Below are positions 1-64,000 of a stretch of DNA of 64,000 nucleotides, piece by piece. This DNA is from an uncultured Candidatus Saccharibacteria bacterium (GTDB lineage Bacteria; Patescibacteriota; Minisyncoccia; Phycocordibacterales; PALSA-1337), in contig CAZYBH010000003.1 in NCBI GenBank assembly GCA_964645315.1, positions 5,789-69,788 of the forward strand, given 5' to 3'. Both the position numbers and the translations under genes were made by a program. Every line of letters begins with the position of its first letter. Within the stretch, counting starts at the first letter, position 1. The notes beneath the pieces were generated by a model that searched no databases, had not been told where the DNA came from, and saw only the letters and a list, made by a program, of their open reading frames with translations.

Positions 1-525
1 ACCCAAGAACTTGCTGACCATCTCTGATTCTGGAAGTAAATCTTCATTTTTAAGATTTGTGTATAGTTTCTTCAATGCTTCTTCTACCTTTTTTGCTAGA
101 ACTTCATTTACATGCCAGCGATGACGGAATTCATCATCTTCTTTGAATTTTCGGAAAGGTTCACCGACTACTAGCAAGAAATAGATGTGATTTTGGAGAC
201 TAGGATCTTTTGAGACATGGCCTAGGAAATCATCTTCAACGACAATACCACCTAGAGAGTGAAGTAAAGTCTCAATCTCAGCAAATGCAGATTTCTCTTT
301 TGCATAATCATCTGACTTGCGAATATTGGTCAAAGCGTAGTTTTCGATTTGACGGACTCTTTCGCGAGTAATGCCGTAGATCTTTCCTATAGCATCAAGT
401 GTCATACGCTTTACATCCTTGCCAAGACCGTATCTGTATGTGATCACTTCGCGAGCACGATCAGGAAGAGAAGACAAAAGTCTCTTTACAGTCTGTTTTG
501 GTTTGAATGTAAGTGTTGTTGCCAT
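1..525 (-). CDS. sigma-70 region 4-like HTH domain protein (N-terminal ~175 aa; gene continues past window start)
   Basis: Minus-strand ATG at 525..523. Translation MATTLTFKPKQTVKRLLSSLPDRAREVITYRYGLGKDVKRMTLDAIGKIYGITRERVRQIENYALTNIRK... has the L..RE..V...RYGL / TL..IG...G.TRERVRQIE signature of sigma-70 region 4, here at the N-terminus. Absent from the ORF track because no stop falls in the window. Confidence 0.5.
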   Translation of the reverse strand, partial: MATTLTFKPKQTVKRLLSSLPDRAREVITYRYGLGKDVKRMTLDAIGKIYGITRERVRQIENYALTNIRKSDDYAKEKSAFAEIETLLHSLGGIVVEDDFLGHVSKDPSLQNHIYFLLVVGEPFRKFKEDDEFRHRWHVNEVLAKKVEEALKKLYTNLKNEDLLPESEMVSKFLG

Positions 526-638
526 GTTTTTATAATAGTATTAATGAATATGTTTTATCATTTTATCCAATTAAAGTCAACAAGCTTGCACAACTTGTAG
601 ATTTATGGTACAACGTAAATGGAAGGAACCTCAAGACC

Positions 639-1148
639 ATGAAAAAAGTGGAATGGGAAATCGGTTTTGTACTGCCGAAGCAAATCACCGGCACACCAAT
701 GTGGCTCGACACGAAACCGTTGCGGGACTTGGACATTTCGAGATCTGTCCGTCTGATCGGAACTCCCGAAAAACAATCTGGAGAATTTCTGAACTGGGCA
801 AAGGGGCAAGCAACGGATGGGACGATCTTCGCAGATATCAGGCACTTCCAGCGTCTTGCCGAGGTGCTCGAAGGCAAGTCTAGCCAGGTCGAAGGTCGAT
901 ACACTCACTTCGTCTTGGCTGGAATTGTCTTCGATACCACGGAGCAGATTCGGGTCGTGGAAAAAGTGACCGTCGCTGGCAAAACGACAGATCAGCCGAA
1001 GATGATCGACGTCAACATGCGGTCTGTTCCCGTGATGAATCTTTTCGTGATCAATAACAAGCCGGTCTGGGGCGTTGCCCTTTATCCGGCAAATCAATAC
1101 TACGGGCGACTTGGTGGTCATGACACCGCGCTCGTACTGATCGGATGA
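639..1148 (+). CDS. hypothetical protein (GC-rich, likely foreign)
   Basis: In-frame ATG at 639 inside track ORF 513..1148, preceded by ggaagg. The segment is about 50% GC, clearly above its neighbours. No recognisable motifs. Confidence 0.5.
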   Translation: MKKVEWEIGFVLPKQITGTPMWLDTKPLRDLDISRSVRLIGTPEKQSGEFLNWAKGQATDGTIFADIRHFQRLAEVLEGKSSQVEGRYTHFVLAGIVFDTTEQIRVVEKVTVAGKTTDQPKMIDVNMRSVPVMNLFVINNKPVWGVALYPANQYYGRLGGHDTALVLIG

Positions 1149-1173
1149 AGTTTCCACACTTCGTCCATTTCAC

Positions 1174-1200
1174 AAGCGCCGACAACAATCGGCGCTTGGT
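1174..1200. terminator. hairpin between convergent genes (aagcgccg-acaaca-atcggcgctt), possible bidirectional terminator
   Basis: Inverted repeat seen directly between the 639..1148 (+) stop and the leuS (-) stop. Confidence 0.4.
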
Positions 1201-1204
1201 TTAT

Positions 1205-4200
1205 TTATGAAATAACAATATTGATCAATCTATTGGGTACAACGATAACTTTTGTAACCTTTTTGCCTTCCAACCACTTCTTGACAACCTCATTTTCCAT
1301 AGCGATTTTTTCGATAATAGATTTGTCTGCATTTGAAGGTGCTTCGAAACTTCCTCTCAACTTACCATTGATCTGAATTGTAATATTTACGATATCTTCT
1401 TGGACAAAATCTGGGTTATATTCTGGCCAAGGAGCGATATGAATTGACTTTTTATTTCCCAAATTCATCCACAATTCTTCAGTAAAATGAGGGGCAAAAG
1501 GAGCCAAAAGTTTGATCAAATTAGAAAAATTTTGTTTATCGATAATTCCGATTTTTTCTACTTCATTTACTGTAATCATAAGGGTACTGATTGCTGTATT
1601 GAATCGTAGTGATTTGATATCATCAGTCACCTTCTTGATTGCTTTGTGAATGTATTTTGATATTTCTTTTGTTTGATTTTGATCTAAGGTATTTGAAATT
1701 TTGTCATTCAATTTCCAGACTCTTTCTATGAATCTCCTTGTACCACTCAAGCCAGCAGTACTCCAAGCAATCTGTTGATCAAATGGACCCATAAACATTT
1801 CGTATAATCTCATCGAATCAGCACCATAGTTTTTGACTATATCATCAGGATTTACTACGTTGCCAAATCTCTTGGACATCTTCCTACCATCTTCACCCAT
1901 AATAAGACCGACGTGCTGAAGTTTGATAAATGGTTCGGTCGTCGAAACTACTCCGATGTCATACAAGAATTTGTGCCAGAAGCGGGCGTATATGAGATGG
2001 CGCGTTGCATGTTCTGCCCCACCAACATAGACATCGACTGGTGACCAATATTTTTCTTTTTTATTATCAACCAATGCTTTGGAATTTTTTGGATCCATGT
2101 AGCGCAAATAGTACCAAGATGAACCTGCCCACTGTGGCATAGTATTTGTCTCTCTCTTGGCTTTGCCTTTGCAAACTGGACACTTAACATTGACCCATTT
2201 GTCTATCGAAGCAAGAGGCGACTCACCAGTACCAGTAGGTTCGTAAGATTTGACTCGAGGTAATGTCACTGGCAAATCTTTGAAAGGTACGGGTACAATT
2301 CCGTTTGATTCTGGTCTTATCAATTTGCAATTTTCGCAATGAATAATTGGCATTGGCTCGCCCCAATATCGTTGACGCGAAAATACCCAATCACGAAGTT
2401 TGTATTTTGTAACCCACTTGCCACCAACAAAATCTGTAATTTCTTTTTTTATTTCTTCAGAATTTTTGCCGTTGAATTGACCTGAATCCATAACAATACC
2501 ATAACCGGTATATGCTATATCACCATTTAATCTCTGACGCCAATAAGGCATCTCCGAATGCGTCATAAAATCATCTGTAAGTGTTGAGAAAGATTCCCAA
2601 AATATTTCATGTTGGGCATTTTCTTCATCACTAACATTATCTTTTTCTTCATTTTCCAAATCAAAGGTAACCAACGATGTTAAAGCCAATCTATTTTGAT
2701 CTTTATGAGCTGCAAAATATTCTGCTCTGACTATACCGCCCAAAACTTTGCCATTTGAAAGATTTTTGTAGCCAGTCTCCTCTTGTACTTCTCTTTTGGC
2801 TGCTGTTATCAGATCTTCACCTTGTTCGACTCCTCCCATTGGGAAAGTTGTCCAAGGATGCTTTTTCCATTTCAAACAAAGAATCTTTCCATCTTTTGGA
2901 TTTCTTACAATGACATGAACATTTCTTCTTTCTACTTTTTGCTTACCAGCCACTGGAGGATTTCTTTTATCGACGATGTGTGGAGCGATGACTTGCTTTA
3001 TTGAAAGATTGTATTTTGTTGCAAACTCCCAATCTCTATCATCATGAGCGGGTACGGCCATGACTGCGCCTGTGCCATAATCTGGCAAGACATAATCAGC
3101 AATCCAAAGTGGCACAGCTTCATTGTTTGCTGGATTAATAACCTTGATACCTTTCAATTCAACACCCGTCTTTTCTTTTTTTACATCTGTCCTTTCAATT
3201 TCGCTAATATTTTTTACTTTCTTTATATATTCTTCAACTTCGTTTCTATTTTCTACAATACTCAAAAATTCAGAGACTAGTTTGTGCTCTGGAGCAAGGA
3301 CAACATAAGTAACCCCAAATAATGTATCCGGCCTTGTCGTAAATACTTCTATTTCTTTTTCACCTTTTACCTTTTCCCTATTACCTCCTTGCCCTCCGTA
3401 GCCTTGGCGAAGGAGGGTTACCTTAAATGTAATCAACGCTCCCTCACTCTTCCCAATCCAATTTTTCTGCAAAATCTTTATCGATTCTGGCCAATCAAGC
3501 AAATTACCGCCCTTTTCATTTTTCAAATCAAGATCAGATAAAAGTCTCTCGGCATAGTCAGTAATTTTCAAAACCCATTGACGCATAGGTTTCTTTTCGA
3601 CAACAGTACCACAACGCTCACAACGACCATCCTCAACATCTTCATTTGCCAAACCAGTCTTGCATGAAGGACACCAATTTATCGGCTCATATGATTCATA
3701 AGCCAAACCTTTTTCTAATAATTTCAAAAAGATCCACTGTGTCCATTTGTAATATTTTGGATCGGTGGTGTTGACCTCGCGCGACCAATCATAATCGAAG
3801 CCAAGTATTTCCAATTGCTTCTTGTATCTTGCAACATTCTTCTTGACCGAATCGGCCGGATTGGTCTTGGTCTTTAGTGCATAATTTTCTGCTGGTAGAC
3901 CGAAAGCGTCAAAGCCCATAGGATGTAGAACCGAGTGACCATTCATGCGCTTGAAACGAGAAATGACATCGGTGGCAATATAGCCTTTTGGATGACCAAC
4001 ATGCAAACCTTCACCGGATGGATATGGGAACATATCGAGAACATAAAATTTCTCTCTTTTACCAACTTCTTTTGATTGGTACAATTTGGTCTTTTGCCAT
4101 TTCTTCTGCCATTTGGATTCGATGGGGGCGGGGTTATAGGTTTTGAGCGTTATCTTTTTTGTACTTACTGATGCGCTTTTTCTTGGCTTTTGCCCTTTGC

Positions 4201-4240
4201 CTTTTACCTTTTTTAATGCCTTAGATTTTACTTTTTTCAT
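1205..4240 (-). CDS. leuS: leucyl-tRNA synthetase with Lys-rich N-terminal extension and an inserted Nudix hydrolase domain
   Basis: Class I aaRS motifs: PYPSGEGLHVGH (HIGH) and KMSKRFGNV (KMSKS). CP1 editing-domain signature GTGAVMAVPAHDDRDWEFA. Start chosen at MKKVKSK (4240) rather than the track's 4309. Nudix box GGVEQGEDLITAAKREVQEETGY inside a ~155-aa insertion at nt 2513..2980. Confidence 0.9.
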   Translation of the reverse strand: MKKVKSKALKKVKGKGQKPRKSASVSTKKITLKTYNPAPIESKWQKKWQKTKLYQSKEVGKREKFYVLDMFPYPSGEGLHVGHPKGYIATDVISRFKRMNGHSVLHPMGFDAFGLPAENYALKTKTNPADSVKKNVARYKKQLEILGFDYDWSREVNTTDPKYYKWTQWIFLKLLEKGLAYESYEPINWCPSCKTGLANEDVEDGRCERCGTVVEKKPMRQWVLKITDYAERLLSDLDLKNEKGGNLLDWPESIKILQKNWIGKSEGALITFKVTLLRQGYGGQGGNREKVKGEKEIEVFTTRPDTLFGVTYVVLAPEHKLVSEFLSIVENRNEVEEYIKKVKNISEIERTDVKKEKTGVELKGIKVINPANNEAVPLWIADYVLPDYGTGAVMAVPAHDDRDWEFATKYNLSIKQVIAPHIVDKRNPPVAGKQKVERRNVHVIVRNPKDGKILCLKWKKHPWTTFPMGGVEQGEDLITAAKREVQEETGYKNLSNGKVLGGIVRAEYFAAHKDQNRLALTSLVTFDLENEEKDNVSDEENAQHEIFWESFSTLTDDFMTHSEMPYWRQRLNGDIAYTGYGIVMDSGQFNGKNSEEIKKEITDFVGGKWVTKYKLRDWVFSRQRYWGEPMPIIHCENCKLIRPESNGIVPVPFKDLPVTLPRVKSYEPTGTGESPLASIDKWVNVKCPVCKGKAKRETNTMPQWAGSSWYYLRYMDPKNSKALVDNKKEKYWSPVDVYVGGAEHATRHLIYARFWHKFLYDIGVVSTTEPFIKLQHVGLIMGEDGRKMSKRFGNVVNPDDIVKNYGADSMRLYEMFMGPFDQQIAWSTAGLSGTRRFIERVWKLNDKISNTLDQNQTKEISKYIHKAIKKVTDDIKSLRFNTAISTLMITVNEVEKIGIIDKQNFSNLIKLLAPFAPHFTEELWMNLGNKKSIHIAPWPEYNPDFVQEDIVNITIQINGKLRGSFEAPSNADKSIIEKIAMENEVVKKWLEGKKVTKVIVVPNRLINIVIS

Positions 4241-4298
4241 AGAGCAATCATAGCGGAAAGTGGGTTTTGACGCAAAATTGTGCTGATTTAAAAGGGTA

Positions 4299-4327
4299 TT
4301 GACAATCATTATGTGGTATGCTATAAT
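4299..4327 (+). promoter_or_regulatory. consensus sigma70-type promoter (TTGACA-17 bp-TATAAT)
   Basis: ttgaca at 4299..4304, 17-bp spacer, tataat at 4322..4327. Faces away from leuS. Confidence 0.55.
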
Positions 4328-4333
4328 TGAAGT

Positions 4334-4563
4334 AGATGAATACCACCCAAATAACGACGTTCACGGGAACGCCCGAAGTCGCGGCCAGGAAGGCCGAGGA
4401 GTTGTTTGATGTCCAGAAGCTGGACATCAAACAGACTCTAGTCAATACGTCCACTACGTTGGTGGACGGGAAACTCATTCTGACCATCGTTGTAATCTGG
4501 ACCCGTCCGGTCTAGTAACAACGAACGCATCGCGTTCCCTCCGGGGGGCGCGATGATTTTTTT
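4334..4563 (+). ncRNA. candidate small structured RNA (family unassigned) or leaderless mRNA for a 59-aa ORF (4336..4515)
   Basis: Begins about 7 nt after the -10 box and ends in an intrinsic terminator. About 55% GC inside a roughly 35% GC genome. Contains a perfect 14-bp hairpin at 4403..4433 (tgtttgatgtccag-aag-ctggacatcaaaca) and further hairpins (cgttcacgggaacg, ggcc-aggaa-ggcc, gacggg...cccgtc). ORF 4336..4515 reads MNTTQITTFTGTPEVAARKAEELFDVQKLDIKQTLVNTSTTLVDGKLILTIVVIWTRPV, just under the track's size cutoff. Confidence 0.4.
4528..4563 (+). terminator. rho-independent terminator (catcgcg...cgcgatg stem followed by T7)
   Basis: GC-rich hairpin followed by a ttttttt run. Confidence 0.65.
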
Positions 4564-4580
4564 ACAAACATTTTATGGAA

Positions 4581-5165
4581 TCAGACAAACCACTTTTTCC
4601 TATGCTTATCTAAATAGGTCATAATATCTTCGAGAAAATATTGAGCAAAACTATTGTATTTGCTTGTCTTACTTCTTTTTCGATTATTAAAATCTTCAAA
4701 ACTAACTTTTCTCTTGAGCCAATGATCATCTTCAGATAGTAGTACAGTAAGAATAGGCTCAATTTTTTCTATTATATATACAAATATAGCCTCTTCATCT
4801 TGCCTCTTTTCGTAAATATCAATTTCTTTCCAAATATTAATTAAATCTGGATATCTACTTTTTAACTTTGCCAGAGATTTCAATTCTCTTTTATGTTTAT
4901 CAATCTTCTTATTTGAATATATGGAAACATCACCAGCATAAACTTCTACAAAGTCATGGATGAGTGAATACTTTATAACTTTATTTAAATCAAGTTTTAA
5001 ATTATATTTTTCAATAATCATCCAACAAAGCATAGCAACCCTATATGAATGTTCTGCATCATTGTCTCTAATCATAGAACTATGGATCGAATCGAGGTCT
5101 CTATATGTAGAATTAAAGCGCTTCAATAATTTCTGATAGGCGATAATATTTTTGAAATATTCCAT
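4581..5165 (-). CDS. HD-domain phosphohydrolase (YfbR-like 5'-deoxynucleotidase family)
   Basis: H...HSYRVA and LIHDFVEVYAGD, the HD motif. Confidence 0.7.
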   Translation of the reverse strand: MEYFKNIIAYQKLLKRFNSTYRDLDSIHSSMIRDNDAEHSYRVAMLCWMIIEKYNLKLDLNKVIKYSLIHDFVEVYAGDVSIYSNKKIDKHKRELKSLAKLKSRYPDLINIWKEIDIYEKRQDEEAIFVYIIEKIEPILTVLLSEDDHWLKRKVSFEDFNNRKRSKTSKYNSFAQYFLEDIMTYLDKHRKKWFV

Positions 5166-5214
5166 ATGGGCAGTGTACTATATTTCATAAAGAAATAAAG
5201 TTATACCTTAAACT

Positions 5215-5583
5215 CTATGACACTACCGTCTTCATCTTTTCAAGAAATTTATCAAGATTTAACTGATCTTTTACTCTTAGAAAACTTCTATCAAAGATAA
5301 TTTGGTATTCATCTTCATATAGAATTTTTTCTGGCCGATCAATTATTATTACATCAACACCTCCTTTGATGACAGATTTGTGCCAGTTCAACAATCCAGA
5401 ATCGAAATACTTTTTTAATCCGAAATCCTTCCAGAAAGATATTGCTCCAGGATATTTTGGTCCCTCCTTCGGTAACCATGATCCATCTGGTTTATTCAAG
5501 CGGCGAGGATCACTCATTTCAATCTCATTTGAGATTGCTTCATAAATTCCTACGCCATTTGTGATAAATCGGTAATATTCCAT
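5215..5583 (-). CDS. hypothetical protein (122 aa)
   Basis: Track ORF 5215..5835 would overlap ychF by about 250 nt. An internal ATG at 5583 (MEYYRFITNG...) sits just downstream of the ychF stop, so the shorter form is used. Confidence 0.45.
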   Translation of the reverse strand: MEYYRFITNGVGIYEAISNEIEMSDPRRLNKPDGSWLPKEGPKYPGAISFWKDFGLKKYFDSGLLNWHKSVIKGGVDVIIIDRPEKILYEDEYQIIFDRSFLRVKDQLNLDKFLEKMKTVVS

Positions 5584-5587
5584 ATGT

Positions 5588-6784
5588 CTAAACCTTAAAC
5601 TCAATAACATCACCATCTTTGACGACATACTCCTTACCTTCAATGCGAAGTAGACCTTTTTCGCGAGCAGAGGCATACGATCCTGAAGCGAGCAATTTGT
5701 CCCATTCAATAACTTCTGCACGAATAAATTTGTCTTTGAAATCTGTGTGAATAGCTGTACCCGCAAGAGGTGCTGTCCAACCTCGCTTGATGGTCCAGGC
5801 TCTAGTCTCATCTTCCCCAGTAGTAAAATAGACAATTAGATTCAACAAATCATAGCCAGTTCGAATAAGATTATTTATACCATCCCCCTTCGCCAAGGCT
5901 TCGGGGGACAGGTCCTCCTTCGCCAAGGCTTCGGGGGACAGGTCCTCTTTCGCTGAAACGAGTTCAGACGAGGCTGGAGAGATCGTTTCTCCAACCAAGG
6001 CTTTTCTCATTTCTTCTTTTTCCTCATGATCGAAATCTTTCAATTCATTTTCGATACCAGCATCAACGACTACCCATTTGGAATTATTATTTTGAAAAAA
6101 ACTAATCAAAGCCTTATAGCGCTCATCATTCAATTCATCCAAATTTTTGCCACCACTTTTTTTATTCAAAACATAAAGAATTGGCTTTGATGTTATCAAA
6201 CATAATTGTTTCAAATATGGTTCTTCAAATTCATCTACTTTGACCGTAGAAGCCAGTTTACCAGATTCGAGTATAGGAATAATTTTGTCCAATAGACCCA
6301 TTTCCAAAATCGCTTCCTTTCTACCTGATTTGAAGTCTTTTGAAAGATTACTCTTTCTCTTTGTCACGGTAGCGAGGTCTGCCATTATCAATTCAAGATT
6401 GATAACTTCTATATCCTTGAGTGGATTGATCTTGCCGTCGACATGGATGATATTGTCATCCTCGAAAATCCTTACTACTTCTGCAATAGCATCGGTCTCT
6501 CTAATGTTTGATAAAAATTGATTGCCCAGACCCTCTCCTTCTGATGCGCCTTTGACCAAGCCAGCAATATCGACAAATTCGATAGCGGCAGGAATTGTCT
6601 TTGCAGATTTTGAAAAATGAGATAATTTCCAAAGTCGCTCATCAGGAACAGCAACAACTCCGACAGATGGATCGATAGTAGCAAATGGATAATTTGCAAT
6701 AAGAACGCTCTTTTTTGTAAGCGCGCTAAAAAGGGTTGATTTTCCCACATTTGGCAGACCGACTATTCCGATTGATAGAGACAT
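5588..6784 (-). CDS. ychF: ribosome-binding ATPase YchF (Obg-like GTPase family)
   Basis: GIVGLPNVGKSTLF (G1 motif). C-terminal TGS-like region AWTIKRGWTAPLAGTAIHTDFKDKFIRAEVI. Start taken at MSLSIGIVG (6784). Confidence 0.9.
   Translation of the reverse strand: MSLSIGIVGLPNVGKSTLFSALTKKSVLIANYPFATIDPSVGVVAVPDERLWKLSHFSKSAKTIPAAIEFVDIAGLVKGASEGEGLGNQFLSNIRETDAIAEVVRIFEDDNIIHVDGKINPLKDIEVINLELIMADLATVTKRKSNLSKDFKSGRKEAILEMGLLDKIIPILESGKLASTVKVDEFEEPYLKQLCLITSKPILYVLNKKSGGKNLDELNDERYKALISFFQNNNSKWVVVDAGIENELKDFDHEEKEEMRKALVGETISPASSELVSAKEDLSPEALAKEDLSPEALAKGDGINNLIRTGYDLLNLIVYFTTGEDETRAWTIKRGWTAPLAGTAIHTDFKDKFIRAEVIEWDKLLASGSYASAREKGLLRIEGKEYVVKDGDVIEFKV
5889..5953. repeat. 30-bp in-frame tandem repeat x2.1 inside ychF (encodes AKEDLSPEAL repeats)
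   Basis: The unit cttcgccaaggcttcgggggacaggtcctc occurs twice in a row at 5889..5948, followed by a partial third copy. Confidence 0.8.
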
Positions 6785-6843
6785 AATTTTTATCCACAAT
6801 TAACTTGACATATTAATAATATTCGTTACAATTAAATTAATCA

Positions 6844-7458
6844 CTACGAGGAAGACCCTGATGCAGTTCCGTCTGCATTGGGGGCTTTTTCTTTTACATT
6901 CCTCTCATGTAACTCAAGGTTTGATTTTTGATCATCCAGATATGCAATCGGAGCACCAGTTCTTTTTAATAATATTGAGCATCTCTTTGGATTACTTGGA
7001 GACAAAATTGCCTTCAGCTTCCCACCGGCTAATAATACCTTTATCAGTGGTGCATAATCTCCATCACTTGCGACTATAACGGCTTTTTCTAAGAAACCTA
7101 AATAAAAATCGCTACTGGCTTTCATTAGTAAATCTGAATCACAATTACCCTTTGGTTTACCATCTGCGTAAACAACATCCTTAAAGATCAACTCAAAACC
7201 ACATTCTTGTATATAAGAATATAAATCCTTGTACTTTGGGATCAGGCCAATAAAAATATAAGCTATTTTTACATCATATTTCTCAGATAACCAGATCCTG
7301 AACTTCCGATAATCTAAACGCCAATTTAAATGATTTCTGAGAGCTTTATCAAGATTTGTAGCATCAATATAAGCAATATTGACCGGATGCTCTTTTTGCA
7401 ACTTATTTTGAAACAAAGACATGAAATGAGCATAACACAAAGCGGTGCTACTTGTCAT
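6844..7458 (-). CDS. NYN-domain (LabA/PIN-like) protein
   Basis: AYIDATNL ... CDSDL ... VASDGDYAPL acidic residues of the NYN fold. The start could be 7458 or the ATG at 7422. Confidence 0.65.
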   Translation of the reverse strand: MTSSTALCYAHFMSLFQNKLQKEHPVNIAYIDATNLDKALRNHLNWRLDYRKFRIWLSEKYDVKIAYIFIGLIPKYKDLYSYIQECGFELIFKDVVYADGKPKGNCDSDLLMKASSDFYLGFLEKAVIVASDGDYAPLIKVLLAGGKLKAILSPSNPKRCSILLKRTGAPIAYLDDQKSNLELHERNVKEKAPNADGTASGSSS

Positions 7459-7485
7459 AGCACCGCTCGAACCTCTCCAGATTCA

Positions 7486-7839
7486 CTACCGTCGAGCAGA
7501 CCGAACAGGACGAACACCCCGAGGGTCACAGAGAAAGACCTGTCCCGGACCCAGACCCGTATGTGTGGCTCGAGGAGCCGGAAGCTCCTCAGGGTTGGCT
7601 TTAAACCCGAGCTGGCTTCGTCCGTTTTTGCGGTCTCTGGCTGAACCATGAGTTCTCTTCAAAACCCACTCAGGAATTTTCCCATTGTTTTGCCGGTGAC
7701 GATGCAATGCAGACTTCGACGGAATGATTTTGTATCCATTCGCCATAGCTTTCCTTTCTACTAAGAGTTGCTCTACCGAATTCTGTCCGATAACATCATA
7801 CCACAAATAATCGATGAATTCAAACAATTCTTCCATCAC
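7486..7839 (-). CDS. hypothetical protein with a GC-rich C-terminal tail of uncertain reality
   Basis: Its ATG overlaps the zwf stop (atga at 7836..7839), suggesting translational coupling. The N-terminal 60 aa look protein-like. The C-terminal half lies in the anomalous GC-rich segment 7441..7660. Confidence 0.35.
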   Translation of the reverse strand: MMEELFEFIDYLWYDVIGQNSVEQLLVERKAMANGYKIIPSKSALHRHRQNNGKIPEWVLKRTHGSARDRKNGRSQLGFKANPEELPAPRATHTGLGPGQVFLCDPRGVRPVRSARR

Positions 7840-9275
7840 ACCACCTCACTTGCACCTTTATCGTAAAGATTGAGTGGAATTTTATCCAAATTTTGAAGAA
7901 TAGGTGTTATATATTCCCAAGAAGCCATAATTTCGCCAGTCGATGCAAAAAGAGTCTGATCACCTATGAAGGCATCGTGAATCAATCTCTCATAATCATT
8001 CTTCAACAAATTGAAATTTGGTACATCTGAATACTTGAACTTCAATGTCTTGGCCTCAGTATCAAAACCGTATCCAGGCGTTTTTACAAAAAACTTGATT
8101 TTTATACCTTCATCAGGTTGTACTCGAAAAGTCAAAATGTTTTGTTCCAAAATATCTTCATTTTTTGTTACTTTCTTTTTGCCTTTTATTTTATTTTTGA
8201 AATATATATCGATCTCAGTCTTTGTCTCACTCAAAGCCTTCCCATTTTCGAGGTAAAATGTCACTCCTTTCCATCTAGAATTTTCAACCTCTGCTTTGAG
8301 CAAAAAATATGACTCAGTTTTCGATTCTGGATTGACCTTTTCATCAAGATAACCTTTGTACTGTCCGCGTACTAGATTTTGGACAACTTGTCTTGAATTT
8401 AGCTTCTTGAGACTAGACAATACCTTTTGCCTTTCCCTACGGATATCTGTAGCCTGCATTTTCTTGGGTGTATCCATAGCGACAAGAGCGAGCATTTGGA
8501 GCATGTGATTTTGTCCTACATCTTTCAATGCACCGATCGGATCATAGAATGCGCCACGGCCTTCAAGACCGATCTTTTCGTAAAGTTTGATATGGACTTT
8601 GTCGATATGATCACTATTCCACAATGATTCGAAGATCGGATTTGTAAAGCGAAATGTCAAAATATTTTGCAAAGCTTCTTTTGCAAGATAGTGGTCGATA
8701 CGGAAAATCTGCTCTTCTTTGAATAATTTACCCAATAACTTATCCAAAGATTTTGCCGTTTCTATATCATTTCCAAATGGCTTCTCTATGAGAACGCGAG
8801 TCCAGCCACTTAGATCATCACAAGGTACAGTCAGACCTGAATTGGCCAATTCTTTCAAAATACCTTCATAAAGATTTGGTGGTACAGAAAGATGGAAAAG
8901 TTTGTTGGAACATTGACCCCAAGCATCATCGGTTTTCTTGAGTCGATCAGCCAGCCTCGAATATGCAATCGGAGAATCGAAATATCCCTGTTCGTATGAA
9001 ATATGATCAAGAAAATGTTTTACATCTTCTTCATTAAATTGACCAGGGAGAATATTGAGTCGGCTTCGAATTAATTCTCTAAATTCTTCTCTAGTAAATT
9101 GTCTTCTTGAAAATCCGACAATAGAAAATCTCGGAGGCAGAAGCTTCTTTACATAAAGTGACAATAGAGCTGGCAAAAGTTTGCGATGAGCGAGATCGCC
9201 GGTAATGCCGAAAATTACAAATATTGTCGGATGCAGAGCAAGAGGTGCTATTGGCTGATTTAGCTTGATTTCCAT
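7836..9275 (-). CDS. zwf: glucose-6-phosphate 1-dehydrogenase
   Basis: NAD(P)-binding N-terminus GITGDLAHRKL, EKPFG, and the RIDHYLAKE active-site motif. Confidence 0.9.
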   Translation of the reverse strand: MEIKLNQPIAPLALHPTIFVIFGITGDLAHRKLLPALLSLYVKKLLPPRFSIVGFSRRQFTREEFRELIRSRLNILPGQFNEEDVKHFLDHISYEQGYFDSPIAYSRLADRLKKTDDAWGQCSNKLFHLSVPPNLYEGILKELANSGLTVPCDDLSGWTRVLIEKPFGNDIETAKSLDKLLGKLFKEEQIFRIDHYLAKEALQNILTFRFTNPIFESLWNSDHIDKVHIKLYEKIGLEGRGAFYDPIGALKDVGQNHMLQMLALVAMDTPKKMQATDIRRERQKVLSSLKKLNSRQVVQNLVRGQYKGYLDEKVNPESKTESYFLLKAEVENSRWKGVTFYLENGKALSETKTEIDIYFKNKIKGKKKVTKNEDILEQNILTFRVQPDEGIKIKFFVKTPGYGFDTEAKTLKFKYSDVPNFNLLKNDYERLIHDAFIGDQTLFASTGEIMASWEYITPILQNLDKIPLNLYDKGASEVV

Positions 9276-9307
9276 AAGGATTATAGTATATGAGAAAAGT
9301 CTTCTTT

Positions 9308-9511
9308 CTACAATTTTTCACCCCATTCTGACCACTTAGGATAAAATGTACCCGCAATGAATACACTAGGCAAAATGATAATGCCACACAGTATCCAAAG
9401 TCCTAATACCAAAAGTCTTGGAATCAATTCCATTAAAAAATCGAACATCCCCTTCCAAAGCCCCCAAAGTTCTTTGAATAATTCTTCCATTGTGGCAGTA
9501 AAACCTTCCAT
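9308..9511 (-). CDS. small hydrophobic membrane protein (67 aa)
   Basis: Track ORF with two predicted TM stretches. No other support. Confidence 0.35.
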   Translation of the reverse strand: MEGFTATMEELFKELWGLWKGMFDFLMELIPRLLVLGLWILCGIIILPSVFIAGTFYPKWSEWGEKL

Positions 9512-9642
9512 AATGGCATATTAGTACATAGTCAAGTTCAAATCAATATTGTAAAGTTTTCCAGATTTTATATACCTTACTATTATAGTATAATAGTAAT
9601 AGAGCGCCTCGAGTGCCAATTAGTAATTAATTTTATAATTAT

Positions 9643-10134
9643 ATGATTGAGGCACCAATTCCCCAAAATGAGCAAGATCGTATTTGTTCTGTTCACCAGC
9701 TTTCTATACTAGACACTCCAAACGAAAAAAGATTCGATGACCTTACAGAAAAGGCTAGGGTTAGATTCAAGGTGCCAATTTCTACAATTTCAATTATTGA
9801 TACAAATAGAGAATGGTACAAATCAATCAATGGTTTGGATCTAAAAGAAGCACCCCGCAACACTTCCTTTTGTGGTCATGCCTTAAACTCGGAGGTCATG
9901 ATGGTTGTCGAAGATACGACAAAGGACAATAGATTTTCGGACAATCCTTCAGTTATCAATCCTCCAAAAATCCGCTTCTATGCTGGCAAGTCTCTCTACA
10001 ATAGAAAAACCGGTCTAGCTGTTGGAGTTTTTTGCATCAAGGATACAAAACCCAGAAAGATGGAGCTTGCAGACATCAATGACTTTCTTGAAATTGCTAC
10101 CAAGGCAGAAGACGAATTAAATACTAGTCAATAA
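9643..10134 (+). CDS. GAF-domain protein (possibly free methionine-R-sulfoxide reductase-like)
   Basis: GAF-like core around FCGHALNS...VVEDT...FY. An AT-rich promoter-like tataat lies immediately upstream. Confidence 0.65.
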   Translation: MIEAPIPQNEQDRICSVHQLSILDTPNEKRFDDLTEKARVRFKVPISTISIIDTNREWYKSINGLDLKEAPRNTSFCGHALNSEVMMVVEDTTKDNRFSDNPSVINPPKIRFYAGKSLYNRKTGLAVGVFCIKDTKPRKMELADINDFLEIATKAEDELNTSQ

Positions 10135-10161
10135 ATTGACTTGTTGTGGTATTAGAGATAT

Positions 10162-10237
10162 TGGTGGACCTGAGCGGGCTCGAACCGCTTGCCTCCGCTT
10201 TGCAAAAGCGGCGCTCTACCAGGTGAGCTACAGGCCC
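10162..10237 (-). tRNA. tRNA-Ala (anticodon UGC)
   Basis: Reverse complement reads GGGCCUGUAGCUCACCUGGUAGAGCGCCGCUUUUGCAAAGCGGAGGCAAGCGGUUCGAGCCCGCUCAGGUCCACCA. Cloverleaf with anticodon loop UUUGCAA, the G3:U70 Ala identity pair, and an encoded CCA. Confidence 0.9.
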
Positions 10238-10348
10238 AGTGCGTACATATTAACTCAAAGTATTGCTATTGTAAATGGTATTGCAAAATAATTATCTGAT
10301 ATAATTATATTGGCCGTTTATCAGTTTTAATAACTAATAATAAATACT

Positions 10349-10435
10349 ATGGCCGACGCACCAAAATGTCCGGATTGCAATCATGAACATAAGCAAGAAG
10401 ATGGTACATGTTCATGCGGTTGTACAACCAAATAA
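10349..10435 (+). CDS. 28-aa Cys-rich micropeptide (MADAPKCPDCNHEHKQEDGTCSCGCTTK)
   Basis: An ATG is followed within 2 nt of the stop by a strong intrinsic terminator. Six Cys arranged CxxC ... CxCxC. Below the track size cutoff. Confidence 0.35.
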   Translation: MADAPKCPDCNHEHKQEDGTCSCGCTTK

Positions 10436-10437
10436 AC

Positions 10438-10466
10438 AAAAAATCCCCTTTCGGGGATTTTTTGTT
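10438..10466. terminator. rho-independent terminator (aaatcccc-tttc-ggggattttttg), bidirectional
   Basis: Perfect GC stem with a T-run on + and an A-run on the other side. Sits between the micropeptide (+) and the DUF378 gene (-). Confidence 0.7.
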
Positions 10467-10476
10467 TAATCAACTA

Positions 10477-10680
10477 TTACATCTGTGGAGCTGGGGCCTT
10501 TGATTTGCCTGTAAAAAGGACAACCAAAGTAGCCAAGCCAACTACAACGTAGACGACCTGTGCACCTGTAGAACCAGCGCCGAATATATAATCGACTAGG
10601 TTCCAATTAAATGCATGTAGAAGCCAATTTAGACCTCCAACGACTAATAGAACGAATGAGACATTATGTAAAGCCTTCAT
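10477..10680 (-). CDS. DUF378-family small membrane protein
   Basis: VGGLNW...L motif typical of DUF378. Two TM helices. Confidence 0.65.
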   Translation of the reverse strand: MKALHNVSFVLLVVGGLNWLLHAFNWNLVDYIFGAGSTGAQVVYVVVGLATLVVLFTGKSKAPAPQM

Positions 10681-10865
10681 GTTATATTATTATTGATTAA
10701 TACTTACCTTATAATTATAGCATTTTTAGAAAGTAGAAAAGTAGTTATCCACAATAAGCTTATCGAATTTAGAACAGAAAATTATCTGTTAATAAACCAT
10801 ATTGAAAATCAAAAAAAAGAGTCTATAATATATGGTTAAGAAATCTACAGATCGAATATTAACAG

Positions 10866-13800
10866 ATGAATAAATTACGCTCAAAGAGGCTGATTTTGTC
10901 TTTATTGTTAACTTTTAATCTTTTTTGCTCGCCAGAAACCTCAAAAGCCTATCCACCATATACAGCGAGTAGTGACTTGGTAATATCTGGTCCTTATGAC
11001 ACAGCCACATCTGGAAGTGGTAACTGGGGTTCGTCTTCTGTCACACTTAGAGACTTCATCGCTATTGGTCAAAAATACAGAATAAGAAAAACGGGAACAA
11101 TCGAAAGAATTAGAATGTATACAGATAGCACTCAAGATCTGACAGGATTTTATTTGATGATTTGGAGGCAGAACGGATCAAATTATGATCTTGTCGGAAC
11201 ATCAGAAAATCTTGCTAGCAATCTATCTTCAGGTTCTTATTCAACTATTACACTCTCTAGTCCGATTACCGGCGTTCAGGAAGGTGACTTCTACGGAGGA
11301 AGGATGCAATGGACATCTCCACACAATTCCTTTTACGCAAGGACGGGTGTATCCGGAGTTACTTCTTATTTTTATAATGGACAAGCATCGACAACAAATT
11401 TTGCTTGGGAATCTAAAACTTCGACCGCCGGATCTGTGATGCCAATAGAGATATATATGTCTGCCCCACAAGCCGTCTTTATTGGTGATTCAATAATCAT
11501 GGGAGCTACTGACCATACATCTTACCTCACGACCACATTAGAAAGTTCTACATCTACGACGATAGAAGGACACCTTCATGATCTTACCGGTTATTCTTAT
11601 CAAAACATGGGTATAGGGTCACAAAAAACATCCGATATTTTGGCTAGAATTAGCAGTGATGTGGTGGCTCTCAAACCCCAAATTGTAGTAATAAATGGTG
11701 GAGTAAATGATATAGCCGGAAGTATAAGCAAATCAACTTTTATTGCAAATTGGACCAGTATTTTGGACACATTTCAATCAGATAGTAATATCAAAAAGGT
11801 TATCGTCCTTAAGATTCTCCCTTGGACAAATGGCACAAACACCCAAATGCAGACGAGAGATGATTGGAATGCATCGCTTGCAACTCTAGCCTCAAACTAT
11901 TCAAAAGCTCTAGTTGTAGATGCTGATTCATATGTCGGTCAATTTCGCGCCGGTGGTGATTCAAACAATTTGTGGGATATAAATCCGTCATACAATTCAG
12001 ATGGTGTACATTTTAATTCTAGTGGTCACCTTCAGATTGCTACTGCAATAAAAAACGCTTTGGACTCACTACCAGCAAAAGTACTTTCATTTTCTCCGAC
12101 AAATGGTCAAGCGGCAGTAGCAGTCAATTCAAATTTAGTTATAAATTTTGACAATATAGTCGATAGCCAATCAGGTAATGACAATGATATTCAGATTATT
12201 AATTCTGCAGATAATTCCGTAGTCGAAACCATAGACGCCCAATCATCTAAGGTCAGTGGCAGTGGTTCTTCTTCCATTACAATAAATCCGGATATAAATT
12301 TGAATACGGATTCTAGCTATCATATCCTGATTGGAGCAAATGCTTTCAAAGGAAGTGGGGCGGCAAATTATGCAGGCATTTCCAGTGGCTCGACTTGGTC
12401 TTTTGATACTGTAGATACGATTCGACCTGTAGTCAGTTCATATTATCCAAGCAATGCTAGTACTAGCGTCTCGATCAGTTCAAATCTATCAATCACTTTT
12501 GACAAGATAGTAACTGCAAGTTCTGGAATTAATAATGATATTACAATTAGAAAACTTTCCGATGACACAGTATTCGAAACTATCGATATACAATCGGCCA
12601 ATATAACTGGTAGTGGCACAAATACAATAACCATAAATCCTACCAGCAATTTTGATATAAATACCGCCTACTACGTCACTATTGACTCAGGAGCATTAGT
12701 TGATCAAAGTGGAAATTATTTCCTAGGTGTTAATAATAATACAACATGGTCATTTAGGACGATAAACTATGTCGGCTCTTATCAATATCGAAAATCTATT
12801 ACAATCAGCAATACAAATATAAGTTCGACTCTTACAGACTTCCCTCTTTACATAAAAATTACCAACGATTCAAATATTGGAAGTGCAGCGAGAAATGACG
12901 GCCATGACATTCTGTTCACAGATAGTTCAAATTCACCATTACCTTACGAAAGAGAATCATGGTCAGGCGGTGGTGGCTCGTCGGCAAATGGAAGTTTTTG
13001 GGTAAAAACTACTCTCAATGCGGACAACAATACATCTACCAATGATACTATATATGTATATTACGGATATTCAAACTCTACAGACAATCAAGATGTAGCA
13101 GATGGAAATAACGATGTCTGGAATTCAAATTTTGCCGGAGTTTGGCATCTTGCAGAAAGTGCGACTGATGAGCAAGTTGTCAGCAATAAACACATAGATT
13201 CAACTATCAATGCAAAATATGGAAATCAAAATGGAAATGCGCAGACGACTGGCAAAATTTCCTATGGACAAGCCTTCGACGGTGTCGATGACAATGTAAC
13301 AATGAGTTCAGCTGCATATTCAAGTCGAGATATTACAGTCACCTGGTGGTCCAAATGTGGGGTTGTAACACCGACAGCAGAAGGTTTGTTTGATATAAAC
13401 CGTGGAGCGACCGATAGGCTCTTTGGTTATCATTGGAGTATAGGCGGACAAAATGGAATTTATATTGACTACAGAGATACTAGTGCAAGTACTCACAATG
13501 TCAGGATTCTCGATAGTTCTATTACACAATCTGATTGGCATTATTTCGCCGCAATATGGAATGAAACTGCCCGAACACTTACTATTTACAAAGATGGTAT
13601 TGCCCAAAGTGCAAGCATGGTCAGTAGTCCAACCATTCCAAGTGGTACCGATACAAGGATTGGTATTGGTGCTGTAGCAAATGAAGGTAATGTTTCAATT
13701 GACGAATTTAGAATTTCTTCGACATCATTAAGTTCTGCTTGGATTAGGTTCGAATATGAAAACATGTCGAGCGCAACAAATGAACTTACATTTGGTAGTC

Positions 13801-14717
13801 AGACAGCAAATACAAGCTCAGACGATATCACCGCCCCACAAAATCCTTCATCACCAAGTTTTGGTACAGTCACATCGAGCTCCATCGAAATTATCAAACC
13901 AGACACTGTGACAGAGACCGAATCAGGTCTATACAAATGGCAAGCTCGTAGGGATAGTGCAACTCTACTTGGATACCAAGCTATAGCTTCCACTTCAATA
14001 ACAGATACAGGTTTGAGCCCAAATACTTCATATTCGTATGATGCAAATTTTATGGATCAAACATTCAATCTTGGATCCTATAGTAATCAAGTTTCAAAAT
14101 ATACTCTAGCAGACAAACCAACCGCTCTTGCAATCAGTGTATCAGGAGATAATGTCACAGTAAGTTCAAACGCGCTTCCAAATGATTCATCAGGTAGCTC
14201 AGGATATTATTTTACCCGCACTGGTGATTATAATTCTGGTTGGATACATTCAAATACTTGGACATTCAGCAATATTCCTTGCAACCAAAACATAGAATAC
14301 AAAGTAAAATTTCGAAATGCAGAAGGAGTAGAAACTGACTATTACAATACTTATAGACAAAGTAGTGAATGCCCTCGATCCGGTTCAACAAGTAGAGTTA
14401 TTATAAATAAAAATCTATTTACATTACCTCCCCAATTAGCTTCACCTAAGTCTAATACTTCATTTAGTAAACCAATTCCATTTGGTTCTAGGTCAAAGGA
14501 AGTTATTGAATTGCAAACTTTATTGGCAACAATGCCAGATATATATCCAGAAAAAATCATAAGTGGATATTACGGAAAATTGACAGAAAATGCCATAAAA
14601 AAGCTACAAATCAAATACAATGTGGTAAAATCTACTAATGATCCTGCCTATGGTTATATGGGTCCGAAAACTCGCGCATTAATTAATCAACTAATAAATA
14701 AAAATGAATCTAGATAA
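10866..14717 (+). CDS. large secreted cell-surface protein: SGNH/GDSL hydrolase + 2 Ig-like (Big) + LamG/concanavalin-like + Fn3-like + C-terminal peptidoglycan-binding domain
   Basis: N-terminal signal peptide. FIGDSIIMG and GGVNDI (SGNH motifs). Two tandem ~100-aa Ig-like repeats. VWHLAES...DEFRIS (LamG). C-terminus ELQTLLATMPD...GYYGKLTENAIKKLQ (PG_binding_1-like). Confidence 0.85.
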   Translation: MNKLRSKRLILSLLLTFNLFCSPETSKAYPPYTASSDLVISGPYDTATSGSGNWGSSSVTLRDFIAIGQKYRIRKTGTIERIRMYTDSTQDLTGFYLMIWRQNGSNYDLVGTSENLASNLSSGSYSTITLSSPITGVQEGDFYGGRMQWTSPHNSFYARTGVSGVTSYFYNGQASTTNFAWESKTSTAGSVMPIEIYMSAPQAVFIGDSIIMGATDHTSYLTTTLESSTSTTIEGHLHDLTGYSYQNMGIGSQKTSDILARISSDVVALKPQIVVINGGVNDIAGSISKSTFIANWTSILDTFQSDSNIKKVIVLKILPWTNGTNTQMQTRDDWNASLATLASNYSKALVVDADSYVGQFRAGGDSNNLWDINPSYNSDGVHFNSSGHLQIATAIKNALDSLPAKVLSFSPTNGQAAVAVNSNLVINFDNIVDSQSGNDNDIQIINSADNSVVETIDAQSSKVSGSGSSSITINPDINLNTDSSYHILIGANAFKGSGAANYAGISSGSTWSFDTVDTIRPVVSSYYPSNASTSVSISSNLSITFDKIVTASSGINNDITIRKLSDDTVFETIDIQSANITGSGTNTITINPTSNFDINTAYYVTIDSGALVDQSGNYFLGVNNNTTWSFRTINYVGSYQYRKSITISNTNISSTLTDFPLYIKITNDSNIGSAARNDGHDILFTDSSNSPLPYERESWSGGGGSSANGSFWVKTTLNADNNTSTNDTIYVYYGYSNSTDNQDVADGNNDVWNSNFAGVWHLAESATDEQVVSNKHIDSTINAKYGNQNGNAQTTGKISYGQAFDGVDDNVTMSSAAYSSRDITVTWWSKCGVVTPTAEGLFDINRGATDRLFGYHWSIGGQNGIYIDYRDTSASTHNVRILDSSITQSDWHYFAAIWNETARTLTIYKDGIAQSASMVSSPTIPSGTDTRIGIGAVANEGNVSIDEFRISSTSLSSAWIRFEYENMSSATNELTFGSQTANTSSDDITAPQNPSSPSFGTVTSSSIEIIKPDTVTETESGLYKWQARRDSATLLGYQAIASTSITDTGLSPNTSYSYDANFMDQTFNLGSYSNQVSKYTLADKPTALAISVSGDNVTVSSNALPNDSSGSSGYYFTRTGDYNSGWIHSNTWTFSNIPCNQNIEYKVKFRNAEGVETDYYNTYRQSSECPRSGSTSRVIINKNLFTLPPQLASPKSNTSFSKPIPFGSRSKEVIELQTLLATMPDIYPEKIISGYYGKLTENAIKKLQIKYNVVKSTNDPAYGYMGPKTRALINQLINKNESR

Positions 14718-15387
14718 AAAAAAGTTTCTAATCAACACATCGATTATATCGATATACAATATAATATTATCAATATTCTTCTATATTCAAGCGGATGGAG
14801 AAGCTATAGCATTCTTCTTCATATTGCCTACAGTAGCATTTGTCATCTTATATGCGATAACTTATTTCAAAGAGGTAAATTTTGCAAAACAATCATATAA
14901 GACTAGTCACTTATTCAATTATTTTGCCATCTTAGCTACCATAATTATACTTCTTGGTATTTATACTGATAACAAATCTTCATCACCTGGAGGCGGTATC
15001 ATTTTATTCTTTTTTGGTGCGCTTTGGGTAATTCCAATGATAGTTGCTCTGATTTCTTATTTTATTGGTTTTTTCTCGAAAAGTAAGCAAATGAGCGAAC
15101 AAATGTCTAATGATTCTGGCTTATCCAAATCAAGAAGCTTATTTTTTGTGCTCAACATTATGATGAGCGCCTTATTTATGTTTCTTTTCGTCGGAGATAT
15201 ATACCAGTACATATCTCATAGTTATAGAACTAATATAGACTACGCCATATTCATACCTATATTTGTCTTGTTAGGAGCAAGCATTCTTACAAGAAAAAAA
15301 TCATCTGTAATATACTGGGTAACTCAGGTTCTATCTATAGTAATAATAATATACATTGTATTAAAAGCTATAGGTTTCAGATTTTAA
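14704..15387 (+). CDS. polytopic membrane protein (hypothetical)
   Basis: Start overlaps the previous stop by 14 nt. At least six hydrophobic segments. Confidence 0.55.
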   Translation: MNLDKKKFLINTSIISIYNIILSIFFYIQADGEAIAFFFILPTVAFVILYAITYFKEVNFAKQSYKTSHLFNYFAILATIIILLGIYTDNKSSSPGGGIILFFFGALWVIPMIVALISYFIGFFSKSKQMSEQMSNDSGLSKSRSLFFVLNIMMSALFMFLFVGDIYQYISHSYRTNIDYAIFIPIFVLLGASILTRKKSSVIYWVTQVLSIVIIIYIVLKAIGFRF

Positions 15388-15426
15388 AATAATCATTATT
15401 CTAATATCTAATAAAACTGTCAAAAC

Positions 15427-16404
15427 TTACCTAACCTTCTCCAACAAATGCTCGATAAAATGATGCAGATCACTACCTACAGCTCTTAGAGCTTTGGGGA
15501 ATAGTGATTCTTCGGTAAGACCTGGTAGAGTATTGACCTCCAAAGTATAAATCCCACGCCTTGGGTGGATGATAAAATCAGATCGAGAGTAATGTCTGAG
15601 TCCCATAATCTCATGAATCTTTTTTGATAATTCTTCTATTTCCCTTTTTATTTTCGAAGAAAATGTAGCCGGAACTATCTCTTTAGTTTCATTGCCATAC
15701 TTGGCATTAAAATCAAAAAACTCTGAAGCTGGTCGGATCTCGACAGGAGGCAAAGCATAGAATCTCTCACCACGGAAATGATCGATCACTCCGCAAGTCG
15801 CCTCAATACCCTTGATGTATTCTTCGACTATGACTTCATCACTGTGAGCCGAAGCATTGTACAAAGCAGGATAGAAATCGCTAAATTTCCTAACTATTGA
15901 AACGCCGACAGATGAACCGCTTGCGCTAGGTTTGACGACAGCCGGCATCACAAAAGAATTGAACAGATCTCTCAATATTGATTCTGGCTCATTTTGGATC
16001 TCTCCACTTGAAATGACTACTGCATAAGGATTTTTGATACCATGACTGTTTAGAATTTTCTTGGTCATGACTTTATTCATGCCGATAGCCGAACTTGCCG
16101 ATCCACTTCCAGTAAAAGGGATTTTGTGCCATTCAAGTAGAGACTGGATCTTACCGTCTTCACCATAAGTACCGTGTAAGGCGTTGAATACTACATCAAC
16201 AAGAGAATGCAAACCGGTGACACTGATCGGATTGCCCTCATGAGTCCAATTGCCATTTCTGTCGATAATAATATCGAAGGGTCTGTATTTGTCGGAGAGA
16301 TTTTCGTTAATCGATTTTGCCACAGCCTGACCAGTACGAAGAGAGACCTCTGCTTCTGCCGAAGGTCCGCCACGCAAAATTCCAACTCTTACTATATGAG
16401 ACAT
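15427..16404 (-). CDS. ddl: D-alanine--D-alanine ligase
   Basis: ATP-grasp fold: HGTYGEDGKIQSLLE and GSGSASSAIGMNKV motifs typical of Ddl. Confidence 0.9.
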   Translation of the reverse strand: MSHIVRVGILRGGPSAEAEVSLRTGQAVAKSINENLSDKYRPFDIIIDRNGNWTHEGNPISVTGLHSLVDVVFNALHGTYGEDGKIQSLLEWHKIPFTGSGSASSAIGMNKVMTKKILNSHGIKNPYAVVISSGEIQNEPESILRDLFNSFVMPAVVKPSASGSSVGVSIVRKFSDFYPALYNASAHSDEVIVEEYIKGIEATCGVIDHFRGERFYALPPVEIRPASEFFDFNAKYGNETKEIVPATFSSKIKREIEELSKKIHEIMGLRHYSRSDFIIHPRRGIYTLEVNTLPGLTEESLFPKALRAVGSDLHHFIEHLLEKVR

Positions 16405-16423
16405 AAGAGTATTATAACTCTAT

Positions 16424-17653
16424 TTAGCCAAGACCAAAACTTTTATCCCTCAATTGGCGATGGTATTTGATAGAAAATCTATGCGCTTCAGCATTTATTG
16501 AGACAATATTTGATTTGAATTTTGAAATTAATTCTGGATTACCGACAAAACTATTAGCTTTGTGCCTGCTATCCTTGGTTACAGCTACTATAGGTAAATT
16601 GAATCTTCTTGCTTGCAATACTGCTTCAGCAACTTTGACATGTCTTTCATCACCATCGACTACCAAAAGATCTGGGAATGCCCATTCACTATGATTGAAT
16701 CTTCTGGTCAAAATTTCTTTCAAACCAGCCAAATCATCATTTTTGTCTAAAGAAATTTTGAATTTGCGATATTCATTTTTATTGAAAATACCATTTTCCA
16801 TGACAACCATAGTACCGACGACATCTTGCCCTGAAATGTGCGCTATATCATAAGCTTCAATCCTAAAATTTTTATTGCTATAACTTTCTTTTGATTTTTT
16901 GATAAGGGAAATATCATTGATATGATCCAAAGCATACAGAAGTTTTTTGCAAGAATTGGCCTGCTCAAATTTTTGATTTTGAGCACTCTCTTTCATTTCT
17001 TTTTTTAGTTCTGCTTTGAGCGTTGCGACTTTATTATCAAAAAATAAGATCAGATTATTGATTGTCTTATTGTACTCTGTGAGATTTTGATCTCTAGAAA
17101 TATCTGGCGCCCGACCAATAGCACTATAAAAAGCTTGGTGTCTTTCATCGACAGATTTTTGATCTCTATAGGGAAAGATTTTTCTCAAAATTTTCAAAGC
17201 TTCTTTGATAAGACCTGCATCAGTAAAAGGACCAAAGACTTTTTTTACTTTGTATGGCAGTGTTCCCAAAGAATTCATTTTGTCGTAATCTCTAACCCTA
17301 ACCAAAAAGACTCGAGGCCATTCTTCTTCGGTAATAATGACATACTGATCACTTTTATCATCTCTATCATCGACATTGTAGGTAGGTTGATAGCGCTTGA
17401 TCAGATTACTTTCAAGAACGATTGCCTCCAAAACACTTTTTGTTTCTTCCCAGGTAATGAATTTTGCCTTGGTGATCATATCGACAATTCTCGGACCCCT
17501 TGTTTCAATCAAATCATTGGCAAAATAGCTCTTAGTGCGATCTTTGAGTGACGTTGCTCGGCCAATGTAAATAGGACGCTTCCGATAATCGCGAAAGATG
17601 TACACCCCCGGACTATCGGGTATTTTTTTGTTTTTTATATATGTAAAATTCAT
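16424..17653 (-). CDS. uvrC: excinuclease ABC subunit C, short form (GIY-YIG + RNase H-like endonuclease domain; no C-terminal HhH)
   Basis: PGVYIF...IYIGRATSLKDRTKSYF (GIY-YIG). RIEAYDIAHISG ... PDLLVVDGD ... AEAHRF (UvrC endonuclease domain). Only 409 aa. Confidence 0.8.
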   Translation of the reverse strand: MNFTYIKNKKIPDSPGVYIFRDYRKRPIYIGRATSLKDRTKSYFANDLIETRGPRIVDMITKAKFITWEETKSVLEAIVLESNLIKRYQPTYNVDDRDDKSDQYVIITEEEWPRVFLVRVRDYDKMNSLGTLPYKVKKVFGPFTDAGLIKEALKILRKIFPYRDQKSVDERHQAFYSAIGRAPDISRDQNLTEYNKTINNLILFFDNKVATLKAELKKEMKESAQNQKFEQANSCKKLLYALDHINDISLIKKSKESYSNKNFRIEAYDIAHISGQDVVGTMVVMENGIFNKNEYRKFKISLDKNDDLAGLKEILTRRFNHSEWAFPDLLVVDGDERHVKVAEAVLQARRFNLPIVAVTKDSRHKANSFVGNPELISKFKSNIVSINAEAHRFSIKYHRQLRDKSFGLG

Positions 17654-17748
17654 TAATTTTGTCGCACTGCGTCACCGCAAGGGACAAGTATTTTATACCA
17701 GATTTTAGACGAATTGGCACTACAGTTGGTTTTGCTTTATTTTAAACT

Positions 17749-18168
17749 CTATGACACTACCGCCTTCAAATACTCATCATTACTTTCCTCATCTACCGCA
17801 TCAATTGCTCGATAATCAATAGTCATTTCTTCTCCAATTTCAATATCTCTTGTAGCAACCGTGCAAATTTCAGCGTCACCTTCAGATAATTTTTCATCTT
17901 CAGCGATGTTTGGATTTGTAGAATGATTCGTGAATCTGGTGTTGTCGATAGAATAGACATATTTGCCACTCTTTTTCGAAAGATAAGCAAAATGGACTAT
18001 CAAATCCTTTTGCAAGTCCGGCATTTTTTGTACCTCACTAGAATCAAAATATAAATCGAATCGTGGATCAAATTTCCAAGTCACAGTTCCTTTCGGAATA
18101 AACTGATCTGCGAATAATCCGATACCTTCAATGTGACTTTGTCCGATCTTAGTTTTAACAATTAGCAT
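17749..18168 (-). CDS. SET-domain protein (putative protein-lysine methyltransferase)
   Basis: GIGLFA..IPKG, FTNHSTNPN (NHSxxPN motif) and GEEMTIDY (GEE.T.DY post-SET-like motif). Confidence 0.7.
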   Translation of the reverse strand: MLIVKTKIGQSHIEGIGLFADQFIPKGTVTWKFDPRFDLYFDSSEVQKMPDLQKDLIVHFAYLSKKSGKYVYSIDNTRFTNHSTNPNIAEDEKLSEGDAEICTVATRDIEIGEEMTIDYRAIDAVDEESNDEYLKAVVS

Positions 18169-18230
18169 GAGATTATTATACTGGAAACTCGACTAACCTT
18201 AAACTCTATGATACCACTATCTTCTCAATA

Positions 18231-18584
18231 CTATTTCTGAAACATCTCAACCTTCTGTTGTTCCCAGACCTTTGTATTATAGATAGTCAAACTCATAGTA
18301 ACAATCAGAGGAATAAGACAGAACATCAAAGCAAACAATGAAAACATCAAACTACTCGAGCTTGCTTGCTTAATTTTTCTCCAAGAAATAATAGTCAAGA
18401 TCACACTGATCAAAAAGATTAGTACTACTCCCCAAAACACAAATCCTCGAGAATCGATACTACTAAACCCTCCACCTATAATGATTCCAAATATAAGAAT
18501 TGCATTACATGGAATTGATATAGCCGACAGTATTGATAATATTCTTGAAATTGATATTTTGTTCATGGGTTTATTATAACCCAA
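18231..18584 (-). CDS. small membrane protein (117 aa, hypothetical)
   Basis: Three hydrophobic helices. Track ORF only. Confidence 0.45.
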   Translation of the reverse strand: MGYNKPMNKISISRILSILSAISIPCNAILIFGIIIGGGFSSIDSRGFVFWGVVLIFLISVILTIISWRKIKQASSSSLMFSLFALMFCLIPLIVTMSLTIYNTKVWEQQKVEMFQK

Positions 18585-18623
18585 AATTTCCTAAATCATA
18601 AAACCTATAGCGCCATTTTAACC

Positions 18624-21347
18624 CTAACCCCTCAAATATTTTTTCAAATACTTACCAGTATAACTATTGGCATTCTTCGCCACATCCTCCGGCGTACCTC
18701 TGGCGACAATATTACCTCCTCTTTCACCGCCTTCAGGACCAATATCGATGATATAGTCGGCATTTTTGATCAAATCCAAATTGTGTTCGATAACTACTAC
18801 GGTATTACCTTTGTCTACGAGCTTAGTCAAAATTTCTATCAACTTCTTCACATCTTCATAATGCAAACCGACTGTCGGCTCATCAAGTAAATAAATAGTC
18901 TTTTGCAAATGTGCACGATAAAGCTCGGAAGAAATCTTGACTCTTTGGGCTTCACCACCGGAGAGTGTCGTAGCAGATTGACCGAGCTTGATATAGCCCA
19001 AACCGACATCCATAAGTGTCTGCAGACGATCCTCGACGGCCGGTATATCTTTGAAAAATTCCAAACCTTCTTCGATAGTCAATTCCAAAACTTCATGAAT
19101 ATTCTTTTTGCGATATTTAATATCCAAAGTCTCTTTCATGAAGCGTTTTCCATTACAAACATCACATGTGACATAGACCGTAGGCAGGAAGTGCATTTCG
19201 ACAGCTATCTCACCATTACCCTCGCAGGCTTCACAGCGACCACCAGGACGATTGAAAGAAAACCTGCTTGCTCCCCAACCACGCGCTCGAGCTTCGGGTT
19301 CGCTGGCAAAAAGATCGCGAATGTGAGTCCATGCGCCGGTATATGTAGCTGGATTTGATCTAGGAGTGCGTCCGATAGGAGACTGATCGATCAGTATTAC
19401 TCTGCCCAAATATTCTGAACCCGTGAATGTTTTGCAATTTACATTTTCATTGCTTCTTACTCTAGCCTCTAGTCTCTTTTGTAAATTTCTATACAAGATC
19501 TCATACATAAGAGACGATTTACCGGATCCCGAGACGCCAGTGATGACATTTAGACTGCCAAGAGGTATATCCGCATCGAGATTTTTTATATTGAATACAT
19601 TACCACCCCGAATAGAAATCTTACCTTTTGGTTGCCTTCTCTCATCTGGAATCGCAATCTTCGATTCACCTCTCAAATACGACAAAGTCAGTGAACCTGT
19701 ATGATTCTTTTTTGCTGTAAGAAGATCCTGCAAATAACCAGAAGCTACCACGCGCCCACCATGGACGCCCGCTCCTGGACCAATATCGACAATATAATCT
19801 GAAGCATACATAGTATCTTCATCATGTTCGACGACTACGATAGTATTGCCCAGATCGCGAAGCCTTATAAGAGTACTGATCAAACGATCATTGTCTCTTT
19901 GATGGAGACCGATAGTCGGTTCATCGAGGACATAGAGAGCGCCGACCAACCCTGAACCAAGTTGTGAGGCAAGACGGATGCGTTGAGCTTCACCTCCAGA
20001 TAGAGTGTGAGCACGACGATCAAGAGTGAGATATTCGATACCGACATTGACCATGAAATGTAATCGTTCCGTTATTTCTTTTAGGACAACTTTTGCAATC
20101 TCTTTTTCTACTGGACTAAGATTTATATTTTTGAAATATTCTTCGGCATTTTCGATTGACAATGAAGTCAAATTGACGATATTTTTGCCATCAATCAAAA
20201 CATTTAATGCCTCTTTGCGTAATCTTGCTCCATTACAAGTCTTACATGGATCATCAGAGAAAATAGTCTCCGTACCCAAACCATTACAAGCTTCGCAAGC
20301 ACCATAAGGTGAATTGAATGAGAATAATCTAGGTTCAATCTCTGGATACGAAAATCCATCGTAAGGACACATAAACTTCACCGACATGAGTTCGCCAGAG
20401 TAATCTTTGTTTTCGCTTGGATACTCGATGCGGATAAGTCCGTCCGCTTCATGAATTGCCCTTTCCAAAGATTCAGATAGACGCTCTTTTGCATTTTCTG
20501 CCATCTTGGCTTCTTCCTCCGTAACTTTATTTTTGCCATCTCCATTTCGGAATTCACTAATGAAAATCTCGTCTACCAACACCTCGATGTCATGTTTTTT
20601 ATTTTTGTCCAAAACAATGCGATCTCGAAGTCTAAATTCTTCTCCATCTATCCTTATCCTCTCATAACCTTTGCCGAGGAAGTCATATAGCATCTGATAA
20701 TATTCACCCTTACGACCCAGGACTACCGGAGCAAATATTCGCAATTTTGCATTGCTAATATCGACACCAAAAACCTTTTTGGCTTTTGTTGTTCTTTCAG
20801 TTATGGTCTCCAAAATTGTTCGCATTATCTCTTCTTTGGAAATTCGGTTTATAGGTCTATTACAAATAAGACAATGTGGCTTACCGACACGAGCATAGAG
20901 CACGCGGAGATAATCGTAAATCTCGGTAATAGTAGCTACTGTCGAGCGAGGATTATTTGATCGTGATTTTTGATCGATAGAAATAGCCGGCGAAAGTCCT
21001 GTGATCTCATCGACATCTGGCTTCTGCATCTTGTGAAGGAATTGGCGGGCATAGGCCGAAAGAGATTCGACATACCTGCGTTGCCCCTCTGCAAAAATAG
21101 TATCGAAAGCAAGAGAAGATTTGCCAGAACCAGAAAGTCCAGTGATAGCAATCATTTTGTTTCGAGGCATTTCGACGGTGATATTTTTGAGATTATGAGT
21201 TCGTGCACCCTTGACCACAATCTTGTCTTCTCGAGAAATATTGGCAGAGGCAGAATTGCGCATAGAGGAATATTCGCGTGCAACGGAATTTGAATTTTGA
21301 TTAGCTGTTTTTTTGCTTGATGACATAACTGGCGGATAATAGCACAA
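18624..21347 (-). CDS. uvrA: excinuclease ABC subunit A
   Basis: Two ABC ATPase modules ([10 protein letters not shown] / [10 protein letters not shown] Walker A, LSGGEAQR signature twice) with interleaved Cys-rich zinc fingers. The start may be the downstream MSSSKK. Confidence 0.9.
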
Positions 21348-21399
21348 AAAAGCGCACTTGACGAGTCTCTTCGAGGCTTCACCTCGGGGGATTTATAAG

Positions 21400-21422
21400 T
21401 TTGCGAGGTTAAACCTCGCAAA
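21400..21422. promoter_or_regulatory. palindromic motif TTTGCGAGGTT-A-AACCTCGCAAA (copy 1, upstream of uvrA)
   Basis: Perfect 11-bp arms. Variants recur at 24199..24219 and 35305..35325. Confidence 0.5.
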
Positions 21423-21442
21423 AAATATATAAAAGAAAACCC

Positions 21443-24124
21443 TTAGACTAGACCTCGAGAGAAATCTGGTACAACAACAGGACTTTCACCTTTTGAGCGT
21501 TTTTTGATGTCAAATGTAAACTTGTCATTTCGATAGTCAACGGTAATCCTACCTCCCTTCGAGACATCTTGGGCGATCAGATGATTTGCCACTGGTGTCA
21601 GGATCTTGGTCTGTATCAATCTACGCAAAGGTCTTGCTCCGTATTGAGGATTATAACCTTCTTTTGCCAAATATTCGTATACAGAAGGAGTGACTACAAG
21701 ATCGATTTGTTTGTCGGTCAATCTTCGGATGATTTCACCAACCTGTATCTCAACAATTTTCTTGATTGATTCAACATTCAAAATATCAAAGATAATTATA
21801 TCGTCTATACGATTTAGAAATTCTGGACGGAAATAATCCTTGAGAGCAGAATTGATCTTGCTCTTTGCTTCATCATAATTGTCTCGATCACGATTGTCGG
21901 TATTTGCGGCAAAACCCAATTTTTCCATTCTCTGAATATGTTGAGCGCCGATATTGGAAGTCATGATAATAACTGTATTTCGGAAATTGACTGTCCTTCC
22001 CTTGGAATCTGTAAGTTTTCCATTATCAAGAACCTGAAGGAGAATATTGAAAACTTCAGGATGAGCTTTTTCTATTTCATCAAAAAGAATAACAGAATAA
22101 GGTCGATGGCGGACCATTTCGGTCAAACCACCTGATTCATCAAATCCGACATAGCCTGGAGGAGCACCGATCAATTTTGATACGGAATGCTTTTCCATAA
22201 ATTCGGACATATCGACTCTGATCAAAGCTTTTTCATCATTGAATAGAAATTCTGCCAAAGCTTTGGTTAATTCTGTTTTACCGACACCGGTAGGACCGAG
22301 GAAGATAAATGAGCCAATCGGACGATTTGGGTCGGCAATACCAGCTCTCGAACGTCTGATTGTATCTGCGATCTTCTGGACAGCTTCATTTTGACCGACT
22401 ACCCTCTTTTCCAATTCGGCTTCCATCCTTGTAAGCTTGATCGCTTCTGACTCAAGCATCCTTGTGACAGGTATACCTGTCCAACGCGAGACCACATCCG
22501 CTATGTCTTCTGATGTTATCTCTTCTTTTAGAATTCTCCTCGACGCTTGTAGTTTCCTCAAGCGCTTGTTTTTGGTCTCTAACTCTTTTTCTAGACTTGG
22601 AATTTTGCCATAACGAATCTCTGCTGCTCTTGCAAGATCGGAACGAGCTTCTGCCGCTTCTCCTTCTATCCTTATCGCTTCCAATTCTTTTTTGAGTTTC
22701 TTGATACTTGCTATGGTTTCCTTTTCATTTTTCCATTTCAATTCGAGTTCGCTAGTACCTTCCTTTAGGTCTGCGATCTCTTTTTCGATCGCTTGCATTC
22801 TTGCTTTAGCGACTTTGTCACTTTCTTTCTTCAATGCTTCACGCTCAATCTCCAAACGCATAATCTTGCGTCTGGTCTCTTCAAGCTGTGGTGGCATATT
22901 CTCAAGTGAAATCCTGAGAGAAGAAGAAGCTTCGTCTATAAGATCTACTACTTTGTCTGGAAGAAATCTGTCAGCTATATAGCGACTTGCAAGATTGACG
23001 GCCGAAACAATCGCATCATCTGTGATCCTGACACCATGATAAAGCTCGTATTTTTCTTTGAGACCACGCAAGATAGCTATAGCATCCTCGACGCTTGGTT
23101 CATTGACATGGACTGGTTGGAATCTTCTTGTAAGCGCTGGGTCCTTCTCAATATGCTTTTGATATTCTTTGAGTGTAGTCGCTCCGATTGCTCGCAACTC
23201 ACCTCGAGCCAAAGCTGGTTTTAGCATATTTGAAGCGTCCATAGAACCTTCCGATGCACCAGCACCGACAAGAGTATGGATCTCATCTATAAATAAAATA
23301 ATCTTGCCTTCTGATTTTTCTACTTCTTTCAAAATGTTTTTGAGTCTTTCTTCGAATTCTCCGCGATATTTTGTCCCTGCAATAAGAGAACCGAGATCAA
23401 GCGAAACAAGCTCTTTATCCTTCAATGATTCTGGCACATCACCTTGAGCCATACGGATCGCCAAACCTTCGACAATAGCAGTCTTACCTACACCGGCTTC
23501 ACCGATAAGGATCGGATTGTTCTTTGTGCGTCTTGAGAGTATCTGAATAATGCGCATGATTTCAGAATCGCGACCGATCACTGGATCGAGTTTATTTTCG
23601 TGAGCGAGCTTGGTAAGCGATCGTGCATATTTGAATAATGTGCGGAATTTTTTTGGTTCGGCACCTTTTGCATTTGGATTGGCTTTGATCTCATCGATAA
23701 CTTTCGAAACCGCTTGTCTCTCGATCTTGAAACGGGCAAGAATGTCTTTTGCACTACAAGGCACATCGAATATCGACAAGAAAATGTGTTCGGTAGATAT
23801 AAATTCATCTTTGAAACTTGAAGCGATCTTGACCGAATTGTCCAAAATCTGAGCTAGATCTGGAGTGAGATAGATCTGGTATGAAGGTGATAAGACATTG
23901 GAACCCTCGGGTGATTCGATATTTTCCAAGACAACATCGATAAGCATCGGGGTATCGATCTCCAACTTATCCAAAATAGAAGCAACCATGCTTTCCTCCT
24001 GCAACACCAAAGCACAAAGCAAGTGAATAGGATTTACATGGTTTTGTCCCCTTTCTATGGCCAATTCATGGGCTCTCCTGAGCGCTTCTTTGGCTTTTGT
24101 AGTCAGTTTATTCAATGGAGGCAT
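21443..24124 (-). CDS. clpB: ATP-dependent chaperone ClpB
   Basis: Clp_N repeat, two AAA+ modules ([17 protein letters not shown]), and a long coiled-coil M-domain between them. Confidence 0.9.
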
Positions 24125-24198
24125 AACAACATACTAATACAGAAATATAGCCATAGTCAATCTGCCCCGAGGTGAAACATCGGGTGTTCTATGTTCTA

Positions 24199-24219
24199 TT
24201 GAGAGGTTAAACCTCACAA
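24199..24219. promoter_or_regulatory. palindromic motif copy 2 (TTGAGAGGTT-A-AACCTCACAA), 75 bp upstream of clpB start
   Basis: Same motif as 21400..21422 with one mismatch per arm. An adjacent CCCCGAGGTG sub-motif is also shared with copy 1 in reverse orientation. Confidence 0.5.
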
Positions 24220-24221
24220 AG

Positions 24222-25457
24222 TTAGCTAAAAGAAATTTTCTTCATCTCAACCTTCCCAGTCCTACGATCTTTGACTTCATATGAATCATCCTTTAGAGTT
24301 TTGTCGCTAATGACATAGCGCACTGGAATACCAATAAGGTCTGAATCGCCAAATTTCTCACCAGCACTGCAATCCCTATCATCATACAAAACCTCGATAT
24401 TTTGCGACGATAATCTGGCATACATTTCATCGGCAACTTTTTTGACTTCACCATTTTCATTGAACAAAGCTACAAGATGTACAGCAAATGGAGCGATATT
24501 GTCAGGCCAGACCAGGCCTTTTTCGTCAGACCAGATCTCCGCCACTGTACCCATGAGGCGTGCAGGACCGATACCATAGCTTCCCATTATTACCGGTTTA
24601 TTTTTGCCGTCTTGATCTTTGAAATTTAGACCGATCGCATCTGAAAATTTTGTCCCGAGACTAAAGATATTTCCCACTTCAACGGCTTTGCGTTCGACAA
24701 GATCTTCCCTCTTTATACCCAAATCTTGCAAGACTTCATCTTTCAAAACTTCCTTATTGACAGCAATCTTCTTGCCTTCATGCAAATATATAGTATCTTC
24801 ACCTGCATCAGTCACCGCCTGAAATTCGTGAGAATATTTGGAAAATGAACCTCCAGCAGCAAATGTCACATAAGTCTCAGCCCCCAAACCACAACGATCA
24901 AATATTCTGATATAAGCCTTCTTGGCTTGCTCATAAAATTCTAGATGAGAGGCTTCGTCAACATTGAAAGAATACAAATCTTTCATGATGAACTCTCTTG
25001 AACGCATAATCCCAGACTTGGCACGTTCTTCATTTCGAAATTTTGTCTGAAATTGGTAAACGGCGCGAGGTAGGTCTCGGAATGATCTCACATGATCGCG
25101 CATAAGGGCTGTAAGTGGCTCTTCGTGAGTAAAAGCTAGACCGAGCTCAGTGCCATTTTTGAGCTTGGTGCGAAACCAATTGTCTACCACCTCTTCACTC
25201 CATCTACCACTCTTTTCCCAATTTGTCTTTTCTTGTAATGCAGTAAGGAAGACTTCGACACCGCCGATAGAATTCATCTCTTCTCTTATGATGGCAATAA
25301 TTTTGTTTAGGGTGCGGAGACCAAGCGGAAGCATAGAATAGACTCCCGCCATTTCTTTGTGAATAAAACCAGCTCGAATGAGTAATTGAGCATTCTTAGC
25401 CACCTCGTCTTTTGGTCCTTCGCGTCTCGTCTTGGTAAATAATTGACTTTGTTTCAT
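24222..25457 (-). CDS. proS: prolyl-tRNA synthetase (minimal form without editing insertion)
   Basis: Class II motifs: LLIRAGFI...GVYSMLPLG, MRSREFIMKDLYSF (motif 2), GSYGIGPARL (motif 3). Confidence 0.85.
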   Translation of the reverse strand: MKQSQLFTKTRREGPKDEVAKNAQLLIRAGFIHKEMAGVYSMLPLGLRTLNKIIAIIREEMNSIGGVEVFLTALQEKTNWEKSGRWSEEVVDNWFRTKLKNGTELGLAFTHEEPLTALMRDHVRSFRDLPRAVYQFQTKFRNEERAKSGIMRSREFIMKDLYSFNVDEASHLEFYEQAKKAYIRIFDRCGLGAETYVTFAAGGSFSKYSHEFQAVTDAGEDTIYLHEGKKIAVNKEVLKDEVLQDLGIKREDLVERKAVEVGNIFSLGTKFSDAIGLNFKDQDGKNKPVIMGSYGIGPARLMGTVAEIWSDEKGLVWPDNIAPFAVHLVALFNENGEVKKVADEMYARLSSQNIEVLYDDRDCSAGEKFGDSDLIGIPVRYVISDKTLKDDSYEVKDRRTGKVEMKKISFS

Positions 25458-25468
25458 TTGAATAATAC

Positions 25469-26557
25469 TTACTTGAGTATTTTAACAATATCTTTGTAAG
25501 TTACAATAATCATTAATAGCATAAGCAAAACAAAACCGACAGTGTTGATAGAATTCGCATAGATCGGTTTTATTTTGCGTCTGGTAACGCTCTCTATAAT
25601 TACAAACAAAACTCTACCTCCATCAAGAGCTGGAAATGGTATAAGATTGATGACACCAAGATTGATCGAGATGAGAGCGGTGATCATAAGTAAATATGCC
25701 ATACCGAGACCGGCCGCATCTCCTACAATACCAGCAATACCTACTGGACCCGAGACATCAGAGAAATTTGCTTGGCCTCGAAATATATTGCCAAAAAAAT
25801 CATACAAACCAAATACCGTCTCTTTCATCATAAAATAAGTATAATAGCCACCCTCATAAATCGCAGAATATATAGGTAATCGTATATCGACTGTATCGCT
25901 CATCGCTATACCGATAGCATATTTGTCACTGACAATGCCTTTTTCTGGTATAGCACTAGTCTCAAGATCTTGACCCTGGCGAGTGTAAGCAATCTTCAGA
26001 GGTTTGGCAGTGCCATTATTTATCACCGATTGTATATCTTCTATTTTGGAATTTTTGGGATCTTCTATATATCTTATTGTGTCACCAATCCTAAGTCCGG
26101 CTTTTTGGGCAGGAGAATCTGGCGTGACAATAGTGATCATCACTCGCTCGTTTTTGAAATTTTCTTTGTATTGCTCGAAGCCATCTTTTGTCGCGGTGAC
26201 TCCGATACTAAATACAAGTGCATATAGCAACCAAGCAAAGAGAAAATTGAACAGTACACCAGCGACCAAAACGGAGACTTGTTGCCACGGCTTCTTGTTT
26301 ACGAAACTTCTACCGTGATCTCTACCGCTAATTGATTCGTCATCGGGATTTTCGCCATGAATTTTGACATAACCGCCAAATGGTATGAGATTTACACCGT
26401 ACTTTGTCTCACCTCTCTGCCAAGAAAACAGTCGTGGACCAAAGCCAATCTTGAATTCATCTACTCTAATTTTGTTCCACAAGGCAAAAAGAAAGTGTCC
26501 CAATTCATGGACGAATATAAGTACCGCAAGAACTATAATAAATATTAGAACTGTCAT
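25469..26557 (-). CDS. rseP: site-2 protease / M50 zinc metalloprotease RseP-like with PDZ domain
   Basis: HELGHF (HExxH) in TM1. PDZ-like GDTIRYI. C-terminal LDGG motif. Confidence 0.85.
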   Translation of the reverse strand: MTVLIFIIVLAVLIFVHELGHFLFALWNKIRVDEFKIGFGPRLFSWQRGETKYGVNLIPFGGYVKIHGENPDDESISGRDHGRSFVNKKPWQQVSVLVAGVLFNFLFAWLLYALVFSIGVTATKDGFEQYKENFKNERVMITIVTPDSPAQKAGLRIGDTIRYIEDPKNSKIEDIQSVINNGTAKPLKIAYTRQGQDLETSAIPEKGIVSDKYAIGIAMSDTVDIRLPIYSAIYEGGYYTYFMMKETVFGLYDFFGNIFRGQANFSDVSGPVGIAGIVGDAAGLGMAYLLMITALISINLGVINLIPFPALDGGRVLFVIIESVTRRKIKPIYANSINTVGFVLLMLLMIIVTYKDIVKILK

Positions 26558-26558
26558 T

Positions 26559-27110
26559 TTAACCTAGGATTTCTTTTTCTTTTTTGGAATAATGGTCGTC
26601 GAGCTTCTTATTTGTATCATCGACGAGCTTTTGGGTATCGTTTTTGAGACGGAAGATCTCATCCTTGCCATAACCACCATCCTTCTCCTTGTTCTGTAGA
26701 TCTTTGATAATCGAATCGCGATGACCCCTGACTTGCTTCTTTGCTTCTTCAAGTCTATCTTTTGCAGTCTTGGCAATGTCTTTGCGTCTATCTGCGGTAA
26801 GTTCTGGGAAATTGATCCTCAATCCCTGATCATCGACGACGACAGATAGACCGAGATTTGCTACTGTAATGGCCTTTTCGATGTCTTTTGATTGACTTTT
26901 GTCCCAAGGAACAATCCTCAATGTCCTAGCACCTTCGATAGTGACGCTTGCGAGCTCTTTGAGTGACATCGGCGCACCATAGACTTCGACTTTGACCCCA
27001 TCAAGTATCTGAGGTGAAGCCTGTCCAGTCCTTATCTGAGAAAACTCCTTTTTGAGCCAATCTTCGGCACCTGCTAGCTGTTTTTTGAATGGGTTGAAAT
27101 CGTATGCCAT
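26559..27110 (-). CDS. frr: ribosome recycling factor
   Basis: QIRTGQASPQILDGVKVEVYG is characteristic of RRF. 183 aa. Confidence 0.9.
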   Translation of the reverse strand: MAYDFNPFKKQLAGAEDWLKKEFSQIRTGQASPQILDGVKVEVYGAPMSLKELASVTIEGARTLRIVPWDKSQSKDIEKAITVANLGLSVVVDDQGLRINFPELTADRRKDIAKTAKDRLEEAKKQVRGHRDSIIKDLQNKEKDGGYGKDEIFRLKNDTQKLVDDTNKKLDDHYSKKEKEILG

Positions 27111-27212
27111 ATATTTTATTTAATGATAATGTAACTATAGTATATCACAAGAATGAATTATCAAGTTTTTATTTGAACCTAAGCTGAATTTGTTATTTTT
27201 ATTTGACCAGAC

Positions 27213-27379
27213 TTGACCCAAGAGGAGGTGTGTTTTTTATTTTTTTGTGACAACGAGTTATGCGATTGGTGCGTCAGTCTACTAAACATTCAGGCAGAAG
27301 ATTGTTTGCATACCAAGAACTCGGATGAGTAATACGCAGTTGCACAAAAAAATAAAAAACACACCTCCTCTTGGGTCAA
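27213..27379. repeat. perfect 37-bp inverted repeat flanking a 93-nt spacer (MITE-like or large RNA hairpin)
   Basis: Left arm 27213..27249 is ttgacccaagaggaggtgtgttttttatttttttgtg. Right arm 27343..27379 is its exact reverse complement. The arms carry SD-like (AAGAGGAGGTG) and anti-SD-like (CACCTCCTCTT) sequences. Confidence 0.8.
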
Positions 27380-27402
27380 TCAATAGTATTGCAAAATGTA
27401 AG

Positions 27403-28092
27403 TTAAATGCTCAAAGCTAAATATTCCAAAAGCATTTTTAGCGATGGTGCTCGGTCATTTATATAACGATTGACTATACTAATATTTTCCAACTTCTTAG
27501 CATTTGCAACCAATTTATTTTCATTATGTAAGATCTCTTCCAATCTTTGGACAAATAGAATTGCATAATGTTTGGATATTTTGTCCTTCGAAATATCATC
27601 ACAAATCTTTTTTACCATCTCCAATCTTTTTGCCTTATTTTGCTTAATAAATTTTGTAACCAAATCAGTCAATTCGACTTCATTACTTTCCACATCCCGA
27701 TCATATTCCAAAAAATATAACCTCGATCGCACTGTAGGCAAAAGCAATCCAGCACTCGGTACAACTATGAAAAAGTGAGCATAGCCCGCGGGTTCTTCCA
27801 ATAGTTTGAGTAAAGCATTTTGCGCTTCCACTGTAATATTTTGAAAAAATAAAATAAAAATCTTTTTTGAATTTACTCCGATAGGCTTAGTTTCATGAAG
27901 ATTTTTGATATGTCTAGCGTCATCGATAGTGAAATTTTCGTATTTATTTGAAATAAAATCCGGATTTCCTTCTTTTTTAATTTCAAAATCACTGACCAAA
28001 ACCTGACAGAGCAAATCTACACTAGACTCATCCCCAATAAGTCCGTATGAATTTAATTCTAAATTATTCAGTTCTAATTTTATCTTTTGCAT
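27403..28092 (-). CDS. holB: DNA polymerase III delta' subunit-like (clamp-loader subunit without Walker A)
   Basis: ALLKLLEEPAGYAHFFIVVPSAGLLLPTVRSRL resembles the LLKTLEEPP...I.SRC clamp-loader motif. Confidence 0.65.
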   Translation of the reverse strand: MQKIKLELNNLELNSYGLIGDESSVDLLCQVLVSDFEIKKEGNPDFISNKYENFTIDDARHIKNLHETKPIGVNSKKIFILFFQNITVEAQNALLKLLEEPAGYAHFFIVVPSAGLLLPTVRSRLYFLEYDRDVESNEVELTDLVTKFIKQNKAKRLEMVKKICDDISKDKISKHYAILFVQRLEEILHNENKLVANAKKLENISIVNRYINDRAPSLKMLLEYLALSI

Positions 28093-28105
28093 AGGCGTAG
28101 GAGGG

Positions 28106-29119
28106 TTACCTCTTAGAAATCATCGCCTTCTTATATACATCCAAATGCTCAAGTGCTATACCCGTACCCTTGACCACGCAATATAGAGGCTCTTCTGCAA
28201 GCTTAGCTTTGACTCCCGTCCTACGGAAAACTAATTCTGGTAAATTTCTAAGCATAGAAGATCCGCCAGTGAGAGTGATGCCCTGATCTATTATATCAGC
28301 CGCCAACTCTGGCGGTGTATCTTGCAAAACATCACGAATAGCCTTGATCATATCCCGAAGCGGATTTGCCAAAGCTTTGACTATCTCATTTGTCTTGATC
28401 TCTACAGATCTTGGCAGACCGGAGATATAATCACGTCCTTTGACCATCATACCCAACTCTTGGTCGAGCGGTACCGCCGAACCTATCTCAATCTTGATGA
28501 TTTCGGACATATGATCTCCGATAGCCAAATTAAAATTCTTTTTGATGTAATCTGCAATAGCTAAGTCCATTTTGTTTCCCGCGCATTTGACCGACGTCGA
28601 AGAGACTATACCTCCAAGAGATATCACCGCCACATCAGTCGTACCGCCACCGATATCGACGACCATATGACCCCGCGCCTCATTGATCGGTATACCGGCA
28701 CCGATCGCCGCAAGGACCGGCTCTTTGACTACATAAGCGTTTTTTGCTCCGGCTTTGATAGTGGCTTCGATGACCGCCCTTCTCTCGGTCGAACTTATGC
28801 CAGCTGGTACAGATACGATAATATCAGGACGAAAAAATGAATACTTACCCAAAGCCTTATCTATGAAATATCTAAGCATTGCCTCTGTGATGTGATAATC
28901 AGCGATCACTCCATCGCGCATCGGACGATAGGCGATGATATCATCTGGAGTCCTTCCGATCATTTCCTTGGCCTCATTGCCCACTGCCAAGACTTTTTTT
29001 TCGGTCTCGGAGATAGCGACCACAGAAGGCTCATTGAGGACTATGCCTTTCTTGGGAACGTAGACAAGGGTATTTGCCGTACCCAAATCGATTCCAAGTT
29101 TTGGAGAAAAAAAGCTCAT
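28106..29119 (-). CDS. mreB: rod shape-determining protein MreB
   Basis: GIDLGTANTLVYV N-terminus and actin-fold motifs (DIGGGTTD). Confidence 0.9.
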   Translation of the reverse strand: MSFFSPKLGIDLGTANTLVYVPKKGIVLNEPSVVAISETEKKVLAVGNEAKEMIGRTPDDIIAYRPMRDGVIADYHITEAMLRYFIDKALGKYSFFRPDIIVSVPAGISSTERRAVIEATIKAGAKNAYVVKEPVLAAIGAGIPINEARGHMVVDIGGGTTDVAVISLGGIVSSTSVKCAGNKMDLAIADYIKKNFNLAIGDHMSEIIKIEIGSAVPLDQELGMMVKGRDYISGLPRSVEIKTNEIVKALANPLRDMIKAIRDVLQDTPPELAADIIDQGITLTGGSSMLRNLPELVFRRTGVKAKLAEEPLYCVVKGTGIALEHLDVYKKAMISKR

Positions 29120-29221
29120 AGGGTGATGTTATCATACATTTACCTTGGTGCAATATGGACAGAACCGAGAAATATTAAGAAATTGACCAAATTAAAATTT
29201 AGGAGTATTTTTGATAAAGAT

Positions 29222-29473
29222 ATGAATATTCACTTCGACCCAGCACTTATCGTCTGTGCTTTGATCCTGATCTTCATGGTATTGTACCTCCGAAACAGGA
29301 TCTCTGGCACGAAGCCGACGAAAGAAGACTTCGGTTTGGAAATCGAGATAGCGATCATGAGTGCGCTTCTCAATCTGACACTCTTACTTCTCATTGCCAC
29401 CATCGTGGCTATGTTCATCAACCAAGACCCCGCCATCCGGCGGTGGTTTTTGTTGTTGAAAAGTTTTTACTAG
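29222..29473 (+). CDS. small membrane protein (84 aa)
   Basis: Internal ATG of track ORF 28892..29473, which would otherwise overlap mreB antisense. Two TM helices. Confidence 0.4.
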   Translation: MNIHFDPALIVCALILIFMVLYLRNRISGTKPTKEDFGLEIEIAIMSALLNLTLLLLIATIVAMFINQDPAIRRWFLLLKSFY

Positions 29474-29525
29474 CGCTTATTTAAGCGTAGAACCGGATAA
29501 ATAGTTCACTAAACAAAAGTCTCGA

Positions 29526-29650
29526 AGCACACCTATTCTGAGAGGCTCCGCAGAAATTTTTAGCAAAAAATTTCGAGGATTAAGCAAAAACTCTGCAGAG
29601 TTTTTGCGGCCTCGAGGAATAGGTGTGCGGAGAGATTTTTGTCTAAAAAA
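29526..29650. terminator. nested inverted repeats between convergent genes (gcacacctattc ... gaataggtgtgc arms; inner perfect palindrome aaactctgcagagttt)
   Basis: Seen directly. T-runs flank the inner hairpin. Lies between the 29473 (+) stop and the murA (-) stop. Confidence 0.4.
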
Positions 29651-29667
29651 TAACTATTCAGAAGGTT

Positions 29668-30993
29668 CTACTTAACTCTATCGATATCTGCCCCGATCGC
29701 TCTCAACCTAGTCTCTAAACTTTCGTATCCACGATCTATAAGATGGATATTTGAAATTGTAAATTTACCTTTTGCAACAAGACAAGCAAGGACGATAGCA
29801 AAACCAGCGCGAATATCATGAGCAGTTAGCTCCACATGTTCAAAATGAGAAAGTGGTGTAGGCCCATTGATCAAGGCCTTATTGCCGTCGATAATATTTA
29901 TGCACGCACCCATTTGCACTAGATCATGAGCGTATTTGAAGCGACCTTCGAATATAGTCTCGACTACCGTACTTTCACCTTCACATTGAGTAAGATAGGT
30001 CACAAGCGGTGACTGAAGGTCTGTTGCAAAACCAGGATATTCTTTTGTGACTACATTGAATGGTCGAAAAGCATTGTTATTTTTATTTGAAATTTTGATC
30101 GAACCCTCCTCACCATCTTTACCGATAATCTCAATATCGGCACCTGATTTTTTCAACAAATCAATCACTAGAGTTAGATGATCAGGGCGACAATCGTCTA
30201 TATAAAGTTCTTCGGCCAGCAACGCTCCGAGAAACAAAAAACTACCCGCCTCAATCCTATCTGGTATTGCACGATAAGCAACGCTTGTATTCAACAACTT
30301 TCCACCATTGCCATTTATGATAATAGTATCCGTACCCAAGCCTTGAATATTGGCTCCATTTTGATTTAACCAATGACCGACATTCTCTATCTCAGGTTCT
30401 TTGGCACAATTTTTCAATATTGTCTTACCATTTCCCAAGACCGATGCCATCATAAGAGTCTCGGTACCGCCGACCATTATCTTGGCAAAAGTTATCTCAG
30501 TCCCTATTAGTCTATCTGCTTCTATATAATATATTTCATTTTCCAATCGAACTTTTGCCCCCATTTTCTTGTAACCATCGATAAAGAGATCGATCGGTCT
30601 TGCACCTATCACACAACCACCTGGTGCTGGGAATGAGACTTTGCCAAATCTCGCCAACATCGGGCCAGTCAGTACCACCGACGCTCTCATCGATCTTGCT
30701 TTGTCTGGATTGATATCGGTTTTGCCTATCGTACTTGTATCTATATATAGAGTCTTAGTCAATGGATTATTATCCTTCCATTCTATCTTTGCTCCCAAAT
30801 CCTGCAAGATTTCGTTTAGCGTATGTACATCTTCGGTATTGGGTATATTATTTAGCTCGACTTTGCCCTGAAATAAAACCGCACCCGCCATTGCTTTCAA
30901 AGCAGCGTTTTTTGCGCCATTTATATATACTCTACCCTTCAAGGTTCTTTGACCTGCCAAGCCTTTAATTACAAACTTTTCTTTTTTATTCAT
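29668..30993 (-). CDS. murA: UDP-N-acetylglucosamine 1-carboxyvinyltransferase
   Basis: EPSP-synthase fold. KNAALKAMAG ... GGCVIGARPIDL ... catalytic Cys region typical of MurA. Confidence 0.9.
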   Translation of the reverse strand: MNKKEKFVIKGLAGQRTLKGRVYINGAKNAALKAMAGAVLFQGKVELNNIPNTEDVHTLNEILQDLGAKIEWKDNNPLTKTLYIDTSTIGKTDINPDKARSMRASVVLTGPMLARFGKVSFPAPGGCVIGARPIDLFIDGYKKMGAKVRLENEIYYIEADRLIGTEITFAKIMVGGTETLMMASVLGNGKTILKNCAKEPEIENVGHWLNQNGANIQGLGTDTIIINGNGGKLLNTSVAYRAIPDRIEAGSFLFLGALLAEELYIDDCRPDHLTLVIDLLKKSGADIEIIGKDGEEGSIKISNKNNNAFRPFNVVTKEYPGFATDLQSPLVTYLTQCEGESTVVETIFEGRFKYAHDLVQMGACINIIDGNKALINGPTPLSHFEHVELTAHDIRAGFAIVLACLVAKGKFTISNIHLIDRGYESLETRLRAIGADIDRVK

Positions 30994-31205
30994 ATATTGA
31001 AATTAGTTATTTCACCCTTTGAAAGCAAATATGTGAGCTCGTTTGACATACTCATTTCATCTGCTATACTATGATTACAAACATTGACTTCGAAATCCGA
31101 AGTCCCCGAGATTACCCCGAAAGGGGTTTTCGTTTTATTTATCATGGCTCTATGATGAATATTCCATTGATCAAAATCCTTTTTCATAAATATTAGTTCC
31201 TGCAT
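30990..31205 (-). CDS. hypothetical protein (71 aa)
   Basis: Shortened from track ORF 30990..31295 because the longer form would read through the terminator hairpin at 31238..31262. Stop overlaps murA start. Confidence 0.3.
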   Translation of the reverse strand: MQELIFMKKDFDQWNIHHRAMINKTKTPFGVISGTSDFEVNVCNHSIADEMSMSNELTYLLSKGEITNFNI

Positions 31206-31237
31206 TCTATCTATTTTCCACCTTTTTAACAATACAA

Positions 31238-31262
31238 AAGGCCCGCGCAGGCGGGCCCGTGA
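31238..31262 (-). terminator. GC-rich hairpin (ggcccgc-gcag-gcgggcc) followed by a T-run on the minus strand
   Basis: Terminator for the 31279..31971 gene. Confidence 0.55.
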
Positions 31263-31278
31263 GAGGCAGAAAACCAAG

Positions 31279-31971
31279 TTAGCTGAGTACCTCAAAGATC
31301 TGATCGGAAGTGGGGTGCAAGAACTTGTGAAAAATCTGCAGGTTCATCGCTCCGCCAACGCCAGAATTCAAGAATCGCTTTTGAGGTTGACTCATCTTCC
31401 TTCGCTCCTCCACCATACCATCGTGGAAGGAGACGAAAAATTGACCCCTAAGCAACTTCTTCGCCTCAGCAATAGATTTGCCGATAGCATCATCCTCGAC
31501 ATTTTTCAGATCCGGATTCGCGTTGCGAGAGCAGGCCCGAGCAAAAGTTGCGCCAAGCTTTGCACTATCAAAATTCGAAATCCTGAAGTGTTGAAATCCT
31601 GCAACACCACTACACATACCGACAGCAAGCCCTGTGAGGAATACTCCCTGATCGAGACTGCACTCGTCCTCGGTTGATTCAAAAAGTTCACAGAGTAGTC
31701 TAGGAAAGGCAACGAACGCACAACCGAGAAGAAAACCGATCTCGTATTGAGCATCCCGACCCTGGATCGCACGAAGTCTTCCGATCTCCATAAAATAGAT
31801 CCGACGATCGATAGTGGAGTCAAACAAGAAATCTTGAATCCAGATCATCAGTGTCTCGAAAGCAATCCCATGATTCCTATCGTACCGATGACTGGCCAGA
31901 CATCCCTGGAAGACCTGGCAGATCCAAGCAAGGCAGGGCACTTCGTAACTGTTCAAATGACGTCTTTCCAT
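31279..31971 (-). CDS. hypothetical protein (230 aa, ~50% GC, probably horizontally acquired)
   Basis: Long ORF in a clearly GC-elevated block. No recognisable motif. Confidence 0.45.
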   Translation of the reverse strand: MERRHLNSYEVPCLAWICQVFQGCLASHRYDRNHGIAFETLMIWIQDFLFDSTIDRRIYFMEIGRLRAIQGRDAQYEIGFLLGCAFVAFPRLLCELFESTEDECSLDQGVFLTGLAVGMCSGVAGFQHFRISNFDSAKLGATFARACSRNANPDLKNVEDDAIGKSIAEAKKLLRGQFFVSFHDGMVEERRKMSQPQKRFLNSGVGGAMNLQIFHKFLHPTSDQIFEVLS

Positions 31972-32178
31972 ACCACCTTTCTGTCCTCTCGGACAACCCT
32001 CTCGGGTATGACCTCTCGGTCAAGGTTTTTGGGGCGATCAGAGTGACCGCTTGTCCAAAATGATAATATAGCCCAATTGACACCTTGTCAAATTGATTAA
32101 TCAATGATTTTTATATTTACATAAGGGCAAATCGAGATAAGATACTTATATCCGGATGTTGCACATCCCGATAACAAA

Positions 32179-34122
32179 ATGTTCATCATCACCGTCTTAC
32201 CTATTTCAAAATCAAAACTTGGCGAGGAACTAGTCTACTTCGCTACAACTGAAGTCAAAGTCGGAGCAATACTATCCGTACCGCTCAGGAAAAAGATGAT
32301 TCCGGCACTGGTGACAAAAGTCGATCTTGCCGAAGACAAAAAATCCCAAATCCGCAATGCCCCATTTGAAATACGCAAAATTGACAAGATCAAGGCCTTG
32401 GACTTTTTCCCAGAATATTTTATACATGGAGCAAAAACGATTTCTGATCTTTATGCCTGCTCGAGCGGTGCGATCATCGATGCACTCGTACCAAAATCGA
32501 TTATCGAAAATTCTGCCAAAATTGCAAAACCTCTTGCTTCAGAAAATTCCAATCAAAGCAAAACTAAAGCTAGGATCTTGGCAGTGCAAGGTGATGATAG
32601 CGATAGGATAAGCGCCTGGAGAAGTCTTGTTAGACAAGAATTTGCAAATAAAAGATCGATCGTTTTTTATTTGCCGACCATAGAAGAATCAAATCAGCTT
32701 TTTGAGGCTTTGAAAAAAGGTATCGAGGAATATATCTTCGTCCTCAATAGTGATATCCCCCCAAAAAAGCTCATAACTTGCTGGAACAAAATATCAGAAA
32801 TAGAACACTCTATAGTCATCATTGCGACCGGCTCATTTGCTACATTACCAAGAAAAGATATAAAGACTGTGATAATAGAAAGAGAAAATGCTCGAGGCTG
32901 GATTATGCAAAAGCGTCCATATATCGATCTACGACAGTCGATTATCGAACTTGCTACATTAAATAGTCAGACTATTTATCTTGCTGATACAATCTTGAGA
33001 ATAGAAACATTACACAATCTAGAAAATGAAAAGTTCGAATATGGCTCTCCATTCAAATGGCGATCGGTCTCATCGGCAAGCGACCTAGTCATTGATATGA
33101 AAACCGACAAAAAATCTGATGCAACGGTAGAGGAAAAAGACCAGACTCCGATTATCCAAAGAAAAAGCAAGTTCAAAGTTTTGTCTGATAAACTAGTAGA
33201 GCTAATAAAACAAAATATAGAGGAGAACACTCACATGTTCATATTTGCTTTACGCAAAGGACTTTCGCCTCTGACCGCTTGCGACGACTGTGGGACTATC
33301 GTGATGTGCGACAACTGTCAGAGCCCTGTCGTCCTTCATCAAAATCCAGAATCGGGTCGAAACTATTTTATGTGTCATCGTTGTGGCGAAAGAAGCAATG
33401 CTGATACCAATTGCAAAAAATGTGACAGCTGGAGGCTCACCCCTCTTGGTATCGGTATCGATAGAGTCCAAGAAGAGATCAAAAACTTATTTGATAAGAT
33501 AGACATATTCAAAATCGATTCTGAATCGACAAAAACCAATAAGGAAATTAAAGAAAAAATTCAAGCTTTCAAAGACAAACCGGGAAGCATATTGCTTGGC
33601 ACCGAGCTCGCCATGCAAAATTTCAATGACAAAGTCGATCATGTCGCTATAGTTTCTCTCGATTCTCTATTTAGCTTGCCTGATTTCCGAATTTTGGAAA
33701 AAATCAATTACAATCTTGTCCGCTTGCGTTATCAAGCGATAAGGACGATCTTGATCCAGACCAGAAGAGCTGATCAAAAGATTTTTGATCTTGGTCCAAA
33801 GGGCAATATCTCTGATTTCTATCGAATGACGATCGACGAAAGGCGTATACTCGATTATCCGCCATTTTCTATTTTGATCAAAATAACAATCGAGGGCAAA
33901 AAAGATCAAATTGCAAATACCATGGCTGATATCGCAAAATTCCTCGAACCACACAATGTCGACATTTTCCCCGCTTTCACCTCTACGGTCCGTGGCAAAT
34001 CAGTCATCCATGGCCTTATCAAGATCGCAAGTCATGCTTGGCCTGATCATGATCTCATATCGAAACTCCGCACTTTACCACCAGAGGTTACGATCAAAAT
34101 TAATCCTGAAAGTTTGTTGTAG
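32179..34122 (+). CDS. primosomal protein N' (PriA)-like, with degenerate Walker A/B motifs
   Basis: Cys-rich zinc-binding region CDDCGTIVMCDNCQSPVV...CHRCGE...CKKCDS matches the PriA architecture. The expected Walker A position reads QGDDSDRI instead of GxTGSGKT. Confidence 0.6.
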   Translation: MFIITVLPISKSKLGEELVYFATTEVKVGAILSVPLRKKMIPALVTKVDLAEDKKSQIRNAPFEIRKIDKIKALDFFPEYFIHGAKTISDLYACSSGAIIDALVPKSIIENSAKIAKPLASENSNQSKTKARILAVQGDDSDRISAWRSLVRQEFANKRSIVFYLPTIEESNQLFEALKKGIEEYIFVLNSDIPPKKLITCWNKISEIEHSIVIIATGSFATLPRKDIKTVIIERENARGWIMQKRPYIDLRQSIIELATLNSQTIYLADTILRIETLHNLENEKFEYGSPFKWRSVSSASDLVIDMKTDKKSDATVEEKDQTPIIQRKSKFKVLSDKLVELIKQNIEENTHMFIFALRKGLSPLTACDDCGTIVMCDNCQSPVVLHQNPESGRNYFMCHRCGERSNADTNCKKCDSWRLTPLGIGIDRVQEEIKNLFDKIDIFKIDSESTKTNKEIKEKIQAFKDKPGSILLGTELAMQNFNDKVDHVAIVSLDSLFSLPDFRILEKINYNLVRLRYQAIRTILIQTRRADQKIFDLGPKGNISDFYRMTIDERRILDYPPFSILIKITIEGKKDQIANTMADIAKFLEPHNVDIFPAFTSTVRGKSVIHGLIKIASHAWPDHDLISKLRTLPPEVTIKINPESLL

Positions 34123-34165
34123 TTTCATTGCATAAGTCTGACATATGTTGATTACAATTTCTGCA

Positions 34166-35236
34166 CTATTCTAAAACCATTTTTAGATCTTGTTCGGTTT
34201 GATTTCTTCTTTCTAATTCATCAGGCTTTTCCTGTTTTGCCCAATCATAATTCTCAAAATAGCTAGACAGTCTGGTATGAGACCTTATTATGGACAATTT
34301 AATTATAATTTCTCCCAATTCCTCTTTTCCAATTTTCTTGTAATTATTTAGTAGAGCCTTATCCAATTCAAAACGAAAACTTTTATTTTTCCACGATCTG
34401 GCTCGCAAATTACCAAAATCAAAAATCATAGCTATAGCACGATTTGGTACTATGCCCACCCATTCCAAATCCAAGAATTCGACATCACCAGAATCGAAAA
34501 TATAAAGATTATTTGGAGCCATATCACCATGTATAAGTGTCACGATATTATTTTCTTCGGTCTCAATATAAGATCTGAAACTATCTATGATTTTAATTAA
34601 CTTTGATTTGATGTTTGTTATACCAAGCCTTTTTTCTAAAACTTTATGAAAATATTCAGATTCAGGATATCCTAGCGGTTTAACTTTTTTATTCAAAAAT
34701 TTAATGATCTCTGTCTTAAAAGATTTAAAATCGCCTTTATTCACTTTTAATTTACTATTCAAGGGTTCAGGTAAGAACGCGACATTAATTTGATGGAAAT
34801 GAAATAGTTGATCAATTGTTTTTTGGGCTTCAACGGCTGTCAAAAATTCAACACCATTATTATTTTCAATAAAACCAATTTTGTCTTTATTGAAAGGAAA
34901 TGTTTCCATAATTGCATACGGGGTGCCTTGTCTCGGGATTACATTGAAATTTATAACACCGCGCGTATTGATTATGTTATTTGATTTCAAATACAAAGCC
35001 ATCTCTATCTGTCGCTCAAAAGGAAGTAAAAGCTTTTTTGTATTATTTTCTGGTATTTTGATAAATCTTTCTACAACACGATCTCCTTCTTTTCTATTTG
35101 CTACCATAAAAAAATACCTCCTACCATTATTTATTCTAGCGTTAATAATTTCTCTTTCTTTATCGCCCACAATAAATCCTTGCTCACTTAGAACTTTCAT
35201 CACCTTCTTTTCATACCTCTGAATTTTATTATTCAT
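34166..35236 (-). CDS. protein-kinase-like phosphotransferase (APH / choline-ethanolamine kinase fold)
   Basis: HGDMAPNNL (catalytic HxD..N) and DLEW (DFG-like) motifs. Confidence 0.65.
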   Translation of the reverse strand: MNNKIQRYEKKVMKVLSEQGFIVGDKEREIINARINNGRRYFFMVANRKEGDRVVERFIKIPENNTKKLLLPFERQIEMALYLKSNNIINTRGVINFNVIPRQGTPYAIMETFPFNKDKIGFIENNNGVEFLTAVEAQKTIDQLFHFHQINVAFLPEPLNSKLKVNKGDFKSFKTEIIKFLNKKVKPLGYPESEYFHKVLEKRLGITNIKSKLIKIIDSFRSYIETEENNIVTLIHGDMAPNNLYIFDSGDVEFLDLEWVGIVPNRAIAMIFDFGNLRARSWKNKSFRFELDKALLNNYKKIGKEELGEIIIKLSIIRSHTRLSSYFENYDWAKQEKPDELERRNQTEQDLKMVLE

Positions 35237-35304
35237 ATTAATGATAATTATTATGCATACATTTTAGCACCTCTACTTGCATATGTCTGACATCTACTCT
35301 CTTT

Positions 35305-35325
35305 TTGCGAGGTTAAACCTCACAA
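35305..35325. promoter_or_regulatory. palindromic motif copy 3 (TTGCGAGGTT-A-AACCTCACAA) overlapping the -35 region upstream of def
   Basis: Lies 38-58 bp upstream of a TATAGT -10-like hexamer (35363..35368). That hexamer sits 6 nt before the def ATG. Confidence 0.5.
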
Positions 35326-35374
35326 AGCAACACATAACCTGTTCAAAACAATCCTTCTCTGTTATAGTTTGTAA

Positions 35375-35908
35375 ATGATAGACATAGTCCAGAGAGACAC
35401 CCCTATTTTGAGAGACAAAGCACAGGATGTGCCTATTTCTGATATTGGTAGCGATAAGATAAACAAAATAATAAGCGATATGATAATCGCAATGGATAGT
35501 CAGAAAGACGGTATTGCTATCGCTGCCCCACAGATCGGCATTCCCTACAGGATCTTCGTGGTCAAAAGCAAACTTCTCAAACAAGCCGACAAAAATTTCA
35601 AAGGTGGAGACGAAGACATGGTTTTCATCAATCCCAAAATTCTAAAACTTTCAAAAGAAAAAAAGGAAGTGGAAGAAGGATGCTTATCAGTCCGCTGGTT
35701 ATATGGCAAAGTCCGCCGTTCGGTAAGAGCGACTATCGAAGCCTACAATGAAAAGGGTGAGAAAGTGGAGCGAGGTGCAAGTGGTGTCTTGGCCCAGATT
35801 TTCCAACATGAAACTGATCATCTAAATGGAGTACTCTTCATCGACAAAGCAAAAGAAGTTTGGGAAATGACCGAGGATGAGATTAATGAAATAAATTCCA
35901 AATCATAA
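35375..35908 (+). CDS. def: peptide deformylase
   Basis: GIAIAAPQIG, EGCLS, QHETDHLNG (HExxH) motifs. Confidence 0.9.
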   Translation: MIDIVQRDTPILRDKAQDVPISDIGSDKINKIISDMIIAMDSQKDGIAIAAPQIGIPYRIFVVKSKLLKQADKNFKGGDEDMVFINPKILKLSKEKKEVEEGCLSVRWLYGKVRRSVRATIEAYNEKGEKVERGASGVLAQIFQHETDHLNGVLFIDKAKEVWEMTEDEINEINSKS

Positions 35909-36781
35909 ATGGATAGTGCAAAGACAAAATTTGCATATTTTGGTTCATCAAGATTGTCTGTGATCGTCCTTGACGAGCTCAATAGCTTGGGTTATGTACC
36001 AAGCGTGATCGTAACTACAATAGACAAACCGGTCGGTCGAAAGCAAATACTGACTCCAAATGAAGTAAAGGTCTGGGGCAAAAAACACAATATTCCAGTC
36101 CTCGATCCAGCAAAATTGAATGATGAATTCATAAATAATTTCAAAGAATTGTGCCAAAAAGATCAGATCGAAGTATATCTAGTAGCTTCATATAGCAAAA
36201 TTATTCCAAAGGCGCTCGTAAATTTGCCACAAAAAGGCATACTCAATATACACCCTTCTCTATTGCCCAAATATCGTGGCCCATCACCGCTCGGCTCCGC
36301 AATCCTGAATGATGATAAGGAGACTGGAGTCTGTCTTATGAAGATAGACGAGGAAATGGATCATGGCCCAATCGTCTCATGCGAAAAAGTCCATATTAGC
36401 GAGTGGTCAGTATATGAAGATTATGAAGAAATGATGGCAAAAATCGGCGCAAATTTATTTGCACAAAATATTGAAAAATATATGCGGAGCGAGATAAATC
36501 TTGTCGAACAAAATCATAGCGAAGCGAGTTATACCAAAAAATTCACAAAAAATGATGGCAAAATAGATCTCAATTCTTTACCAAGACAAAACTGGTTAAA
36601 ATATTGCGCTTTTCACCAATGGCCTCAAATTTATTTTATTTGGAAAAACAAAGATCGAGAGATAAGAGTCAAAATTACTGACGCTATTTATTCTGAAGAC
36701 AAATTTGTCATCAAAAAAGTCATACCCGAAGGGTCAAGTGAGATGGATTATGAAGATTTCCTAAGAGGATATAGGGACTAA
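35909..36781 (+). CDS. fmt: methionyl-tRNA formyltransferase
   Basis: Formyl-transferase motif NIHPSLLPKYRG. Immediately follows def (def-fmt operon). Confidence 0.9.
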   Translation: MDSAKTKFAYFGSSRLSVIVLDELNSLGYVPSVIVTTIDKPVGRKQILTPNEVKVWGKKHNIPVLDPAKLNDEFINNFKELCQKDQIEVYLVASYSKIIPKALVNLPQKGILNIHPSLLPKYRGPSPLGSAILNDDKETGVCLMKIDEEMDHGPIVSCEKVHISEWSVYEDYEEMMAKIGANLFAQNIEKYMRSEINLVEQNHSEASYTKKFTKNDGKIDLNSLPRQNWLKYCAFHQWPQIYFIWKNKDREIRVKITDAIYSEDKFVIKKVIPEGSSEMDYEDFLRGYRD

Positions 36782-36958
36782 GAAGTGGAATAAGCTGCAA
36801 TACTACTGCTATTGTTCCAATCATTGCCGATGTCATAAGCATGTGATCCTAGATAGTACAATACGATCCAAAAGCACCAGACTCCCAAGAACGCTATGCA
36901 AAGCCACTGGTTTACCGGTTGCTTCATCTCCGCCAAACTAAAAAACTTATTGTGCATT

Positions 36959-37330
36959 TTATTTATTCCAAGGCCAAAGACCTTTTATTATATTTTTAAC
37001 TTTTGCTCCACCGCGTCGGATCAGCGTCAACCTTTTGCTCTTATCTGAAGTCAACTCTGAGACAATCTGATCACGGACAAGATCTATAGCGGTATATAGA
37101 TCATCTTGCTCTGAAGAAGCGTAGAGATTTTTGCCGGCGCCGACGATATGGATCTCCGCTCGAAATATATCGCCCTTGTTGTGATGTCCAGTAGTCTTGG
37201 CTAGCTCTATATCGCAAATTGCACTGCTATCTGTCTCAAGCAATGTCTCAATCTTGGCAAGGCGCTTATTTGTATAATCGGAAATAGCTGGCGTAAGCTC
37301 TATTGATGTTGTCTTGATATTTATATTCAT
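36959..37330 (-). CDS. hpf: ribosome hibernation promoting factor / RaiA family
   Basis: N-terminus MNINIKTTSIELTPAISDYTNKRLAKIE, typical of the sigma-54 modulation protein/HPF family. Confidence 0.8.
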   Translation of the reverse strand: MNINIKTTSIELTPAISDYTNKRLAKIETLLETDSSAICDIELAKTTGHHNKGDIFRAEIHIVGAGKNLYASSEQDDLYTAIDLVRDQIVSELTSDKSKRLTLIRRGGAKVKNIIKGLWPWNK

Positions 37331-37391
37331 AGGCTATTTGTTATTACTACATTTCAATTTTAACAATTTATTGTTGAAAGTCCAAGAAATA

Positions 37392-37619
37392 TTAGTCGAT
37401 CGCAATAAGTTTGGATGGTGAATGATGCCCGTTTATTATTCTTATTTGCTTATTTGGAAATAGGTTCTCCATTATTTCCAAAATCCTTCTATTTGCCATA
37501 TTTCGAACTGCTTTCTCTTTTATTGAAATTTCATAATGATCAACAGAAATCTGTTTGACTTCTTCCCTCTTTGCTTCAGTTTTGACTTTGAGATGGAGGT
37601 ACATAATCTTTGATTTCAT
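37392..37619 (-). CDS. DUF167 (YggU-like) family small protein
   Basis: 75 aa. LHLKVKTEAKREEV...ISIKEKAVRNMAN resembles the DUF167 pattern. Confidence 0.5.
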   Translation of the reverse strand: MKSKIMYLHLKVKTEAKREEVKQISVDHYEISIKEKAVRNMANRRILEIMENLFPNKQIRIINGHHSPSKLIAID

Positions 37620-37668
37620 TAAATAAATATGTTACATTTTCTCATGTTAGTTCATTAAAAGAAAATAT

Positions 37669-37994
37669 TCCGGAGTAGCTCAGCGGTAGAGCAGTCGCCT
37701 GTGGAGTTCGCAGCTTCCACAAGAAATTGTGGATGACAAACGAGGTGAATTCGGGGAAACCCCAAATGTAAATAAGGGCAATCCCGAGCCAATCCCATCT
37801 TTGTGATGGGCAGGTGTAGAGACTATCCTTTCCAGGAGTAGTGCGAAGTGAAATATCTTCAAACGAAGCGCCTCGTCCCTAAATTATCAAGTTGGAAACT
37901 CGATAACATGGGAATGATATAGTCCGTCCCTATTAGTAATAGTAGGATAAGCGTAAGCGATTGGTCACAGGTTCGAATCCTGTCTCCGGAGCCC
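37669..37994 (+). tRNA. tRNA-Asn (GUU) interrupted by a group I intron; exons 37669..37702 and 37954..37994
   Basis: Exons splice to UCCGGAGUAGCUCAGCGGUAGAGCAGUCGCCUGU|UAAGCGAUUGGUCACAGGUUCGAAUCCUGUCUCCGGAGCC. U1-A72, G73 and anticodon loop CUGUUAA match bacterial tRNA-Asn (compare B. subtilis tRNA-Asn). Anticodon stem is GUCGC/GCGAU. Confidence 0.8.
37703..37953 (+). ncRNA. group I intron (~251 nt) in the tRNA-Asn anticodon loop, between anticodon positions 35 and 36
   Basis: Conserved core elements: P-like AAUUCGGGGAAA, Q-like AAUCCCGAGCC, R-like GGUGUAGAGACUAUCC, S-like AUGAUAUAGUCC (P7 GACUA/UAGUC). P9 hairpin with GUAA tetraloop. The 5' exon ends in U, which pairs with G37710 in a short P1. 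The intron ends in G (37953). Confidence 0.7.
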
Positions 37995-39614
37995 TAGTGA
38001 CGAAACCTCACATTTTGTGGGGTTTTGTCTTTTATTGCTTGATATTTTAGAGGTTCGAGCGCGCTCTAATTCTTCTTCGACCGCCTGACGACTTTTGATG
38101 ATCGTTTTAATGAAAGAATGGTAATTTACAAAGACCTTTTTGCCTTTTAGGGTGAGGTTCGAGCCAAGGCATGCGAGTATCGCTCTTTTGGCTTTATCAT
38201 CTCCTTTTTCAAACCAAATGTGGGCGTAGCAAGCGAAGTCAAAGGTCTGCTCGGTGAGTTCCACCCACTCCAATACCTCTCTGTTTTTCGTCTTCAATTC
38301 TTCTTCGAGTGCCAGTTTCTTTTTTACTATTCCAACCTTGAGCGTTTGGTATTCTTCATCAGTAATTATCGCTCGCTCACTGTTTGCTGGCGAGGTGAAG
38401 TTGAGTGTCAGTGACTGCAAATTCTTGGTGACTTCCTCAAGCTCTTTGTGCTTGCCTTTGAGGACCACAGAATCGCTGTCAACTTCTGTTTTTCGCAGTT
38501 CATGGAGGTGCTTGATTGCCCAGTCTTTGAATCTTTCCGAAATGGTGATCTCACTGAGCTTTTGTTTTATATCAAGTTCCAAGTTCTTAAGCTCTATCAC
38601 TTTCTCCGGACACTTCACGTCTACTTTTTTCTTGGTGCAATTGTAGTAAACGTAGTGGTGAACATTGCCGTTCTTACATCGCTTTACTTTCGCCTGTGCA
38701 GTGATACTACAGCCACACGTGCCGCATTTCATAAGCGAGGTGAAGGCAAAGCTGCGCTCTGGCCGAGGTCGTGGTTGCATGGTTCTTCCCATGATCTGTT
38801 GGACCTTATTGAATTCTTCTTCGGTTATCATGGCTTCATGTGCGCCTTTGTGCCATTCTCCGCTTTTGTAGGGATATTCAAACCAGCCGTAATAAAAGGG
38901 GTTGCTTAGGAGTGCATAGATGCCGCTTTTAGAAAGATGCTTGCCACCCATATTTCTTCGTTGATACGTTTTCAAATTCAACTCCTTACGAGCCACATCC
39001 CATATTTGAATTGTGCTGTAGTTACCGGTAAGCATGAGGTCAAAGAGTCTCTTTACCACAGGAAAACGTTCAGGGTCCTTCATGATGGTCTTGAATCCTT
39101 TTTCTCGGTCTGGTGTGCTCATATATCCCACAGGACACATGCTTGGTAGCCAGCCTTCTCGGACCTTCTTTGCAAGACCTCGCTTTACGTTTACTGATAA
39201 GTCTCTGATGTACTGGTTGGCCATGCCAAGCTCAACTTGCATCATGAGGACATTGTCCGTTGGGTAGTATGTTCGGCCGAATGTCACAATCTGTGCGATT
39301 GCACTTTGCTGTAGCATCCAGCTTATTTGTCCACCGTCCACAGGGTTGCGTGCAAGGCGGTCCAGTTTCCAACAGATGATTCCATTCGCTTCGCCTTTGT
39401 AAATTCTCTCAAGCATTTTGTTGAATACTGGTCTTCCTGGTTTCTTGGCCGATTGTGATTCGGTAAGGACCTCAACTATCGCCAAGCCTTGCTCTTCTGC
39501 AATCTTCAAGAGTTCATCTTTCTGAGCATCGATTGATGCCGCTTGTCTGTCTTCCGCCTCGCTTGATTTACGAGCGTAGAGGAAGTATTTGATTGTAGGT
39601 GTTTTATTATTCAT
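37965..39614 (-). CDS. large serine recombinase (resolvase/invertase-type catalytic domain + recombinase domain + zinc-ribbon)
   Basis: IKYFLYARKSSEAEDRQ...SIDAQ (catalytic Ser) and LDRLARN motifs. C-terminal Cys-rich region. The 3' end overlaps the last ~30 nt of the tRNA-Asn gene. Start taken at MNNKTPTIKY (39614). Confidence 0.85.
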   Translation of the reverse strand: MNNKTPTIKYFLYARKSSEAEDRQAASIDAQKDELLKIAEEQGLAIVEVLTESQSAKKPGRPVFNKMLERIYKGEANGIICWKLDRLARNPVDGGQISWMLQQSAIAQIVTFGRTYYPTDNVLMMQVELGMANQYIRDLSVNVKRGLAKKVREGWLPSMCPVGYMSTPDREKGFKTIMKDPERFPVVKRLFDLMLTGNYSTIQIWDVARKELNLKTYQRRNMGGKHLSKSGIYALLSNPFYYGWFEYPYKSGEWHKGAHEAMITEEEFNKVQQIMGRTMQPRPRPERSFAFTSLMKCGTCGCSITAQAKVKRCKNGNVHHYVYYNCTKKKVDVKCPEKVIELKNLELDIKQKLSEITISERFKDWAIKHLHELRKTEVDSDSVVLKGKHKELEEVTKNLQSLTLNFTSPANSERAIITDEEYQTLKVGIVKKKLALEEELKTKNREVLEWVELTEQTFDFACYAHIWFEKGDDKAKRAILACLGSNLTLKGKKVFVNYHSFIKTIIKSRQAVEEELERARTSKISSNKRQNPTKCEVSSLGLRRQDSNL

Positions 39615-40452
39615 ATGCGCTTTTAATGTTATCTTCCGACCGTTTTTCACCGTTTTTAAATGGTGGTTTTTGCTCTATGGCAGTTACATTATCGTCACTG
39701 CGTGGTTCCCGTAATTTTCCCGTTATTTCGGGAAAGGTCGTCTCACCGGGCTGACGAACGACAGTATCCCCAGAAGGGTCTCGAATAGCAACTGATTCCT
39801 GACTTCTTGGCATCTGCCATTTCTGCATTGTTCCCCTTAACACATCTCCAATGTGAGTTACAGAATTAGGAGAGTTTTTTCTTAGGTTAGTTAGAGTTTC
39901 ATTATCATCACTGCGATATGGTCGCTTATTGTAACTGCGAGGGCGTTGTTTTTGTAACTGCGGTGGTGCCTCGGATATCTTTATTTTTCGATTCCAGTTA
40001 GGGACCGGCAACCATAGCTCGCTCGCATGGAAAGTGTAGAGATTTACCATGTTGAACATACCATCAGCTCTCGTAACGCCGATAATGCCGTAGCCTTCGA
40101 GGATGCGAATTGCCTTAATGATGCTACTTCTGTTTTTACTGCCGACGAGTTCCTGAATGGTAGTGATACTTGGAAACGCCGCCTGGCTTTCGGTGTTGCA
40201 GTGGACCAAAAGCGCCATATATACTGACGTACATAACTTTGAGAGTGTTGCAAGATATCCGCCTTGCACATATTCGTTATCAACGAAGAACCTGCTCGAC
40301 TTATTCTTTTTGCGAAGTTTGGACCGATCTATCTTGTCATGCAGTCTGTTGAGGTAGGCTTTCTTTTGATTGTGGTTGAGGTCCTTTCTTGTTTTTGATT
40401 TGTCTCTTAGTATCCACTCGATCAATTCCTTGTCGTTTTCCATATTCTTCAA
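39607..40452 (-). CDS. hypothetical protein with central HTH-like segment (possible replication/regulatory protein)
   Basis: FPSITTIQELVGSKNRSSIIKAIRILEGYGII resembles a winged-helix/HTH. The N-terminal region overlaps the 40337..40600 ORF in another frame. Confidence 0.45.
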   Translation of the reverse strand: MKNMENDKELIEWILRDKSKTRKDLNHNQKKAYLNRLHDKIDRSKLRKKNKSSRFFVDNEYVQGGYLATLSKLCTSVYMALLVHCNTESQAAFPSITTIQELVGSKNRSSIIKAIRILEGYGIIGVTRADGMFNMVNLYTFHASELWLPVPNWNRKIKISEAPPQLQKQRPRSYNKRPYRSDDNETLTNLRKNSPNSVTHIGDVLRGTMQKWQMPRSQESVAIRDPSGDTVVRQPGETTFPEITGKLREPRSDDNVTAIEQKPPFKNGEKRSEDNIKSAYE

Positions 40453-40600
40453 GCCACGCTTTCTTTATTGGTCGGTAGACGAAGTTAAAAAGCGTGAGCA
40501 AATTAATTGCCTCATTAGCAAGAACGTCATCAGGAAAGACTGTGCCGGTTTCTTCCAGGTGAAGTTGTTTATATTCTTCTAGTGCGTGTTTGGTAAGCAT
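40337..40600 (-). CDS. hypothetical small protein (87 aa); possibly the 5' part of a frameshifted gene together with 39607..40452
   Basis: Track ORF. Overlaps the next ORF by 116 nt in a different frame. Confidence 0.3.
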   Translation of the reverse strand: MLTKHALEEYKQLHLEETGTVFPDDVLANEAINLLTLFNFVYRPIKKAWLEEYGKRQGIDRVDTKRQIKNKKGPQPQSKESLPQQTA

Positions 40601-40630
40601 AATGAGGGGTTCGACCTTTTGTATGAGGTA

Positions 40631-40669
40631 GTGCTCTTCCCAAGAAACAGAAAGAGCTGAGCCCCCATT
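40631..40669 (-). terminator. hairpin aaagagctgag...ctcagctcttt (11-bp stem)
   Basis: Seen directly, between the HerA 3' end and the next minus-strand gene. Confidence 0.4.
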
Positions 40670-40870
40670 GCAAGTTGACTCAGCTCTTTCCGTGCAATGG
40701 GTATCTTTATCCTAGAATCGAAATTCGTACTAAATGTAGGAATTACTTCTCTAAGATGATCTCATCGTACTGCTCTCAAACGGTAAAAAATGGTGCATTA
40801 CTTTGACCGCTTGAAATAAGGGTATTTTCGTGAATTTCGGTGGTTACTGTGCCATAGACGCAAAAACCCC

Positions 40871-40897
40871 TGAATAGGGGTTGAAAAGCGTACACAG
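40871..40897 (-). terminator. rho-independent terminator just after the HerA stop (cccccuauucagggg + U-run on the minus strand)
   Basis: + strand aaaaacccctgaataggggg. On the minus strand the hairpin is followed by uuuuug. Confidence 0.6.
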
Positions 40898-40914
40898 GGG
40901 CGTTTAGGGGGTAA

Positions 40915-42789
40915 TTAGGCTTTCTTCCACAGATCATCTAAATCTATCGTACCACTTTGAGGCCTTCGTTTCTTATCAAGAAGCTTAATTTTTAAAGAAA
41001 GTGGAAATTGAGTCATTTGTCCAGCAATAAAACAGCAACCTGTAGCAAGGTTTGAAATCGAGTCAAAAGAAAGCTTATCCAAATAACTTACCGCCTTATT
41101 AACTGACTTTAAATCATTTTCGTTCATCAATTTGTGAATAAAATAATTATGAAGCTGAGAAATTATGGTGGGAGAAATATCAGATGGTCTCTGACTAGCA
41201 ATTGTAAGAAAAACTCCAAACTTTCTACCTTCCTTTATTATTTCCTCAAACGTTTCTAGACGATAATCTTTCCAAGTTTCAGACTCTCTTACAGAGTTTT
41301 CAGATAAAATGTTATGTGCCTCGTCAATAATAATATGGAGGGATGTATTATTTTTATAAGTTTTTTTCTGATTCTCGTATAACTTTTTTAGAATGACTAA
41401 TGGCAAAGATTTTTTAATATCTCTATTGGCAGATTTTAGATCTATAACTACCAAGTTGTTGCCTTTTCCAAAAATATTCTTTTTAGCATTTGTACTAGTG
41501 TCAAAGACTTTCTGAATGCTTTTTTTGACACTTTCAAGTCTAGTTATGCAATGATAGACGTGGTCATCGTGAACTCTGTTATCTAGCAAATCATAAAGTA
41601 ATTGCATTCTTGCAAAGTCGAGGAACTTTTCAATTATATTGTCAGGAAATACATAAGTATCTGCCTGAGTATAAAATACTTGTGATTTATATTGCTCGTC
41701 AGTTATCTGGTCATAATCAGTAGTTCCACCACATTTAAAGTATGAATGGGTATTATGCCATTCAGGAATAACAAAATCTTGGTTGTCAGTTTCAATCTTA
41801 AGTATTTGTTTGTATCGATCTATACACAAAAATGCCAGTTCTTTATTTTTTAATTTCAAAATTCTGAGCGCTATTAACTTCAAGTTATTTTTGAAATAGT
41901 CATTAGAATTGTTTTCTTTTGTTATCTTTTTAAATAAGCTTATCGAGCGATTCAAAAATGGCTTTTGTGTTTTTTCACTAGCACCAGAAAGTATTGATAT
42001 AAGTTCAATATCAATAAAACCATTTTCGTTCAAAGGAACACGATTTTTGTTATTTATTTTTTCTAACTCAATTTCAGTATTAAGTTTATATACTTTTTTC
42101 TTTTTACTAAGAACATCTGAAGATGAGTATTCACCATTAAAATCAATAAATATAAACTTGGATTTGGATTTAAATTTTTCATTAAGATTTTCTAATCCAA
42201 ATAGTTCTGCATACATTTTTGCAAGAGTATTTGATTTACCAGACCCTGTATTGCCAAAAATACCAATATGACCTGCAAATAGTTTTTTAGCTGAAATTGA
42301 AATATCTTGAGTCTCTTCATCAATCAGTGATCCAAGGGTAACGGAAAGCTCTTTTTCATCAGAAAGCTGATGTAATATTTCAAATTCTTCTCTAGAAAGA
42401 AGTTTACATTCACTACCAATTAGAGGCATTTCTTTGATACCGTGTTGAAAGTTAAAATCGCTATCATAGAATCCAAAAACTGAAACATTGAGAAATCGGC
42501 TTATCTTCTTATTCTCATTTGTATATTTTTTCTTAGTTTGATATCTATCCTCTTCGAGATACTCACCCTCGACTTTACAAATTATTTCAGTAAAACCTTT
42601 AACTATTTTCACATAGTTGGATAGCCCAACAGAAACATTTTTTATTGTTCTACCTTTAAAAAATAGATGAGGGAGATTCTTGTCATTCTTTACCTTAACA
42701 ACAATATCTTTGCCCTTAACACTAAATACACTGCCAATGGTAAATACGGAATTATCAACTAGTCTTTCATGTAAATTAAAGTTGTTCAT
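40915..42789 (-). CDS. herA: HerA-like (DUF87/FtsK-HerA superfamily) ATPase, SIR2-HerA defense system component
   Basis: Walker A IGIFGNTGSGKSNTL and Walker B LHIIIDEAHNIL (DEAH). Start taken at MNNFNLHERL (42789), which overlaps the SIR2 stop by 14 nt. Confidence 0.8.
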   Translation of the reverse strand: MNNFNLHERLVDNSVFTIGSVFSVKGKDIVVKVKNDKNLPHLFFKGRTIKNVSVGLSNYVKIVKGFTEIICKVEGEYLEEDRYQTKKKYTNENKKISRFLNVSVFGFYDSDFNFQHGIKEMPLIGSECKLLSREEFEILHQLSDEKELSVTLGSLIDEETQDISISAKKLFAGHIGIFGNTGSGKSNTLAKMYAELFGLENLNEKFKSKSKFIFIDFNGEYSSSDVLSKKKKVYKLNTEIELEKINNKNRVPLNENGFIDIELISILSGASEKTQKPFLNRSISLFKKITKENNSNDYFKNNLKLIALRILKLKNKELAFLCIDRYKQILKIETDNQDFVIPEWHNTHSYFKCGGTTDYDQITDEQYKSQVFYTQADTYVFPDNIIEKFLDFARMQLLYDLLDNRVHDDHVYHCITRLESVKKSIQKVFDTSTNAKKNIFGKGNNLVVIDLKSANRDIKKSLPLVILKKLYENQKKTYKNNTSLHIIIDEAHNILSENSVRESETWKDYRLETFEEIIKEGRKFGVFLTIASQRPSDISPTIISQLHNYFIHKLMNENDLKSVNKAVSYLDKLSFDSISNLATGCCFIAGQMTQFPLSLKIKLLDKKRRPQSGTIDLDDLWKKA

Positions 42790-43789
42790 CGTCTTTATCC
42801 GGTTCAAGGACCTCTTGTTCTTTATTTGTGAATATACCAGAAAGGAATTCTGTGCTTTTTTCAAATGGCAAATTATTTTCTACATAGAAGTTTGACTTTT
42901 TCTTTTCCTCTAGATCATCTACCACTTCATCGTATTCTTTGTGATAAAGATAAACTACTATTAGGGTCGGATTGTTCTTCATTACACCGTAAAGTAACTC
43001 TCTTATATGTTTATCTTTAAGAGAAAATCCTAATATAAACAAAACACTATTTTCTTTTTCCAGCTCTAACGTAAACTTCCTTAGCATGGAAGCGTAATTA
43101 GTATCTAGAACTGTTTCAAGGTGTTTTTCTGCATTTGGATTGATGACAGCAACTTGTTTATACCCTGTAGCAAAATCATTCCCGGTTTTACTATCCAGAT
43201 CATCAGCAATATGCGAACCATTTGAATAGATGATTTTTTCCTCTTTTGTCTTCCAAGAAAGTGAACCGTGAAGTTTAATGATATTGAAAAGTGGAATGTC
43301 GGAAGTGTTATCAAATTGAAGGCTCTTATATTTTTGAATTTTGTTAAAATTTGCCACGCTAAATACTGAATTGATTTGCCCGGCAAATCCATCATTGTAC
43401 GGTATACCTAAACGCTCACAGGCATCTTCTATAAACATGTCAAAGTTCGTGCTGAAAATATTGACTTGTTTATTTACGATATGTAATGATCGACGGGAAA
43501 TAGTATCAGCCCAAAAATTTAAAAATGTATCATAGTTCTGTTTGGTTTTAGTAAGCTTACCTTGTTCTGCCACATCCACCTCAAAGGTTGAATTTAGAAT
43601 AGCTTTTGATTTGCGGATGATCTTATAATAATCTTTTTGTGCGACCTCTTTGGTAGCATCATTATTCATTCGGTTTTCAATGTCTTGCAGGGTCGAAAGA
43701 TAGTCAAGAGAACAACCAGAACCAATAAGTAGATTTATGTGGCCACTTTGAATTATTTCTTTGAGTTCTTTTTTATCGATTTTTTTCAT
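42776..43789 (-). CDS. SIR2-like NADase domain protein, SIR2-HerA defense system component
   Basis: INLLIGSGCS (GAGIS-like), FSTNFDMF (TQNID-like) and IIKLHGSLSW (catalytic HG) motifs. Lies immediately upstream of HerA in the same orientation. Confidence 0.8.
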   Translation of the reverse strand: MKKIDKKELKEIIQSGHINLLIGSGCSLDYLSTLQDIENRMNNDATKEVAQKDYYKIIRKSKAILNSTFEVDVAEQGKLTKTKQNYDTFLNFWADTISRRSLHIVNKQVNIFSTNFDMFIEDACERLGIPYNDGFAGQINSVFSVANFNKIQKYKSLQFDNTSDIPLFNIIKLHGSLSWKTKEEKIIYSNGSHIADDLDSKTGNDFATGYKQVAVINPNAEKHLETVLDTNYASMLRKFTLELEKENSVLFILGFSLKDKHIRELLYGVMKNNPTLIVVYLYHKEYDEVVDDLEEKKKSNFYVENNLPFEKSTEFLSGIFTNKEQEVLEPDKDDEQL

Positions 43790-46101
43790 ACTTTTAATTT
43801 GACCCACTCACTCCAATCACCACGTTCGCATTTTTCCCAGTTGTAAGTAGATTCTTGGTTTAATGTCCAATCTCCATTTCTCTCAATCACAACACCACCA
43901 AAAAGCTTTTTATTCTTCTGGGTCTTTATGTATTGGTACAAAGCCTCAGCCTTAGCTTTTGTGTAAGTTTTACCATCACGATCACCTGAATCCTTTACTT
44001 CAAATATACCGATCTTTCCATCAGTGAATTGGACCAGATAGTCCGGATAGAAAGTATAGATAGCACCAGAGTATTCATACTTCACGCCAAAGTATTCCTG
44101 TTTGTTTTCTCCATTTTTCCACCACCAAGTTATTTTTGAGCTATTATCATTCAAAAACTTCTCAAAAGATTTCTCGGGTAGGGATCGGTCAATGTTTAGG
44201 TAGCATGGCTGATAGGCATACTTTTTGGTAGGAACAATTTCATCAGTAAATTCGTTATAAAAAAGCTCTATAGGGAGTTCAAAAGCATATTTCTTTTCGC
44301 TTTCTTCTACTCGCTTTCGGACCTCAGCCTCTTTGACCGTCTTGTATTCATCGACTGCCTTAGTAAGAATCTTTTCAATCGCTGGACGATTGTCTTTGTG
44401 CATACAAAGCTTTTGAATGAGGAGTATTTCCTCATGCCAATCTTCTGAATTGAGGTATTTTCTGAACCACAAATAAATAGCAGTCTTTACGCTTGGAATA
44501 GAGCGCTTAACATTTCTAAATGGACCGAGCTGTGACTTAATCATTTGCTCAAAGAAAATCTGCAATTCATCAGCAGCAACACTAAGCTTTGCCATAGCAG
44601 TGGGATCTATATTTCCTTGAAGTTCATCAAAGTTTTTAGCACTGATATGAGTGTCAGCAATAATTTGTTGCTGGTACTTTTCAAGCTCAACATCAATACC
44701 CATATTCTTGAGTGACGTCTTGATCTTCACCAGTTTCTCACCATCTTCTATACCAAGTTCTCTGTTTACTACCTTTTCAAATACCGGCGTAAAGCTTGAG
44801 GTGATGTCTCCGTAATCAGCACGTGCTTTATAGTAAGAATCAATTTTGAGCGGCTTATACTCCTTAACTCTATTAGCCTTTAGATGTTTGATTATGTTTG
44901 GATTGTATTCTTCTTTCTTAACTGAAATAGATTCCAAGTTTGTATAGATGTAACCACGATTAAGAGCCTCATTTTCATAATGCTTTTGTTCTGGCATACG
45001 TAAGATTCGTCCGACAGTCTGTATTTCAAAAACAATATTCGAAGATTCTCTAAACTTCACAAGAATATGAGCACGAGGACAGTCCCATCCAGTATCAATT
45101 GCTTGTTTGAATATCAAAAACTCAATCTGATTGTCCGATTCAGAAATCCACTCGATAGTGTCTGATTTTTGTTCAGCAAGCCAAATAGCAAGCTTTCCAT
45201 TTTTCTCTGTAATACCCTTATCACCAAGAAACTTTTTAACAGCATCAATCTTTTGATCACCAGCCTCGGATGTAGGAATCTGTATTAAGACAAGAGGATT
45301 AATATCAGAATCTTCTTTTGCAAAAGCCTTCTTAAGTTCAAGACGTTTTTTATATGCCGCCTCTAAGACTGCTGTCTGTGAATCATCTTCTGATTTTGCA
45401 ATCTTCTCAATATCCTCATTGATGATGAGCTCTTTCTTAATCATCCCTTCTTCGATAACGTCTTTTGGATTCACCTTTACCAATCCAGCGCGAGTTTCAA
45501 CAATATCTTCAGCTGTAATTTTTATACTTGGTGTGGCACTCATTTCAATCGTTACATCGGCAGCAATAAGCTCACGAAGTTCCTGAGCGCGACCTGTAGA
45601 TGCGTTGGTGTGACTCTCATCAATAATAAGAATTATCTTTCTCTGTTCTTTAGTTTTTTCAAGTACATCACGGAAATTAAGTTTCTCACCATCTTTCATG
45701 GCGAGGTTTTTCCAATCACCAGACTTACCATCCTTGGCACGTAGTTTTTCCCAGTTTGCCACTACGACTTCATTCTGAACAATACGCTCTCTACCACCAC
45801 TAAATTCACCCTCAACAAGTGAGACACGAGGAAAACCCCCGAAGATTCGCTCGAGAGATCGCTTACTCTGTCCATGAAGATCACCTTTACCAATACTCAT
45901 CCAAATAAAACAAAGATCTTCGTTTGGAAGTTCTTTTATAAGACTCTCTATAAAAATAGCAGTCATGACAGTCTTGCCTGATCCGGTAGGGGCTTGAAAT
46001 ACACAAACTTCACCAGGACCGTCAAAATCCAAAAGTTTAACTGTCGTGTCAACAAGCTGGTTGACTGCTTTTTCTTGATAGGGTTTTAAATTAATACTCA
46101 T
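43786..46101 (-). CDS. res: Type III restriction enzyme Res subunit (SF2 helicase + C-terminal PD-(D/E)xK nuclease)
   Basis: FQAPTGSGKT (motif I), IIDESH (motif II), MSATP (motif III), QTVGRILR (motif VI), and C-terminal PDYLVQFTDGKIGIFEVKD. Confidence 0.85.
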   Translation of the reverse strand: MSINLKPYQEKAVNQLVDTTVKLLDFDGPGEVCVFQAPTGSGKTVMTAIFIESLIKELPNEDLCFIWMSIGKGDLHGQSKRSLERIFGGFPRVSLVEGEFSGGRERIVQNEVVVANWEKLRAKDGKSGDWKNLAMKDGEKLNFRDVLEKTKEQRKIILIIDESHTNASTGRAQELRELIAADVTIEMSATPSIKITAEDIVETRAGLVKVNPKDVIEEGMIKKELIINEDIEKIAKSEDDSQTAVLEAAYKKRLELKKAFAKEDSDINPLVLIQIPTSEAGDQKIDAVKKFLGDKGITEKNGKLAIWLAEQKSDTIEWISESDNQIEFLIFKQAIDTGWDCPRAHILVKFRESSNIVFEIQTVGRILRMPEQKHYENEALNRGYIYTNLESISVKKEEYNPNIIKHLKANRVKEYKPLKIDSYYKARADYGDITSSFTPVFEKVVNRELGIEDGEKLVKIKTSLKNMGIDVELEKYQQQIIADTHISAKNFDELQGNIDPTAMAKLSVAADELQIFFEQMIKSQLGPFRNVKRSIPSVKTAIYLWFRKYLNSEDWHEEILLIQKLCMHKDNRPAIEKILTKAVDEYKTVKEAEVRKRVEESEKKYAFELPIELFYNEFTDEIVPTKKYAYQPCYLNIDRSLPEKSFEKFLNDNSSKITWWWKNGENKQEYFGVKYEYSGAIYTFYPDYLVQFTDGKIGIFEVKDSGDRDGKTYTKAKAEALYQYIKTQKNKKLFGGVVIERNGDWTLNQESTYNWEKCERGDWSEWVKLKV

Positions 46102-47920
46102 AAATTTGTTTGTATACGTCTAGAATCTTTTGTGGAATTGGCTCGACCGTAACATCTTTCCATCCACTAAAATCTTTTTTATTTAATCCAAGAGGATCAA
46201 GAGTAAAACAGTAGAGAATCTTTTCTCCTTCGATCTTACTTAAATCCTTTTTAAGTTCTGATAAGGCCTTCCGATCTAGGGAATAGTAGGCGGCAAGAAC
46301 CCTATTACCTTTCTGGAATACTCTATAATCATCAGTTGTTTTTACTTCATCAAAAATACCTTCACGTAGACAAAGCATTTCTGTACATTCCTTTGTCATA
46401 CGGATCTTCAAATCATCTTTGTTTGCAGTTTTCTTGATGAATTTAGTTTTGAAGTATTTTAGAGATCCTACACCAGTATTTGTGAGAACATTGTTTAATC
46501 TAGGATATGTTTTTTCGAGACAAATATTTTCTTCATTATTTGTACATAAAATAAATTTATGTTGCGTACCTTTATCCTTATTAAGCTCTACAACCGCATG
46601 GCCTGTTGATCCACTTCCTGCAAAAAAGTCTAGAATTGTCGCATTATCATCTGAAACAAAATGAATTAGTTGCTTTATCAATCTAATTGGTTTTTTACCA
46701 TTCTTAAAATCAATCCCACCTTCTTTAGCAACGTTACCCATATCAAGATAAAAGCCTGGCCACCAGTCACCCCTGATAGTAGTTACACCGTAAGTTTGGT
46801 AATAGTCATCAGCCTTTCTAACTTTATCTGATAAGCGAATTCTTTGTTTATATTCTCCCTTACCGTTATATCCAACTAAATAAGATCGATCATTTGAGCC
46901 ATACTCAATTAAGATACCCTCTTTAACTTTAGATAGAACTTCTTTGTCTTTTATCTCTACAGTATCGTGAATACGAACAATCTGATCTGCTTTTTTATTT
47001 ATAAAATCTCTTACTTCATCAAGTTTTGCATAAGCATCAGAGATTTGATTATTAGTCATCGATCTCTTTCCTTTTGAATCTTTAGCTAAATTCAAAAAAC
47101 ATAATTTTTCAAATATCTTGTTATCCGCACATAAAACGCTTGTGAGTGATGTCTCTGAATAAGTTCCATCCGTATTTTTATTTATAAACAGGGAGTAGTG
47201 ATTGTCGTATTCAATCGGATCGTACAAAACATTTTTTCCGATAGTCTTTCTTCCATCTTTTGAATACACAAGAATATACTCGGCATTTTTTACTATATTA
47301 CCCATCTTTGCTGATCTTACTTTTTGACCTTGGACCGTAGACATCTGAACGTGCAAAGTGGTAACAAAATTATTTAAACCAAAAACCTCATCGCACAGTA
47401 GTCTAAGCTGAGACTGTTCATTGTCATCTATCGAAATAAAAATAACTCCAGTCTCTCTCAGTAGATTTTTTGCTAATCGCAACCTTTTTGACATGAAAGA
47501 CAACCATTTGCTGTGTTTATATTCGTCCTCACTATCAACATAATTGTCGTTATAAATAAAATCCCTATTACCAGTGTTGTAGGGTGGGTCAATATAAATA
47601 ACATCAACTTTTCCTTGATGAGTGAAATTTAAGACAGAGAGTGCATGGTAGTTATCGCCCTCAATCAATATGTTTACTGGTCTAGTGTCGTCTTTGTCAG
47701 TAATTTCTTTTCCTTTTACTTCCTTAAGAACTGGTAGTGCATTTTCGGCATCTTTCTCGAACTGTTCTTTCACCTTATCTTCATCCCAGATAAGTCCATA
47801 TTTCTTTCGAGATTCAAGCTTTTCTACAATTTTAATTAGATCCTCTTTGCTAAGGTTGGAATAATCTTTCTTTGAATTCTTATTGGTTGCAATGGGATTC
47901 ATTACACAACACTTTACCAT
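46091..47920 (-). CDS. mod: Type III R-M Mod subunit (beta-class N6-adenine DNA methyltransferase)
   Basis: DPPY (motif IV: IYIDPPYNTGN) precedes motif I FxGxG (ILDFFAGSGSTG). Overlaps the res start by 11 nt. An alternative start is MNPIATN at 47902. Confidence 0.85.
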   Translation of the reverse strand: MVKCCVMNPIATNKNSKKDYSNLSKEDLIKIVEKLESRKKYGLIWDEDKVKEQFEKDAENALPVLKEVKGKEITDKDDTRPVNILIEGDNYHALSVLNFTHQGKVDVIYIDPPYNTGNRDFIYNDNYVDSEDEYKHSKWLSFMSKRLRLAKNLLRETGVIFISIDDNEQSQLRLLCDEVFGLNNFVTTLHVQMSTVQGQKVRSAKMGNIVKNAEYILVYSKDGRKTIGKNVLYDPIEYDNHYSLFINKNTDGTYSETSLTSVLCADNKIFEKLCFLNLAKDSKGKRSMTNNQISDAYAKLDEVRDFINKKADQIVRIHDTVEIKDKEVLSKVKEGILIEYGSNDRSYLVGYNGKGEYKQRIRLSDKVRKADDYYQTYGVTTIRGDWWPGFYLDMGNVAKEGGIDFKNGKKPIRLIKQLIHFVSDDNATILDFFAGSGSTGHAVVELNKDKGTQHKFILCTNNEENICLEKTYPRLNNVLTNTGVGSLKYFKTKFIKKTANKDDLKIRMTKECTEMLCLREGIFDEVKTTDDYRVFQKGNRVLAAYYSLDRKALSELKKDLSKIEGEKILYCFTLDPLGLNKKDFSGWKDVTVEPIPQKILDVYKQIYEY

Positions 47921-48045
47921 TTTTTGCCCTAAAAATAAAGATTTTTTGAGTTCATGAATTATTTAACATCAAGCTCAATAATAGCCTTATAAACAAAGAT
48001 TATTTCACCTCTCTCTCTTCAGACACGATTTAACATTTTGTATCT

Positions 48046-48100
48046 AAATTTAAAGTTGGGGGCTTAACTTTAAATTTGCCGATTCCAAATTAAAAGTTAC
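48046..48100. promoter_or_regulatory. three alternating half-sites AAATTTAAAGTT / AACTTTAAATTT / AAATTAAAAGTT, ~130-180 bp upstream of mod; near-identical element at 62459..62512
   Basis: Half-sites at 48046..48057, 48066..48077 and 48087..48098. The last overlaps the stop codon of the Zn-ribbon gene. Confidence 0.55.
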
Positions 48101-48390
48101 TGTCCGGTCCACTCTTGCTCACAAACCGCACATTGTACATAGCCGGTATGTTCAAAATTGTTGGTAAATCCATTAGATTGATACGTTTTTGTTGTCTCAT
48201 CCCAGTAGAACTCGTCATCGATAATAGTTTCTACAAGTTTACGATCAGAGCCACAAAACTGACAGGTGTGTTTTGGATATTTTTTAGTCTTTCTTTCCAT
48301 ACGGACGATCATTGATCGAAGGCTGGAAGAAGTCAATGAAAAGCTAAAACCGCCCATTTCGAGACGGTTTCGGATACTCCTTCTACGCAT
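48097..48390 (-). CDS. small zinc-ribbon protein (CxxC ... CxxC)
   Basis: CQFCGS ... CAVCEQ. 97 aa. Confidence 0.5.
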   Translation of the reverse strand: MRRRSIRNRLEMGGFSFSLTSSSLRSMIVRMERKTKKYPKHTCQFCGSDRKLVETIIDDEFYWDETTKTYQSNGFTNNFEHTGYVQCAVCEQEWTGQ

Positions 48391-48422
48391 GGCAGACGAG
48401 ATAATATAAATATAACTTTCTT

Positions 48423-48770
48423 TTATTCAATCACAAAATCTAGCTGTTCCTCTGGAATGCCTAATGATCGGCCATAATCGCAGGCATCCTTCCATGTTTC
48501 CTTTTGATTGTACTTAAACTCAAAGACTTTGTCTTTAAATACAGCGATTACATCGTTACCGTTCCAAAAATGCATATACCACTTGCCGGACTTGATATAT
48601 CGAGAAACTTTTTGAATATCATCCTTAGTAACTTTTACTGTATACAAATGCCATCGATCGGCAGGATTCTCATCTTTTGAAATTCTAAGACCACTGATAT
48701 CTAAGTCATTAATAATTCTATTATCTTCAAGACTTTCTTCTACGATTGTGCCCTTATAAGTTATGTTCAT
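48423..48770 (-). CDS. hypothetical protein (115 aa)
   Basis: Track ORF, tightly packed between neighbouring genes on the same strand. Confidence 0.45.
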   Translation of the reverse strand: MNITYKGTIVEESLEDNRIINDLDISGLRISKDENPADRWHLYTVKVTKDDIQKVSRYIKSGKWYMHFWNGNDVIAVFKDKVFEFKYNQKETWKDACDYGRSLGIPEEQLDFVIE

Positions 48771-48771
48771 G

Positions 48772-49518
48772 TTATTTATTTAAATTAAAAGTAAAACCAT
48801 TTCTACTCCAAAACCAAAGAGGTGGATGCATATCAATAGGATCAATACCGCTGTTTTTTAGTAAATCTCTCCACCGTTCTGAAATTGCATCTTTTGTTAA
48901 ATTGGTTGCCTCTTCTGGAGAAATTACACCTAGTTTTACTGAGCATTGAGTAATGTGAGTATCGGGTGCAATTTCTATTTGGTCCCGATTATTTAGACCA
49001 ATTTTACCGTAAGTACTTATAATAAATGACCAATAATTAAATATCTTCGGACCAGATAAATAAGGAAATCCTTTCTTATGCTCAACCTTAACAAGCTGTT
49101 TTAAATTAATAAAATCACTGTCTATTGTTTCAAAGAATTTTGTGAACGAACCCCATTCTTCATGAATTGTCTTTGCGATTATTCTCCATGTATTCACGTG
49201 TTTATTAGGTTGAAGTGCAACTTTATATTTCATTAGTGCCTTACGAACCTCATCTTCCGAAGCCTTAGAGACAGCTTTTACATCAAATACAAATCTAGTG
49301 TCGGCGTCATTAAAAGTCTTGAGCGCAGATTCCCATAATTTATAACTATCTCGCTGATAGTTTAAGGCCATTGGTAAAGTAAAATATGCGATTCTAAATT
49401 CTTTGTCTGTATCAGAAAAGTCTGGACTTGAGTCTTCTGGCATAACAGTTTGTCCGAGCTTACCTGATTTAAAAGCATCAATGAGTGTTTTGCAATTTTT
49501 GAGTAAGTCTTTATTCAT
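48772..49518 (-). CDS. HhH-GPD superfamily DNA glycosylase-like protein
   Basis: GFPYLSGPKIFNYWSFII (HhH-like hairpin region) followed by IEIAPDTHITQCSVKLGV. Compare the VDTHVxRVxxRLG catalytic Asp region of Endo III/AlkA-type glycosylases. Confidence 0.5.
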   Translation of the reverse strand: MNKDLLKNCKTLIDAFKSGKLGQTVMPEDSSPDFSDTDKEFRIAYFTLPMALNYQRDSYKLWESALKTFNDADTRFVFDVKAVSKASEDEVRKALMKYKVALQPNKHVNTWRIIAKTIHEEWGSFTKFFETIDSDFINLKQLVKVEHKKGFPYLSGPKIFNYWSFIISTYGKIGLNNRDQIEIAPDTHITQCSVKLGVISPEEATNLTKDAISERWRDLLKNSGIDPIDMHPPLWFWSRNGFTFNLNK

Positions 49519-49573
49519 TAGTTAATTGCAATTTTATCATTTTTGACTCTTTTTTGCTAAAATAGTAATCACT

Positions 49574-50107
49574 ATGACATTAATCTACATACTCACTGGA
49601 ATCATTGTTGTTATTGGTGTTGTTGTTGGACTTCTGAAAGATAAGTTTGATTTTATAGACGATAAACCAAAATATAACTATAAACGTCGCAATTGGTTTC
49701 TAACTAAAGCTGAACATGAATTTTATGATGCACTTGTGAAAGTGGTCGGTAACGATTACATCATCTTTGCTCAAGTTCATTTACCAACACTTCTTGAACA
49801 TAAGGTCGTAGGACAAAACTGGAATGCAGCATTCAGACATGTGAGTCAAAAGTCTGTAGACTTCGTACTTTGTGACAAAGCGTACATTTCTCCAAAGCTT
49901 GCTATTGAGCTTGATGATAAGTCACATGAAAGGCCTGATCGTGTGGACCGAGATATTGAAGTTGAGCGTATTCTTAAGGGCGCAGGTCTGCCACTTATAA
50001 GGATCCAAAATCATGGAACATTTAATCCTCAAGAGTTAGCTCAAAAGATTAGGATCGCTATAAATCCTAGCGATACTTCGCCATCTCTTTCTCAGTCGGC
50101 CTCGTAA
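49574..50107 (+). CDS. DUF2726-like protein with N-terminal TM helix (predicted restriction-endonuclease-like fold)
   Basis: FLTKAEHEFYDAL ... YIIFAQV ... VDFVLCD ... IELDDKSH, resembling DUF2726. Confidence 0.55.
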   Translation: MTLIYILTGIIVVIGVVVGLLKDKFDFIDDKPKYNYKRRNWFLTKAEHEFYDALVKVVGNDYIIFAQVHLPTLLEHKVVGQNWNAAFRHVSQKSVDFVLCDKAYISPKLAIELDDKSHERPDRVDRDIEVERILKGAGLPLIRIQNHGTFNPQELAQKIRIAINPSDTSPSLSQSAS

Positions 50108-50121
50108 TTCCAAAGAAACCC

Positions 50122-50191
50122 TGCTTGATATTCGGTAGCCAAATATGGGCTTTATTCGTCTTCCAAAAGGTTCCTATTTCTCGTGCAATGT
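50122..50191. repeat. ~70-bp direct repeat, copy 1 (copy 2 at 50415..50483, ~90% identical)
   Basis: tgcttgatatt.ggtagccaaatatggg..ttattc...ttccaaaaggttcctatttctcgtgcaatgt is present twice. Each copy ends at an ATG. Confidence 0.75.
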
Positions 50192-50217
50192 CGAGCATTA
50201 TTATTAAATTTTACTCT

Positions 50218-50400
50218 ATGAAAAAGATTATTTTATCAGTTATAATTATCATATTTACATTTTCAGTATTATTCTTATCATCAGCAGAAGCAAAAAGTCG
50301 AGGAGGAGCGTATTATAAAAGTGCGTCGAGTGGTAGATTTACCACCAAATCATCATACTATAGAAGTCCAAGTACGACTTATAGATCTTATAGACGTTAA
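50218..50400 (+). CDS. secreted Tyr/Ser/Arg-rich micropeptide (60 aa with signal peptide)
   Basis: MKKIILSVIIIIFTFSVLFLSSAEA | KSRGGAYYKSASSGRFTTKSSYYRSPSTTYRSYRR. An alternative start is the ATG at 50188, inside repeat copy 1. Confidence 0.4.
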   Translation: MKKIILSVIIIIFTFSVLFLSSAEAKSRGGAYYKSASSGRFTTKSSYYRSPSTTYRSYRR

Positions 50401-50414
50401 ATAATACATAACCT

Positions 50415-50483
50415 TGCTTGATATTTGTAGCCAAATATGGGCCTTATTCTCTTTCCAAAAGGTTCCTATTTCTCGTGCAATGT
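50415..50483. repeat. ~70-bp direct repeat, copy 2
   Basis: See 50122..50191. The terminal ATG (50479) opens a 35-codon ORF, MLQMKNRTSIMLEAILLSHHLLFNPHVALNSFKYF. Confidence 0.75.
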
Positions 50484-50727
50484 TGCAAATGAAAAATCGC
50501 ACATCAATAATGCTAGAAGCCATTCTTCTTTCTCATCATCTCCTTTTCAACCCGCATGTTGCCTTGAATTCGTTCAAATATTTCTAAGAGATTTTTCCCA
50601 ACCTCTTACAATTTCCAAAGACTGTTCCTCAAGTTCAGCCAGATGTACCAACTTAAGTGGTCGAGATAATTAGGATTCTTTCGCCTTTTCTATTGCCATG
50701 ATTAAAAAATCTGTATCTCTCATAACT

Positions 50728-51126
50728 TTATTTCTTACACATAACCTCAAGTTTAATTCGATCAGGATCTTCAAAAAACACAGCGTAATATTCACATCCG
50801 TATTCAGAAAAAACTTTAGGTGTGTCGTATAGGGTAGATATTCCTTTTGGTTTCAAAAACTCATTTACAAAACGATCTACTTTTTCTCTTGAATCTAGTC
50901 TAAAGGCAAGATGATTAATGCCAGTATTTTTTCTATGAAATCTGTCTTTGTGAGCTTTGTCTGTTTCAATAATCCAAAAATCGGTACTGCCATTACTAAC
51001 CCCAATATGTTGTGGGCTTTCATCAATAATTTTATATTCGAGATAAGTGAAAAAGTCCTTATAGAATGGTAGTGACAATTTTGCATCAGAAACATTTATA
51101 TGGATGTGGTAAAGAAAGGCTTTCAT
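50728..51126 (-). CDS. VOC / glyoxalase-bleomycin resistance family protein
   Basis: Paired beta-alpha-beta-beta-beta modules with His/Glu metal ligands (HIHINV ... HLAFR ... E). Start at MKAFLYH. Confidence 0.6.
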   Translation of the reverse strand: MKAFLYHIHINVSDAKLSLPFYKDFFTYLEYKIIDESPQHIGVSNGSTDFWIIETDKAHKDRFHRKNTGINHLAFRLDSREKVDRFVNEFLKPKGISTLYDTPKVFSEYGCEYYAVFFEDPDRIKLEVMCKK

Positions 51127-51309
51127 TATATTTATCCTCAAAATCTAATGGCACATTACGCTCATCTTATCACCTCTGACCATTTCCCGCATCTACCGAA
51201 ACGCAATTGTAATTACTGAGGTCAATCAATACTTACAAACAATCTCAACATAACATTAAATTGACATATATTAACATTAATGTTTATATATTTATAGACT
51301 AATCATCAA

Positions 51310-51840
51310 ATGAATAATGACCTGTTCTCAATCGGACTGACAAGAGAAACGGTGGCAAAACTAGCAAAATTGGGAATCTCAACACTTCGCGGTCTAGGGA
51401 CAAGACTCAACGAAAATCTGGACCTAAGCCGAGGAAGTGAGACTTTGGCATCTGGAAGAACGATTTACAAAATACCAAGAATACCCAGTGTATTGATCAA
51501 TCAGCTCAATTTTCACACTGGCGTAAAATCGATTGAAGAACTTCTGGAGTTAAATCCGGAACACAAATTCTTCAATGGCAGACCCGGCTGGCGGATACTC
51601 CTCACTACTGGACTTATCGATCTCGGTTACGACGAAACCCATGGCACCTTTCTCTCAATGGAAAGCTGGGCAATTTTCATTAGAGACCTAAGAGCCTACA
51701 GGTTCTTGATCACATTGGATGGAAGGGGTCAGTTATCGGACAAATTCAAGTCATGGTTCAATCGAGCGATCAAAGGTTATCAATACAATCAAGATAATCG
51801 CAAAAGGACTCTGACTGTAAATCCATTTCCTGTCAAGTGA
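51310..51840 (+). CDS. hypothetical protein (176 aa)
   Basis: Track ORF followed by a terminator. Confidence 0.45.
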   Translation: MNNDLFSIGLTRETVAKLAKLGISTLRGLGTRLNENLDLSRGSETLASGRTIYKIPRIPSVLINQLNFHTGVKSIEELLELNPEHKFFNGRPGWRILLTTGLIDLGYDETHGTFLSMESWAIFIRDLRAYRFLITLDGRGQLSDKFKSWFNRAIKGYQYNQDNRKRTLTVNPFPVK

Positions 51841-51872
51841 GAAGGAACTGTCGAATCAGCAGCACCCATCGA

Positions 51873-51897
51873 AGACCCACTTCGGTGGGTTTTTCGT
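51873..51897 (+). terminator. rho-independent terminator (acccac-ttcg-gtgggt + ttttt)
   Basis: Seen directly after the 51840 stop. Confidence 0.6.
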
Positions 51898-51936
51898 TAT
51901 TAGAAAAAGTAAAAACAATTATGCTACAATTCCCCT

Positions 51937-52230
51937 ATGAAATCACCTTACTTCCACAGCTTACTTGCAGAAGTCTACATCATGGGCATATCGCTCATTA
52001 TTCATAGCCTCCAAAATCCTAATTCACCTGATACCATCTTTGCCCCTATTCTTGCCCTATCACTCTTTGTATTGTCTGCTTCGATCATGGGTTACCTATT
52101 CCTCGGCAGACCCTTCCAGCTATATCTAGATGGTCACAAAAAAGATGCTGTGACATTTTTTGCAAAAACTGTTTTTGGCTTTGCAGTGCTCACACTTGTT
52201 GCATATTTGGTTGTAAAGATTTGGGGGTAG
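51937..52230 (+). CDS. small membrane protein (97 aa)
   Basis: Three hydrophobic helices. Confidence 0.4.
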   Translation: MKSPYFHSLLAEVYIMGISLIIHSLQNPNSPDTIFAPILALSLFVLSASIMGYLFLGRPFQLYLDGHKKDAVTFFAKTVFGFAVLTLVAYLVVKIWG

Positions 52231-52257
52231 TTATTTCGTTAGATCAAAATCAAAAAA

Positions 52258-52656
52258 ATGAATACAGATCCAAGACTTCATCACTATTGTCAAAACATAA
52301 CCCGAGGAAATCTTGACCTTGTTGTCGAGATGTATAAACTTCTAAACTTCAAAGTAGTTTATACACCACCAAATAAAGACTGGATAATGGTTGCTCAAGA
52401 TAATCTCCGGTTTGCAATCCAAATAATTCAAGTCGATGACAAACCTACCGATAATTTAACAGAAAAAATTAAAACTCATATAGCATTAATTTCAGATAAT
52501 CCAGCAAATGTTATTCAAGAGATAAAAATCTGGGCAAATTCAAAAGGTCTAAGATTTAGAGAAGGTGGCTGGTCGCCCATCGAAAGATATTTCGATTTGC
52601 CAGATATTTTTGTTAATTTTGTGGTGGAAATTATGCATACATCAATAGAAGACTAA
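52258..52656 (+). CDS. hypothetical protein (132 aa)
   Basis: Track ORF. An RBS-like aaaaaa lies before the ATG. Confidence 0.45.
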   Translation: MNTDPRLHHYCQNITRGNLDLVVEMYKLLNFKVVYTPPNKDWIMVAQDNLRFAIQIIQVDDKPTDNLTEKIKTHIALISDNPANVIQEIKIWANSKGLRFREGGWSPIERYFDLPDIFVNFVVEIMHTSIED

Positions 52657-52667
52657 TACAAAATAAA

Positions 52668-52692
52668 ACACTCGACGCACATTACGCACGTC
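52668..52692 (-). terminator. hairpin ctcgacg...cgtcgag; a U-run follows on the minus strand (terminator of the PRTase gene, possibly bidirectional)
   Basis: Seen directly. Confidence 0.5.
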
Positions 52693-52724
52693 GAGCGTTC
52701 GAAATTAGTGGGGACAACCAATCC

Positions 52725-53393
52725 CTACTTACCAATCAACCGATCCCAATACTCGATAGTCTTTGGCTCTTTGAGTGCCAGCGAACCGGCTCTGCAGAGC
52801 GGACACTCAATGGTAGTCCAGGTTGGCATGTATTCATCGATGAGCGAGATAATACTGGGACCTCGCATCGACAGCGCCTGCTTACCAGACCGATTGAGGA
52901 TCGTAACTACCATCGGCATCGGTTCGATACCCATTTCGCGAAGAGCTTCGAAGACATTGAGTACACTCCCGCCAGTCGTGATCGTATCTTCGGCGACCAA
53001 GACACGAGCCGACTTGCGAATACGGTGTCTCGGAAACCGCATGGCGGGTTTACCGCCACGACTGCACTTTTCGGCATAGGCGGTGTTGATATGGTGGTGT
53101 GAGTAACTGCATTGTCTGGCAACTTCGTAAGCCAACGTAACTGCGCCCATTGCTGGACCGACGACCCAGTCGATATTATTGAAATCGGTTCCAGCATTAT
53201 GCAGCTTTTCTTGAATATGCCTGACCACATCCTCCAAAATCCGAGGACACTGGGTTACAAGAGTGCTGTTGAAATACCCTCCAGAATGAAGACCGGAACT
53301 CAAGACCACATGAGGCTTAGTCGAGTCTCCATCATGCATCCACATCATTTTTTTGTGGATAAAATAGTCCAACCACGTTTTACTGTCAGCCAT
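52725..53393 (-). CDS. type I phosphoribosyltransferase-domain protein (orotate/purine PRTase-like), GC-rich
   Basis: PRPP-binding motif VLVAEDTITTGGSV. About 50% GC. Confidence 0.7.
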   Translation of the reverse strand: MADSKTWLDYFIHKKMMWMHDGDSTKPHVVLSSGLHSGGYFNSTLVTQCPRILEDVVRHIQEKLHNAGTDFNNIDWVVGPAMGAVTLAYEVARQCSYSHHHINTAYAEKCSRGGKPAMRFPRHRIRKSARVLVAEDTITTGGSVLNVFEALREMGIEPMPMVVTILNRSGKQALSMRGPSIISLIDEYMPTWTTIECPLCRAGSLALKEPKTIEYWDRLIGK

Positions 53394-53467
53394 TTGATTC
53401 CTTTCTCAATTTCCATTTTTAGCGTATAATAAAAATGAGTGGATGTAAAGTCTGATCAAAACAAAAA

Positions 53468-53502
53468 CATCCCCGCCAACCTTGCGGTAGCGGGGACGCT
53501 GC
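53468..53502 (-). terminator. rho-independent terminator after the ABC transporter gene (ccccgc...gcgggg + U-run on the minus strand)
   Basis: + strand ccccgccaaccttgcggtagcgggg, preceded by an A-run. Confidence 0.6.
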
Positions 53503-53525
53503 GTTTTGTTCGAAATTTCGAACAT

Positions 53526-55379
53526 TCAAATCAGATCGGATGACGATTCGGCACCGAGCCGTTCGCGATCTTTGTTTCGTAGTCTGACATAGGCACCACC
53601 AAGAGCCATCAACTCTGCATGTGTGCCCTGCTCAACCACTTTACCCTTGCCCATTACGATCACCTGATCGCAACGTTCAGCGCGCGAGACATGATGCGTG
53701 ATCATGATAACCGTCACACCTGTAAGGGCGAAGACGGCATCGATGACCTTTTGAGCCGATACAGGATCGAGTTTGGCGTCAGGTTCATCCAAGATAAGGA
53801 CTGGTGTCCTGCGGTAATGGACTCGAGCAAGAGCCAAGCGTTGCTTTTGTCCGCCCGAGAATTCGCGACCACCAAACTCAGTTCCAATCTGAGCATTCAG
53901 CCCCTTCTCATCTTCGTCCACAACCTCATCGAAGTTAGCGAACTTACATGAATTGAGTACCCTCTCAGTGTTGATCGGCTCTCCAAGTCTCGATGAAGCT
54001 ATCTCCTCCCCAACCAATCTTGAAAGTACGACGTATTCTTGACTCAAGGCCGAAACGACCCGATTCCAATCTTCGGGTCGGATATTTCTCAAGTCGACAC
54101 CGCCCGCCGAAATGGAACCACTCGTTGGATCGTAGTGTCTCATGAATAATGAAACCAGGGTCGATTTGCCTGCACCACTAGTACCGACTATCGCCACCTT
54201 AGATCCCGGCTCAATCGTGAAGCTGACATCTTTCAATATCTTAGCCTCACTACCTGGGTATGTAAAGCAGACCTTATCAAATCTGATCGTCGGTATAACC
54301 GATGGATCCGGATTGACAGGATACTCTGTCTTCAACAATGGCTTCATGCCGAGGAAGTCCTCCTCAATGAGGATTACACCTTTGGCACTATTCCACTGTT
54401 CGGCAATCGTCGAAACGATAGACTCCAAGTTTCCTTGGAAAGTCTTGGCAGAAGCGATGATGATGGTCAAAGTACCGATCCCAACCGAATGTGTTATCGT
54501 CGACCAGACCGCCAATGCAACTACAAAACAGAGACCGAGCACAGCCACAAGATGAGCGAACATCTTATTCCGTATACTGGTCTTGCGTAGCTTGTCATAG
54601 TTGTCGAGCACTTCTCCAACATTAATGTCGATCTCCTTGAGAAGAGGTGACATTTGGTTGAAAGTCCGTGCCTGAATGAATGCCCTATCGTCTCCGCGGA
54701 ATGGTTGTTCAAGAACAGAGCGCTTCTTATGTAGAGGTACTTGCTCTTGAAATAACGTCCACCACTTAGATACAAGGTCGAATTCGACAATCATCATCGG
54801 TATGCCGACAAGAACCAAGATGAAAGCGTAGATCGGTTTGTACCAGAGTAGAGCTGTTCCGAAGAGTACAAATGAAACCATGGTTACGAACAAGTTGAAA
54901 AGCTCATCCGAAAACCAAATTCTTGTCTGCCAGGACGTCGGCAACTCCTGAATTCTCCTTTCCAAATCGTCAAACTCTTTGCTCCTGATTCTGGCTATAT
55001 CGAGAGTCGATCGGAGAAATGTCAGTTCCCTTTGATTGGCAAAACGCAATTTGTGATTCCACTTATTGCGAAAATACCATTTCAATGGGCCGAACAACTC
55101 ACCGAATATCGTCACAACACTCCAAAACACGACTGGAGCGACAAGTCCGGAAGTGAGAATATCGACCACTTGTCGATAGTTGTCAACCTTTCCGAGTTCT
55201 TTCTGCACACCATTGATAATGATACCAGTCGACTGAATGCCGAGGTACATAACAACGGTCGTCGCCAAGGAGATCATGATACGCGCAAAGGTATCACCCT
55301 TACTATTCCTCCAGCAAAATCCGAAGGAGTACCGAGTCGCCTTGAGTATCGTCGTTATCGTTTCCCTAATTTTCTTCAC
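53526..55379 (-). CDS. ABC exporter, fused permease + ATPase (MsbA/multidrug-type), GC-rich
   Basis: Six-TM N-terminal half. Walker A GTSGAGKSTL, signature LSGGQKQRLALAR, Walker B ILDEPDAKLD. Confidence 0.85.
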   Translation of the reverse strand: MKKIRETITTILKATRYSFGFCWRNSKGDTFARIMISLATTVVMYLGIQSTGIIINGVQKELGKVDNYRQVVDILTSGLVAPVVFWSVVTIFGELFGPLKWYFRNKWNHKLRFANQRELTFLRSTLDIARIRSKEFDDLERRIQELPTSWQTRIWFSDELFNLFVTMVSFVLFGTALLWYKPIYAFILVLVGIPMMIVEFDLVSKWWTLFQEQVPLHKKRSVLEQPFRGDDRAFIQARTFNQMSPLLKEIDINVGEVLDNYDKLRKTSIRNKMFAHLVAVLGLCFVVALAVWSTITHSVGIGTLTIIIASAKTFQGNLESIVSTIAEQWNSAKGVILIEEDFLGMKPLLKTEYPVNPDPSVIPTIRFDKVCFTYPGSEAKILKDVSFTIEPGSKVAIVGTSGAGKSTLVSLFMRHYDPTSGSISAGGVDLRNIRPEDWNRVVSALSQEYVVLSRLVGEEIASSRLGEPINTERVLNSCKFANFDEVVDEDEKGLNAQIGTEFGGREFSGGQKQRLALARVHYRRTPVLILDEPDAKLDPVSAQKVIDAVFALTGVTVIMITHHVSRAERCDQVIVMGKGKVVEQGTHAELMALGGAYVRLRNKDRERLGAESSSDLI

Positions 55380-55576
55380 TTTCTTTTCCCTTTCTGGTTT
55401 CGTTGGTTCTTAGTTATCTAGTCTCAAAAACTTAGATCTGATTTGAATTGACAAAGAGCAGATTGCTGTTGTCACGAAATCAGGATACTTGCACCATTAT
55501 ATCAGCTTGTTGACATACCGTCAAATGTGGTTTTTGTGTAATTATTCAATATATAAATCTTTGATATAATAACCCC

Positions 55577-56146
55577 ATGCCCATATATGTCCCAAAACAA
55601 ATAGTAGAAATAAAACCAAGTAAGAAAGCACCTCTTTTTTTCCTAGCGGGACCGATCCGTGGCGGAGGTGATTGGCAAACAAAGATGGCGAGAATAATCT
55701 TGGATAAAGTTCCAGATGCAAACATCGCCTGCCCTGCTCGATGGGATGCCGATCATCCACTTGCACAATATTTCTACAAACCTTTTTCTCAAGCAGACAA
55801 TCGTCAATTGGTCTGGGAAAGACACTATCTCAAACAAGCAGGAATTGAACCAAATGTACCAGGCTGTATCATTTTTTGGCTGGGTCAAGAAAGTAAGACG
55901 AATCCTCATCCAGGTCCAGAATCATATGCCATGGACACTCGTCGAGAGATCGGTAAGTTCACCGCCTTTGCCGAAATGATGAAAACAAGAATGGTTGTCG
56001 GTGGTGATCGAACTTTCCATGGTCTCGATGTAATTCTTTTCGAATTAAGCGAAGCGTACAAAAAACCTTTTCCTTTCTATGAGACTATGGATGAAACGGT
56101 AGACGCTGCAATAAAACTTGTAAATGAGAACCCTTCTAATGACTAG
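55577..56146 (+). CDS. nucleoside 2-deoxyribosyltransferase-like (NDT/SLOG superfamily) protein
   Basis: LFFLAGPIRGG resembles the YLAGP motif of the NDT family. A TATAAT (55565..55570) lies 6 nt before the ATG, giving a leaderless-like arrangement. Confidence 0.45.
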   Translation: MPIYVPKQIVEIKPSKKAPLFFLAGPIRGGGDWQTKMARIILDKVPDANIACPARWDADHPLAQYFYKPFSQADNRQLVWERHYLKQAGIEPNVPGCIIFWLGQESKTNPHPGPESYAMDTRREIGKFTAFAEMMKTRMVVGGDRTFHGLDVILFELSEAYKKPFPFYETMDETVDAAIKLVNENPSND

Positions 56147-56149
56147 ACA

Positions 56150-56570
56150 TTTTTGAAAAAAAGTCGTAACATAATCATCGGATGAAGTTGGCCAGCCTTG
56201 ATAGAAGAGAAAGCGATCTGGAACAATAGAAGACCATCGCCGATGACTGGACTATAAGATGGCAACCCTTCTACCAGAAATTCTCTTTCACTAAGGATAA
56301 GTGATCAAGTCGTTCATGATCACACGTCCTCTGTCCTTGTGGCAAAAACTGGGGCAGTAGGTTTAGTGAGGCAATCGGCTGCCTGAAAAAGAACAATAGA
56401 TCACGGCAAAGTTTCGGGACAAGACACAGTAGCTATCGCCCATGTCGAAAATGACTGTGCCAGACAACACCCGACACCTCGTCGGCGCATCCTGTTCAGT
56501 AAATGACATTGTTCGGAGGTATGCCAACCTCTCCAACCCTCGGAAGTCACGGGACTTCCGAGGGTGCTTT
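56150..56570 (+). ncRNA. candidate non-coding transcript or degraded pseudogene: ~420 bp free of ORFs (>=60 aa) in all six frames, ending in a strong intrinsic terminator
   Basis: No track ORF falls in 56147..56572. Moderate GC. Internal hairpins (ggcag...ctgcc). Terminator ccctcggaagt-cacggg-acttccgaggg + tttttttat at 56531..56570. Confidence 0.3.
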
Positions 56571-56572
56571 TT

Positions 56573-57151
56573 TTATAATAGACTTATACAAACCTGAAAT
56601 GCCTCCGTGCTGTTTTCAAAATATTGATAATTAAACTTTGTTGCCTCTTCAATATAATGAGGTCTTTCAGTATAAAAGAAATTTTTTGCTTCGAGAGTTT
56701 GAAGCTCTAAAGTATTTCCCCATCGAGGATCTTTAATATTTCTACTTAGTGTTTCTTCAAATGTTGAGCCGATCAAGACTATGCAAGGACAATCGAAAGC
56801 TCCGCGTATCAAATGTGGCAAAAGATTTACACATTCGAAAATAACAGGCTTTGTCTCATCCCTGTACTTTGAAATTTCTTCCAAGAATGCCGGCCACAAA
56901 CCCTCCGATTGCAAAACCAAATTATTCCATAAATCTGCCTCACTTGTATTTTTGAAGTACTCTTCTTCATCTTGTTCTAAATAAAAATTGGTCCATTTCT
57001 TATACTTTTCATCTTTGGCAAGCTCTTCTCGAACATCATCAAAGGAGACAACTATTGCTCCAGCTTTTTGAGCAACAGCATTTGCAAGATATGATTTGCC
57101 AGATGTAGGTATTCCTGTATTAAATAATCTTTTGCCTTTATGGTTCATCAC
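56573..57151 (-). CDS. P-loop NTPase / nucleoside-nucleotide kinase-like protein
   Basis: Walker A GIPTSGKSY near the N-terminus, followed by a D (FDDVREE). Confidence 0.5.
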   Translation of the reverse strand: MMNHKGKRLFNTGIPTSGKSYLANAVAQKAGAIVVSFDDVREELAKDEKYKKWTNFYLEQDEEEYFKNTSEADLWNNLVLQSEGLWPAFLEEISKYRDETKPVIFECVNLLPHLIRGAFDCPCIVLIGSTFEETLSRNIKDPRWGNTLELQTLEAKNFFYTERPHYIEEATKFNYQYFENSTEAFQVCISLL

Positions 57152-57185
57152 AATGAGTATAGCACTATTAATTTACCATTTACCC

Positions 57186-57548
57186 CTACCTCCCCTCCAC
57201 AAACTTGAGTGAAATAGAATTGACACAATGGCGAATGTTTTTGTCCGTCAATTGCTCGCCCACAAATACATGCCCCAAATGCCCGCCACAATTGGCACAA
57301 GTGATCTCCGTCCGCTTCCCATCCACATCTGGAGTGCGCACAACCGCACCCTCTATCTCATCATCGAAACTCGGCCACCCGCAACTGCTTTCAAATTTGT
57401 CTTTGGAATTATATAGCGGTGCGTTGCACTGCCTGCAAACATACACGCCATGAGCTTTATTATTGACATACTCACCCGTAAAAGGCGCCTCAGTGCCTTT
57501 GTCGATAATCACGCGCTTTTCTTCGGGGGTTAGGGGGTTGAGATTCAT
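57186..57548 (-). CDS. msrB: peptide-methionine (R)-S-oxide reductase MsrB
   Basis: Two CxxC zinc motifs ([20 protein letters not shown]) and the catalytic region GWPSF. Confidence 0.9.
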
Positions 57549-57692
57549 AGGGTTATGATAACATTTTTTGTTAAAATATGATTCTTTGAAAACATATTAT
57601 GCGTCATATAATCACCAAGATATACACATTTTTACCTTGACAAATGCATATTTATAGGTATATACTCTATCTATAAGTTATTGCAGAATACT

Positions 57693-57735
57693 TGTACCAA
57701 AAGAGCGTGTCCTAGGTCTAGGGCCCGCTCTTTTG
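57693..57735. terminator. hairpin aaagagcg-...-cgctcttt with flanking T/A runs (terminator of the DUF3800 gene, possibly bidirectional)
   Basis: Seen directly. A TTGACA-17-TATACT promoter-like element at 57636..57664 lies just upstream on +. Confidence 0.45.
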
Positions 57736-57739
57736 GTTT

Positions 57740-58414
57740 TTACCAGATTTTACATAGATATTTTTTATCTATAATTTTTCTCAAATCTTTATTTTTACCA
57801 GTGAAATAATCTTTGATCGCCCCGCTTACCAGATCGGATAATTGCATAGCGTTAACATACTCAGAATTAACATGAGTTATGTGTTTTATACGCTTAACGG
57901 TTTTTGTATTTACGCGATCAAATAAGTAATCATCGAAACTACTAAAATAATCACCGTTAAACATTCTCCTATCTGCACGATCAATTACAACTTCAGACTC
58001 TATGAGATTCTGTTTTCTGGTAGCAAATAAAACAAGTTTTGATAAATTGTAGTCATCAAATATATTATGTAACTTTGCATGACCAGATACTGCAAATTTA
58101 CCTTTGTAAGTTCTTTTATCAATAAGGCGAAAGTAAATCTGGATCTCAATTTTGTTTATGATTCCAAGCAGATCCTTATACATATCAAGTGGAATTTTTG
58201 TAGACTTTATTTCGCTTCTAAAGCCATACTTATGACGGATTTCCATAATCTCATTTTCTAAAGCAAATAGTTTTGTTGAATCCAGATATATTGCGGTCAA
58301 AATATAAAAAAGACTTGCTCCTGTCTCGACCTTGCTTCCTGTAGCATCATTTTCATACGGCTTCCCAGGATCGCCTGATTCGTCTATAAAAATGTAGTGT
58401 TGAATATTGGACAT
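57740..58414 (-). CDS. DUF3800-family protein
   Basis: N-terminal YIFIDESGD motif typical of DUF3800. Confidence 0.6.
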   Translation of the reverse strand: MSNIQHYIFIDESGDPGKPYENDATGSKVETGASLFYILTAIYLDSTKLFALENEIMEIRHKYGFRSEIKSTKIPLDMYKDLLGIINKIEIQIYFRLIDKRTYKGKFAVSGHAKLHNIFDDYNLSKLVLFATRKQNLIESEVVIDRADRRMFNGDYFSSFDDYLFDRVNTKTVKRIKHITHVNSEYVNAMQLSDLVSGAIKDYFTGKNKDLRKIIDKKYLCKIW

Positions 58415-58418
58415 ACTT

Positions 58419-58592
58419 TTAGTGTTTCGTTACATCAACTAGTTTATAAGACGATCCAGGTTTCGGTGTTGGTGGTAAGATCTTCCCTCGAACTCCAGTA
58501 ATCTCCTCACCTGTTTTTCCACCTCTCGGACCAATTCTCTCATATTGACCTGATTTAGGAACTGGTTGTCCTGGTTTTAGTATTTTAGACAT
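58419..58592 (-). CDS. YjzC-like small protein (57 aa)
   Basis: MSKILKPGQPVPKSGQYERIGPRGGKTGEEITGVRGKILPPTPKPGSSYKLVDVTKH shows the G..AP.SG.Y...G..G...........G..LPPT pattern of the YjzC-like family. The stop lies 5 nt before the DUF3800 start. Below the track size cutoff. Confidence 0.45.
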   Translation of the reverse strand: MSKILKPGQPVPKSGQYERIGPRGGKTGEEITGVRGKILPPTPKPGSSYKLVDVTKH

Positions 58593-58594
58593 AA

Positions 58595-59227
58595 CTATTC
58601 TTGATTATTAGAATCTGATAATATAACTTCTTCACAATAAGTATCTGAAAACTTTTTAAGTTCAATCTTAATCTGTTTTAACTCACCATCCATGATTGCT
58701 TCTGTAGCTTTTATTGTTTTAGGAATCAGTAATTTAACACCTCCAGTGAAATCAAATACATGTACTGAATTCCCGGCATCTGTACTAAAAGCACCAGTAT
58801 TTTGGGTAGATTTAATATTTTCTGTCAAAGTATTTTGCTTTTTGGGGCGGCTAATTACTTTAGGTGACCATCCTGCCATCTTTGTTGGGTCAATTCCATA
58901 TTTTTCAAAATCTGAAAGTGCCTTTAGTACTCGCGATTTGTATGTTGCTAATGAACCCGCACTGAAATTTTTATTTTTAGAGAAAACACTTTGGTATATT
59001 TGATCTATATTCTTCCTAAACTCTTCCACAGAATTACGTTCCTCATCGTTCAACTCGGCGTCAAAAAGTTTTAACGCGGTTTTTAATGCCATACCAGTAT
59101 TTTCTGGATATTTCCTACTTTTTATAGCCCTGTCCACGAAATCATATATATCTTGAATTTTTTTCATAGAATTGTTTACGCAAACTAATAATATGTCCAT
59201 CATATCAAAATGAACTATATTAGTCAA
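58595..59227 (-). CDS. hypothetical protein (210 aa)
   Basis: Track ORF only. Confidence 0.45.
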   Translation of the reverse strand: MTNIVHFDMMDILLVCVNNSMKKIQDIYDFVDRAIKSRKYPENTGMALKTALKLFDAELNDEERNSVEEFRKNIDQIYQSVFSKNKNFSAGSLATYKSRVLKALSDFEKYGIDPTKMAGWSPKVISRPKKQNTLTENIKSTQNTGAFSTDAGNSVHVFDFTGGVKLLIPKTIKATEAIMDGELKQIKIELKKFSDTYCEEVILSDSNNQE

Positions 59228-59302
59228 GTAAAATCACGACTTAATTGAGATATACCATCAAATACGGCTATATTCAAGGCTTAAATATATGGCCGTCATA
59301 TC

Positions 59303-62300
59303 TTAATCAGTACGAACTAAATCAATCTCTCGCATAATCCTGTCTGTTTCAATAAGCAATGTAATTATTTTTTGATAGTGTTTTAAATCATCACTGGATA
59401 ATGTTCTACCTTGCCGGTCTTTAAGCCATTTTTGCACAGGTTGATATGCTCCTATCGTAAAGTTCCAGGCAGTTTCTGGTACATTGCCGAAATATTGTGT
59501 CTGATTAATAAAAACTTTCCCATCTTTATATTTTGGGTACTTCTCGTCCACGACATCAGTTCCAACCTCAGGGAATGTAGTGAGTAACGTATTTAATTTT
59601 GAAGATTCCATCAAGTGGAGTTCTCTTAACTCTTTACCTAGTTTTACCAACGAATTAAATATGGCCTTATCTTTTGGATAAGGTACTCTCGGGAAATCAA
59701 TCTTCAAAAACTCTACATACTTCTTACGATAATCGGGTGAATATAGAACGGCGTATACATAATCGAAGACGTCTTCAGGGGTAATTTTGTTTACAATCTT
59801 TTCAAAGTTGTTAATAATTTCCTTGTTCAAATTTATGACTTTAGAGCCATCATTTGCATAAAGGTATAGAGGTAATACATAGTCAATTTCACTTGTCTTA
59901 TTTGATATAAGGGTCGATTCAGTAATATACTTTGAAACCAATACATGCTGATACACATCTCCGGATTTTATCTGCCTTAAAACATTCAAAACAATGTTCC
60001 CTTTAGATAAATGTTGCATGACAACTTTTCTTGATCGCTCTACAAAATCATCACTGTAATAGATGAATCGATCATCAAATGGGCGATAACTTATTGGTAC
60101 TAGATTAGTCTCATCATATTGGTGTTTGAGTGCATTTACCGCTTTCCATTTCAAGTTTTCTTTTAGATCAAACTTCTTCAGCGCATCTTTTGCATCCTCG
60201 GTCCTTAGAAAATCAATTATGCGATCTTTCAGGGTTTGTTTATTAAAATCGATCACAAAAGCGTCGCGCGAAGTTACGATACCAACGCTTGATATAGGAA
60301 AAAGATCCGCTACGGAAAAACCCTTTCTATATTCTTCCAGAGTTTTCGTATCTCGTGCCACCCACTCAAAATTCGGAGCAGAAGGTTTTATCTCAGTCCA
60401 TTCCAAGGTATCAAGAGACCCATCGTTAAGGTATCCGAATTTATGATTACGAGCCCCATAAGAATCTGCTTTGAATACCTTACAGTTTTTTGGTGATTTA
60501 CCCTTATGCTTAATACCTATGAATATTGAGACTCCTGTTTTTATATTAAATACATTCTCATCTTTGCTTCCATCAAGAGCTTTTTCCTTTTTGTTTGCGT
60601 TTCCGTGGAGATCAAGCACGTATATCTTTTCAAATGTCTGCATCAAATGATGGCGCATTCCACGGAAGGTTGGATTATCAATATATCCATGTGCTGTAAT
60701 CATGGCCACAACGCCTTCATCTGTTTTTTCAATCATGCTTTCAGCCAATCTGATGAATTTTACATAGTCGTCGTTAAGCCACTTTGAATTTCTTTCCTGT
60801 AACTTACCCCCACCTGGTTCGGCTTTGTATACATCATTACCTTTATAGTGAGCGTTGCTTGATTCACCGGAATAGGGAGGGTTACCAATGACTACCATAA
60901 TCGGCAATTCATTTTTTACCTTATTCGCCTGATTGGATTCTTCTGTAATAGCTTTTCCAAGCCCAATATCAAAGAGGGTCTTCTCCTGTATTTCAGCTTT
61001 CTCAAGAGAGTTTGTCAGGTATATACCAAGACGAGTGTTTTCTATTTTTGCGCCACTCTCAGCGATCGTGGATGAAAGTTTAAGATGGGCAATCGTGTAC
61101 GACGCCATCATAAGCTCGAAACCGTGCATTCGCGGTAAAAGATCTTCATTCACATATGAAGACCACCTACCTTCCTGTCCTATAAAAGATTTCTTTATAT
61201 GAAGTATTGCTTCATTTAGAAATGTTCCGGTACCCGTTGCCGGATCAAGTACCTGAACTTTATGTACAGACACTTTTCCACGCTTTCCCTGAACCTCTCT
61301 ACTAATACTTATCTTAGAATTATCGGCAAGACCTTGAGGCAAATCAAATTCCTTTTTTAGAATGTCATCAACGGCACGGATAATAAAACGAACTACAGGG
61401 AGTGGTGTATAGAAAACACCCATCTTCTTACGTTCTGCGGAATCATATTCCTGAAGGAAGTCCTCATAAAAATGAATGATGGGGTCTTTGCTTTCATGGA
61501 CTTTTCCAAAAAGATCGGTTTTGTAATATTTATGTATAATTTCTTTAACATCTGCATGGTTAAATTCCTCACACAACTCATTAACTATATATTCGATTCG
61601 ATTATCGAAAGACGATCCTGCGATATGATTAAAGAACTCTCTCAAAAATGGATTTGATGGTGGTATAAGATCGCGAGCTTCTTGTCTAGTAAAATTCTCT
61701 TGCGTTTTATCATTAAATCGTGCAACAAAAAGTCCATATACTAGTGTTTGTGCATACATATCAGCAAACTTTGTATGATCTAGATCAGCCAAAAGTAATT
61801 TTTTTATAACTTCATAAACACCAAGAAGATTTTCATTTCTTGGGTTTCTTTCATCTTCTAAAAACTTTTTTACATTATCTCTTATACGACGAGCTTTTCC
61901 CGCCATAACCTTCGAAAGCACTGCGCCAGATCTTATAGGTTCCTTGGACTTTTTGATAAAATCGAAGATTGTATCTGCCAGTAATTGAAAATACTTTTCG
62001 TCCGCGGAAACAATACCATTATCAAGTTTACCAATAATAACCGGATCGACTTGACGCGTACCATTTACATAAAAACGAAAATCCAAACCATTAGTAAGTA
62101 TAATGTTTGAATAGCCGTAATATCGGACCATTTGTTCACTTTTTTCTATATCATCTAGCAGGACATCAATATCTTTCGCTTCTGCATAGGCTACAACTAA
62201 TTTTTCCTTAAGAAATATAAAATCTGGAGCACCATGTTCGCTGCGCTTTGGTTCATTTATGACATTCAAGCTAGTTATCTTTTCAAAAAGTTCTTTAAGT

Positions 62301-62383
62301 GCTGGACGATAAGAATGTTCTCGTGCATGACCACTACTGTGTGTTTCTATTACTTTTTGAATAAAAGCTGAAACAGGATTCAT
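59303..62383 (-). CDS. Type IIG restriction-modification enzyme (N-terminal PD-(D/E)xK nuclease + gamma-class N6-adenine MTase + TRD; MmeI-like architecture)
   Basis: N-terminus APDFIF...AYAEAKD (PD..ExK). MTase motif I VLDPATGTGTFL and motif IV VIGNPPYSGE. 1026 aa. Confidence 0.8.
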   Translation of the reverse strand: MNPVSAFIQKVIETHSSGHAREHSYRPALKELFEKITSLNVINEPKRSEHGAPDFIFLKEKLVVAYAEAKDIDVLLDDIEKSEQMVRYYGYSNIILTNGLDFRFYVNGTRQVDPVIIGKLDNGIVSADEKYFQLLADTIFDFIKKSKEPIRSGAVLSKVMAGKARRIRDNVKKFLEDERNPRNENLLGVYEVIKKLLLADLDHTKFADMYAQTLVYGLFVARFNDKTQENFTRQEARDLIPPSNPFLREFFNHIAGSSFDNRIEYIVNELCEEFNHADVKEIIHKYYKTDLFGKVHESKDPIIHFYEDFLQEYDSAERKKMGVFYTPLPVVRFIIRAVDDILKKEFDLPQGLADNSKISISREVQGKRGKVSVHKVQVLDPATGTGTFLNEAILHIKKSFIGQEGRWSSYVNEDLLPRMHGFELMMASYTIAHLKLSSTIAESGAKIENTRLGIYLTNSLEKAEIQEKTLFDIGLGKAITEESNQANKVKNELPIMVVIGNPPYSGESSNAHYKGNDVYKAEPGGGKLQERNSKWLNDDYVKFIRLAESMIEKTDEGVVAMITAHGYIDNPTFRGMRHHLMQTFEKIYVLDLHGNANKKEKALDGSKDENVFNIKTGVSIFIGIKHKGKSPKNCKVFKADSYGARNHKFGYLNDGSLDTLEWTEIKPSAPNFEWVARDTKTLEEYRKGFSVADLFPISSVGIVTSRDAFVIDFNKQTLKDRIIDFLRTEDAKDALKKFDLKENLKWKAVNALKHQYDETNLVPISYRPFDDRFIYYSDDFVERSRKVVMQHLSKGNIVLNVLRQIKSGDVYQHVLVSKYITESTLISNKTSEIDYVLPLYLYANDGSKVINLNKEIINNFEKIVNKITPEDVFDYVYAVLYSPDYRKKYVEFLKIDFPRVPYPKDKAIFNSLVKLGKELRELHLMESSKLNTLLTTFPEVGTDVVDEKYPKYKDGKVFINQTQYFGNVPETAWNFTIGAYQPVQKWLKDRQGRTLSSDDLKHYQKIITLLIETDRIMREIDLVRTD

Positions 62384-62458
62384 AATTAAAGAGCATTATA
62401 GCATTTTGAGCGCCAAAAATAAAGGTATTTTCCCCTTAACCCGTATTCAGTCCCCTCA

Positions 62459-62512
62459 TATTAAAACTTAACGCCTTAACTTTTAATTTGCCCAATTCAA
62501 ATTAAAAGTTAC
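62459..62512. promoter_or_regulatory. second copy of the AACTTT(T/A)AATTT half-site element: perfect 14-bp inverted repeat TAACTTTTAATTTG-n7-CAAATTAAAAGTTA plus an upstream partial half-site
   Basis: Arms at 62477..62490 and 62498..62511. Lies ~95-130 bp upstream of the Type IIG gene start. Confidence 0.55.
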
Positions 62513-62533
62513 GTGCGATCTAAAGGGGCATAT

Positions 62534-62881
62534 TTACAACCTATCATACTTCGTATGCTTCCCCTTGGCCTTTTCCTCGGGATACTTAGCTTCATTGATT
62601 TTCAACTTGCGGTCGAGGGCGGAGAGAATGTCGATATCGAGATCATGACTCATGAGGAGGACCCAATAGAGAACATCAGCCAACTCTTCACCTATTGCTG
62701 TTTTGTTTTCTTTAATATATTTTTCCATTTCCTCAACACTTTTCCACTGAAAATGTTCCATCACTTCAGTGGCCTCAAGGACAAGTGACAAGGCAACATC
62801 TTTTGGATTATGGAATTGTTTCCAGTCTCGCGCGTCGCGGAATTTAATTATCCGATCAGTCAAAGTCTTAATATTAGACAT
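62534..62881 (-). CDS. MazG-like nucleotide pyrophosphohydrolase (small all-alpha NTP-PPase)
   Basis: FRDARDWKQFHNPKDVALSLVLEATEVMEHFQW ... EELADVLYWVLLMS, typical of the MazG/YpjD family. Confidence 0.7.
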   Translation of the reverse strand: MSNIKTLTDRIIKFRDARDWKQFHNPKDVALSLVLEATEVMEHFQWKSVEEMEKYIKENKTAIGEELADVLYWVLLMSHDLDIDILSALDRKLKINEAKYPEEKAKGKHTKYDRL

Positions 62882-62932
62882 ATATTTTAATAGAAAAACT
62901 CTACCACTTTACCGGCCAAAAATAAAGCTATT

Positions 62933-63574
62933 TTACACCCCACCCCAATCCTTCTCATCACCCTCTACCATCACAACAAAATCAATTCCCTGCTCGGATA
63001 AAATCTTCTTTGGAATGATATGGGCAGCGCCGAAGCGGGTGCCATCGTGGACTGGAAAAGCAAATTTTGGTTTGATCTCAAGGGCGAAGTCGATGGCCTC
63101 ACCAAGTTTCATCCAGGGACCAGAGACTGGGAGAGCCAAGATCTCGACTTTTTTATTTGGATTTGTAAATGAATCACCGGGATACCAAAAACGATTGTCG
63201 AAAAAGAAACCAATATTTGCACTTTGAGGAATACTTCTGTGCATTTGGGCATGTTTGGTGCCGATACCAGCAACTGTCAAACCATCAAGATCGATAATGT
63301 CGCCATCTTTGACCAAATTATGTGAAATATTTTCTTTTGACAATAGATCGCTGACCGAGCTATTTGCATAAACAATAATTTTTGGATTATTGGTCAAAAT
63401 AATCTTTAGAGAATCAATGTGGAAGTGATCAGCATGCTCATGTGTAAAAAATACATAATCTATATCTTTTAATTTCACCTGACTTTCAATTGTATAATTA
63501 CCTGGATCTGTAAGAATCCTTTTTCCTTTACATTCGATAAGCATGCAACAGTGACCCATTTTTGTTATTTTCAT
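62933..63574 (-). CDS. metallo-beta-lactamase-fold hydrolase
   Basis: THEHADH motif and the downstream His/Asp ligand pattern. Confidence 0.75.
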   Translation of the reverse strand: MKITKMGHCCMLIECKGKRILTDPGNYTIESQVKLKDIDYVFFTHEHADHFHIDSLKIILTNNPKIIVYANSSVSDLLSKENISHNLVKDGDIIDLDGLTVAGIGTKHAQMHRSIPQSANIGFFFDNRFWYPGDSFTNPNKKVEILALPVSGPWMKLGEAIDFALEIKPKFAFPVHDGTRFGAAHIIPKKILSEQGIDFVVMVEGDEKDWGGV

Positions 63575-63671
63575 ATTTACATTCTACCACTTAACTTGTG
63601 TTTTGTATATATTTGTGTAATATGAGGTTGGAAACCGTAGTAACAAACTGAATAAAAGGAATCAACTCGAA

Positions 63672-64000
63672 TGAAAGCGCTGAGACCTTACATTGGAATC
63701 ACGGGATTCAAAACTCCCGAGCAGGTCAGCCGTTTGGCTCAAGTCTTCGCTCACAACAAGAAGCCTGGTTCCGACCGGCTTCTGCACGTCGGTGTGATGA
63801 TGGGTTTAAGGACTTTGAATAAACTCACGTCACGATTCACCAATGTCTTCCCTACAAGTGATACCGTGCGTGACATCTATGCCGTTCGTCATCAAGGTAC
63901 ATACAATTGCCTTCATTGGGCGGATTACATAAACGACACTGAATGGACCGATCTCGAAAAAGCAATCGACCTTTGCGGGCCAAACCTCGACGCTGTCCAA
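63672..64000 (+). CDS. hypothetical protein, 5' partial (runs off window), GC-rich
   Basis: An ATG at 63672 opens a frame to the window end (MKALRPYIGITGFKTPEQVSRLAQVF...). GC is elevated. Confidence 0.4.

Follow-up and report, generated by a model that had tools for sequence, protein, structure and literature searches.

The leuS locus and its product

The leuS gene lies on the minus strand of the window, the whole stretch of 64 kb that was analyzed, in an open frame that runs without interruption from 1205 to 4309. The start assigned in the preliminary description (MKKVKSK, position 4240) gives a product of 1011 amino acids. Which codon starts translation is uncertain, since the open reading frame runs 23 more codons upstream, with an alternative ATG at 4309. 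The gene immediately upstream of leuS encodes a YfbR-like HD nucleotidase, and neither another aminoacyl-tRNA synthetase nor another Nudix gene was found in the window. Features of the gene are listed in Table 1.

Table 1. Features of leuS and its predicted product (positions in the window; residues of the 1011-aa protein).
Feature	Residues	Position	Strand	Basis or remark
leuS CDS		1205..4240	-	1011 aa + stop; ORF, TIGR00396, 1h3n alignment
Lys-rich N-terminal tail, MKKVKSKALKKVKGKGQKPRKSASVSTKKITLKT	1-34	4139..4240	-	Translation; pLDDT 34-38
HIGH signature (HVGH), synthetic site	80-83	3992..4003	-	Translation; invariant in 54-sequence alignment
CP1 editing domain, N-terminal three quarters	247-420	2981..3502	-	PF13603 profile positions 1-146/185
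Site C, Gly-rich disordered CP1 loop, LRQGYGGQGGNREKVKGEKE		3353..3412	-	pLDDT <50, residues 280-292
Thr-rich TTRPDT motif of CP1		3323-3340	-	Invariant or nearly so in 54 sequences
AHDDRD motif of CP1 (conserved Asp)		3032-3049	-	Invariant or nearly so in 54 sequences
Nudix hydrolase domain, site A, nested in CP1	421-576 (156 aa)	2513..2980	-	Pfam PF00293
Nudix box, GGVEQGEDLITAAKREVQEETGY	469-491	2768..2836	-	Six-frame regex scan
X-loop (specificity) motif YFAAHKDQNR		2690..2719	-	Tyr508 at +17 from box; Lys513, Asn516, Arg517 conserved
CP1 C-terminal quarter, resuming past Nudix	577-612	2405..2512	-	In-silico deletion, PF13603 1-183/185
Catalytic core, second half	613-850	1691..2404	-	1h3n alignment
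KMSK	787-790	1871-1882	-	Invariant or nearly so in 54 orthologues
Anticodon-binding and C-terminal tRNA-binding domains	851-1011	1208..1690	-	PF08264 at 858-975; 1h3n alignment

The predicted protein is a housekeeping leucyl-tRNA synthetase (LeuRS) of the bacterial type from a Patescibacteria (CPR) bacterium, with both its synthetic and its editing motifs intact. As a whole it scores 999.7 bits with the NCBIfam model for bacterial LeuRS (TIGR00396; cut-off 548.4), and it matches T. thermophilus LeuRS (1h3n) with an E-value of 1.6e-208 in an alignment that extends up to residue 876. It shares with the bacterial enzymes of T. thermophilus (1H3N/2BYT) and E. coli (4AQ7) the HIGH and KMSKS signatures, the Zn-binding Cys motifs, the CP1 domain and the anticodon-binding and C-terminal domains, and its CP1 editing domain, scoring 205-210 bits with PF13603, keeps the TTRPDT and AHDDRD motifs. 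It differs from T. thermophilus LeuRS in that a Nudix domain splits CP1, in that the leucine-specific domain (Tth ~580-637) is missing, and in having, within CP1, an additional disordered loop rich in Gly and, at the N terminus, a tail rich in Lys. The leucine-specific domain, located before KMSKS, is typical of many bacterial LeuRSs but not universal. Here the 1h3n alignment skips chain residues 580-637, passing from 579 to 638 while the query passes from 782 to 788; this leaves membership in the LeuRS family unaffected, because the equivalog score is passed.

The Gly-rich loop, called site C below, contains a 12-codon indel that is the sole gap relative to a 99.8%-identical contig of GCA_964587205.1, and orthologues bear a Nudix or an alpha/beta-hydrolase domain at this site. 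The N-terminal tail is rich in Lys, as had been noticed earlier, although the suggestion that it serves as a tRNA-binding arm was not supported: the tail is of low complexity, predicted to be disordered and poorly conserved, differing in length and sequence between relatives and being absent from most of them.

A Nudix domain nested in the editing domain

The preliminary description had claimed a complete Nudix domain with all catalytic box residues within LeuRS, and profile searches bear this out. In the full protein PF00293 matches residues 438-554, the region where the domain had been expected (~440-560), with 54.9 bits and an E-value of 1.2e-14, far above the gathering score of 21.1, and segment 2513-2980 taken alone scores 59.5 bits. 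The domain is modeled by AlphaFold with a pLDDT of 94.8 and has the alpha/beta/alpha sandwich of the Nudix fold. Its box corresponds to the canonical GX5EX7REUXEEXGU, including the catalytic Glu residues, and is the sole Nudix box found by the six-frame regex scan of the 64 kb.

The same description had put the domain in the linker that leads from CP1 to the catalytic core, a placement that had to be revised. The editing-domain model PF13603 is interrupted at profile position 146 of 185, and removal of residues 421-575 in silico restores a single end-to-end match (positions 1-183 of 185, 209.6 bits). In addition, the gap produced by the insertion falls between T. thermophilus LeuRS residues 363 and 376, within the editing domain, which we take to comprise residues 224-417 of that enzyme. 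Because the gap lies within the editing domain and the deletion rejoins the profile, these alignments place the Nudix domain in a surface loop nested within CP1, not in the CP1-to-core linker. It lies ~18 residues past the conserved Asp motif of the editing site.

A recent foreign insertion, an intein, an intron and an assembly chimera were considered and rejected, as the frame is continuous and the same junctions are found in more than 200 independent assemblies. The GC content (0.368 vs 0.382) also counted against them, and no meaningful direct or inverted repeats were found flanking the insert.

Among 54 orthologues, G469, G470, R483, E484, E487, E488 and G490 of the box are invariant and E475 is nearly so; of 59 genome loci, 54 retain a strict Nudix box, as do 301 of the 338 family domains. 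In 308 of these 338 domains the residue 17 positions past the box is a Tyr or a Phe, and in 28 diverse family members the Lys of the X-loop is invariant and its Asn nearly so. The Nudix domain shows an all-pairs identity of 0.46-0.48, compared with 0.47 for the anticodon-binding and C-terminal domains, and thus evolves at about the slow pace of the anticodon-binding domain. From the invariant catalytic residues we infer that the module is an active Mg2+-dependent hydrolase, which would work beside LeuRS and would not take part in aminoacylation or editing.

Distribution and cassette-like behavior

The fusion is not peculiar to this genome. PF00293 is present in 118 of the 120 best LeuRS homologues, all of them from Patescibacteria MAGs. 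Among species-representative genomes, relatives of the query are encoded by 179 stretches; of the 80 loci kept, 59 span most or all of the insert and 21 match the LeuRS flank only. A word-index search with the insert alone returned four fragments only; an exhaustive search of representatives and a full-length query were used in its place. The LeuRS-Nudix layout is common to hundreds of related uncultured bacteria, being clade-wide and very plastic in Patescibacteria LeuRS. Public databases already hold such fusions, where they have passed unremarked.

One and the same Nudix family occupies at least four LeuRS sites (A, B, C and D) with zero to three copies per protein, so that a single LeuRS may hold up to three paralogous modules or types, and stand-alone members of ~160-190 aa also exist. 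The +17 aromatic residue and the HK..NR X-loop are common to all paralogue types. Among the 150 best family representatives, the multidomain hosts identified are LeuRS (sites A, B, C and D) and one class II prolyl-tRNA synthetase (ProRS). A second ProRS-Nudix, with 66% identity, was found by a metagenome scan in another metagenome, and a word-index search with the ProRS-embedded Nudix gave no matches; the ProRS fusion is real but rare. In the ProRS copies the module sits after the anticodon-binding domain, and the Arg of the box is replaced by Lys or Asn.

The module can also be lost. Of two close relatives, one (P0184) lacks it wholly and the other (P0180) lacks the Nudix core, and their LeuRSs are otherwise normal; the Nudix domain is therefore dispensable for LeuRS itself. 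Orthologous LeuRSs also embed, in the same loops, an alpha/beta Ser_hydrolase, a HAD or a Ham1/ITPase domain (196 bits). Furthermore, the type of Nudix module is discordant with the similarity of the LeuRS backbones, and cassette exchange is therefore indicated. The family is specific to Patescibacteria, and its modules have been inserted, duplicated, relocated and swapped between no fewer than four LeuRS loops.

Fusion of a synthetase with an enzyme domain is in itself of a recognized kind, since a dedicated NCBI model, NF040702, describes an isoleucine--tRNA ligase with an N-acetyltransferase domain, likewise a class Ia synthetase with an added small-molecule enzyme domain. The present protein is distinct from it (72.7 bits vs a cut-off of 1999): the added domain is GNAT there and Nudix here, and the Nudix domain, which is mobile among sites, lies within a domain that is itself an insertion. 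No model for LeuRS with Nudix was matched in the NCBIfam scan.

What might the module hydrolyze?

Several lines of comparison bear on the substrate. The preliminary description had proposed Ap4A or a related nucleotide, which is reasonable, and aminoacyl-adenylate, which is unsupported, for the reasons given at the end of this section. The insert finds its top PDB sequence match in the Ap4A hydrolase of Aquifex (3i7u, E 1.1e-4), and a profile of 28 family members finds its own in the lupin Ap4A hydrolase (1f3y) with 36.8 bits, a lead of ~3 bits over other Nudix classes. A Tyr or Phe 17 residues past the box is reported to be common to Nudix Ap4A hydrolases, where it stacks on the adenine (PMC2425470). 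These enzymes (lupin 1F3Y, Aquifex 3I7U, human NUDT2) supply the best PDB sequence matches of the module family, share with it the canonical box and the +17 aromatic, and are single-domain proteins of ~130-160 aa. The module family differs from them in that identity is ~20-25% with a match mainly over the box, in that the module resides in a synthetase and is not free, and in two conserved features of its own, an HK..NR motif in the X-loop and a (D)KRNPP lead-in at the N terminus. Fold searches place 2azw, RppH, NudI, NUDT15 and ADP-ribose pyrophosphatases equal to or ahead of the Ap4A hydrolases; of these, Enterococcus faecalis 2AZW (MutT/Nudix, 14% identity) is a stand-alone Firmicute protein whose entry gives no function, and thus does not help in assigning one. 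An assignment to the Ap4A type would be a weak one, since the lead is of ~3 bits and the +17 aromatic also occurs outside the Ap4A hydrolases.

None of the NCBIfam Nudix equivalogs reaches its cut-off with the insert. Membership in the RppH, MutT, NudE, NudB and NADH pyrophosphatase families was rejected, all scores lying far below the cut-offs.

The best overall explanation, which we put forward tentatively and at somewhat less than even chances, is that the module is a Nudix hydrolase of the ApnA type tethered to LeuRS as the producer of its substrate. That aminoacyl-tRNA synthetases produce Ap3-5N is well established (PMC7705103). Such compounds are formed when ATP or another nucleotide attacks the enzyme-bound aminoacyl-adenylate, and the likeliest substrates would be adenine-containing dinucleoside polyphosphates (Ap4A, Ap3A, Ap4N and relatives). 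A hydrolase tethered to the producer could clear these by-products or alarmones where they are made. In cells whose genomes are very small, fusion would also couple the amount of hydrolase to that of synthetase. LeuRS is not known as one of the strongest producers of Ap4A, which weighs against this explanation. Further observations do so too: the other embedded hydrolases suit a generic permissive scaffold no less well, up to three paralogous modules in one protein look more like a battery of specificities, and close relatives have lost the module.

The main competitor, although on balance unlikely, is an autonomous house-cleaning Nudix hydrolase of the MutT, NUDT15 or NudI kind, whose targets would be (d)NTPs that are damaged or non-canonical, or other metabolites. 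Its chemistry would be unrelated to leucylation, and in these streamlined genomes it would simply hitch-hike within a gene that is essential and expressed constitutively and whose product accepts insertions in its CP1, ZN and CP2 surface loops. The stand-alone homologues, the Ham1/ITPase, HAD and alpha/beta hydrolases in the same loops, the presence of up to three Nudix types per LeuRS, the plasticity of copy number and position, with some relatives having no Nudix, and the YfbR-like nucleotidase gene directly upstream all suit such a role, and the top Foldseek matches are the NTP-sanitizing enzymes NUDT15 and NUDX1. However, a permissive scaffold leaves unexplained why this Nudix family is nearly restricted to LeuRS (and ProRS) and absent from the homologous IleRS and ValRS and from other large proteins. 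The scores with MutT 8-oxo-dGTPase models (TIGR00586, 15.4 bits vs 97.9; NF008044, 15.1 vs 148) and NudI models are far under the cut-offs, and the +17 aromatic and X-loop shared by all paralogue types argue for a common substrate class, not a diverse battery.

It is improbable that the module is directed to RNA ends, as a 5'-pyrophosphohydrolase or decapping enzyme like RppH/NudH (acting on PPi, NAD or Np4A caps) with the synthetase as its platform, for example on tRNA(Leu) that has a 5' triphosphate or a cap, or on other RNAs, close to the acceptor end. LeuRS and ProRS, the two hosts, both bind tRNA, and CP1 of LeuRS contacts the acceptor arm; sequence and profile searches also give high ranks to RppH and to the mRNA-decapping Nudix proteins AvrM14 and Dcp2. 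The RppH models (NF001934-NF001938) are also the best NCBIfam matches of the insert, but they reach 21-28 bits vs cut-offs of 116-259 and match the Nudix box region only, with 15-17% identity to E. coli RppH (NudH). Moreover, mature tRNAs normally have a 5' monophosphate, and modules at sites A-D and behind the anticodon-binding domain of ProRS have no fixed geometry to the tRNA 5' end.

Very improbable, finally, is a role intrinsic to LeuRS, either as a non-hydrolytic sensor or structural domain modulating CP1 movement or as an extra proofreading activity that hydrolyzes misactivated aminoacyl-adenylate: the nested position in mobile CP1 close to the editing-site Asp motif, the non-catalytic Nudix sensors known elsewhere (NrtR and AraR are among the fold matches) and the altered box Arg of the ProRS copies speak for it, whereas the invariance of the catalytic box residues in LeuRS copies argues for catalysis, aminoacyl-adenylates offer no Nudix-cleavable pyrophosphate bond, their bond being an acyl-phosphate, the same module occurs outside CP1 and as a stand-alone protein, and relatives without it (P0184, P0180) keep a normal LeuRS.

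Implications

Synthetases are among the best-studied enzymes, and domains appended to them usually signal added functions. No description of a LeuRS-Nudix fusion was found in the literature searched, in keeping with the preliminary description. A recent survey states that the LeuRS editing domain is never a host for insertions (PMC13114784), and the CP1-nested Nudix therefore contradicts it. A putatively catalytic Nudix domain nested in CP1, undescribed in that literature, persists throughout a large bacterial radiation, with one to three copies and cassette-like exchange. It follows that 'leucine--tRNA ligase' annotations in these genomes conceal a predicted second enzyme, and the insertion loops are marked as permissive, which is useful for protein engineering.

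More broadly, Patescibacteria may have evolved Nudix cassettes that are functionally coupled to synthetases, mainly LeuRS and occasionally ProRS, and that are copied, moved and swapped among loops. A producer of Ap4A and its relatives, possibly including Np4A caps, would then carry its own hydrolase, forming a synthesis-degradation module that links translation status to nucleotide signaling, a principle that the Ham1, HAD and alpha/beta domains would extend. This picture is speculative and, taken as a whole, rather doubtful.

If the module is merely a hitch-hiker, it would represent an unusual route of genome streamlining, in which essential synthetase genes carry housekeeping hydrolases. If instead it degrades Ap4A-type products, the synthesis and breakdown of an alarmone would be physically coupled, and the fusion would offer a new way into the little-understood physiology of uncultured bacteria of ultra-small size.

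A Nudix domain nested in the editing domain of leucyl-tRNA synthetase

The product of leuS, 1011 aa long when read from the start codon at 4240 within a single long ORF, is a leucyl-tRNA synthetase (LeuRS): it scores 999.7 bits against TIGR00396, the NCBI equivalog for bacterial leucine--tRNA ligase (cut-off 548.4), and matches Thermus thermophilus LeuRS (1h3n) at an E-value of 1.6e-208. A complete Nudix domain is inserted into it, as the preliminary description had claimed. The Pfam model NUDIX (PF00293) matches residues 438-554 with 54.9 bits (gathering score 21.1) and the excised 156-aa segment by itself with 59.5 bits, and none of the frames of the 64-kb window contains a second Nudix box. 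In composition the insert is unremarkable (GC 0.368 versus 0.382), and no flanking repeats were found around it. Apart from the insert, the host LeuRS looks fully functional from its sequence: HVGH, KMSK, TTRPDT and AHDDRD are all there and vary little or not at all among 54 orthologues. In LeuRS of T. thermophilus and E. coli a leucine-specific domain precedes KMSKS; the window LeuRS lacks it, and nothing in the alignment corresponds to chain residues 580-637 of 1h3n.

The insert had been placed in the linker between the editing domain (CP1) and the catalytic core, and this has to be revised. The Pfam editing-domain model PF13603 matches residues 259-424 and stops at profile position 146 of 185, and in silico deletion of residues 421-575 restores a single unbroken match covering profile positions 1-183 of 185 with 209.6 bits. 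The corresponding alignment gap in T. thermophilus LeuRS lies between chain residues 363 and 376, inside what we take to be the editing domain of that structure, 224-417. Thus the Nudix domain, starting 18 residues past the conserved editing-site motif AHDDRD, is nested in CP1, which in turn is inserted in the Rossmann fold.

The preliminary description had also pointed to a Lys-rich N-terminal extension as a possible tRNA-binding arm. The extension, 34 residues long, is genuinely in the ORF; the proposed role does not fare well, as the extension is predicted to be disordered and differs among relatives, which have anything from no extension to 67 residues and share no conserved sequence there; at most it is a non-specific basic tail. 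The start codon is uncertain, because the gene caller picked an upstream ATG in a near-identical assembly (GCA_964587205.1, contig CAZPKQ010000001.1; 99.8% DNA identity). The same contig differs from the window by a 36-nt (12-codon) indel in a Gly-rich disordered CP1 loop; in other lineages this loop bears Nudix or alpha/beta-hydrolase inserts, and it may accordingly represent a scar or hot spot.

Surroundings of leuS

A YfbR-like HD gene lies directly upstream of leuS, with genes for YchF and an NYN-domain protein ahead of it. The hairpin in the 271-bp gap upstream of leuS, which matches no Rfam family at the gathering threshold, could serve as the HD gene's terminator or as a leader element. 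GC content rises to about 50% in two islands, against about 37% for the genome; two overlapping ORFs there, on opposite strands, have no Pfam matches, and the sole gene called there in the near-identical assembly encodes a 92-aa hypothetical protein. Farther away, a large serine recombinase gene directly adjoins an intron-bearing tRNA gene, which suggests that the tRNA is used as an integration site.

Coordinates of leuS, its Nudix domain and other features in the window
Feature	Window position (strand)	LeuRS residues	Remarks
ORF containing leuS	1205-4309 (-)		
leuS	1205-4240 (-)	1-1011	
Nudix domain	2513-2980 (-)	421-576	
Nudix box	2768-2836 (-)	469-491	GGVEQGEDLITAAKREVQEETGY
Place of missing leucine-specific domain	1871-1900 (-)	~780-790	
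Gly-rich CP1 loop	3357-3420 (-)	~274-295	
Hairpin upstream of leuS	~4404-4432 (-)		gtttgatgtccag-ctt-ctggacatcaaac; perfect 13-bp stem
Locally GC-richer stretch holding the hairpin	4350-4560		
YfbR-like HD-domain 5'-deoxynucleotidase	4581-5165 (-)		HD_3, 94.7 bits
YchF GTPase	5588-6799		
Tandem duplication in YchF insertion	5883-5953 (-)		30 nt; KEDLSPEALA encoded twice
GC islands	600-1200; 7350-7800		
Overlapping ORFs	513-1148 (+); 603-1157 (-)		
Group I intron	37623-37946 (+)		Rfam, 73 bits
tRNA, predicted Thr(CGU)	37668-37994 (+)		251-nt intron after position 33 (ARAGORN, introns allowed)
Large serine recombinase	37965-39650 (-)		
Dense defence-/restriction-type cluster	~40900-62400		HerA/DUF87 helicase; ResIII/SNF2 helicase; N6/N4 DNA methylase; Type ISP restriction-modification enzyme (1026 aa)

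Distribution and conservation

How widespread is the LeuRS-Nudix architecture? When one genome per prokaryotic species was scanned with the window LeuRS, 179 stretches were found to encode relatives; 80 loci were kept, of which 59 span the Nudix insert largely or completely at 30-67% identity, and the remaining 21, mostly from Gammaproteobacteria, match the LeuRS flank only. By name, the 59 loci are mostly from Patescibacteria/Parcubacteria (Kaiser-, Taylor-, Zambryski-, Giovannoni-, Nomura-, Morani- and Magasanikbacteria, Paceibacterota); the few labelled Gammaproteobacteria, Woesearchaeota or Fimivivens presumably carry unreliable labels. PF00293 is likewise found in 118 of the 120 best full-protein matches from a 5.8-billion-protein collection, all named plainly 'leucine--tRNA ligase' or 'class I tRNA ligase family protein' at the source. 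LeuRS-Nudix is a clade-wide trait and no one-off.

Of the 59 genome loci, 54 encode a strict Nudix box. An alignment of 54 sequences, with a mean column identity of 57%, shows no variation at the box residues G469, G470, R483, E484, E487, E488 and G490. The all-pairs identity of the Nudix domain (0.46-0.48) equals that of the anticodon-binding/C-terminal region (0.47) and of the C-terminal part of CP1 (0.49), which implies that the module is under ordinary purifying selection.

Copy number, sites and hosts

Nudix copies were mapped to LeuRS coordinates in 210 near-full-length proteins, a sample biased to relatives of the window. Besides the window's site in CP1 (site A), copies occur just ahead of the N-terminal CP1 linker, after window residue ~238 (B), in a loop at residues ~275-297 (C) and at residues ~640-700 in the second half of the core (D). 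Site A alone is occupied in 143 proteins, A + B in 27, A + B + B in 16, B + B and B only in 7 each, A + C in 3, A + D in 2, and A + C + C, A + A and D only in 1 each; in one further protein, left unassigned, the mapped coordinate falls just beyond the site-A range, and one protein (P0184), 71-76% identical to the window protein, is Nudix-free. The N-terminally truncated P0180 (765 aa; 75-89% identical), excluded from the 210, has lost Nudix core residues 431-548. The window's Nudix type, a cluster of 119 members at about 45% identity or more, is found at A in 97 cases, at B in 18, at C in 2 and as a stand-alone protein in 1. Two nearest relatives aside, the LeuRS backbones closest to the window's (72-84%) mostly bear site-A modules just 31-43% identical, and backbones 63-70% identical mostly bear modules 55-71% identical (Spearman rho -0.55). 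This discordance implies that paralogous modules were replaced, moved or differentially lost; plastic as it is, the module resembles a cassette in its behaviour.

When 1.84 billion representatives were searched exhaustively with the insert (HMMER), 468 proteins passed a threshold of E <= 1e-3, and 160 passed E <= 1e-10. The best 150 matches are in the majority LeuRS or LeuRS fragments, together with some 25-30 true stand-alone proteins (156-199 aa, Met start, no LeuRS flanks) and a few tandem-Nudix proteins, and include no IleRS, ValRS or other large hosts. P0096 (379 aa) and P0094 (467 aa) lack a synthetase part and consist of two or three Nudix repeats in tandem, or of two Nudix domains joined by an unknown linker region. 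One of the 150 (P0119, 643 aa) is a class II prolyl-tRNA synthetase (ProRS) with the Nudix domain between its anticodon-binding and C-terminal domains. Because a second case occurs at the same location in a different metagenome (locus L082, 1171-3096, +; 66% identical to P0119 over Nudix and flanks), the ProRS fusion is real but rare. Its box is partly degenerate (Arg to Lys or Asn), with a loop shorter by one residue.

Possible functions of the Nudix module

No subfamily assignment was obtained from fold comparison, and each NCBIfam Nudix equivalog scored far under its cut-off for the window protein. Among PDB sequences, the insert matches the Aquifex Ap4A hydrolase 3i7u best; a 28-member family profile best matches the lupin Ap4A hydrolase 1f3y (36.8 bits; next classes ~34); and Tyr508 lies exactly 17 residues beyond the box, a position (+17) at which 308 of 338 family domains have Tyr or Phe. 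A Tyr or Phe there has been reported to be common to the Nudix Ap4A hydrolases (PMC2425470). Tyr508 falls in the X-loop, which sets Nudix specificity (PMC5389931) and here contains a family-specific conserved HK..NR motif. The two matches and the +17 aromatic are weak hints that agree on adenine dinucleoside polyphosphates. Given these hints, the near-exclusive embedding in synthetases and the established production of Ap3-5N by synthetases (PMC7705103), the mechanism that we tentatively prefer, as quite possible, is that the module would be an Ap4A-type hydrolase tethered to its producer, the synthetase.

As the chief alternative, patescibacterial LeuRS might be simply a permissive carrier of housekeeping enzymes, a somewhat unlikely reading that draws on the unrelated hydrolases found in the same loops of LeuRS orthologues. 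An alpha/beta Ser_hydrolase (PF06821) sits at sites C and D (window-equivalent residues ~280-297 and ~640-650), a second, distinct Nudix kind at site C (L030), Ham1/ITPase (PF01725, 196 bits) near residue ~850 (L053), and HAD domains (PF13419/PF00702) and a ~130-aa domain without family name are embedded as well. Nudix, Ham1 and HAD all rank among the classic house-cleaning families, and the HD nucleotidase directly upstream of leuS is also a nucleotide house-cleaning enzyme. Extra-domain orthologues, some of them 1500 aa or longer, include L010, L022, L023, L030, L043, L045, L052, L053, L054, P0157, P0164, P0165, P0169 and P0265. The conserved ~130-aa insert ('IW..I..G.KT.ETRA...NGLVGWE') in the site-D loop (L030 residues 765-905; L053 650-790) has no significant Pfam match; by eye it may resemble an ASCH-like domain.

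RppH-like action on RNA 5′ ends is possible, at a low probability. Extra proofreading on aminoacyl-adenylate, which had been suggested earlier, or a non-catalytic role is very improbable, because the Nudix catalytic residues are invariant, the module also occurs outside CP1 and as a free protein, and LeuRS is normal in Nudix-less relatives.

Relation to known synthetase architectures

Full-text literature searches found no description of a Nudix domain in any synthetase, LeuRS included, in agreement with the initial impression that the fusion was undescribed. tRNA synthetases and ligases go entirely unmentioned in a 2017 survey of the Nudix clan, a survey of CPR synthetases does not mention Nudix in LeuRS, and according to a 2026 survey of domain insertions the LeuRS editing domain is never a host (PMC13114784). 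Whereas a dedicated NCBIfam model exists for IleRS with a GNAT domain, the NCBIfam scan of the window LeuRS matched no LeuRS-with-Nudix model. Pfam annotations precomputed for public proteins nevertheless already show the architecture. LeuRS-Nudix is a synthetase with an accessory catalytic domain, of a kind already known; the observation is well supported, and a mechanism is only proposed, in which the module would hydrolyze Ap4A-type products of the synthetase that carries it.

Follow-up and report, generated by a model that had tools for sequence, protein, structure and literature searches.

A probable stand-alone gene for a lineage-restricted 59-residue protein with a structured, leaderless or near-leaderless mRNA beside leuS in a Patescibacterium

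Leaderless genes have been described in Actinobacteria (e.g., in the leaderless transcriptome of Mycobacterium tuberculosis), in Deinococcus, and in archaea. Their hallmarks, a −10 element directly before the AUG and the lack of a Shine-Dalgarno sequence, recurring genome-wide, have a counterpart in the 64,000-nucleotide stretch of DNA from an uncultured Candidatus Saccharibacteria bacterium that we analyzed (hereafter, the window), while our search of the literature on Patescibacteria found no description of leaderless initiation. One short unit in the window, next to leuS, invites comparison with three further systems. It resembles dual-function sRNAs (SgrS/SgrT, RNAIII/hld delta-haemolysin, SR1/SR1P) as a strongly folded, autonomous unit of about 230 nt with a small ORF; it resembles type I toxin-antitoxin loci, in which a small ORF also lies on a stable, highly folded mRNA driven by a strong promoter of its own; and the model of its predicted product recalls dodecins (PF07311), which are flavin- or calcium-binding dodecameric proteins of 65–70 aa.

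A sequence-only reading of this unit had preferred a structured sRNA as its product, leaving as alternatives a leaderless 59-aa ORF and, for a palindrome within it, a protein-binding site. Each sequence feature described in that reading was found at or close to where it had been placed. Our comparison with homologous loci now makes it very probable that the unit stands alone as a gene for a cytoplasmic protein of 59 residues, which is confined to one lineage and expressed from a leaderless or near-leaderless, structured mRNA.

The protein has few relatives. A search space of about 5.8 billion protein clusters and 1.84 billion representatives yielded three distinct family members: the window protein (P0001), whose ORF protein searches also recovered unchanged from several assemblies of the same population, and two diverged homologues only, P0002 (60 aa, 76% identity to the window protein, on locus L086) and P0005 (63 aa, 45–48% identity, E = 2e-5 in an exhaustive search of representatives, on locus L089). 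The small ORF of an additional locus, L087, is 100% identical to that of the window. Both diverged genes adjoin the start of leuS within near-identical flanks, and the conserved flank sequence of the locus is GCGGAAAGTGGGTTTTGACGCAAAAT. The NCBI annotation of the MAG missed the ORF, which was not called by its gene caller. Neither DNA searches (nhmmer, blastn) nor a protein-profile search found the element at 80 leuS loci from GTDB species representatives, and it was likewise absent from four further relatives (L090–L093) whose LeuS N-terminal region is 70–86% identical. Scans of JGI metagenomes with back-translated peptide patterns and the exact conserved flank gave no match, nor did an IMG/VR scan or tblastn against phage and plasmid collections. 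A likeness to Listeria-Bacteroides (Flg_new) repeat proteins (P0003, P0004, P0006) was rejected as a repeat-inflated, 23-residue match with an hhalign probability of 5%. The window LeuS has its closest relatives among uncultured Saccharibacteria, Paceibacterota, and Patescibacteria MAGs, and across these collections the small protein is apparently restricted to one narrow Patescibacteria (CPR) lineage.

Transcription of the unit would start from a sigma-70-type consensus promoter on the + strand (TTGACA-17-TGnTATAAT, 4299–4327), in which the −35 hexamer TTGACA (4299–4304) and the −10 hexamer TATAAT (4322–4327) score 12/12. The perfect TTGACA-17-TATAAT match had already been recognized; to it we add an extended −10 TG (4319–4320). 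This is the sole 12/12 match on either strand of the window, for which we estimate from base frequencies a chance expectation of roughly 0.1. L086 and L089 retain the two hexamers at a distance of 17 nt (the −10 of L086 being TATGAT), and the central 9 nt of the spacer have an identity of only 3/9 to 6/8 across loci. The geometry and a conserved AGATG place the probable transcription start 6–8 nt past the −10 box (4334–4336, +), such that transcription would begin 0–2 nt before the AUG. The CDS (4336–4515, +; start ATG at 4336, stop TAG at 4513–4515) encodes a 59-aa protein, MNTTQITTFTGTPEVAARKAEELFDVQKLDIKQTLVNTSTTLVDGKLILTIVVIWTRPV, and both the ATG 8 nt after the −10 box and the translation of the 59-codon frame are exactly as first noted.

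Downstream of the CDS lies an intrinsic terminator (4528–4563, +) with a 12-bp G+C-rich stem (4528–4555, 8 G-C pairs), a 4-nt loop, and a T7 tract (4557–4563). The strong terminator anticipated in the sequence-only reading is therefore present, though the stop codon precedes its stem by 12 nt, not 10. It is kept in L086 and L089, where the only changes are G-U or G-C wobbles. Since the convergent downstream gene has a separate terminator of its own in L086, L087, and L089, the terminator at 4528–4563 can be assigned to the small gene. The next gene in the window (4581–5165, an HD-domain gene) is convergent, on the − strand, so the small-gene unit lacks a downstream same-strand gene, as had been claimed, and is a predicted autonomous, monocistronic transcription unit.

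Upstream, the small gene shares with leuS an intergenic part (4241–4298) that holds the likely leuS promoter and an A/T-rich stretch preceding the small-gene −35. The 70 intergenic nucleotides between leuS and the small gene are identical at 69–70 of 70 positions in L086 and L089 despite a leuS dS of 0.45 between the window and L086, and the two back-to-back promoters consequently appear to be under strong constraint.

The neighborhood of the unit has further features of its own. The window LeuS (1208–4240, −) has a Lys-rich N-terminal extension and a NUDIX hydrolase domain (PF00293, residues 439–555, about 2576–2926) inserted after the editing domain; the insertion also occurs in relatives L001, L081, and L091. 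An in-frame TAA in L091 (1410–1412), a related JGI metagenome contig, splits leuS into two called genes and could be a sequencing error or mark a pseudogene. In L090 (GCA_028865675.1, a related MAG), 1.9 kb between ychF and leuS (1900–3776, 40–59% GC) contains no called gene; its longest ORF is 119 aa, none is convincing, and it has no Rfam match. On the other side, the sequence downstream of the small-gene terminator has undergone strain-level replacement (window 4564–5210; L086 835–921; L087 340–525; L089 340–830): the window and L081–L084 have a very AT-rich (28% GC) HD-domain (YfbR-like) gene after the small gene, in place of which L086, L087, and L089 have a gene, with a separate terminator, for a membrane protein of about 98 aa.

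The pattern of change among the homologous loci argues for translation of the proposed frame, in statistics that draw on three distinct sequences, two of them close, and thus on few independent comparisons. The ORFs of the window and L086 differ at 34 sites (7/7/20 by codon position), and dN/dS between them is 0.24 in the ORF frame and 1.2–2.1 in four of the five other frames; the antisense frame that shares wobble positions has a dN/dS of 0.31 but contains stop codons in both sequences. The L089 ORF differs by four indels (+12, −3, +6, −3 nt), each of them in frame. The proposed frame is open in all three loci (59, 60, and 63 codons), with the position of its stop codon kept to within one codon, and it alone stays open; the other frames, the antisense ORF included, gain stops in the homologues. 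Since dS between the window and L086 is similar for the small ORF (0.57) and the adjacent leuS (0.45, with a leuS dN/dS of 0.07), the region is not hypermutated, and the small ORF appears to evolve at the neutral rate of its surroundings, with purifying selection of moderate strength. Relative to L089, its synonymous divergence is saturated (dS about 1.8). Synonymous differences between the window and L086 are nearly absent from the last third of the CDS (about 45 nt), which hints at an additional constraint at the nucleotide level.

Two other candidate frames were rejected: an antisense 79-aa ORF (4248–4487), which has stop codons in L086, and an out-of-frame ATG at 4409 following GAGGAG, which opens a frame of 10 codons and is missing in L086. 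The open frame, the third-position variation, and the exclusively in-frame indels bear out the 59-aa ORF that had earlier been kept as the alternative, and, from these comparisons together with the structural predictions below, we are highly confident that 4336–4515 is a protein-coding gene. Tryptic peptides predicted from its product are AEELFDVQK, QTLVNTSTTLVDGK, and LILTIVVIWTR.

How this message would be translated is suggested by the spacing of its start. The 8 nt from TATAAT to ATG and the motif AGATG are common to all three loci, leaving no room for a Shine-Dalgarno sequence between the −10 box and the AUG; by geometry, the AUG would be preceded by AG or less, a leader of 0–2 nt. A −10-like hexamer (TAnnAT or TATAGT) likewise lies 6 nt before the ATG (7 nt at 9275) at no fewer than 12 other genes in the window, with starts at 4240, 9275, 16404, 18168, 18566, 24124, 29119, 35375, 51937, 55577, 57548, and 63574. 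These include leuS, in which a −35 TTGCGT (4275–4270), a 17-nt spacer, a −10 TATGAT (4252–4247), and 6 nt lead to the ATG (4240–4238, −), such that leuS itself looks leaderless. They also include the two genes for which this geometry had previously been pointed out, def (35375; TATAGT-6 nt-ATG) and the gene at 55577 (TATAAT-6 nt-ATG), and in both it is real.

Because at least 12 window genes have a −10 box 6–7 nt before the ATG, leaderless initiation appears to be usual in this Patescibacterium, with many other genes of the genome, the divergent leuS included, seemingly using the same mode. We consider it likely that the small gene is expressed in a leaderless or near-leaderless manner, in which case translation would initiate on its message with no need for a Shine-Dalgarno sequence. 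Since its spacing is 8 nt, compared to 6 nt at the other putative leaderless genes, a leader of 1–2 nt is likely and strict leaderlessness is only putative. The implied leader sets the gene apart from the leaderless genes described in Actinobacteria, Deinococcus, and archaea, as does its Patescibacterial host.

The predicted product of the gene is a compact beta-alpha-beta-beta two-layer sandwich. AlphaFold2 models of the window protein (2-sequence alignment; pLDDT 89.5, pTM 0.72) and of its homologue in L089 (single sequence; pLDDT 89.6, pTM 0.70), whose sequences are about 45% identical, have the same beta-alpha-beta-beta (E-H-E-E) topology. Searches of Pfam, NCBIfam, PHROG, PADLOC, and PDB sequences gave no credible match for the protein, and all Foldseek matches were weak (E >= 0.015) and inconsistent: a dodecin ranked first for the window protein and Alba for the L089 homologue. 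For the latter model, Alba (Sso10b2) and archease were on top, with dodecins ranked 18th or lower, and in BFVD the top matches were small uncharacterised phage proteins.

The resemblance to dodecins comprises a similar size, the same order of secondary structure elements in the window protein model, and a top Foldseek PDB match to the calcium dodecin Rv0379 (3onr_J; probability 0.99, TM 0.64/0.58, E = 0.047). Set against this, none of the three proteins (P0001, P0002, P0005) has a Pfam match to dodecin at E <= 1, a PDB profile search returned no dodecin at E <= 10, and the window protein is about 10 residues shorter. Its sole Trp (W55) lies in the last strand, presumably off the dodecin flavin position, as judged by eye. 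We found nothing relevant in the literature on dodecins in CPR. With all structural E-values above 0.01, membership in the dodecins is not supported, and the predicted fold is a generic small alpha/beta sandwich.

The small protein is charge-neutral (read from sequence), which argues against nucleic-acid binding. Hydrophobic residues occupy both faces of the predicted C-terminal strand, and Thr, Val, and Ile abound on one face of the sheet, for which reason the protein may self-associate into a dimer or higher oligomer. On this model the small protein could, in oligomeric form, have a non-enzymatic role in binding or as a scaffold, which we propose with considerable doubt. As a predicted soluble alpha/beta domain, it differs from type I toxins, which would be a single transmembrane helix, and the locus differs from type I systems in that it showed neither a convincing antisense promoter or RNA nor a PADLOC match.

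The message itself is unusual in composition. The GC content of the ORF is 52% (45–57% in 100-nt windows), compared to 38.5% for the whole window and 28% for the downstream HD-domain gene; the contrast of about 55% to about 35% first reported was essentially right, if slightly generous. GC3 is 0.67–0.72 in all three homologues, whereas the 54 larger ORFs of the window have a mean of 0.36 (sd 0.09, max 0.55). The idea that high GC3 marks high expression was unsupported, the other high-GC3 ORFs of the window encoding a recombinase, a phosphoribosyltransferase, an ABC ATPase, MsrB, MreB, and RRF.

The transcript also folds strongly. Its + strand reaches −105.3 kcal/mol, and against dinucleotide shuffles it has a z-score of −8.1 (− strand, −5.1), with corresponding + strand values of −6.2 in L086 and −4.5 in L089. 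When the CDS was compared to synonymous-codon permutations of itself, z was −3.7 in the window, −4.8 in L086, and −1.9 to −2.0 in L089. Control segments from other window genes (n = 60) had a mean z of −0.23 (sd 1.0, minimum −2.6); the window and L086 thus lie beyond 60 of 60 controls, and L089 lies inside the control range. The earlier claim of an unusually structured RNA stands in that the CDS folds beyond both its synonymous permutations and the controls, but not in the form of an sRNA. Excess RNA structure and persistently high GC3 are not accounted for by coding alone, and some selection or mutational process (e.g., quasi-palindrome correction) would seem to favor a compact, G+C-rich message.

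Individual helices differ among the lineages. The perfect 14-bp hairpin within the CDS (4403–4433, +; codons 23–33, FDVQ-K-LDIK), noted from the outset, is indeed present, with 4403–4416 pairing perfectly with 4420–4433 across a 3-nt loop. In L086, two synonymous T-to-C changes produce uncompensated C:A mismatches in this stem, within a synonymous run that spans codons 20–25, and in L089 the stem is missing. The hairpin is thus apparently lineage-specific and not a conserved element, and the same observations count against the suggestion that the palindrome is a protein-binding site. Only three helices are shared by all three loci: a short GGCC stem-loop (alignment columns 62–76), a hairpin around the stop codon, and the terminator. 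The stop-codon hairpin is two-tiered (4489–4522, +; outer GTTGT/ACAAC, inner CTGGACC/GGTCTAG), and its pairs (alignment columns 175–208) are kept in 3/3 loci, except that L089 lacks the outermost pair of both tiers. Because the underlying sequence is nearly invariant, this hairpin offers no covariation that would show selection on structure.

Across the three sequences, the covariation term of RNAalifold was +3.9 kcal/mol, a net penalty that gives no covariation support. Rfam returned nothing for the unit at the gathering threshold, and the best permissive match (E = 0.35) was a eukaryotic snoRNA on the wrong strand; the homologous loci had no Rfam match either. The failure to place the RNA in a known family, reported previously, was thus upheld, permissive matches being only noise (E >= 0.35). 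Elsewhere in the window, a group I intron match (Rfam RF00028, 73 bits; 37623–37946, +) adjoins a large serine recombinase gene (37965–39650, −) and does not fall within any tRNA detectable by ARAGORN.

We propose that the body of the mRNA, G+C-rich at synonymous sites and heavily paired, and ending in the stop-codon hairpin followed by the terminator, would be protected against RNases, with the structure supporting a stable, abundant message and not an independent RNA function. Because the actual helices differ between lineages, they seem to fit a generic role in stability better than a specific RNA machine. That the structure serves stability is a plausible possibility, which we advance tentatively.

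The same features could also belong to a dual-function RNA that encodes the small protein and has a further role at the RNA level, whether regulatory, structural, or in binding. Such a transcript might be expected to fold far better than shuffled sequences, as this one does in all three loci, to be over-structured within its CDS, as in the window and L086, to maintain, in an AT-rich genome, a GC3 of about 0.7 although synonymous divergence has reached saturation, and to keep some segments near-invariant at the nucleotide level, as with the 3′ third of the CDS and the stop-codon hairpin. We nevertheless regard a second function as improbable: the ORF takes up about 80% of the transcript length and leaves no separate non-coding module, L089 shares only the three helices named above (with no net covariation support) and has a CDS structure excess within the range of the controls, and no target or partner is evident. 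The described dual-function sRNAs differ on these same points, since here the ORF is nearly the whole transcript, a conserved non-coding base-pairing module is missing, and the internal helices are unconserved.

A broader proposal gives the locus a part beyond that of a small orphan gene, either through an RNA-level role besides coding or as an allelic cassette framed by a promoter arm and a terminator arm that do not vary. The flanks of L086 and L089 are 95–100% identical, whereas identity between their ORFs, at saturated dS, ranges from 56% in a codon alignment to 74% in a nucleotide alignment; this mismatch hints at an exchange of alleles between the promoter and terminator arms, though the flanks are short. 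The strain-level replacement directly downstream is a second hint in favor of the cassette. In the cassette version, diverged alleles would be exchanged, or kept by balancing selection, among close strains, as at recognition or competition loci. We judge the proposal, in either version, unlikely.

Far less probable is a non-coding structured sRNA whose G+C-rich sequence merely happens to leave a 59-codon frame open, the reading preferred at the outset and by now largely refuted. Strong folding z-scores and a G+C-rich island in an AT-rich genome are typical of structural RNAs, runs of 60 codons without a stop are by our estimate not rare at about 52% GC, and a 79-aa antisense ORF exists as well. 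A by-product frame would not readily account for the third-position bias over a conserved protein, for the low dN/dS (the only comparable value belonging to the stop-interrupted antisense frame), for four indels that all preserve the frame, or for a frame that stays open in three of three loci as the others acquire stops. Its two divergent translations are confidently predicted to share one topology, its main hairpin is broken by synonymous changes with no compensation, and Rfam holds no match. Weighing covariation against codon pattern on the homologous loci, as the sequence-only reading had proposed, favors codon conservation.

Recently acquired foreign DNA or a mobile-element remnant, whether spurious or a phage- or plasmid-derived gene, is scarcely credible: a GC3 about 4 sd above that of the window's genes, the absence of the gene from relatives with a similar LeuS N-terminal region, and the strain polymorphism directly downstream would suit it, but the gene holds the same position and flanks in three lineages with ORFs at saturated dS, and so is old within the clade, it retains its high GC3 under purifying selection, it has no match in phage, plasmid, or IMG/VR collections or in PHROGs, and no repeats, integrase, or tRNA adjoin it.

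The stand-alone coding gene that we favor is a modest find, which does not overturn current understanding: it adds one small protein family without recognisable relatives and not a new RNA class. It suggests that small genes in Patescibacteria can mimic sRNAs, being G+C-rich, strongly folded, and bounded by their own promoter and terminator, and yet be coding. The maintained high GC3 and excess mRNA structure raise a small question about selection at the mRNA level. Sequence-level evidence further suggests that this organism commonly initiates translation without a leader, a point that would matter for the prediction of gene starts in such genomes.

Follow-up and report, generated by a model that had tools for sequence, protein, structure and literature searches.

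In the genome of an uncultured, ultra-small bacterium of the CPR/Patescibacteria, a long inverted repeat occupies the intergenic region between a holB-like gene and frr. The locus lies in a contiguous stretch of 64,000 nt (hereafter the window, that is, the whole stretch of DNA that was analysed), and all genes surrounding the element are on the minus strand, in the order murA, mreB, holB-like gene, element, frr, rseP and proS. A sequence-only reading of this DNA had placed the repeat between frr and holB, and the domain matches of the two neighbouring genes bear this out (Table 1). The element follows murA, mreB and holB at the 3' end of this gene string; in the sense direction it begins 23 nt past the stop codon of the holB-like gene and ends 48 nt short of a promoter-like site of frr, which is alternatively readable as TGATATACT with an extended -10. 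The 48 nt between the element and this site are hypervariable among strains, and the variant of this flank found in contig L008 has no further copy in the window. A tRNA/tmRNA scan gave no match at the element locus, and a replication origin or terminus at the element was rejected, the GC skew being monotonic across the window. In GTDB a single genome has the arm, under the label Candidatus Saccharibacteria, the named HolB relatives bear labels that are mostly Parcubacteria or Paceibacterota, and the sample accessions, consulted for the habitat, led to no citing paper.

Table 1. Features of the holB-frr region and of the genes upstream of it (positions in the window; a dot marks features without a strand)
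Feature	Position	Strand	Remarks
murA	29668-30993	-	Gene string upstream of the element
mreB	28106-29119	-	Gene string upstream of the element
holB-like, DNA polymerase III delta' (DNA_pol3_delta2)	27403-28092	-	PF13177; upstream neighbour
Arm A, holB side	27343-27379	-	Sense (minus) strand reads TTGACCCAAGAGGAGGTGTGTTTTTTATTTTTTTGTG; onset 23 nt past the holB stop codon
26-codon hydrophobic ORF (MFFIFLCNCVLLIRVLGMQTIFCLNV)	27282-27362	-	GTG start inside arm A
Spacer, 93 bp	27250-27342	.	Six variable sites among strains, at spacer positions 26-61
Stem extension CAAC	27251-27254	.	Pairs with GTTG at 27339-27342; in the MFE structures and among the consensus pairs
Arm B, frr side	27213-27249	-	Exact reverse complement of arm A
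Hypervariable flank, arm B to frr promoter	27165-27212	-	Window type and L008 type differ at about 14 of the 48 positions
frr promoter-like site TTGATA-16-TACTAT	27137-27164	-	Outside and downstream of the element; conserved in all strains
frr, ribosome recycling factor (RRF)	26559-27110	-	PF01765; downstream neighbour

An inverted-repeat search reproduced the anatomy first noticed in the sequence-only reading: two arms complementary at 37 of 37 positions enclose a spacer of 93 nt, 167 bp in all. This perfection is far above chance expectation; no other inverted repeat within 3 kb exceeds 78% complementarity, and a search that tolerated 3 mismatches located the initial 20 nt of the arm at just these two sites in the 64-kb window, with 0 expected in shuffles. 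Both strands were also folded, as the sequence-only reading had proposed, and either is predicted to form a structure of about -81 to -82 kcal/mol, with z-scores of -9.6 and -11.0 for the two strands against dinucleotide shuffles. In the MFE structures of both strands the stem gains four more base pairs (CAAC/GTTG) inside the spacer, beyond a 1-nt bulge at A27250. Sliding a 200-nt fold over the whole window gave a background mean of -40 kcal/mol (sd 10), and the element is one of only two low-GC giant hairpins in it.

The same locus was then compared among strains. Exact-protein look-ups with HolB, Frr and the members of the HolB 90% cluster gathered 12 further same-species contigs with the element, from at least nine other assemblies, and in all of them it lies in the 292-nt holB-frr spacer; an MreB look-up added no contigs. 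The strains differ at 1.3-4.8% of holB nucleotides and 1.3-2% of frr nucleotides, and their alignment reveals three arm haplotypes. Both arms are perfect (37 of 37) in the window, L015 and L018, of which L018 has a perfect arm despite carrying the flank type that it shares with L008, L017 and L019; in these last three the frr-side arm is mismatched at two outer positions, 2 and 8. L020 and L021 have CA in place of TT at arm positions 21-22, on both sides and with all 37 matches kept, and this is the sole change in an otherwise invariant holB-side arm; in L005-L007 the same two positions read TA in the frr-side arm, the only arm that these contigs contain. Expressed as pairs, positions 21-22 change on both sides, UA to CG and UA to AU, with the stem still paired at 37 of 37. 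Evolution of the two arms is therefore concerted, one double substitution having been copied from arm to arm, and information is evidently exchanged between them. Perfect arms had at first been taken to imply a recent origin or strong selection; the choice omits a third cause, concerted evolution of the arms, and this is the one favoured by the data. Because exchange between the arms would erase their differences, perfect arms need neither a recent origin nor selection on each base pair, and a perfect inverted repeat alone is no proof of recent insertion, mobility or selection at the RNA level.

The spacer of L020 and L021, once reverse-complemented, matches that of L005-L007 exactly (0 differences); it lies between unchanged flanks and is 93 nt long in both orientations. 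The orientation of the window is shared by ten other contigs, and the inverted one is confined to L020 and L021. These two are contiguous, free of Ns and identical to each other, although one is a megahit k=141 contig (L021), with a k larger than the arm, and the other a scaffold of another pipeline (L020); probably they stem from one sample that was assembled twice. A single inverted haplotype is known. Outside the spacer, 2-3 SNPs in about 130 nt separate the inverted contigs from the forward contigs of sister samples, and therefore different strains are being compared, not the phases of one clone. Among strains the spacer shows 3-5 differences per 93 nt, a divergence no lower than that of the flanking genes. 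The 57 spacer nucleotides beside the arms are invariant, a post-hoc observation; such clustering of all six variable sites hints at constraint and speaks against a purely neutral model.

An artefact of assembly or library preparation might lie behind the inverted orientation, or behind the repeat itself, and some properties of the data invite this suspicion. An assembler running at k below 38 has no means of fixing the orientation of the spacer, the Logan contigs L001-L004 and L016 (k=31) end 30 nt inside an arm, L013 (also from Logan) and the ENA contigs L005-L007 end 2-7 nt short of the inner edge of the far arm, chimeric PCR products are possible at inverted repeats, and the inverted form probably comes from a single sample. 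However, the repeat is assembled through in seven independent contigs and in the window, and the agreement of L020 and L021 spans two pipelines. The orientation of their spacer is taken as real because k-mers of 39 or more that cross flank, arm and spacer can only derive from reads. A fold-back chimera formed during PCR would be expected to place an inverted holB flank on both sides, whereas the frr flank is seen. In addition, the inverted contigs have their own CA haplotype in both arms as well as private flank changes, and therefore they represent a distinct, real strain. We consider an artefact extremely improbable. The positions of the contig ends would fit an under-representation of library fragments that contain both arms; the repeat breaks short-read assemblies at predictable points, which accounts for fragmented MAGs at this locus.

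The sequence-only reading had also raised the possibility of a miniature inverted-repeat transposable element (MITE), to be recognised by dispersed copies and target-site duplications. A MITE, or a solitary leftover of a mobile element whose terminal inverted repeats measure 37 bp, would have arrived by a single insertion between holB and frr, and the anatomy invites the comparison: like MITEs (about 100-600 bp), the element is short (about 170 bp), AT-rich and intergenic and has long, perfect terminal inverted repeats; the nearest other relatives of the bacterium, L009 and L012, lack it, and the flank of arm B is unusually variable. Against this, it is present once. No second copy was found in the window or in any fetched locus (up to 3 mismatches; blastn-short), and when 185,579 GTDB species genomes were scanned for the exact arm, the only match was the orthologous locus of the species representative, where one arm is exact. 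JGI metagenomes contained no related sequence by arm pattern or spacer pattern, an arm scan of IMG/VR yielded nothing related, and BLAST against phages and plasmids gave no near-identical element; the scans of these large collections require exact 20-24-mers, and copies more than about 10% diverged would escape them. One 18-20-mer arm match in IMG/VR (L014) sits in GC-rich, coding-like sequence and was dismissed as chance. At the borders (CCAGAC before TTGACCC on one side and GGGTCAA before TCAATA on the other) no direct repeat of 2-10 bp that could be a target-site duplication is present, the window contains no transposase with matching ends, and the position is identical in all strains. Thus, unlike MITEs, the element is single, fixed in place and without related copies anywhere searched, and we regard a mobile origin as very unlikely.

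The closest other organisms, whose HolB proteins are 54-57% identical, illustrate how narrowly the element is distributed. In L009 the holB-frr interval is an unrelated 373-nt spacer without it, and the corresponding stem-loop there is not statistically remarkable; in L012 a DUF3800 gene stands at the corresponding position, again without the element, and a compact hairpin with a GC stem and a U-rich run follows 10 nt past holB. Because these nearest other relatives are without it, the element appears, as far as the data reach, to be limited to one species-level lineage.

We then considered whether the inversion might be programmed. A site-specific recombinase that flips 93-167 bp could alter the expression of frr, of an RNA antisense to holB or of a small ORF, and the element resembles invertons, such as E. 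coli fimS, the polysaccharide promoters of Bacteroides fragilis and the RecV switches of C. difficile, in that inverted repeats bracket a short intergenic segment, here directly upstream of a gene, and that both orientations occur in natural strains. With a crossover in the outer arm the segment could measure up to 167 bp, a length found among the smallest known invertons. Next to the arms the spacer is invariant, and one feature depends on orientation, namely the 26-codon ORF, of which just 6 sense-strand codons are left in the inverted state. At a distance of 10.6 kb (37965-39650) lies a gene for a large serine recombinase of 561 aa. hsdS invertons and their invertases have been predicted in a few Saccharibacteria (PMC7672463).

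Other observations speak against a switch. Neither strand of the element contains a promoter-like (sigma-70) site, and the frr promoter lies outside it; TTGTCA and TTGCAC at the arm-spacer junctions were considered as -35 boxes and dropped, no -10 being present at a usable spacing. A terminator scan of 26900-27600 detected no intrinsic terminator, the T-runs being inside the stem. No other recombinase domain was found in 30 ORFs scanned around the locus (about 10 kb), and the 561-aa protein has the architecture of an integrase and belongs to a mobile/defence island beside a tRNA gene. On inspection, the arm lacks the internal dyad symmetry that recombinase dimers bind, and its sequence is found at no other locus, either in the window or in the GTDB scan. 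Unlike the repeats of known invertons, the arms are long, perfect and evolving in concert, and a double substitution in both arms requires gene conversion, which a site-specific crossover does not supply. The two orientations are seen in contigs of different samples and different strains, which give no indication that both coexist in one population. Moreover, frr is an essential housekeeping gene and as such an odd target for phase variation. We therefore think a programmed inverton unlikely, and for the more specific proposal of a phase-variable switch, in which the flip would move a small hydrophobic ORF or small-RNA template between the sense and the antisense strand of the holB-frr transcription unit or alter read-through into frr, we see a slim chance. 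A programmed flip would be of wider interest, since it would put an intergenic phase switch next to a gene essential for translation in a bacterium with a reduced genome. Surveys that identify invertons from repeats and two orientations should expect passive hairpin flips as look-alikes. Integron attC, retron, dif/Xer, protelomerase and plasmid sso sites were set aside as well: the locus has no RT gene, no R-box consensus, no central short spacer and no plasmid context.

Another possibility is that the element is a structured RNA gene, with a functional small RNA enclosed by the 37-bp stem, or a module resembling a type I toxin, in which a GTG-started 26-aa peptide begins in one arm and its ribosome-binding site is sequestered by the distal arm. 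The fold is very stable on both strands, and the arms contain the motif AAGAGGAGGTG along with its complement. The sequence-only reading had seen an ideal Shine-Dalgarno sequence in them and had suggested an SD-sequestering or decoy hairpin; motif and complement are indeed there, but inspection of the arm found no ATG, GTG or TTG at the normal 5-10 nt downstream of GGAGG, and no start codon at a usable distance from the Shine-Dalgarno-like AAGAGGAGG. The hydrophobic ORF is open in all four forward haplotypes, including one with a TAG to TAA change of its stop codon, and 5 of the 6 variable sites are unpaired in the consensus fold of the window's plus strand, a figure biased by the prediction of the structure from the same alignment. 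Of what a type I toxin-antitoxin module would have, an ORF and a sequestered SD-like motif are present, but no family match and no promoters were found.

Several observations argue against a role of this kind. The ORF shows 5 non-synonymous and 0 synonymous codon changes among strains, the part of the spacer that it occupies is the variable part, its hydrophobic codons arise by default from T-rich sequence, and the peptide has no Pfam match; the ORF is probably spurious. No Rfam family was detected at the gathering thresholds across the whole window, nor permissively in 27050-27460; the below-threshold matches are generic long-hairpin models of plant miRNAs, scoring 28-38 bits against thresholds of 99-245. 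The spacer contains GAACTCGGATGAGTAATACGC, which resembles a 5S rRNA motif; this resemblance was rejected, as its location within the molecule does not fit and the permissive Rfam run yielded no 5S match. A consensus fold of the strain alignment shows no covariation inside the spacer and is weak (-14 to -17 kcal/mol), and a separate transcript would have neither promoter nor terminator. In addition, the flip exchanges the strand of the spacer relative to flanking transcription, and a loop transcribed from outside would be turned into its complement; the decoy RNA is unsupported. We assign a structured RNA or toxin module very little probability.

The reading that we prefer, and hold to be slightly favoured overall, takes the element as a 3' hairpin of the holB transcript that is immobile, present in one copy and peculiar to this species, with a spacer whose orientation is neutral. 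Homology-driven exchange between the arms would remove their differences and occasionally flip the spacer, either by template switching of the DNA polymerase at the hairpin during replication or by RecA-type recombination or gene conversion, for which 37 bp exceeds the minimal homology. Among the options first listed for the element, a recombination site comes nearest to this, since the arms exchange information and the spacer has been inverted. At the RNA level, a sense transcript would form a hairpin of 37-41 bp 23 nt past the holB stop codon and upstream of the promoter of frr itself, and such a 3' stem-loop may act as a barrier to 3' exonucleases, as an RNase III target or as a leaky terminator. 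Both orientations may persist because a 3' stem-loop role would be independent of the orientation of the spacer, and the spacer indeed looks neutral, with gene-like divergence, no covariation and no orientation-specific signal. The element also occupies the same place as the ordinary GC-stem/U-rich hairpin of the relative L012. We infer both the copying process, be it polymerase switching or of RecA type, and the 3' stem-loop or processing role of the RNA. Past the stem, the sense strand continues with GTCTGGTCAAAT and the opposite strand with TCAATAGTATTG; neither has a U-tract, an observation that goes against the 3'-hairpin model.

Each half of the preferred reading, the arm exchange and the 3' hairpin, has counterparts in known systems. 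Homogenised arms together with an inverted spacer are a documented result of exchange between the arms of inverted repeats, through recombination or template switching. Template switching has been described to create and maintain perfect stems and to invert loops (PMC8794818), and the quasipalindrome mutations attributed to it share with the element the perfect arms kept by copying one from the other, the multi-base 'compensatory' changes in both arms at once, the replacement of a spacer by its exact reverse complement at unchanged length, and the need for neither a dedicated enzyme nor mobility (PMC8604942; PMC8794818). The scale differs: the arms in those papers measure about 5-16 bp, the loops 4-8 nt and the spacer changes 2-5 bp (PMC8604942; PMC8794818), whereas the element has 37-bp arms and a 93-bp spacer, is intergenic and belongs to a CPR bacterium. 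A 93-bp spacer far exceeds the few-nucleotide loop inversions of these papers, which, like the missing U-tract, speaks against a purely neutral model, and because it is so much longer than the inversions described, classical recombination may be needed in place of template switching; for classical recombination, in turn, a duplex loop of 93 bp would be sterically unfavourable.

The small inversions of plastid genomes are a second parallel. Their hairpins lie mostly downstream of genes, as this stem-loop lies just 3' of a gene, and the loop occurs either way round among close relatives; the two states have equal free energy, on which ground the flip-flop is regarded as neutral, and the hairpin is presumed to stabilise the 3' end of the mRNA, the role also suggested here (PMC6824564). 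In contrast, the plastid stems tabulated are smaller (for example, a 9-bp stem, with loops of 5-8 bp), the genome is that of an organelle, and the flips are recurrent (PMC6824564), whereas the holB-frr element needs one event only. Intrinsic terminators and REP-type 3' stem-loops likewise stand tens of nucleotides past a stop codon and ahead of the next promoter, but they differ from the 37-bp perfect stem of AT-rich/GC-mixed composition, with its 93-nt loop, no U-tract and no repetition in the genome. The element is therefore a new instance of a known sequence behaviour, namely arm homogenisation and spacer inversion, and it offers a clean natural case, from an uncultured CPR bacterium, of a long perfect palindrome that lasts through mutual correction of its arms, with an occasional flip of the middle.

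The other giant hairpin of the window lies 2.2 kb away, starts within the murA stop codon (about 29487-29671) and folds at -84.5 kcal/mol (z = -9.6), with two small perfect palindromes in its apical part. Compared with L015, L016 and L019, the window carries its core in the opposite orientation. Unlike the holB element, this hairpin is kept in distant relatives, whose HolB proteins are only about 55% identical: over 132 nt it shares 87% identity, in reverse complement, with a sequence in L009. Judged from these comparisons, long hairpins at gene 3' ends, with tops that flip, are a recurrent feature of the lineage. A kinship of the arms with the murA hairpin was rejected, the 9-mer that they share (AACACACCT) not being significant (73-113 of 300 shuffles were as good). 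If the phase-variable reading were extended to both, they would form a class of regulatory, flip-flopping giant hairpins in CPR bacteria, which we likewise doubt; the murA hairpin may all the same be the more interesting object of the two. In L015 its core is present as two tandem paralogous copies, and over 85 nt the L015 copy shares 94% identity with a sequence in L012.

The spacer between murA and mreB holds a second giant hairpin, which begins in the murA stop codon and has a folding energy of -84.5 kcal/mol (z -9.6). Its arms are long and imperfect, and its tip holds two small perfect palindromes whose stems vary compensatorily (AAAACCTTGCAAGGTTTT, AAAACTCTGCAGAGTTTT and AAAATGTTGCAACATTTT). 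Elements at the same locus in the two nearest other relatives, L009 and L012, match it at 87-94% DNA identity, whereas the HolB proteins there are only ~55% identical. Among same-species contigs, L015, L016 and L019 have the hairpin core in the orientation opposite to that of the window, and the locus of L015 carries two paralogous copies in tandem. The hairpin matched no Rfam family; possible readings are a structured RNA under conservation and a palindromic cassette that is exchanged horizontally.

The neighboring mreB-holB spacer differs in length among strains of the species, measuring 13 nt in the window strain versus 180-198 nt in L015, L017 and L019. The long form contains short repeats of the GGTAAAAGG type together with a perfect 16-bp palindrome (AGCTTCGTAGGGCAGG/CCTGCCCTACGAAGCT), and the strains are polymorphic here for the insertion or deletion of a small repeat element.

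At the perfect 37-bp inverted repeat between holB and frr, variation is concentrated in the 48 nt that separate the frr-side arm from the frr promoter, where ~14 positions differ between window-type strains and those resembling the same-species contig L008; unlike this flank, the arms, the spacer and the frr promoter are almost constant between the two types. A perfect arm occurs together with the L008-type flank in L018, and no further copy of that flank was found within the window. Short-read contigs break systematically at this repeat: the Logan contigs L001-L004 (k=31) end 30 nt into an arm, and L013 (Logan) and L005-L007 (ENA) end 2-7 nt short of the far arm, approaching from either side. 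These contig ends suggest that library fragments holding both arms are depleted.

Positions of the repeat, RNA and island features (window coordinates unless a contig is named)
Feature	Position	Strand	Remarks
murA-mreB giant hairpin	29487-29671	minus	
murA-mreB element in other contigs	L015:1154-1426; L009:1672-1800; L012:1710-1835		
Short mreB-holB spacer	28093-28105		
Long-form mreB-holB spacer	L015:2803-3000; L019:1430-1609		
Variable flank of holB-frr element	27165-27212		
Contig ends at holB-frr repeat	L005:1; L006:1; L007:1; L013:944; ends of L001-L004		
GC-rich intergenic stretch	4310-4580		several short perfect hairpins
TGCCCTCCGTAGCCTTGGCGAAGGAGG recurrence	3390-3416; 5884-5940		inverted
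tRNA gene interrupted by group I intron	37669-37991	+	Rfam Intron_gpI, 73 bits
Probable integrated island adjoining the tRNA gene	37965-47920	minus	

Folding energy reaches its window minimum, -93.9 kcal/mol per 200 nt, in a GC-rich intergenic stretch. The 27-nt GC-rich sequence TGCCCTCCGTAGCCTTGGCGAAGGAGG is present again in inverted orientation ~2.5 kb away, and together with the hairpins this recurrence looks like a REP-like repeat family.

The tRNA gene interrupted by a group I intron was missed by ARAGORN; its 5' half is TCCGGAGTAGCTCAGCGGTAGAGCAGTCGCCT, its 3' half is ...GCGATTGGTCACAGGTTCGAATCCTGTCTCCGGAG, and a canonical terminator follows. The adjoining region, probably an integrated island, encodes a large serine recombinase of 561 aa (Resolvase, Recombinase and Zn_ribbon_recom domains), an HTH_36 protein and two gene pairs that look like defence genes: one consists of a HerA-like DUF87 ATPase and a SIR2_2 protein, the other of a ResIII helicase and an N6_N4 methylase.

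Follow-up and report, generated by a model that had tools for sequence, protein, structure and literature searches.

A tRNA-Asn(GUU) Gene Split between Positions 35 and 36 by a 251-nt Group I Intron of Apparent IA Type in a Probable Patescibacteria Bacterium

The analysis of a DNA stretch of 64,000 nucleotides (hereafter, the window) revealed that the segment 37669-37992 of the plus strand harbors a tRNA-Asn(GUU) gene whose anticodon loop is cut between positions 35 and 36 by a group I intron of 251 nt. According to the data reported below, this is very probably a functional gene of a Patescibacteria (CPR) bacterium, split between U35 and U36 by an ORF-less intron with the features of the IA type. 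The fold of the intron, its conservation and covariation, its exact boundaries, and the identity of the tRNA product were observed directly in the comparisons described here.

Results and Discussion

Organization of the Split tRNA-Asn Gene

The 5' exon (UCCGGAGUAGCUCAGCGGUAGAGCAGUCGCCUGU; 37669-37702, plus strand) covers positions 1-35 of the tRNA and ends with U33, G34, and U35 (CCUGU); the intron-less gene found at the syntenic locus L142 (Ga0172379_10001834) has exactly this sequence as its 5' half. The 3' exon (UAAGCGAUUGGUCACAGGUUCGAAUCCUGUCUCCGGAGC; 37954-37992, plus strand) starts with UAAGCGAU and runs from U36, A37, and A38 onward, comprising the 3' strand of the anticodon stem, the variable loop, the T arm, the 3' strand of the acceptor stem, G73 (37991), and C74; the CCA end is only incompletely encoded in it.

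When the sequence was spliced in silico between 37702 and 37954, ARAGORN called a tRNA-Asn(gtt) of 76 nt with the pair U1-A72 and with G73 at 37991, and the ligated exons match the L142 gene at 73 out of 73 positions. These data bear out the proposal of the first-pass annotation that the two exons rebuild a tRNA-Asn(GUU). The span that it gave to the gene (37669-37994) was right at the start and had to be shortened at the end: the last two C residues belong to an inserted island, and the conserved tRNA ends at 37992. In its default mode, ARAGORN retrieved only a tRNA-Ala from the 64-kb window, and the same program found no second, intron-less tRNA-Asn within it.

Upstream of the tRNA lie priA, def, fmt, and the gene for a ribosome hibernation factor (HPF). 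Downstream, on the island side of the junction, there is a terminator-like hairpin followed by a T run (37999-38029, plus strand), the sequence of which also follows the intron-less tRNA-Asn of another locus, L140. Kinase-like ORFs occur near the tRNA both in the window (34166-35236, minus strand, 356 aa) and in the intron-bearing locus L043 (502-1458, 318 aa); their positions differ, and neither has a Pfam match on record in the Logan contig.

Identity and Core Elements of the Intron

The sequence between the exons (37703-37953, plus strand, 251 nt) is identified as a group I intron by an Rfam match, by covariation, and by the comparison with intron-less alleles. The search with the model RF00028 (Intron_gpI), which had been recommended as a check, retrieved a match that scores 73 bits, the gathering score being 50 (E-value 1.3e-16). 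This match is far beyond chance expectation; it is the sole one to RF00028 in the 64-kb window and one of the two Rfam matches found there overall. The limits of the match (37623-37946) were considered as the intron ends and rejected, since the match had pushed the P1 and P2 of the model into the upstream flank at low posterior probability, and a terminal G is not among the features that the model looks for.

The four core elements can be read from the sequence, all on the plus strand: the P element AAUUCGGGGAAA at 37748-37759, the Q element AAUCCCGAGCC at 37780-37790, the R element GGUGUAGAGACUAUCC at 37813-37828, and the S element AUGAUAUAGUCC at 37914-37925. The first-pass annotation had described an insert of 251 nt with these four elements, a P9 hairpin closed by a GUAA loop, and a terminal G, and each of them was recovered at the place where it had been located. 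Neither a homing-endonuclease ORF (HNH, LAGLIDADG, GIY-YIG, or PD-(D/E)XK) nor any ORF of more than 60 aa was detected in the intron; the ORFs overlapping it have a length of 24-60 aa, and all of them extend out into an exon or a flank.

The last six bases of the intron are the same as the first six of the 3' exon (37948-37959, UAAGCG/UAAGCG, with the slash marking the splice junction). The relatives repeat the UAA part only, with the consensus ...GGAUAAGUG/UAA..., and the longer repeat of the window is probably a coincidence with the anticodon stem of this tRNA.

Secondary Structure and Covariation

The fold was analyzed on an alignment of 41 distinct introns of at most 300 nt sharing the same architecture, obtained with MAFFT without structural input; the structure was drawn by hand from the window sequence and its pairs were scored on the alignment. 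In this P1-P9 model, 91.2% of 2539 cells form standard pairs, a figure that is somewhat favored by a structure drawn from one of the aligned sequences, an advantage that does not carry over in like manner to the number of compensatory changes. Sliding the 3' partners by one to three columns lowers the share of paired cells to 38-44%. Changes on both sides were observed for 45 out of 66 pairs, and the covariation score is 0.470, compared to 0.06-0.11 for the slid partners; none of 500 shuffles reached any of the measures. The helices that covary are P2, P3, P4, P5, P6, P7.1, P7.2, the outer P8, and P9. Moreover, the window intron possesses all 63 invariant columns of the alignment.

P1 (37699-37713, plus strand) is formed by C32, U33, G34, and U35 with the internal guide sequence GCAG (37710-37713), and its loop is 37703-37709. 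Its four base pairs (CUGU/GCAG) are invariant in 41 out of 41 homologues, and U35 (37702) makes a wobble pair with G37710 at the 5' splice site. The motif GCAG(C) is present in nearly all of the at least 95 homologous introns described below; a few, such as L075, are without it in the portion shown. P2 (37716-37733, plus strand) is a hairpin of seven base pairs, all changed on both sides, with a GAAA tetraloop whose second base varies among the 41 sequences (GAAA, GUAA, GCAA, or GGAA).

P3 (37740-37747 with 37869-37876, plus strand) encloses P4, P5, P6, the 5' strand of P7, P7.1, and P7.2. On the same strand, P4 pairs 37751-56 with 37782-87, P5 pairs 37760-62 with 37776-78, and P6 pairs 37789-90 with 37813-14 and 37794-99 with 37805-10; in the helices from P3 to P6, 86-100% of the cells are paired across the 41 introns, and each of the four helices shows compensatory changes. 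P7 (37821-37826 with 37919-37924, plus strand), made of the R and S elements, is the guanosine-binding helix and forms a pseudoknot with P3. Its six pairs are invariant in 41 out of 41 sequences and agree with the R/S pairing that all group I introns share. Since both P1 and P7 are invariant, covariation neither supports nor contradicts them.

Between the 5' strand of P7 and the 3' strand of P3 lie 42 nt (37827-37868) with two covarying hairpins, both on the plus strand: P7.1 (37827-29 with 37834-36), with 97.6% of the cells paired, and P7.2 (37841-42 with 37863-64 and 37845-48 with 37857-60), with 91.4%. All eight pairs of these hairpins are changed on both sides. P7.1 and P7.2 in this position are the hallmark of subgroup IA, and the covarying hairpins point, as judged from the aligned sequences, to an intron of the IA type. 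The trait of IC3 introns of the Azoarcus/Anabaena kind, in which the 3' strand of P3 comes right after P7 without P7.1 and P7.2, was not found in the window intron.

P8 (plus strand) has an outer stem (37877-79 with 37910-12) that covaries, with 95.9% of the cells paired, and an inner stem (37884-88 with 37902-06) of variable length, which is poorly aligned by MAFFT and is paired in 58% of the cells. The P9 hairpin (37929-35 with 37940-46, plus strand) carries a GUAA tetraloop, and six of its seven pairs are changed on both sides. It is followed by AUAAGC and by the terminal G (omega G) at 37953, the last base of the intron on the plus strand.

Two other structural proposals were dropped. The first is a P10 helix, with the 3' exon paired to the bases that precede GCAG; it is not conserved across the at least 95 homologues, those bases being variable, and this, in turn, suggests that the anticodon stem probably holds the 3' exon in place, as is reportedly the case for the Anabaena pre-tRNA intron. 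The second is the minimum free energy fold of the whole precursor (-108.7 kcal/mol, z = -4.06), which recovers P1, P2, P3, P4, P6, P8, and P9 and was not retained as the final model, having the 5' strand of P7 paired locally; the method cannot predict pseudoknots, which accounts for this mispairing.

Splice Sites and Identity of the tRNA

Two positions of the same 251-nt intron have to be compared, since ARAGORN in intron mode, run on the unspliced DNA, reads the gene as Thr(cgt) i(34,251), and shifting the splice sites by two bases in the spliced sequence also yields a tRNA-Thr(CGT) with a cloverleaf. In this alternative, the 5' exon would end at U33 (37700) and the intron at G37951, which could serve as a terminal G; the predicted anticodon loop after ligation would be CUCGUAA, as opposed to CUGUUAA for the tRNA-Asn. 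The junction expected for the latter is CUGU/UAAGCG, and CUCGUAAGCG is the junction contrary to it.

The comparison with intron-less alleles, whose search in relatives had been advised by the first-pass annotation, bears directly on this point. The genes of the L142 locus are arranged as in the window (def, fmt, HPF, and tRNA, with proteins 63%, 54%, and 70% identical, respectively), and its uninterrupted tRNA reads CCTGTTAAGCG, in full agreement over its 73 residues with the product of splicing at 35/36. In blastn searches of L142 and L140 against the window, the alignment stops at 37702 and restarts exactly at 37954; the terminal G is assigned to 37953 on this basis, as had been suggested, and a tRNA-Thr(CGU) is excluded by the same break. 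In addition, the uninterrupted junction of 31 nt (GGTAGAGCAGTCGCCTGTTAAGCGATTGGTC) is harbored by at least 120 metagenome contigs.

The structure of P1 leads to the same result. A U-G wobble in P1 marks the 5' splice sites of group I introns; U35 makes this canonical pair with G37710, whereas U33 is opposite A37712. The short P1 with its U35-G37710 splice-site pair, as well as the rejection of tRNA-Thr(CGU), had already been put forward in the first-pass annotation, and both are upheld by the invariance of P1, by the boundary seen in the intron-less alleles, and by the reading of L142. Furthermore, 17 out of 95 homologues, among the matches listed, have A or T two positions upstream of the terminal G, which means that the 33/34 reading would leave these introns without a terminal G. 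According to the established tRNA identity rules, U1-A72 and G73 are identity elements of tRNA-Asn and fit Asn over Thr. The same Thr miscall has been documented, and refuted by experiment, for introns of this kind (PMC13011429). Overall, we consider it extremely unlikely that the gene encodes a tRNA-Thr(CGU), and the tRNA-Asn(GUU) split at 35/36 is the product assumed in the following sections.

Homologous Introns in Other Genomes

The GTDB representative genomes were scanned for an S element followed within 45 nt by G/UAA, 13 bases, and a T arm, which retrieved at least 120 loci; the 5' exon was then located by its complementarity to the acceptor and anticodon stems. Among the matches listed, 95 out of 115 resolved loci are tRNA-Asn genes with the loop CUGU/UAA, U1-A72, and G73, a count in which the 5' side (CUGU and U1-A72) is independent evidence and the 3' side is not, since the search pattern demanded G/UAA. 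The homologous introns, at least 95 of which are listed, range from 185 to 630 nt and come mostly from Patescibacteria MAGs; CPR or Patescibacteria names appear in roughly three out of four of the 80 titles shown, among the matches listed. The closest intron-bearing relative among the matches listed is L043, labelled "Patescibacteria group bacterium", which has the same gene order as the window, identical exons, and an intron of 237 nt.

Introns of 511-630 nt make up 27 of the 95 homologues among the matches listed, and these may carry an endonuclease gene. The intron of the window belongs to a rarer type as regards its 3' end, which is GCG in four out of 95 homologues among the matches listed, the usual one being GUG; the GCG end is also the reason why the miscall is Thr(CGU) and not Thr(UGU).

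P7.1 and P7.2 are present in 68 of 94 homologues among the matches listed. A short "GACUAGAUACC" class, accounting for 15 of the 94 homologues among the matches listed (L009, L015, L021, L033, L035, L040, L073-L076, L082, L089, L093, L102, and L106), lacks any insertion separating P7 from the 3' strand of P3. Its R element reads ...CGCCGUAGAGACUAGAUACC..., and the 26-47 nt that separate P7 from the S element imply that P7.1 and P7.2 are lacking. CPR MAGs are the source of several of them, and the exons of L106 are nearly identical to those of the window. One might propose that group I introns of different structure have occupied the 35/36 site, and that, if the short ones are IC-type introns in Patescibacteria, this site was invaded, or its intron replaced, more than once; we regard this as a rather unlikely scenario. 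If true, it would contradict PMC13011429, according to which none of the tRNA introns of Patescibacteria is IC, and it would imply that introns move horizontally more often than one would expect from the scarcity of endonuclease genes, a matter that concerns the family and not the intron of the window.

Introns at 35/36 of tRNA-Asn were also observed in MAGs labelled Omnitrophota, Planctomycetota, Elusimicrobia, and "uncultured Gammaproteobacteria" (L011, L013, L031, L052, L069, and L071, together with L009, L034, L054, L055, L065, L072, and L079, which are those labelled Gammaproteobacteria). Part of this labelling may result from errors in binning or naming; if it does not, the family extends past Patescibacteria.

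The Adjacent Recombinase Island

An island begins at the junction 37992/37993, immediately past the tRNA; it extends from 37993 on (CCTAGTGACGAAACC...), and its genes, all on the minus strand, run to 47920. The first of them (37965-39650) encodes a large serine recombinase of 561 aa with Resolvase, Recombinase, and Zn_ribbon_recom domains; its C-terminal codons are the complement of the tRNA 3' exon, and the ORF ends 12 nt from the intron. It is followed by the genes for an HTH protein (39607-40452), for the defence pair HerA (40915-42864) and SIR2 (42776-43807), and for the res (43786-46101) and mod (46091-47920) proteins of a type III restriction-modification system.

The first-pass annotation had raised the question of whether the intron, abutting an integrase-bearing island, is mobile. 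The idea that it is an actively mobile element, brought by the island or moving with it, draws on the recombinase gene terminating inside the 3' exon so close to the intron. However, the intron has no endonuclease ORF, and the island starts outside the tRNA. The same left end of the island (L140 6404-7507 versus window 37954-39023, 90.6% nucleotide identity over 1072 nt), with a recombinase 96% identical at the amino acid level, adjoins the intron-less tRNA-Asn of a different species in L140, and related island ends follow the intron-less tRNA-Asn genes of L188 and L195. Conversely, no such island was found downstream of the intron-bearing tRNA of L043, the nearest such relative among the matches listed. 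The presence of the island beside tRNA-Asn genes with or without the intron indicates that it targets tRNA-Asn 3' ends regardless, and provides no evidence on the mobility of the intron; we therefore give virtually no credence to a joint movement of the two, and the intron is treated here as independent of the island.

The extension of the recombinase ORF into the tRNA is conserved, the alignments reaching residue 561, and this recombinase family appears, from the sequences compared, to use the tRNA-Asn 3' end as its attachment site across Patescibacteria. No second copy of the tRNA 3' end (23 nt, with up to three mismatches) was detected in the window as an att repeat, an absence that is expected for a serine recombinase. 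The downstream flank of L043, with its 318-aa kinase-like gene, was used as a guide to the far junction of the island and had no match in the window. The Logan contig SRR11567528_903235 (L001), which is identical to the window in this region, stops at 37992, that is, at the junction between tRNA and island; this suggests that its end is a branch of the assembly graph and that both island-bearing and island-free variants occur in that sample.

Proposed Splicing Mechanism and Functionality of the Gene

According to the model proposed here, the primary transcript would fold into a group I core made of P3-P9 plus P7.1 and P7.2. C32, U33, G34, and U35 would pair with the guide GCAG (37710-37713) to form P1, in which the U35-G37710 wobble would set the 5' splice site. 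P7 would bind an exogenous guanosine, and this would attack after U35; the terminal G37953 would then occupy the guanosine site, and the freed 3' OH of U35 would attack after G37953, joining ...CUGU to UAAGCG... and restoring the loop CUGUUAA. The product would then undergo the usual processing of tRNA ends and receive its CCA. We infer that this copy is spliced and that it serves as the working tRNA-Asn gene of the cell.

In principle, the intron-bearing gene might instead be a decaying pseudogene that does not splice, the cell obtaining its tRNA-Asn from a second gene outside the window. This would be compatible with the 64 kb over which the genome is seen, with splicing at the locus being predicted from sequence, and with a tRNA 3' end where CCA is not encoded and an island is inserted. 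A decaying gene, however, is hardly expected to keep exons 100% identical to the intron-less gene of the syntenic L142, nor an intron retaining every invariant position of the 41 homologues and able to form all the helices. A terminator-like hairpin still follows the gene, and the state of the 3' end is not peculiar to it, the same junction being shared by the intron-less, island-bearing tRNA-Asn genes of L140 and L188. These data make a pseudogene highly unlikely and are in favor of a functional, split tRNA-Asn(GUU) gene.

The locus also illustrates a problem of annotation. With standard tools, the default mode of ARAGORN misses the gene and the intron mode assigns it the wrong amino acid; as a consequence, a genome of this kind would seem to be devoid of tRNA-Asn and to harbor a spurious tRNA-Thr(CGU), which distorts both completeness estimates and codon-usage inference.

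Comparison with Known Systems

The classical introns of bacterial tRNA genes are those of tRNA-Leu(UAA) in cyanobacteria (34/35), tRNA-fMet (33/34), tRNA-Ile(CAU) in Azoarcus, and tRNA-Arg(CCU) in Agrobacterium (36/37). These Leu, fMet, Ile, and Arg introns are of the IC3 type and lack P7.1 and P7.2. They share with the window intron the small size, the location in the anticodon loop, a P1 built from anticodon-loop bases, and GNRA loops on P2 and P9, self-splicing being predicted for the latter; the window intron differs from them in its covarying P7.1 and P7.2 and in the position of the insertion.

The first-pass annotation was not aware of any intron at 35/36 of tRNA-Asn; such introns have, in fact, been catalogued (Williams, bioRxiv 2020, 10.1101/2020.01.27.920355) and shown to self-splice (PMC13011429). 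Williams presented tFind and raised the four classical classes of intron-split tRNAs to 21; per PMC13011429, "Asn.4Ug" is one of these, it is at times mislabelled "Thr.2Ug" by tFind, and Williams was already aware that the two can be confused. The definition of this class (insertion after the fourth base of the anticodon loop, U at -1, and terminal G) is the same that applies to the window intron; the catalogue is purely computational, and the membership of the window intron follows the description given in PMC13011429.

The closest counterparts are the introns studied by Nakagawa et al. (mSystems 2026, PMC13011429; preprint July 2025, 10.1101/2025.07.03.662931) in 95 complete Patescibacteria genomes, where a group I intron splits 15 tRNA-Asn(GUU) genes at 35/36. 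Such genes are frequently reported by ARAGORN and tFind as Thr at 33/34; nearly all the introns were classified as IA. Subgroup-specific models assigned 25 out of 28 introns at 35/36 to IA, and 81% of bacterial tRNA introns are IC. Most of them have no endonuclease gene, and HNH genes occur in some. Precise self-splicing at 35/36 was obtained in vitro and no longer took place once the terminal G had been mutated to C (PMC13011429). The window intron resembles these introns in the tRNA, the anticodon, the site, the IA-type architecture, the U at -1, the terminal G, and the ARAGORN miscall as Thr at 33/34, as well as in being without an endonuclease gene, like most of them. The host would also be of the same phylum, as indicated by the label of L043 and by the spread of the matches.

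The window intron is about 62% identical to the intron of GCA_016700035.1 validated in vitro (PMC13011429), which apparently has one hairpin where the window intron has both P7.1 and P7.2; it also ends with the rarer GCG, as opposed to the GUG usual in the family. The portion of the PMC13011429 supplementary tables that was covered does not contain the exact exon and intron strings of the window. The arrangement is therefore already known, as is the enrichment of such introns in Patescibacteria. The window intron joins a family that has been both described and validated by experiment, and it stands apart only in its rarer GCG 3' end (four of 95, among the matches listed). To this family, the locus adds one more example, together with a natural pair of intron-bearing and intron-less genes at the same syntenic locus.
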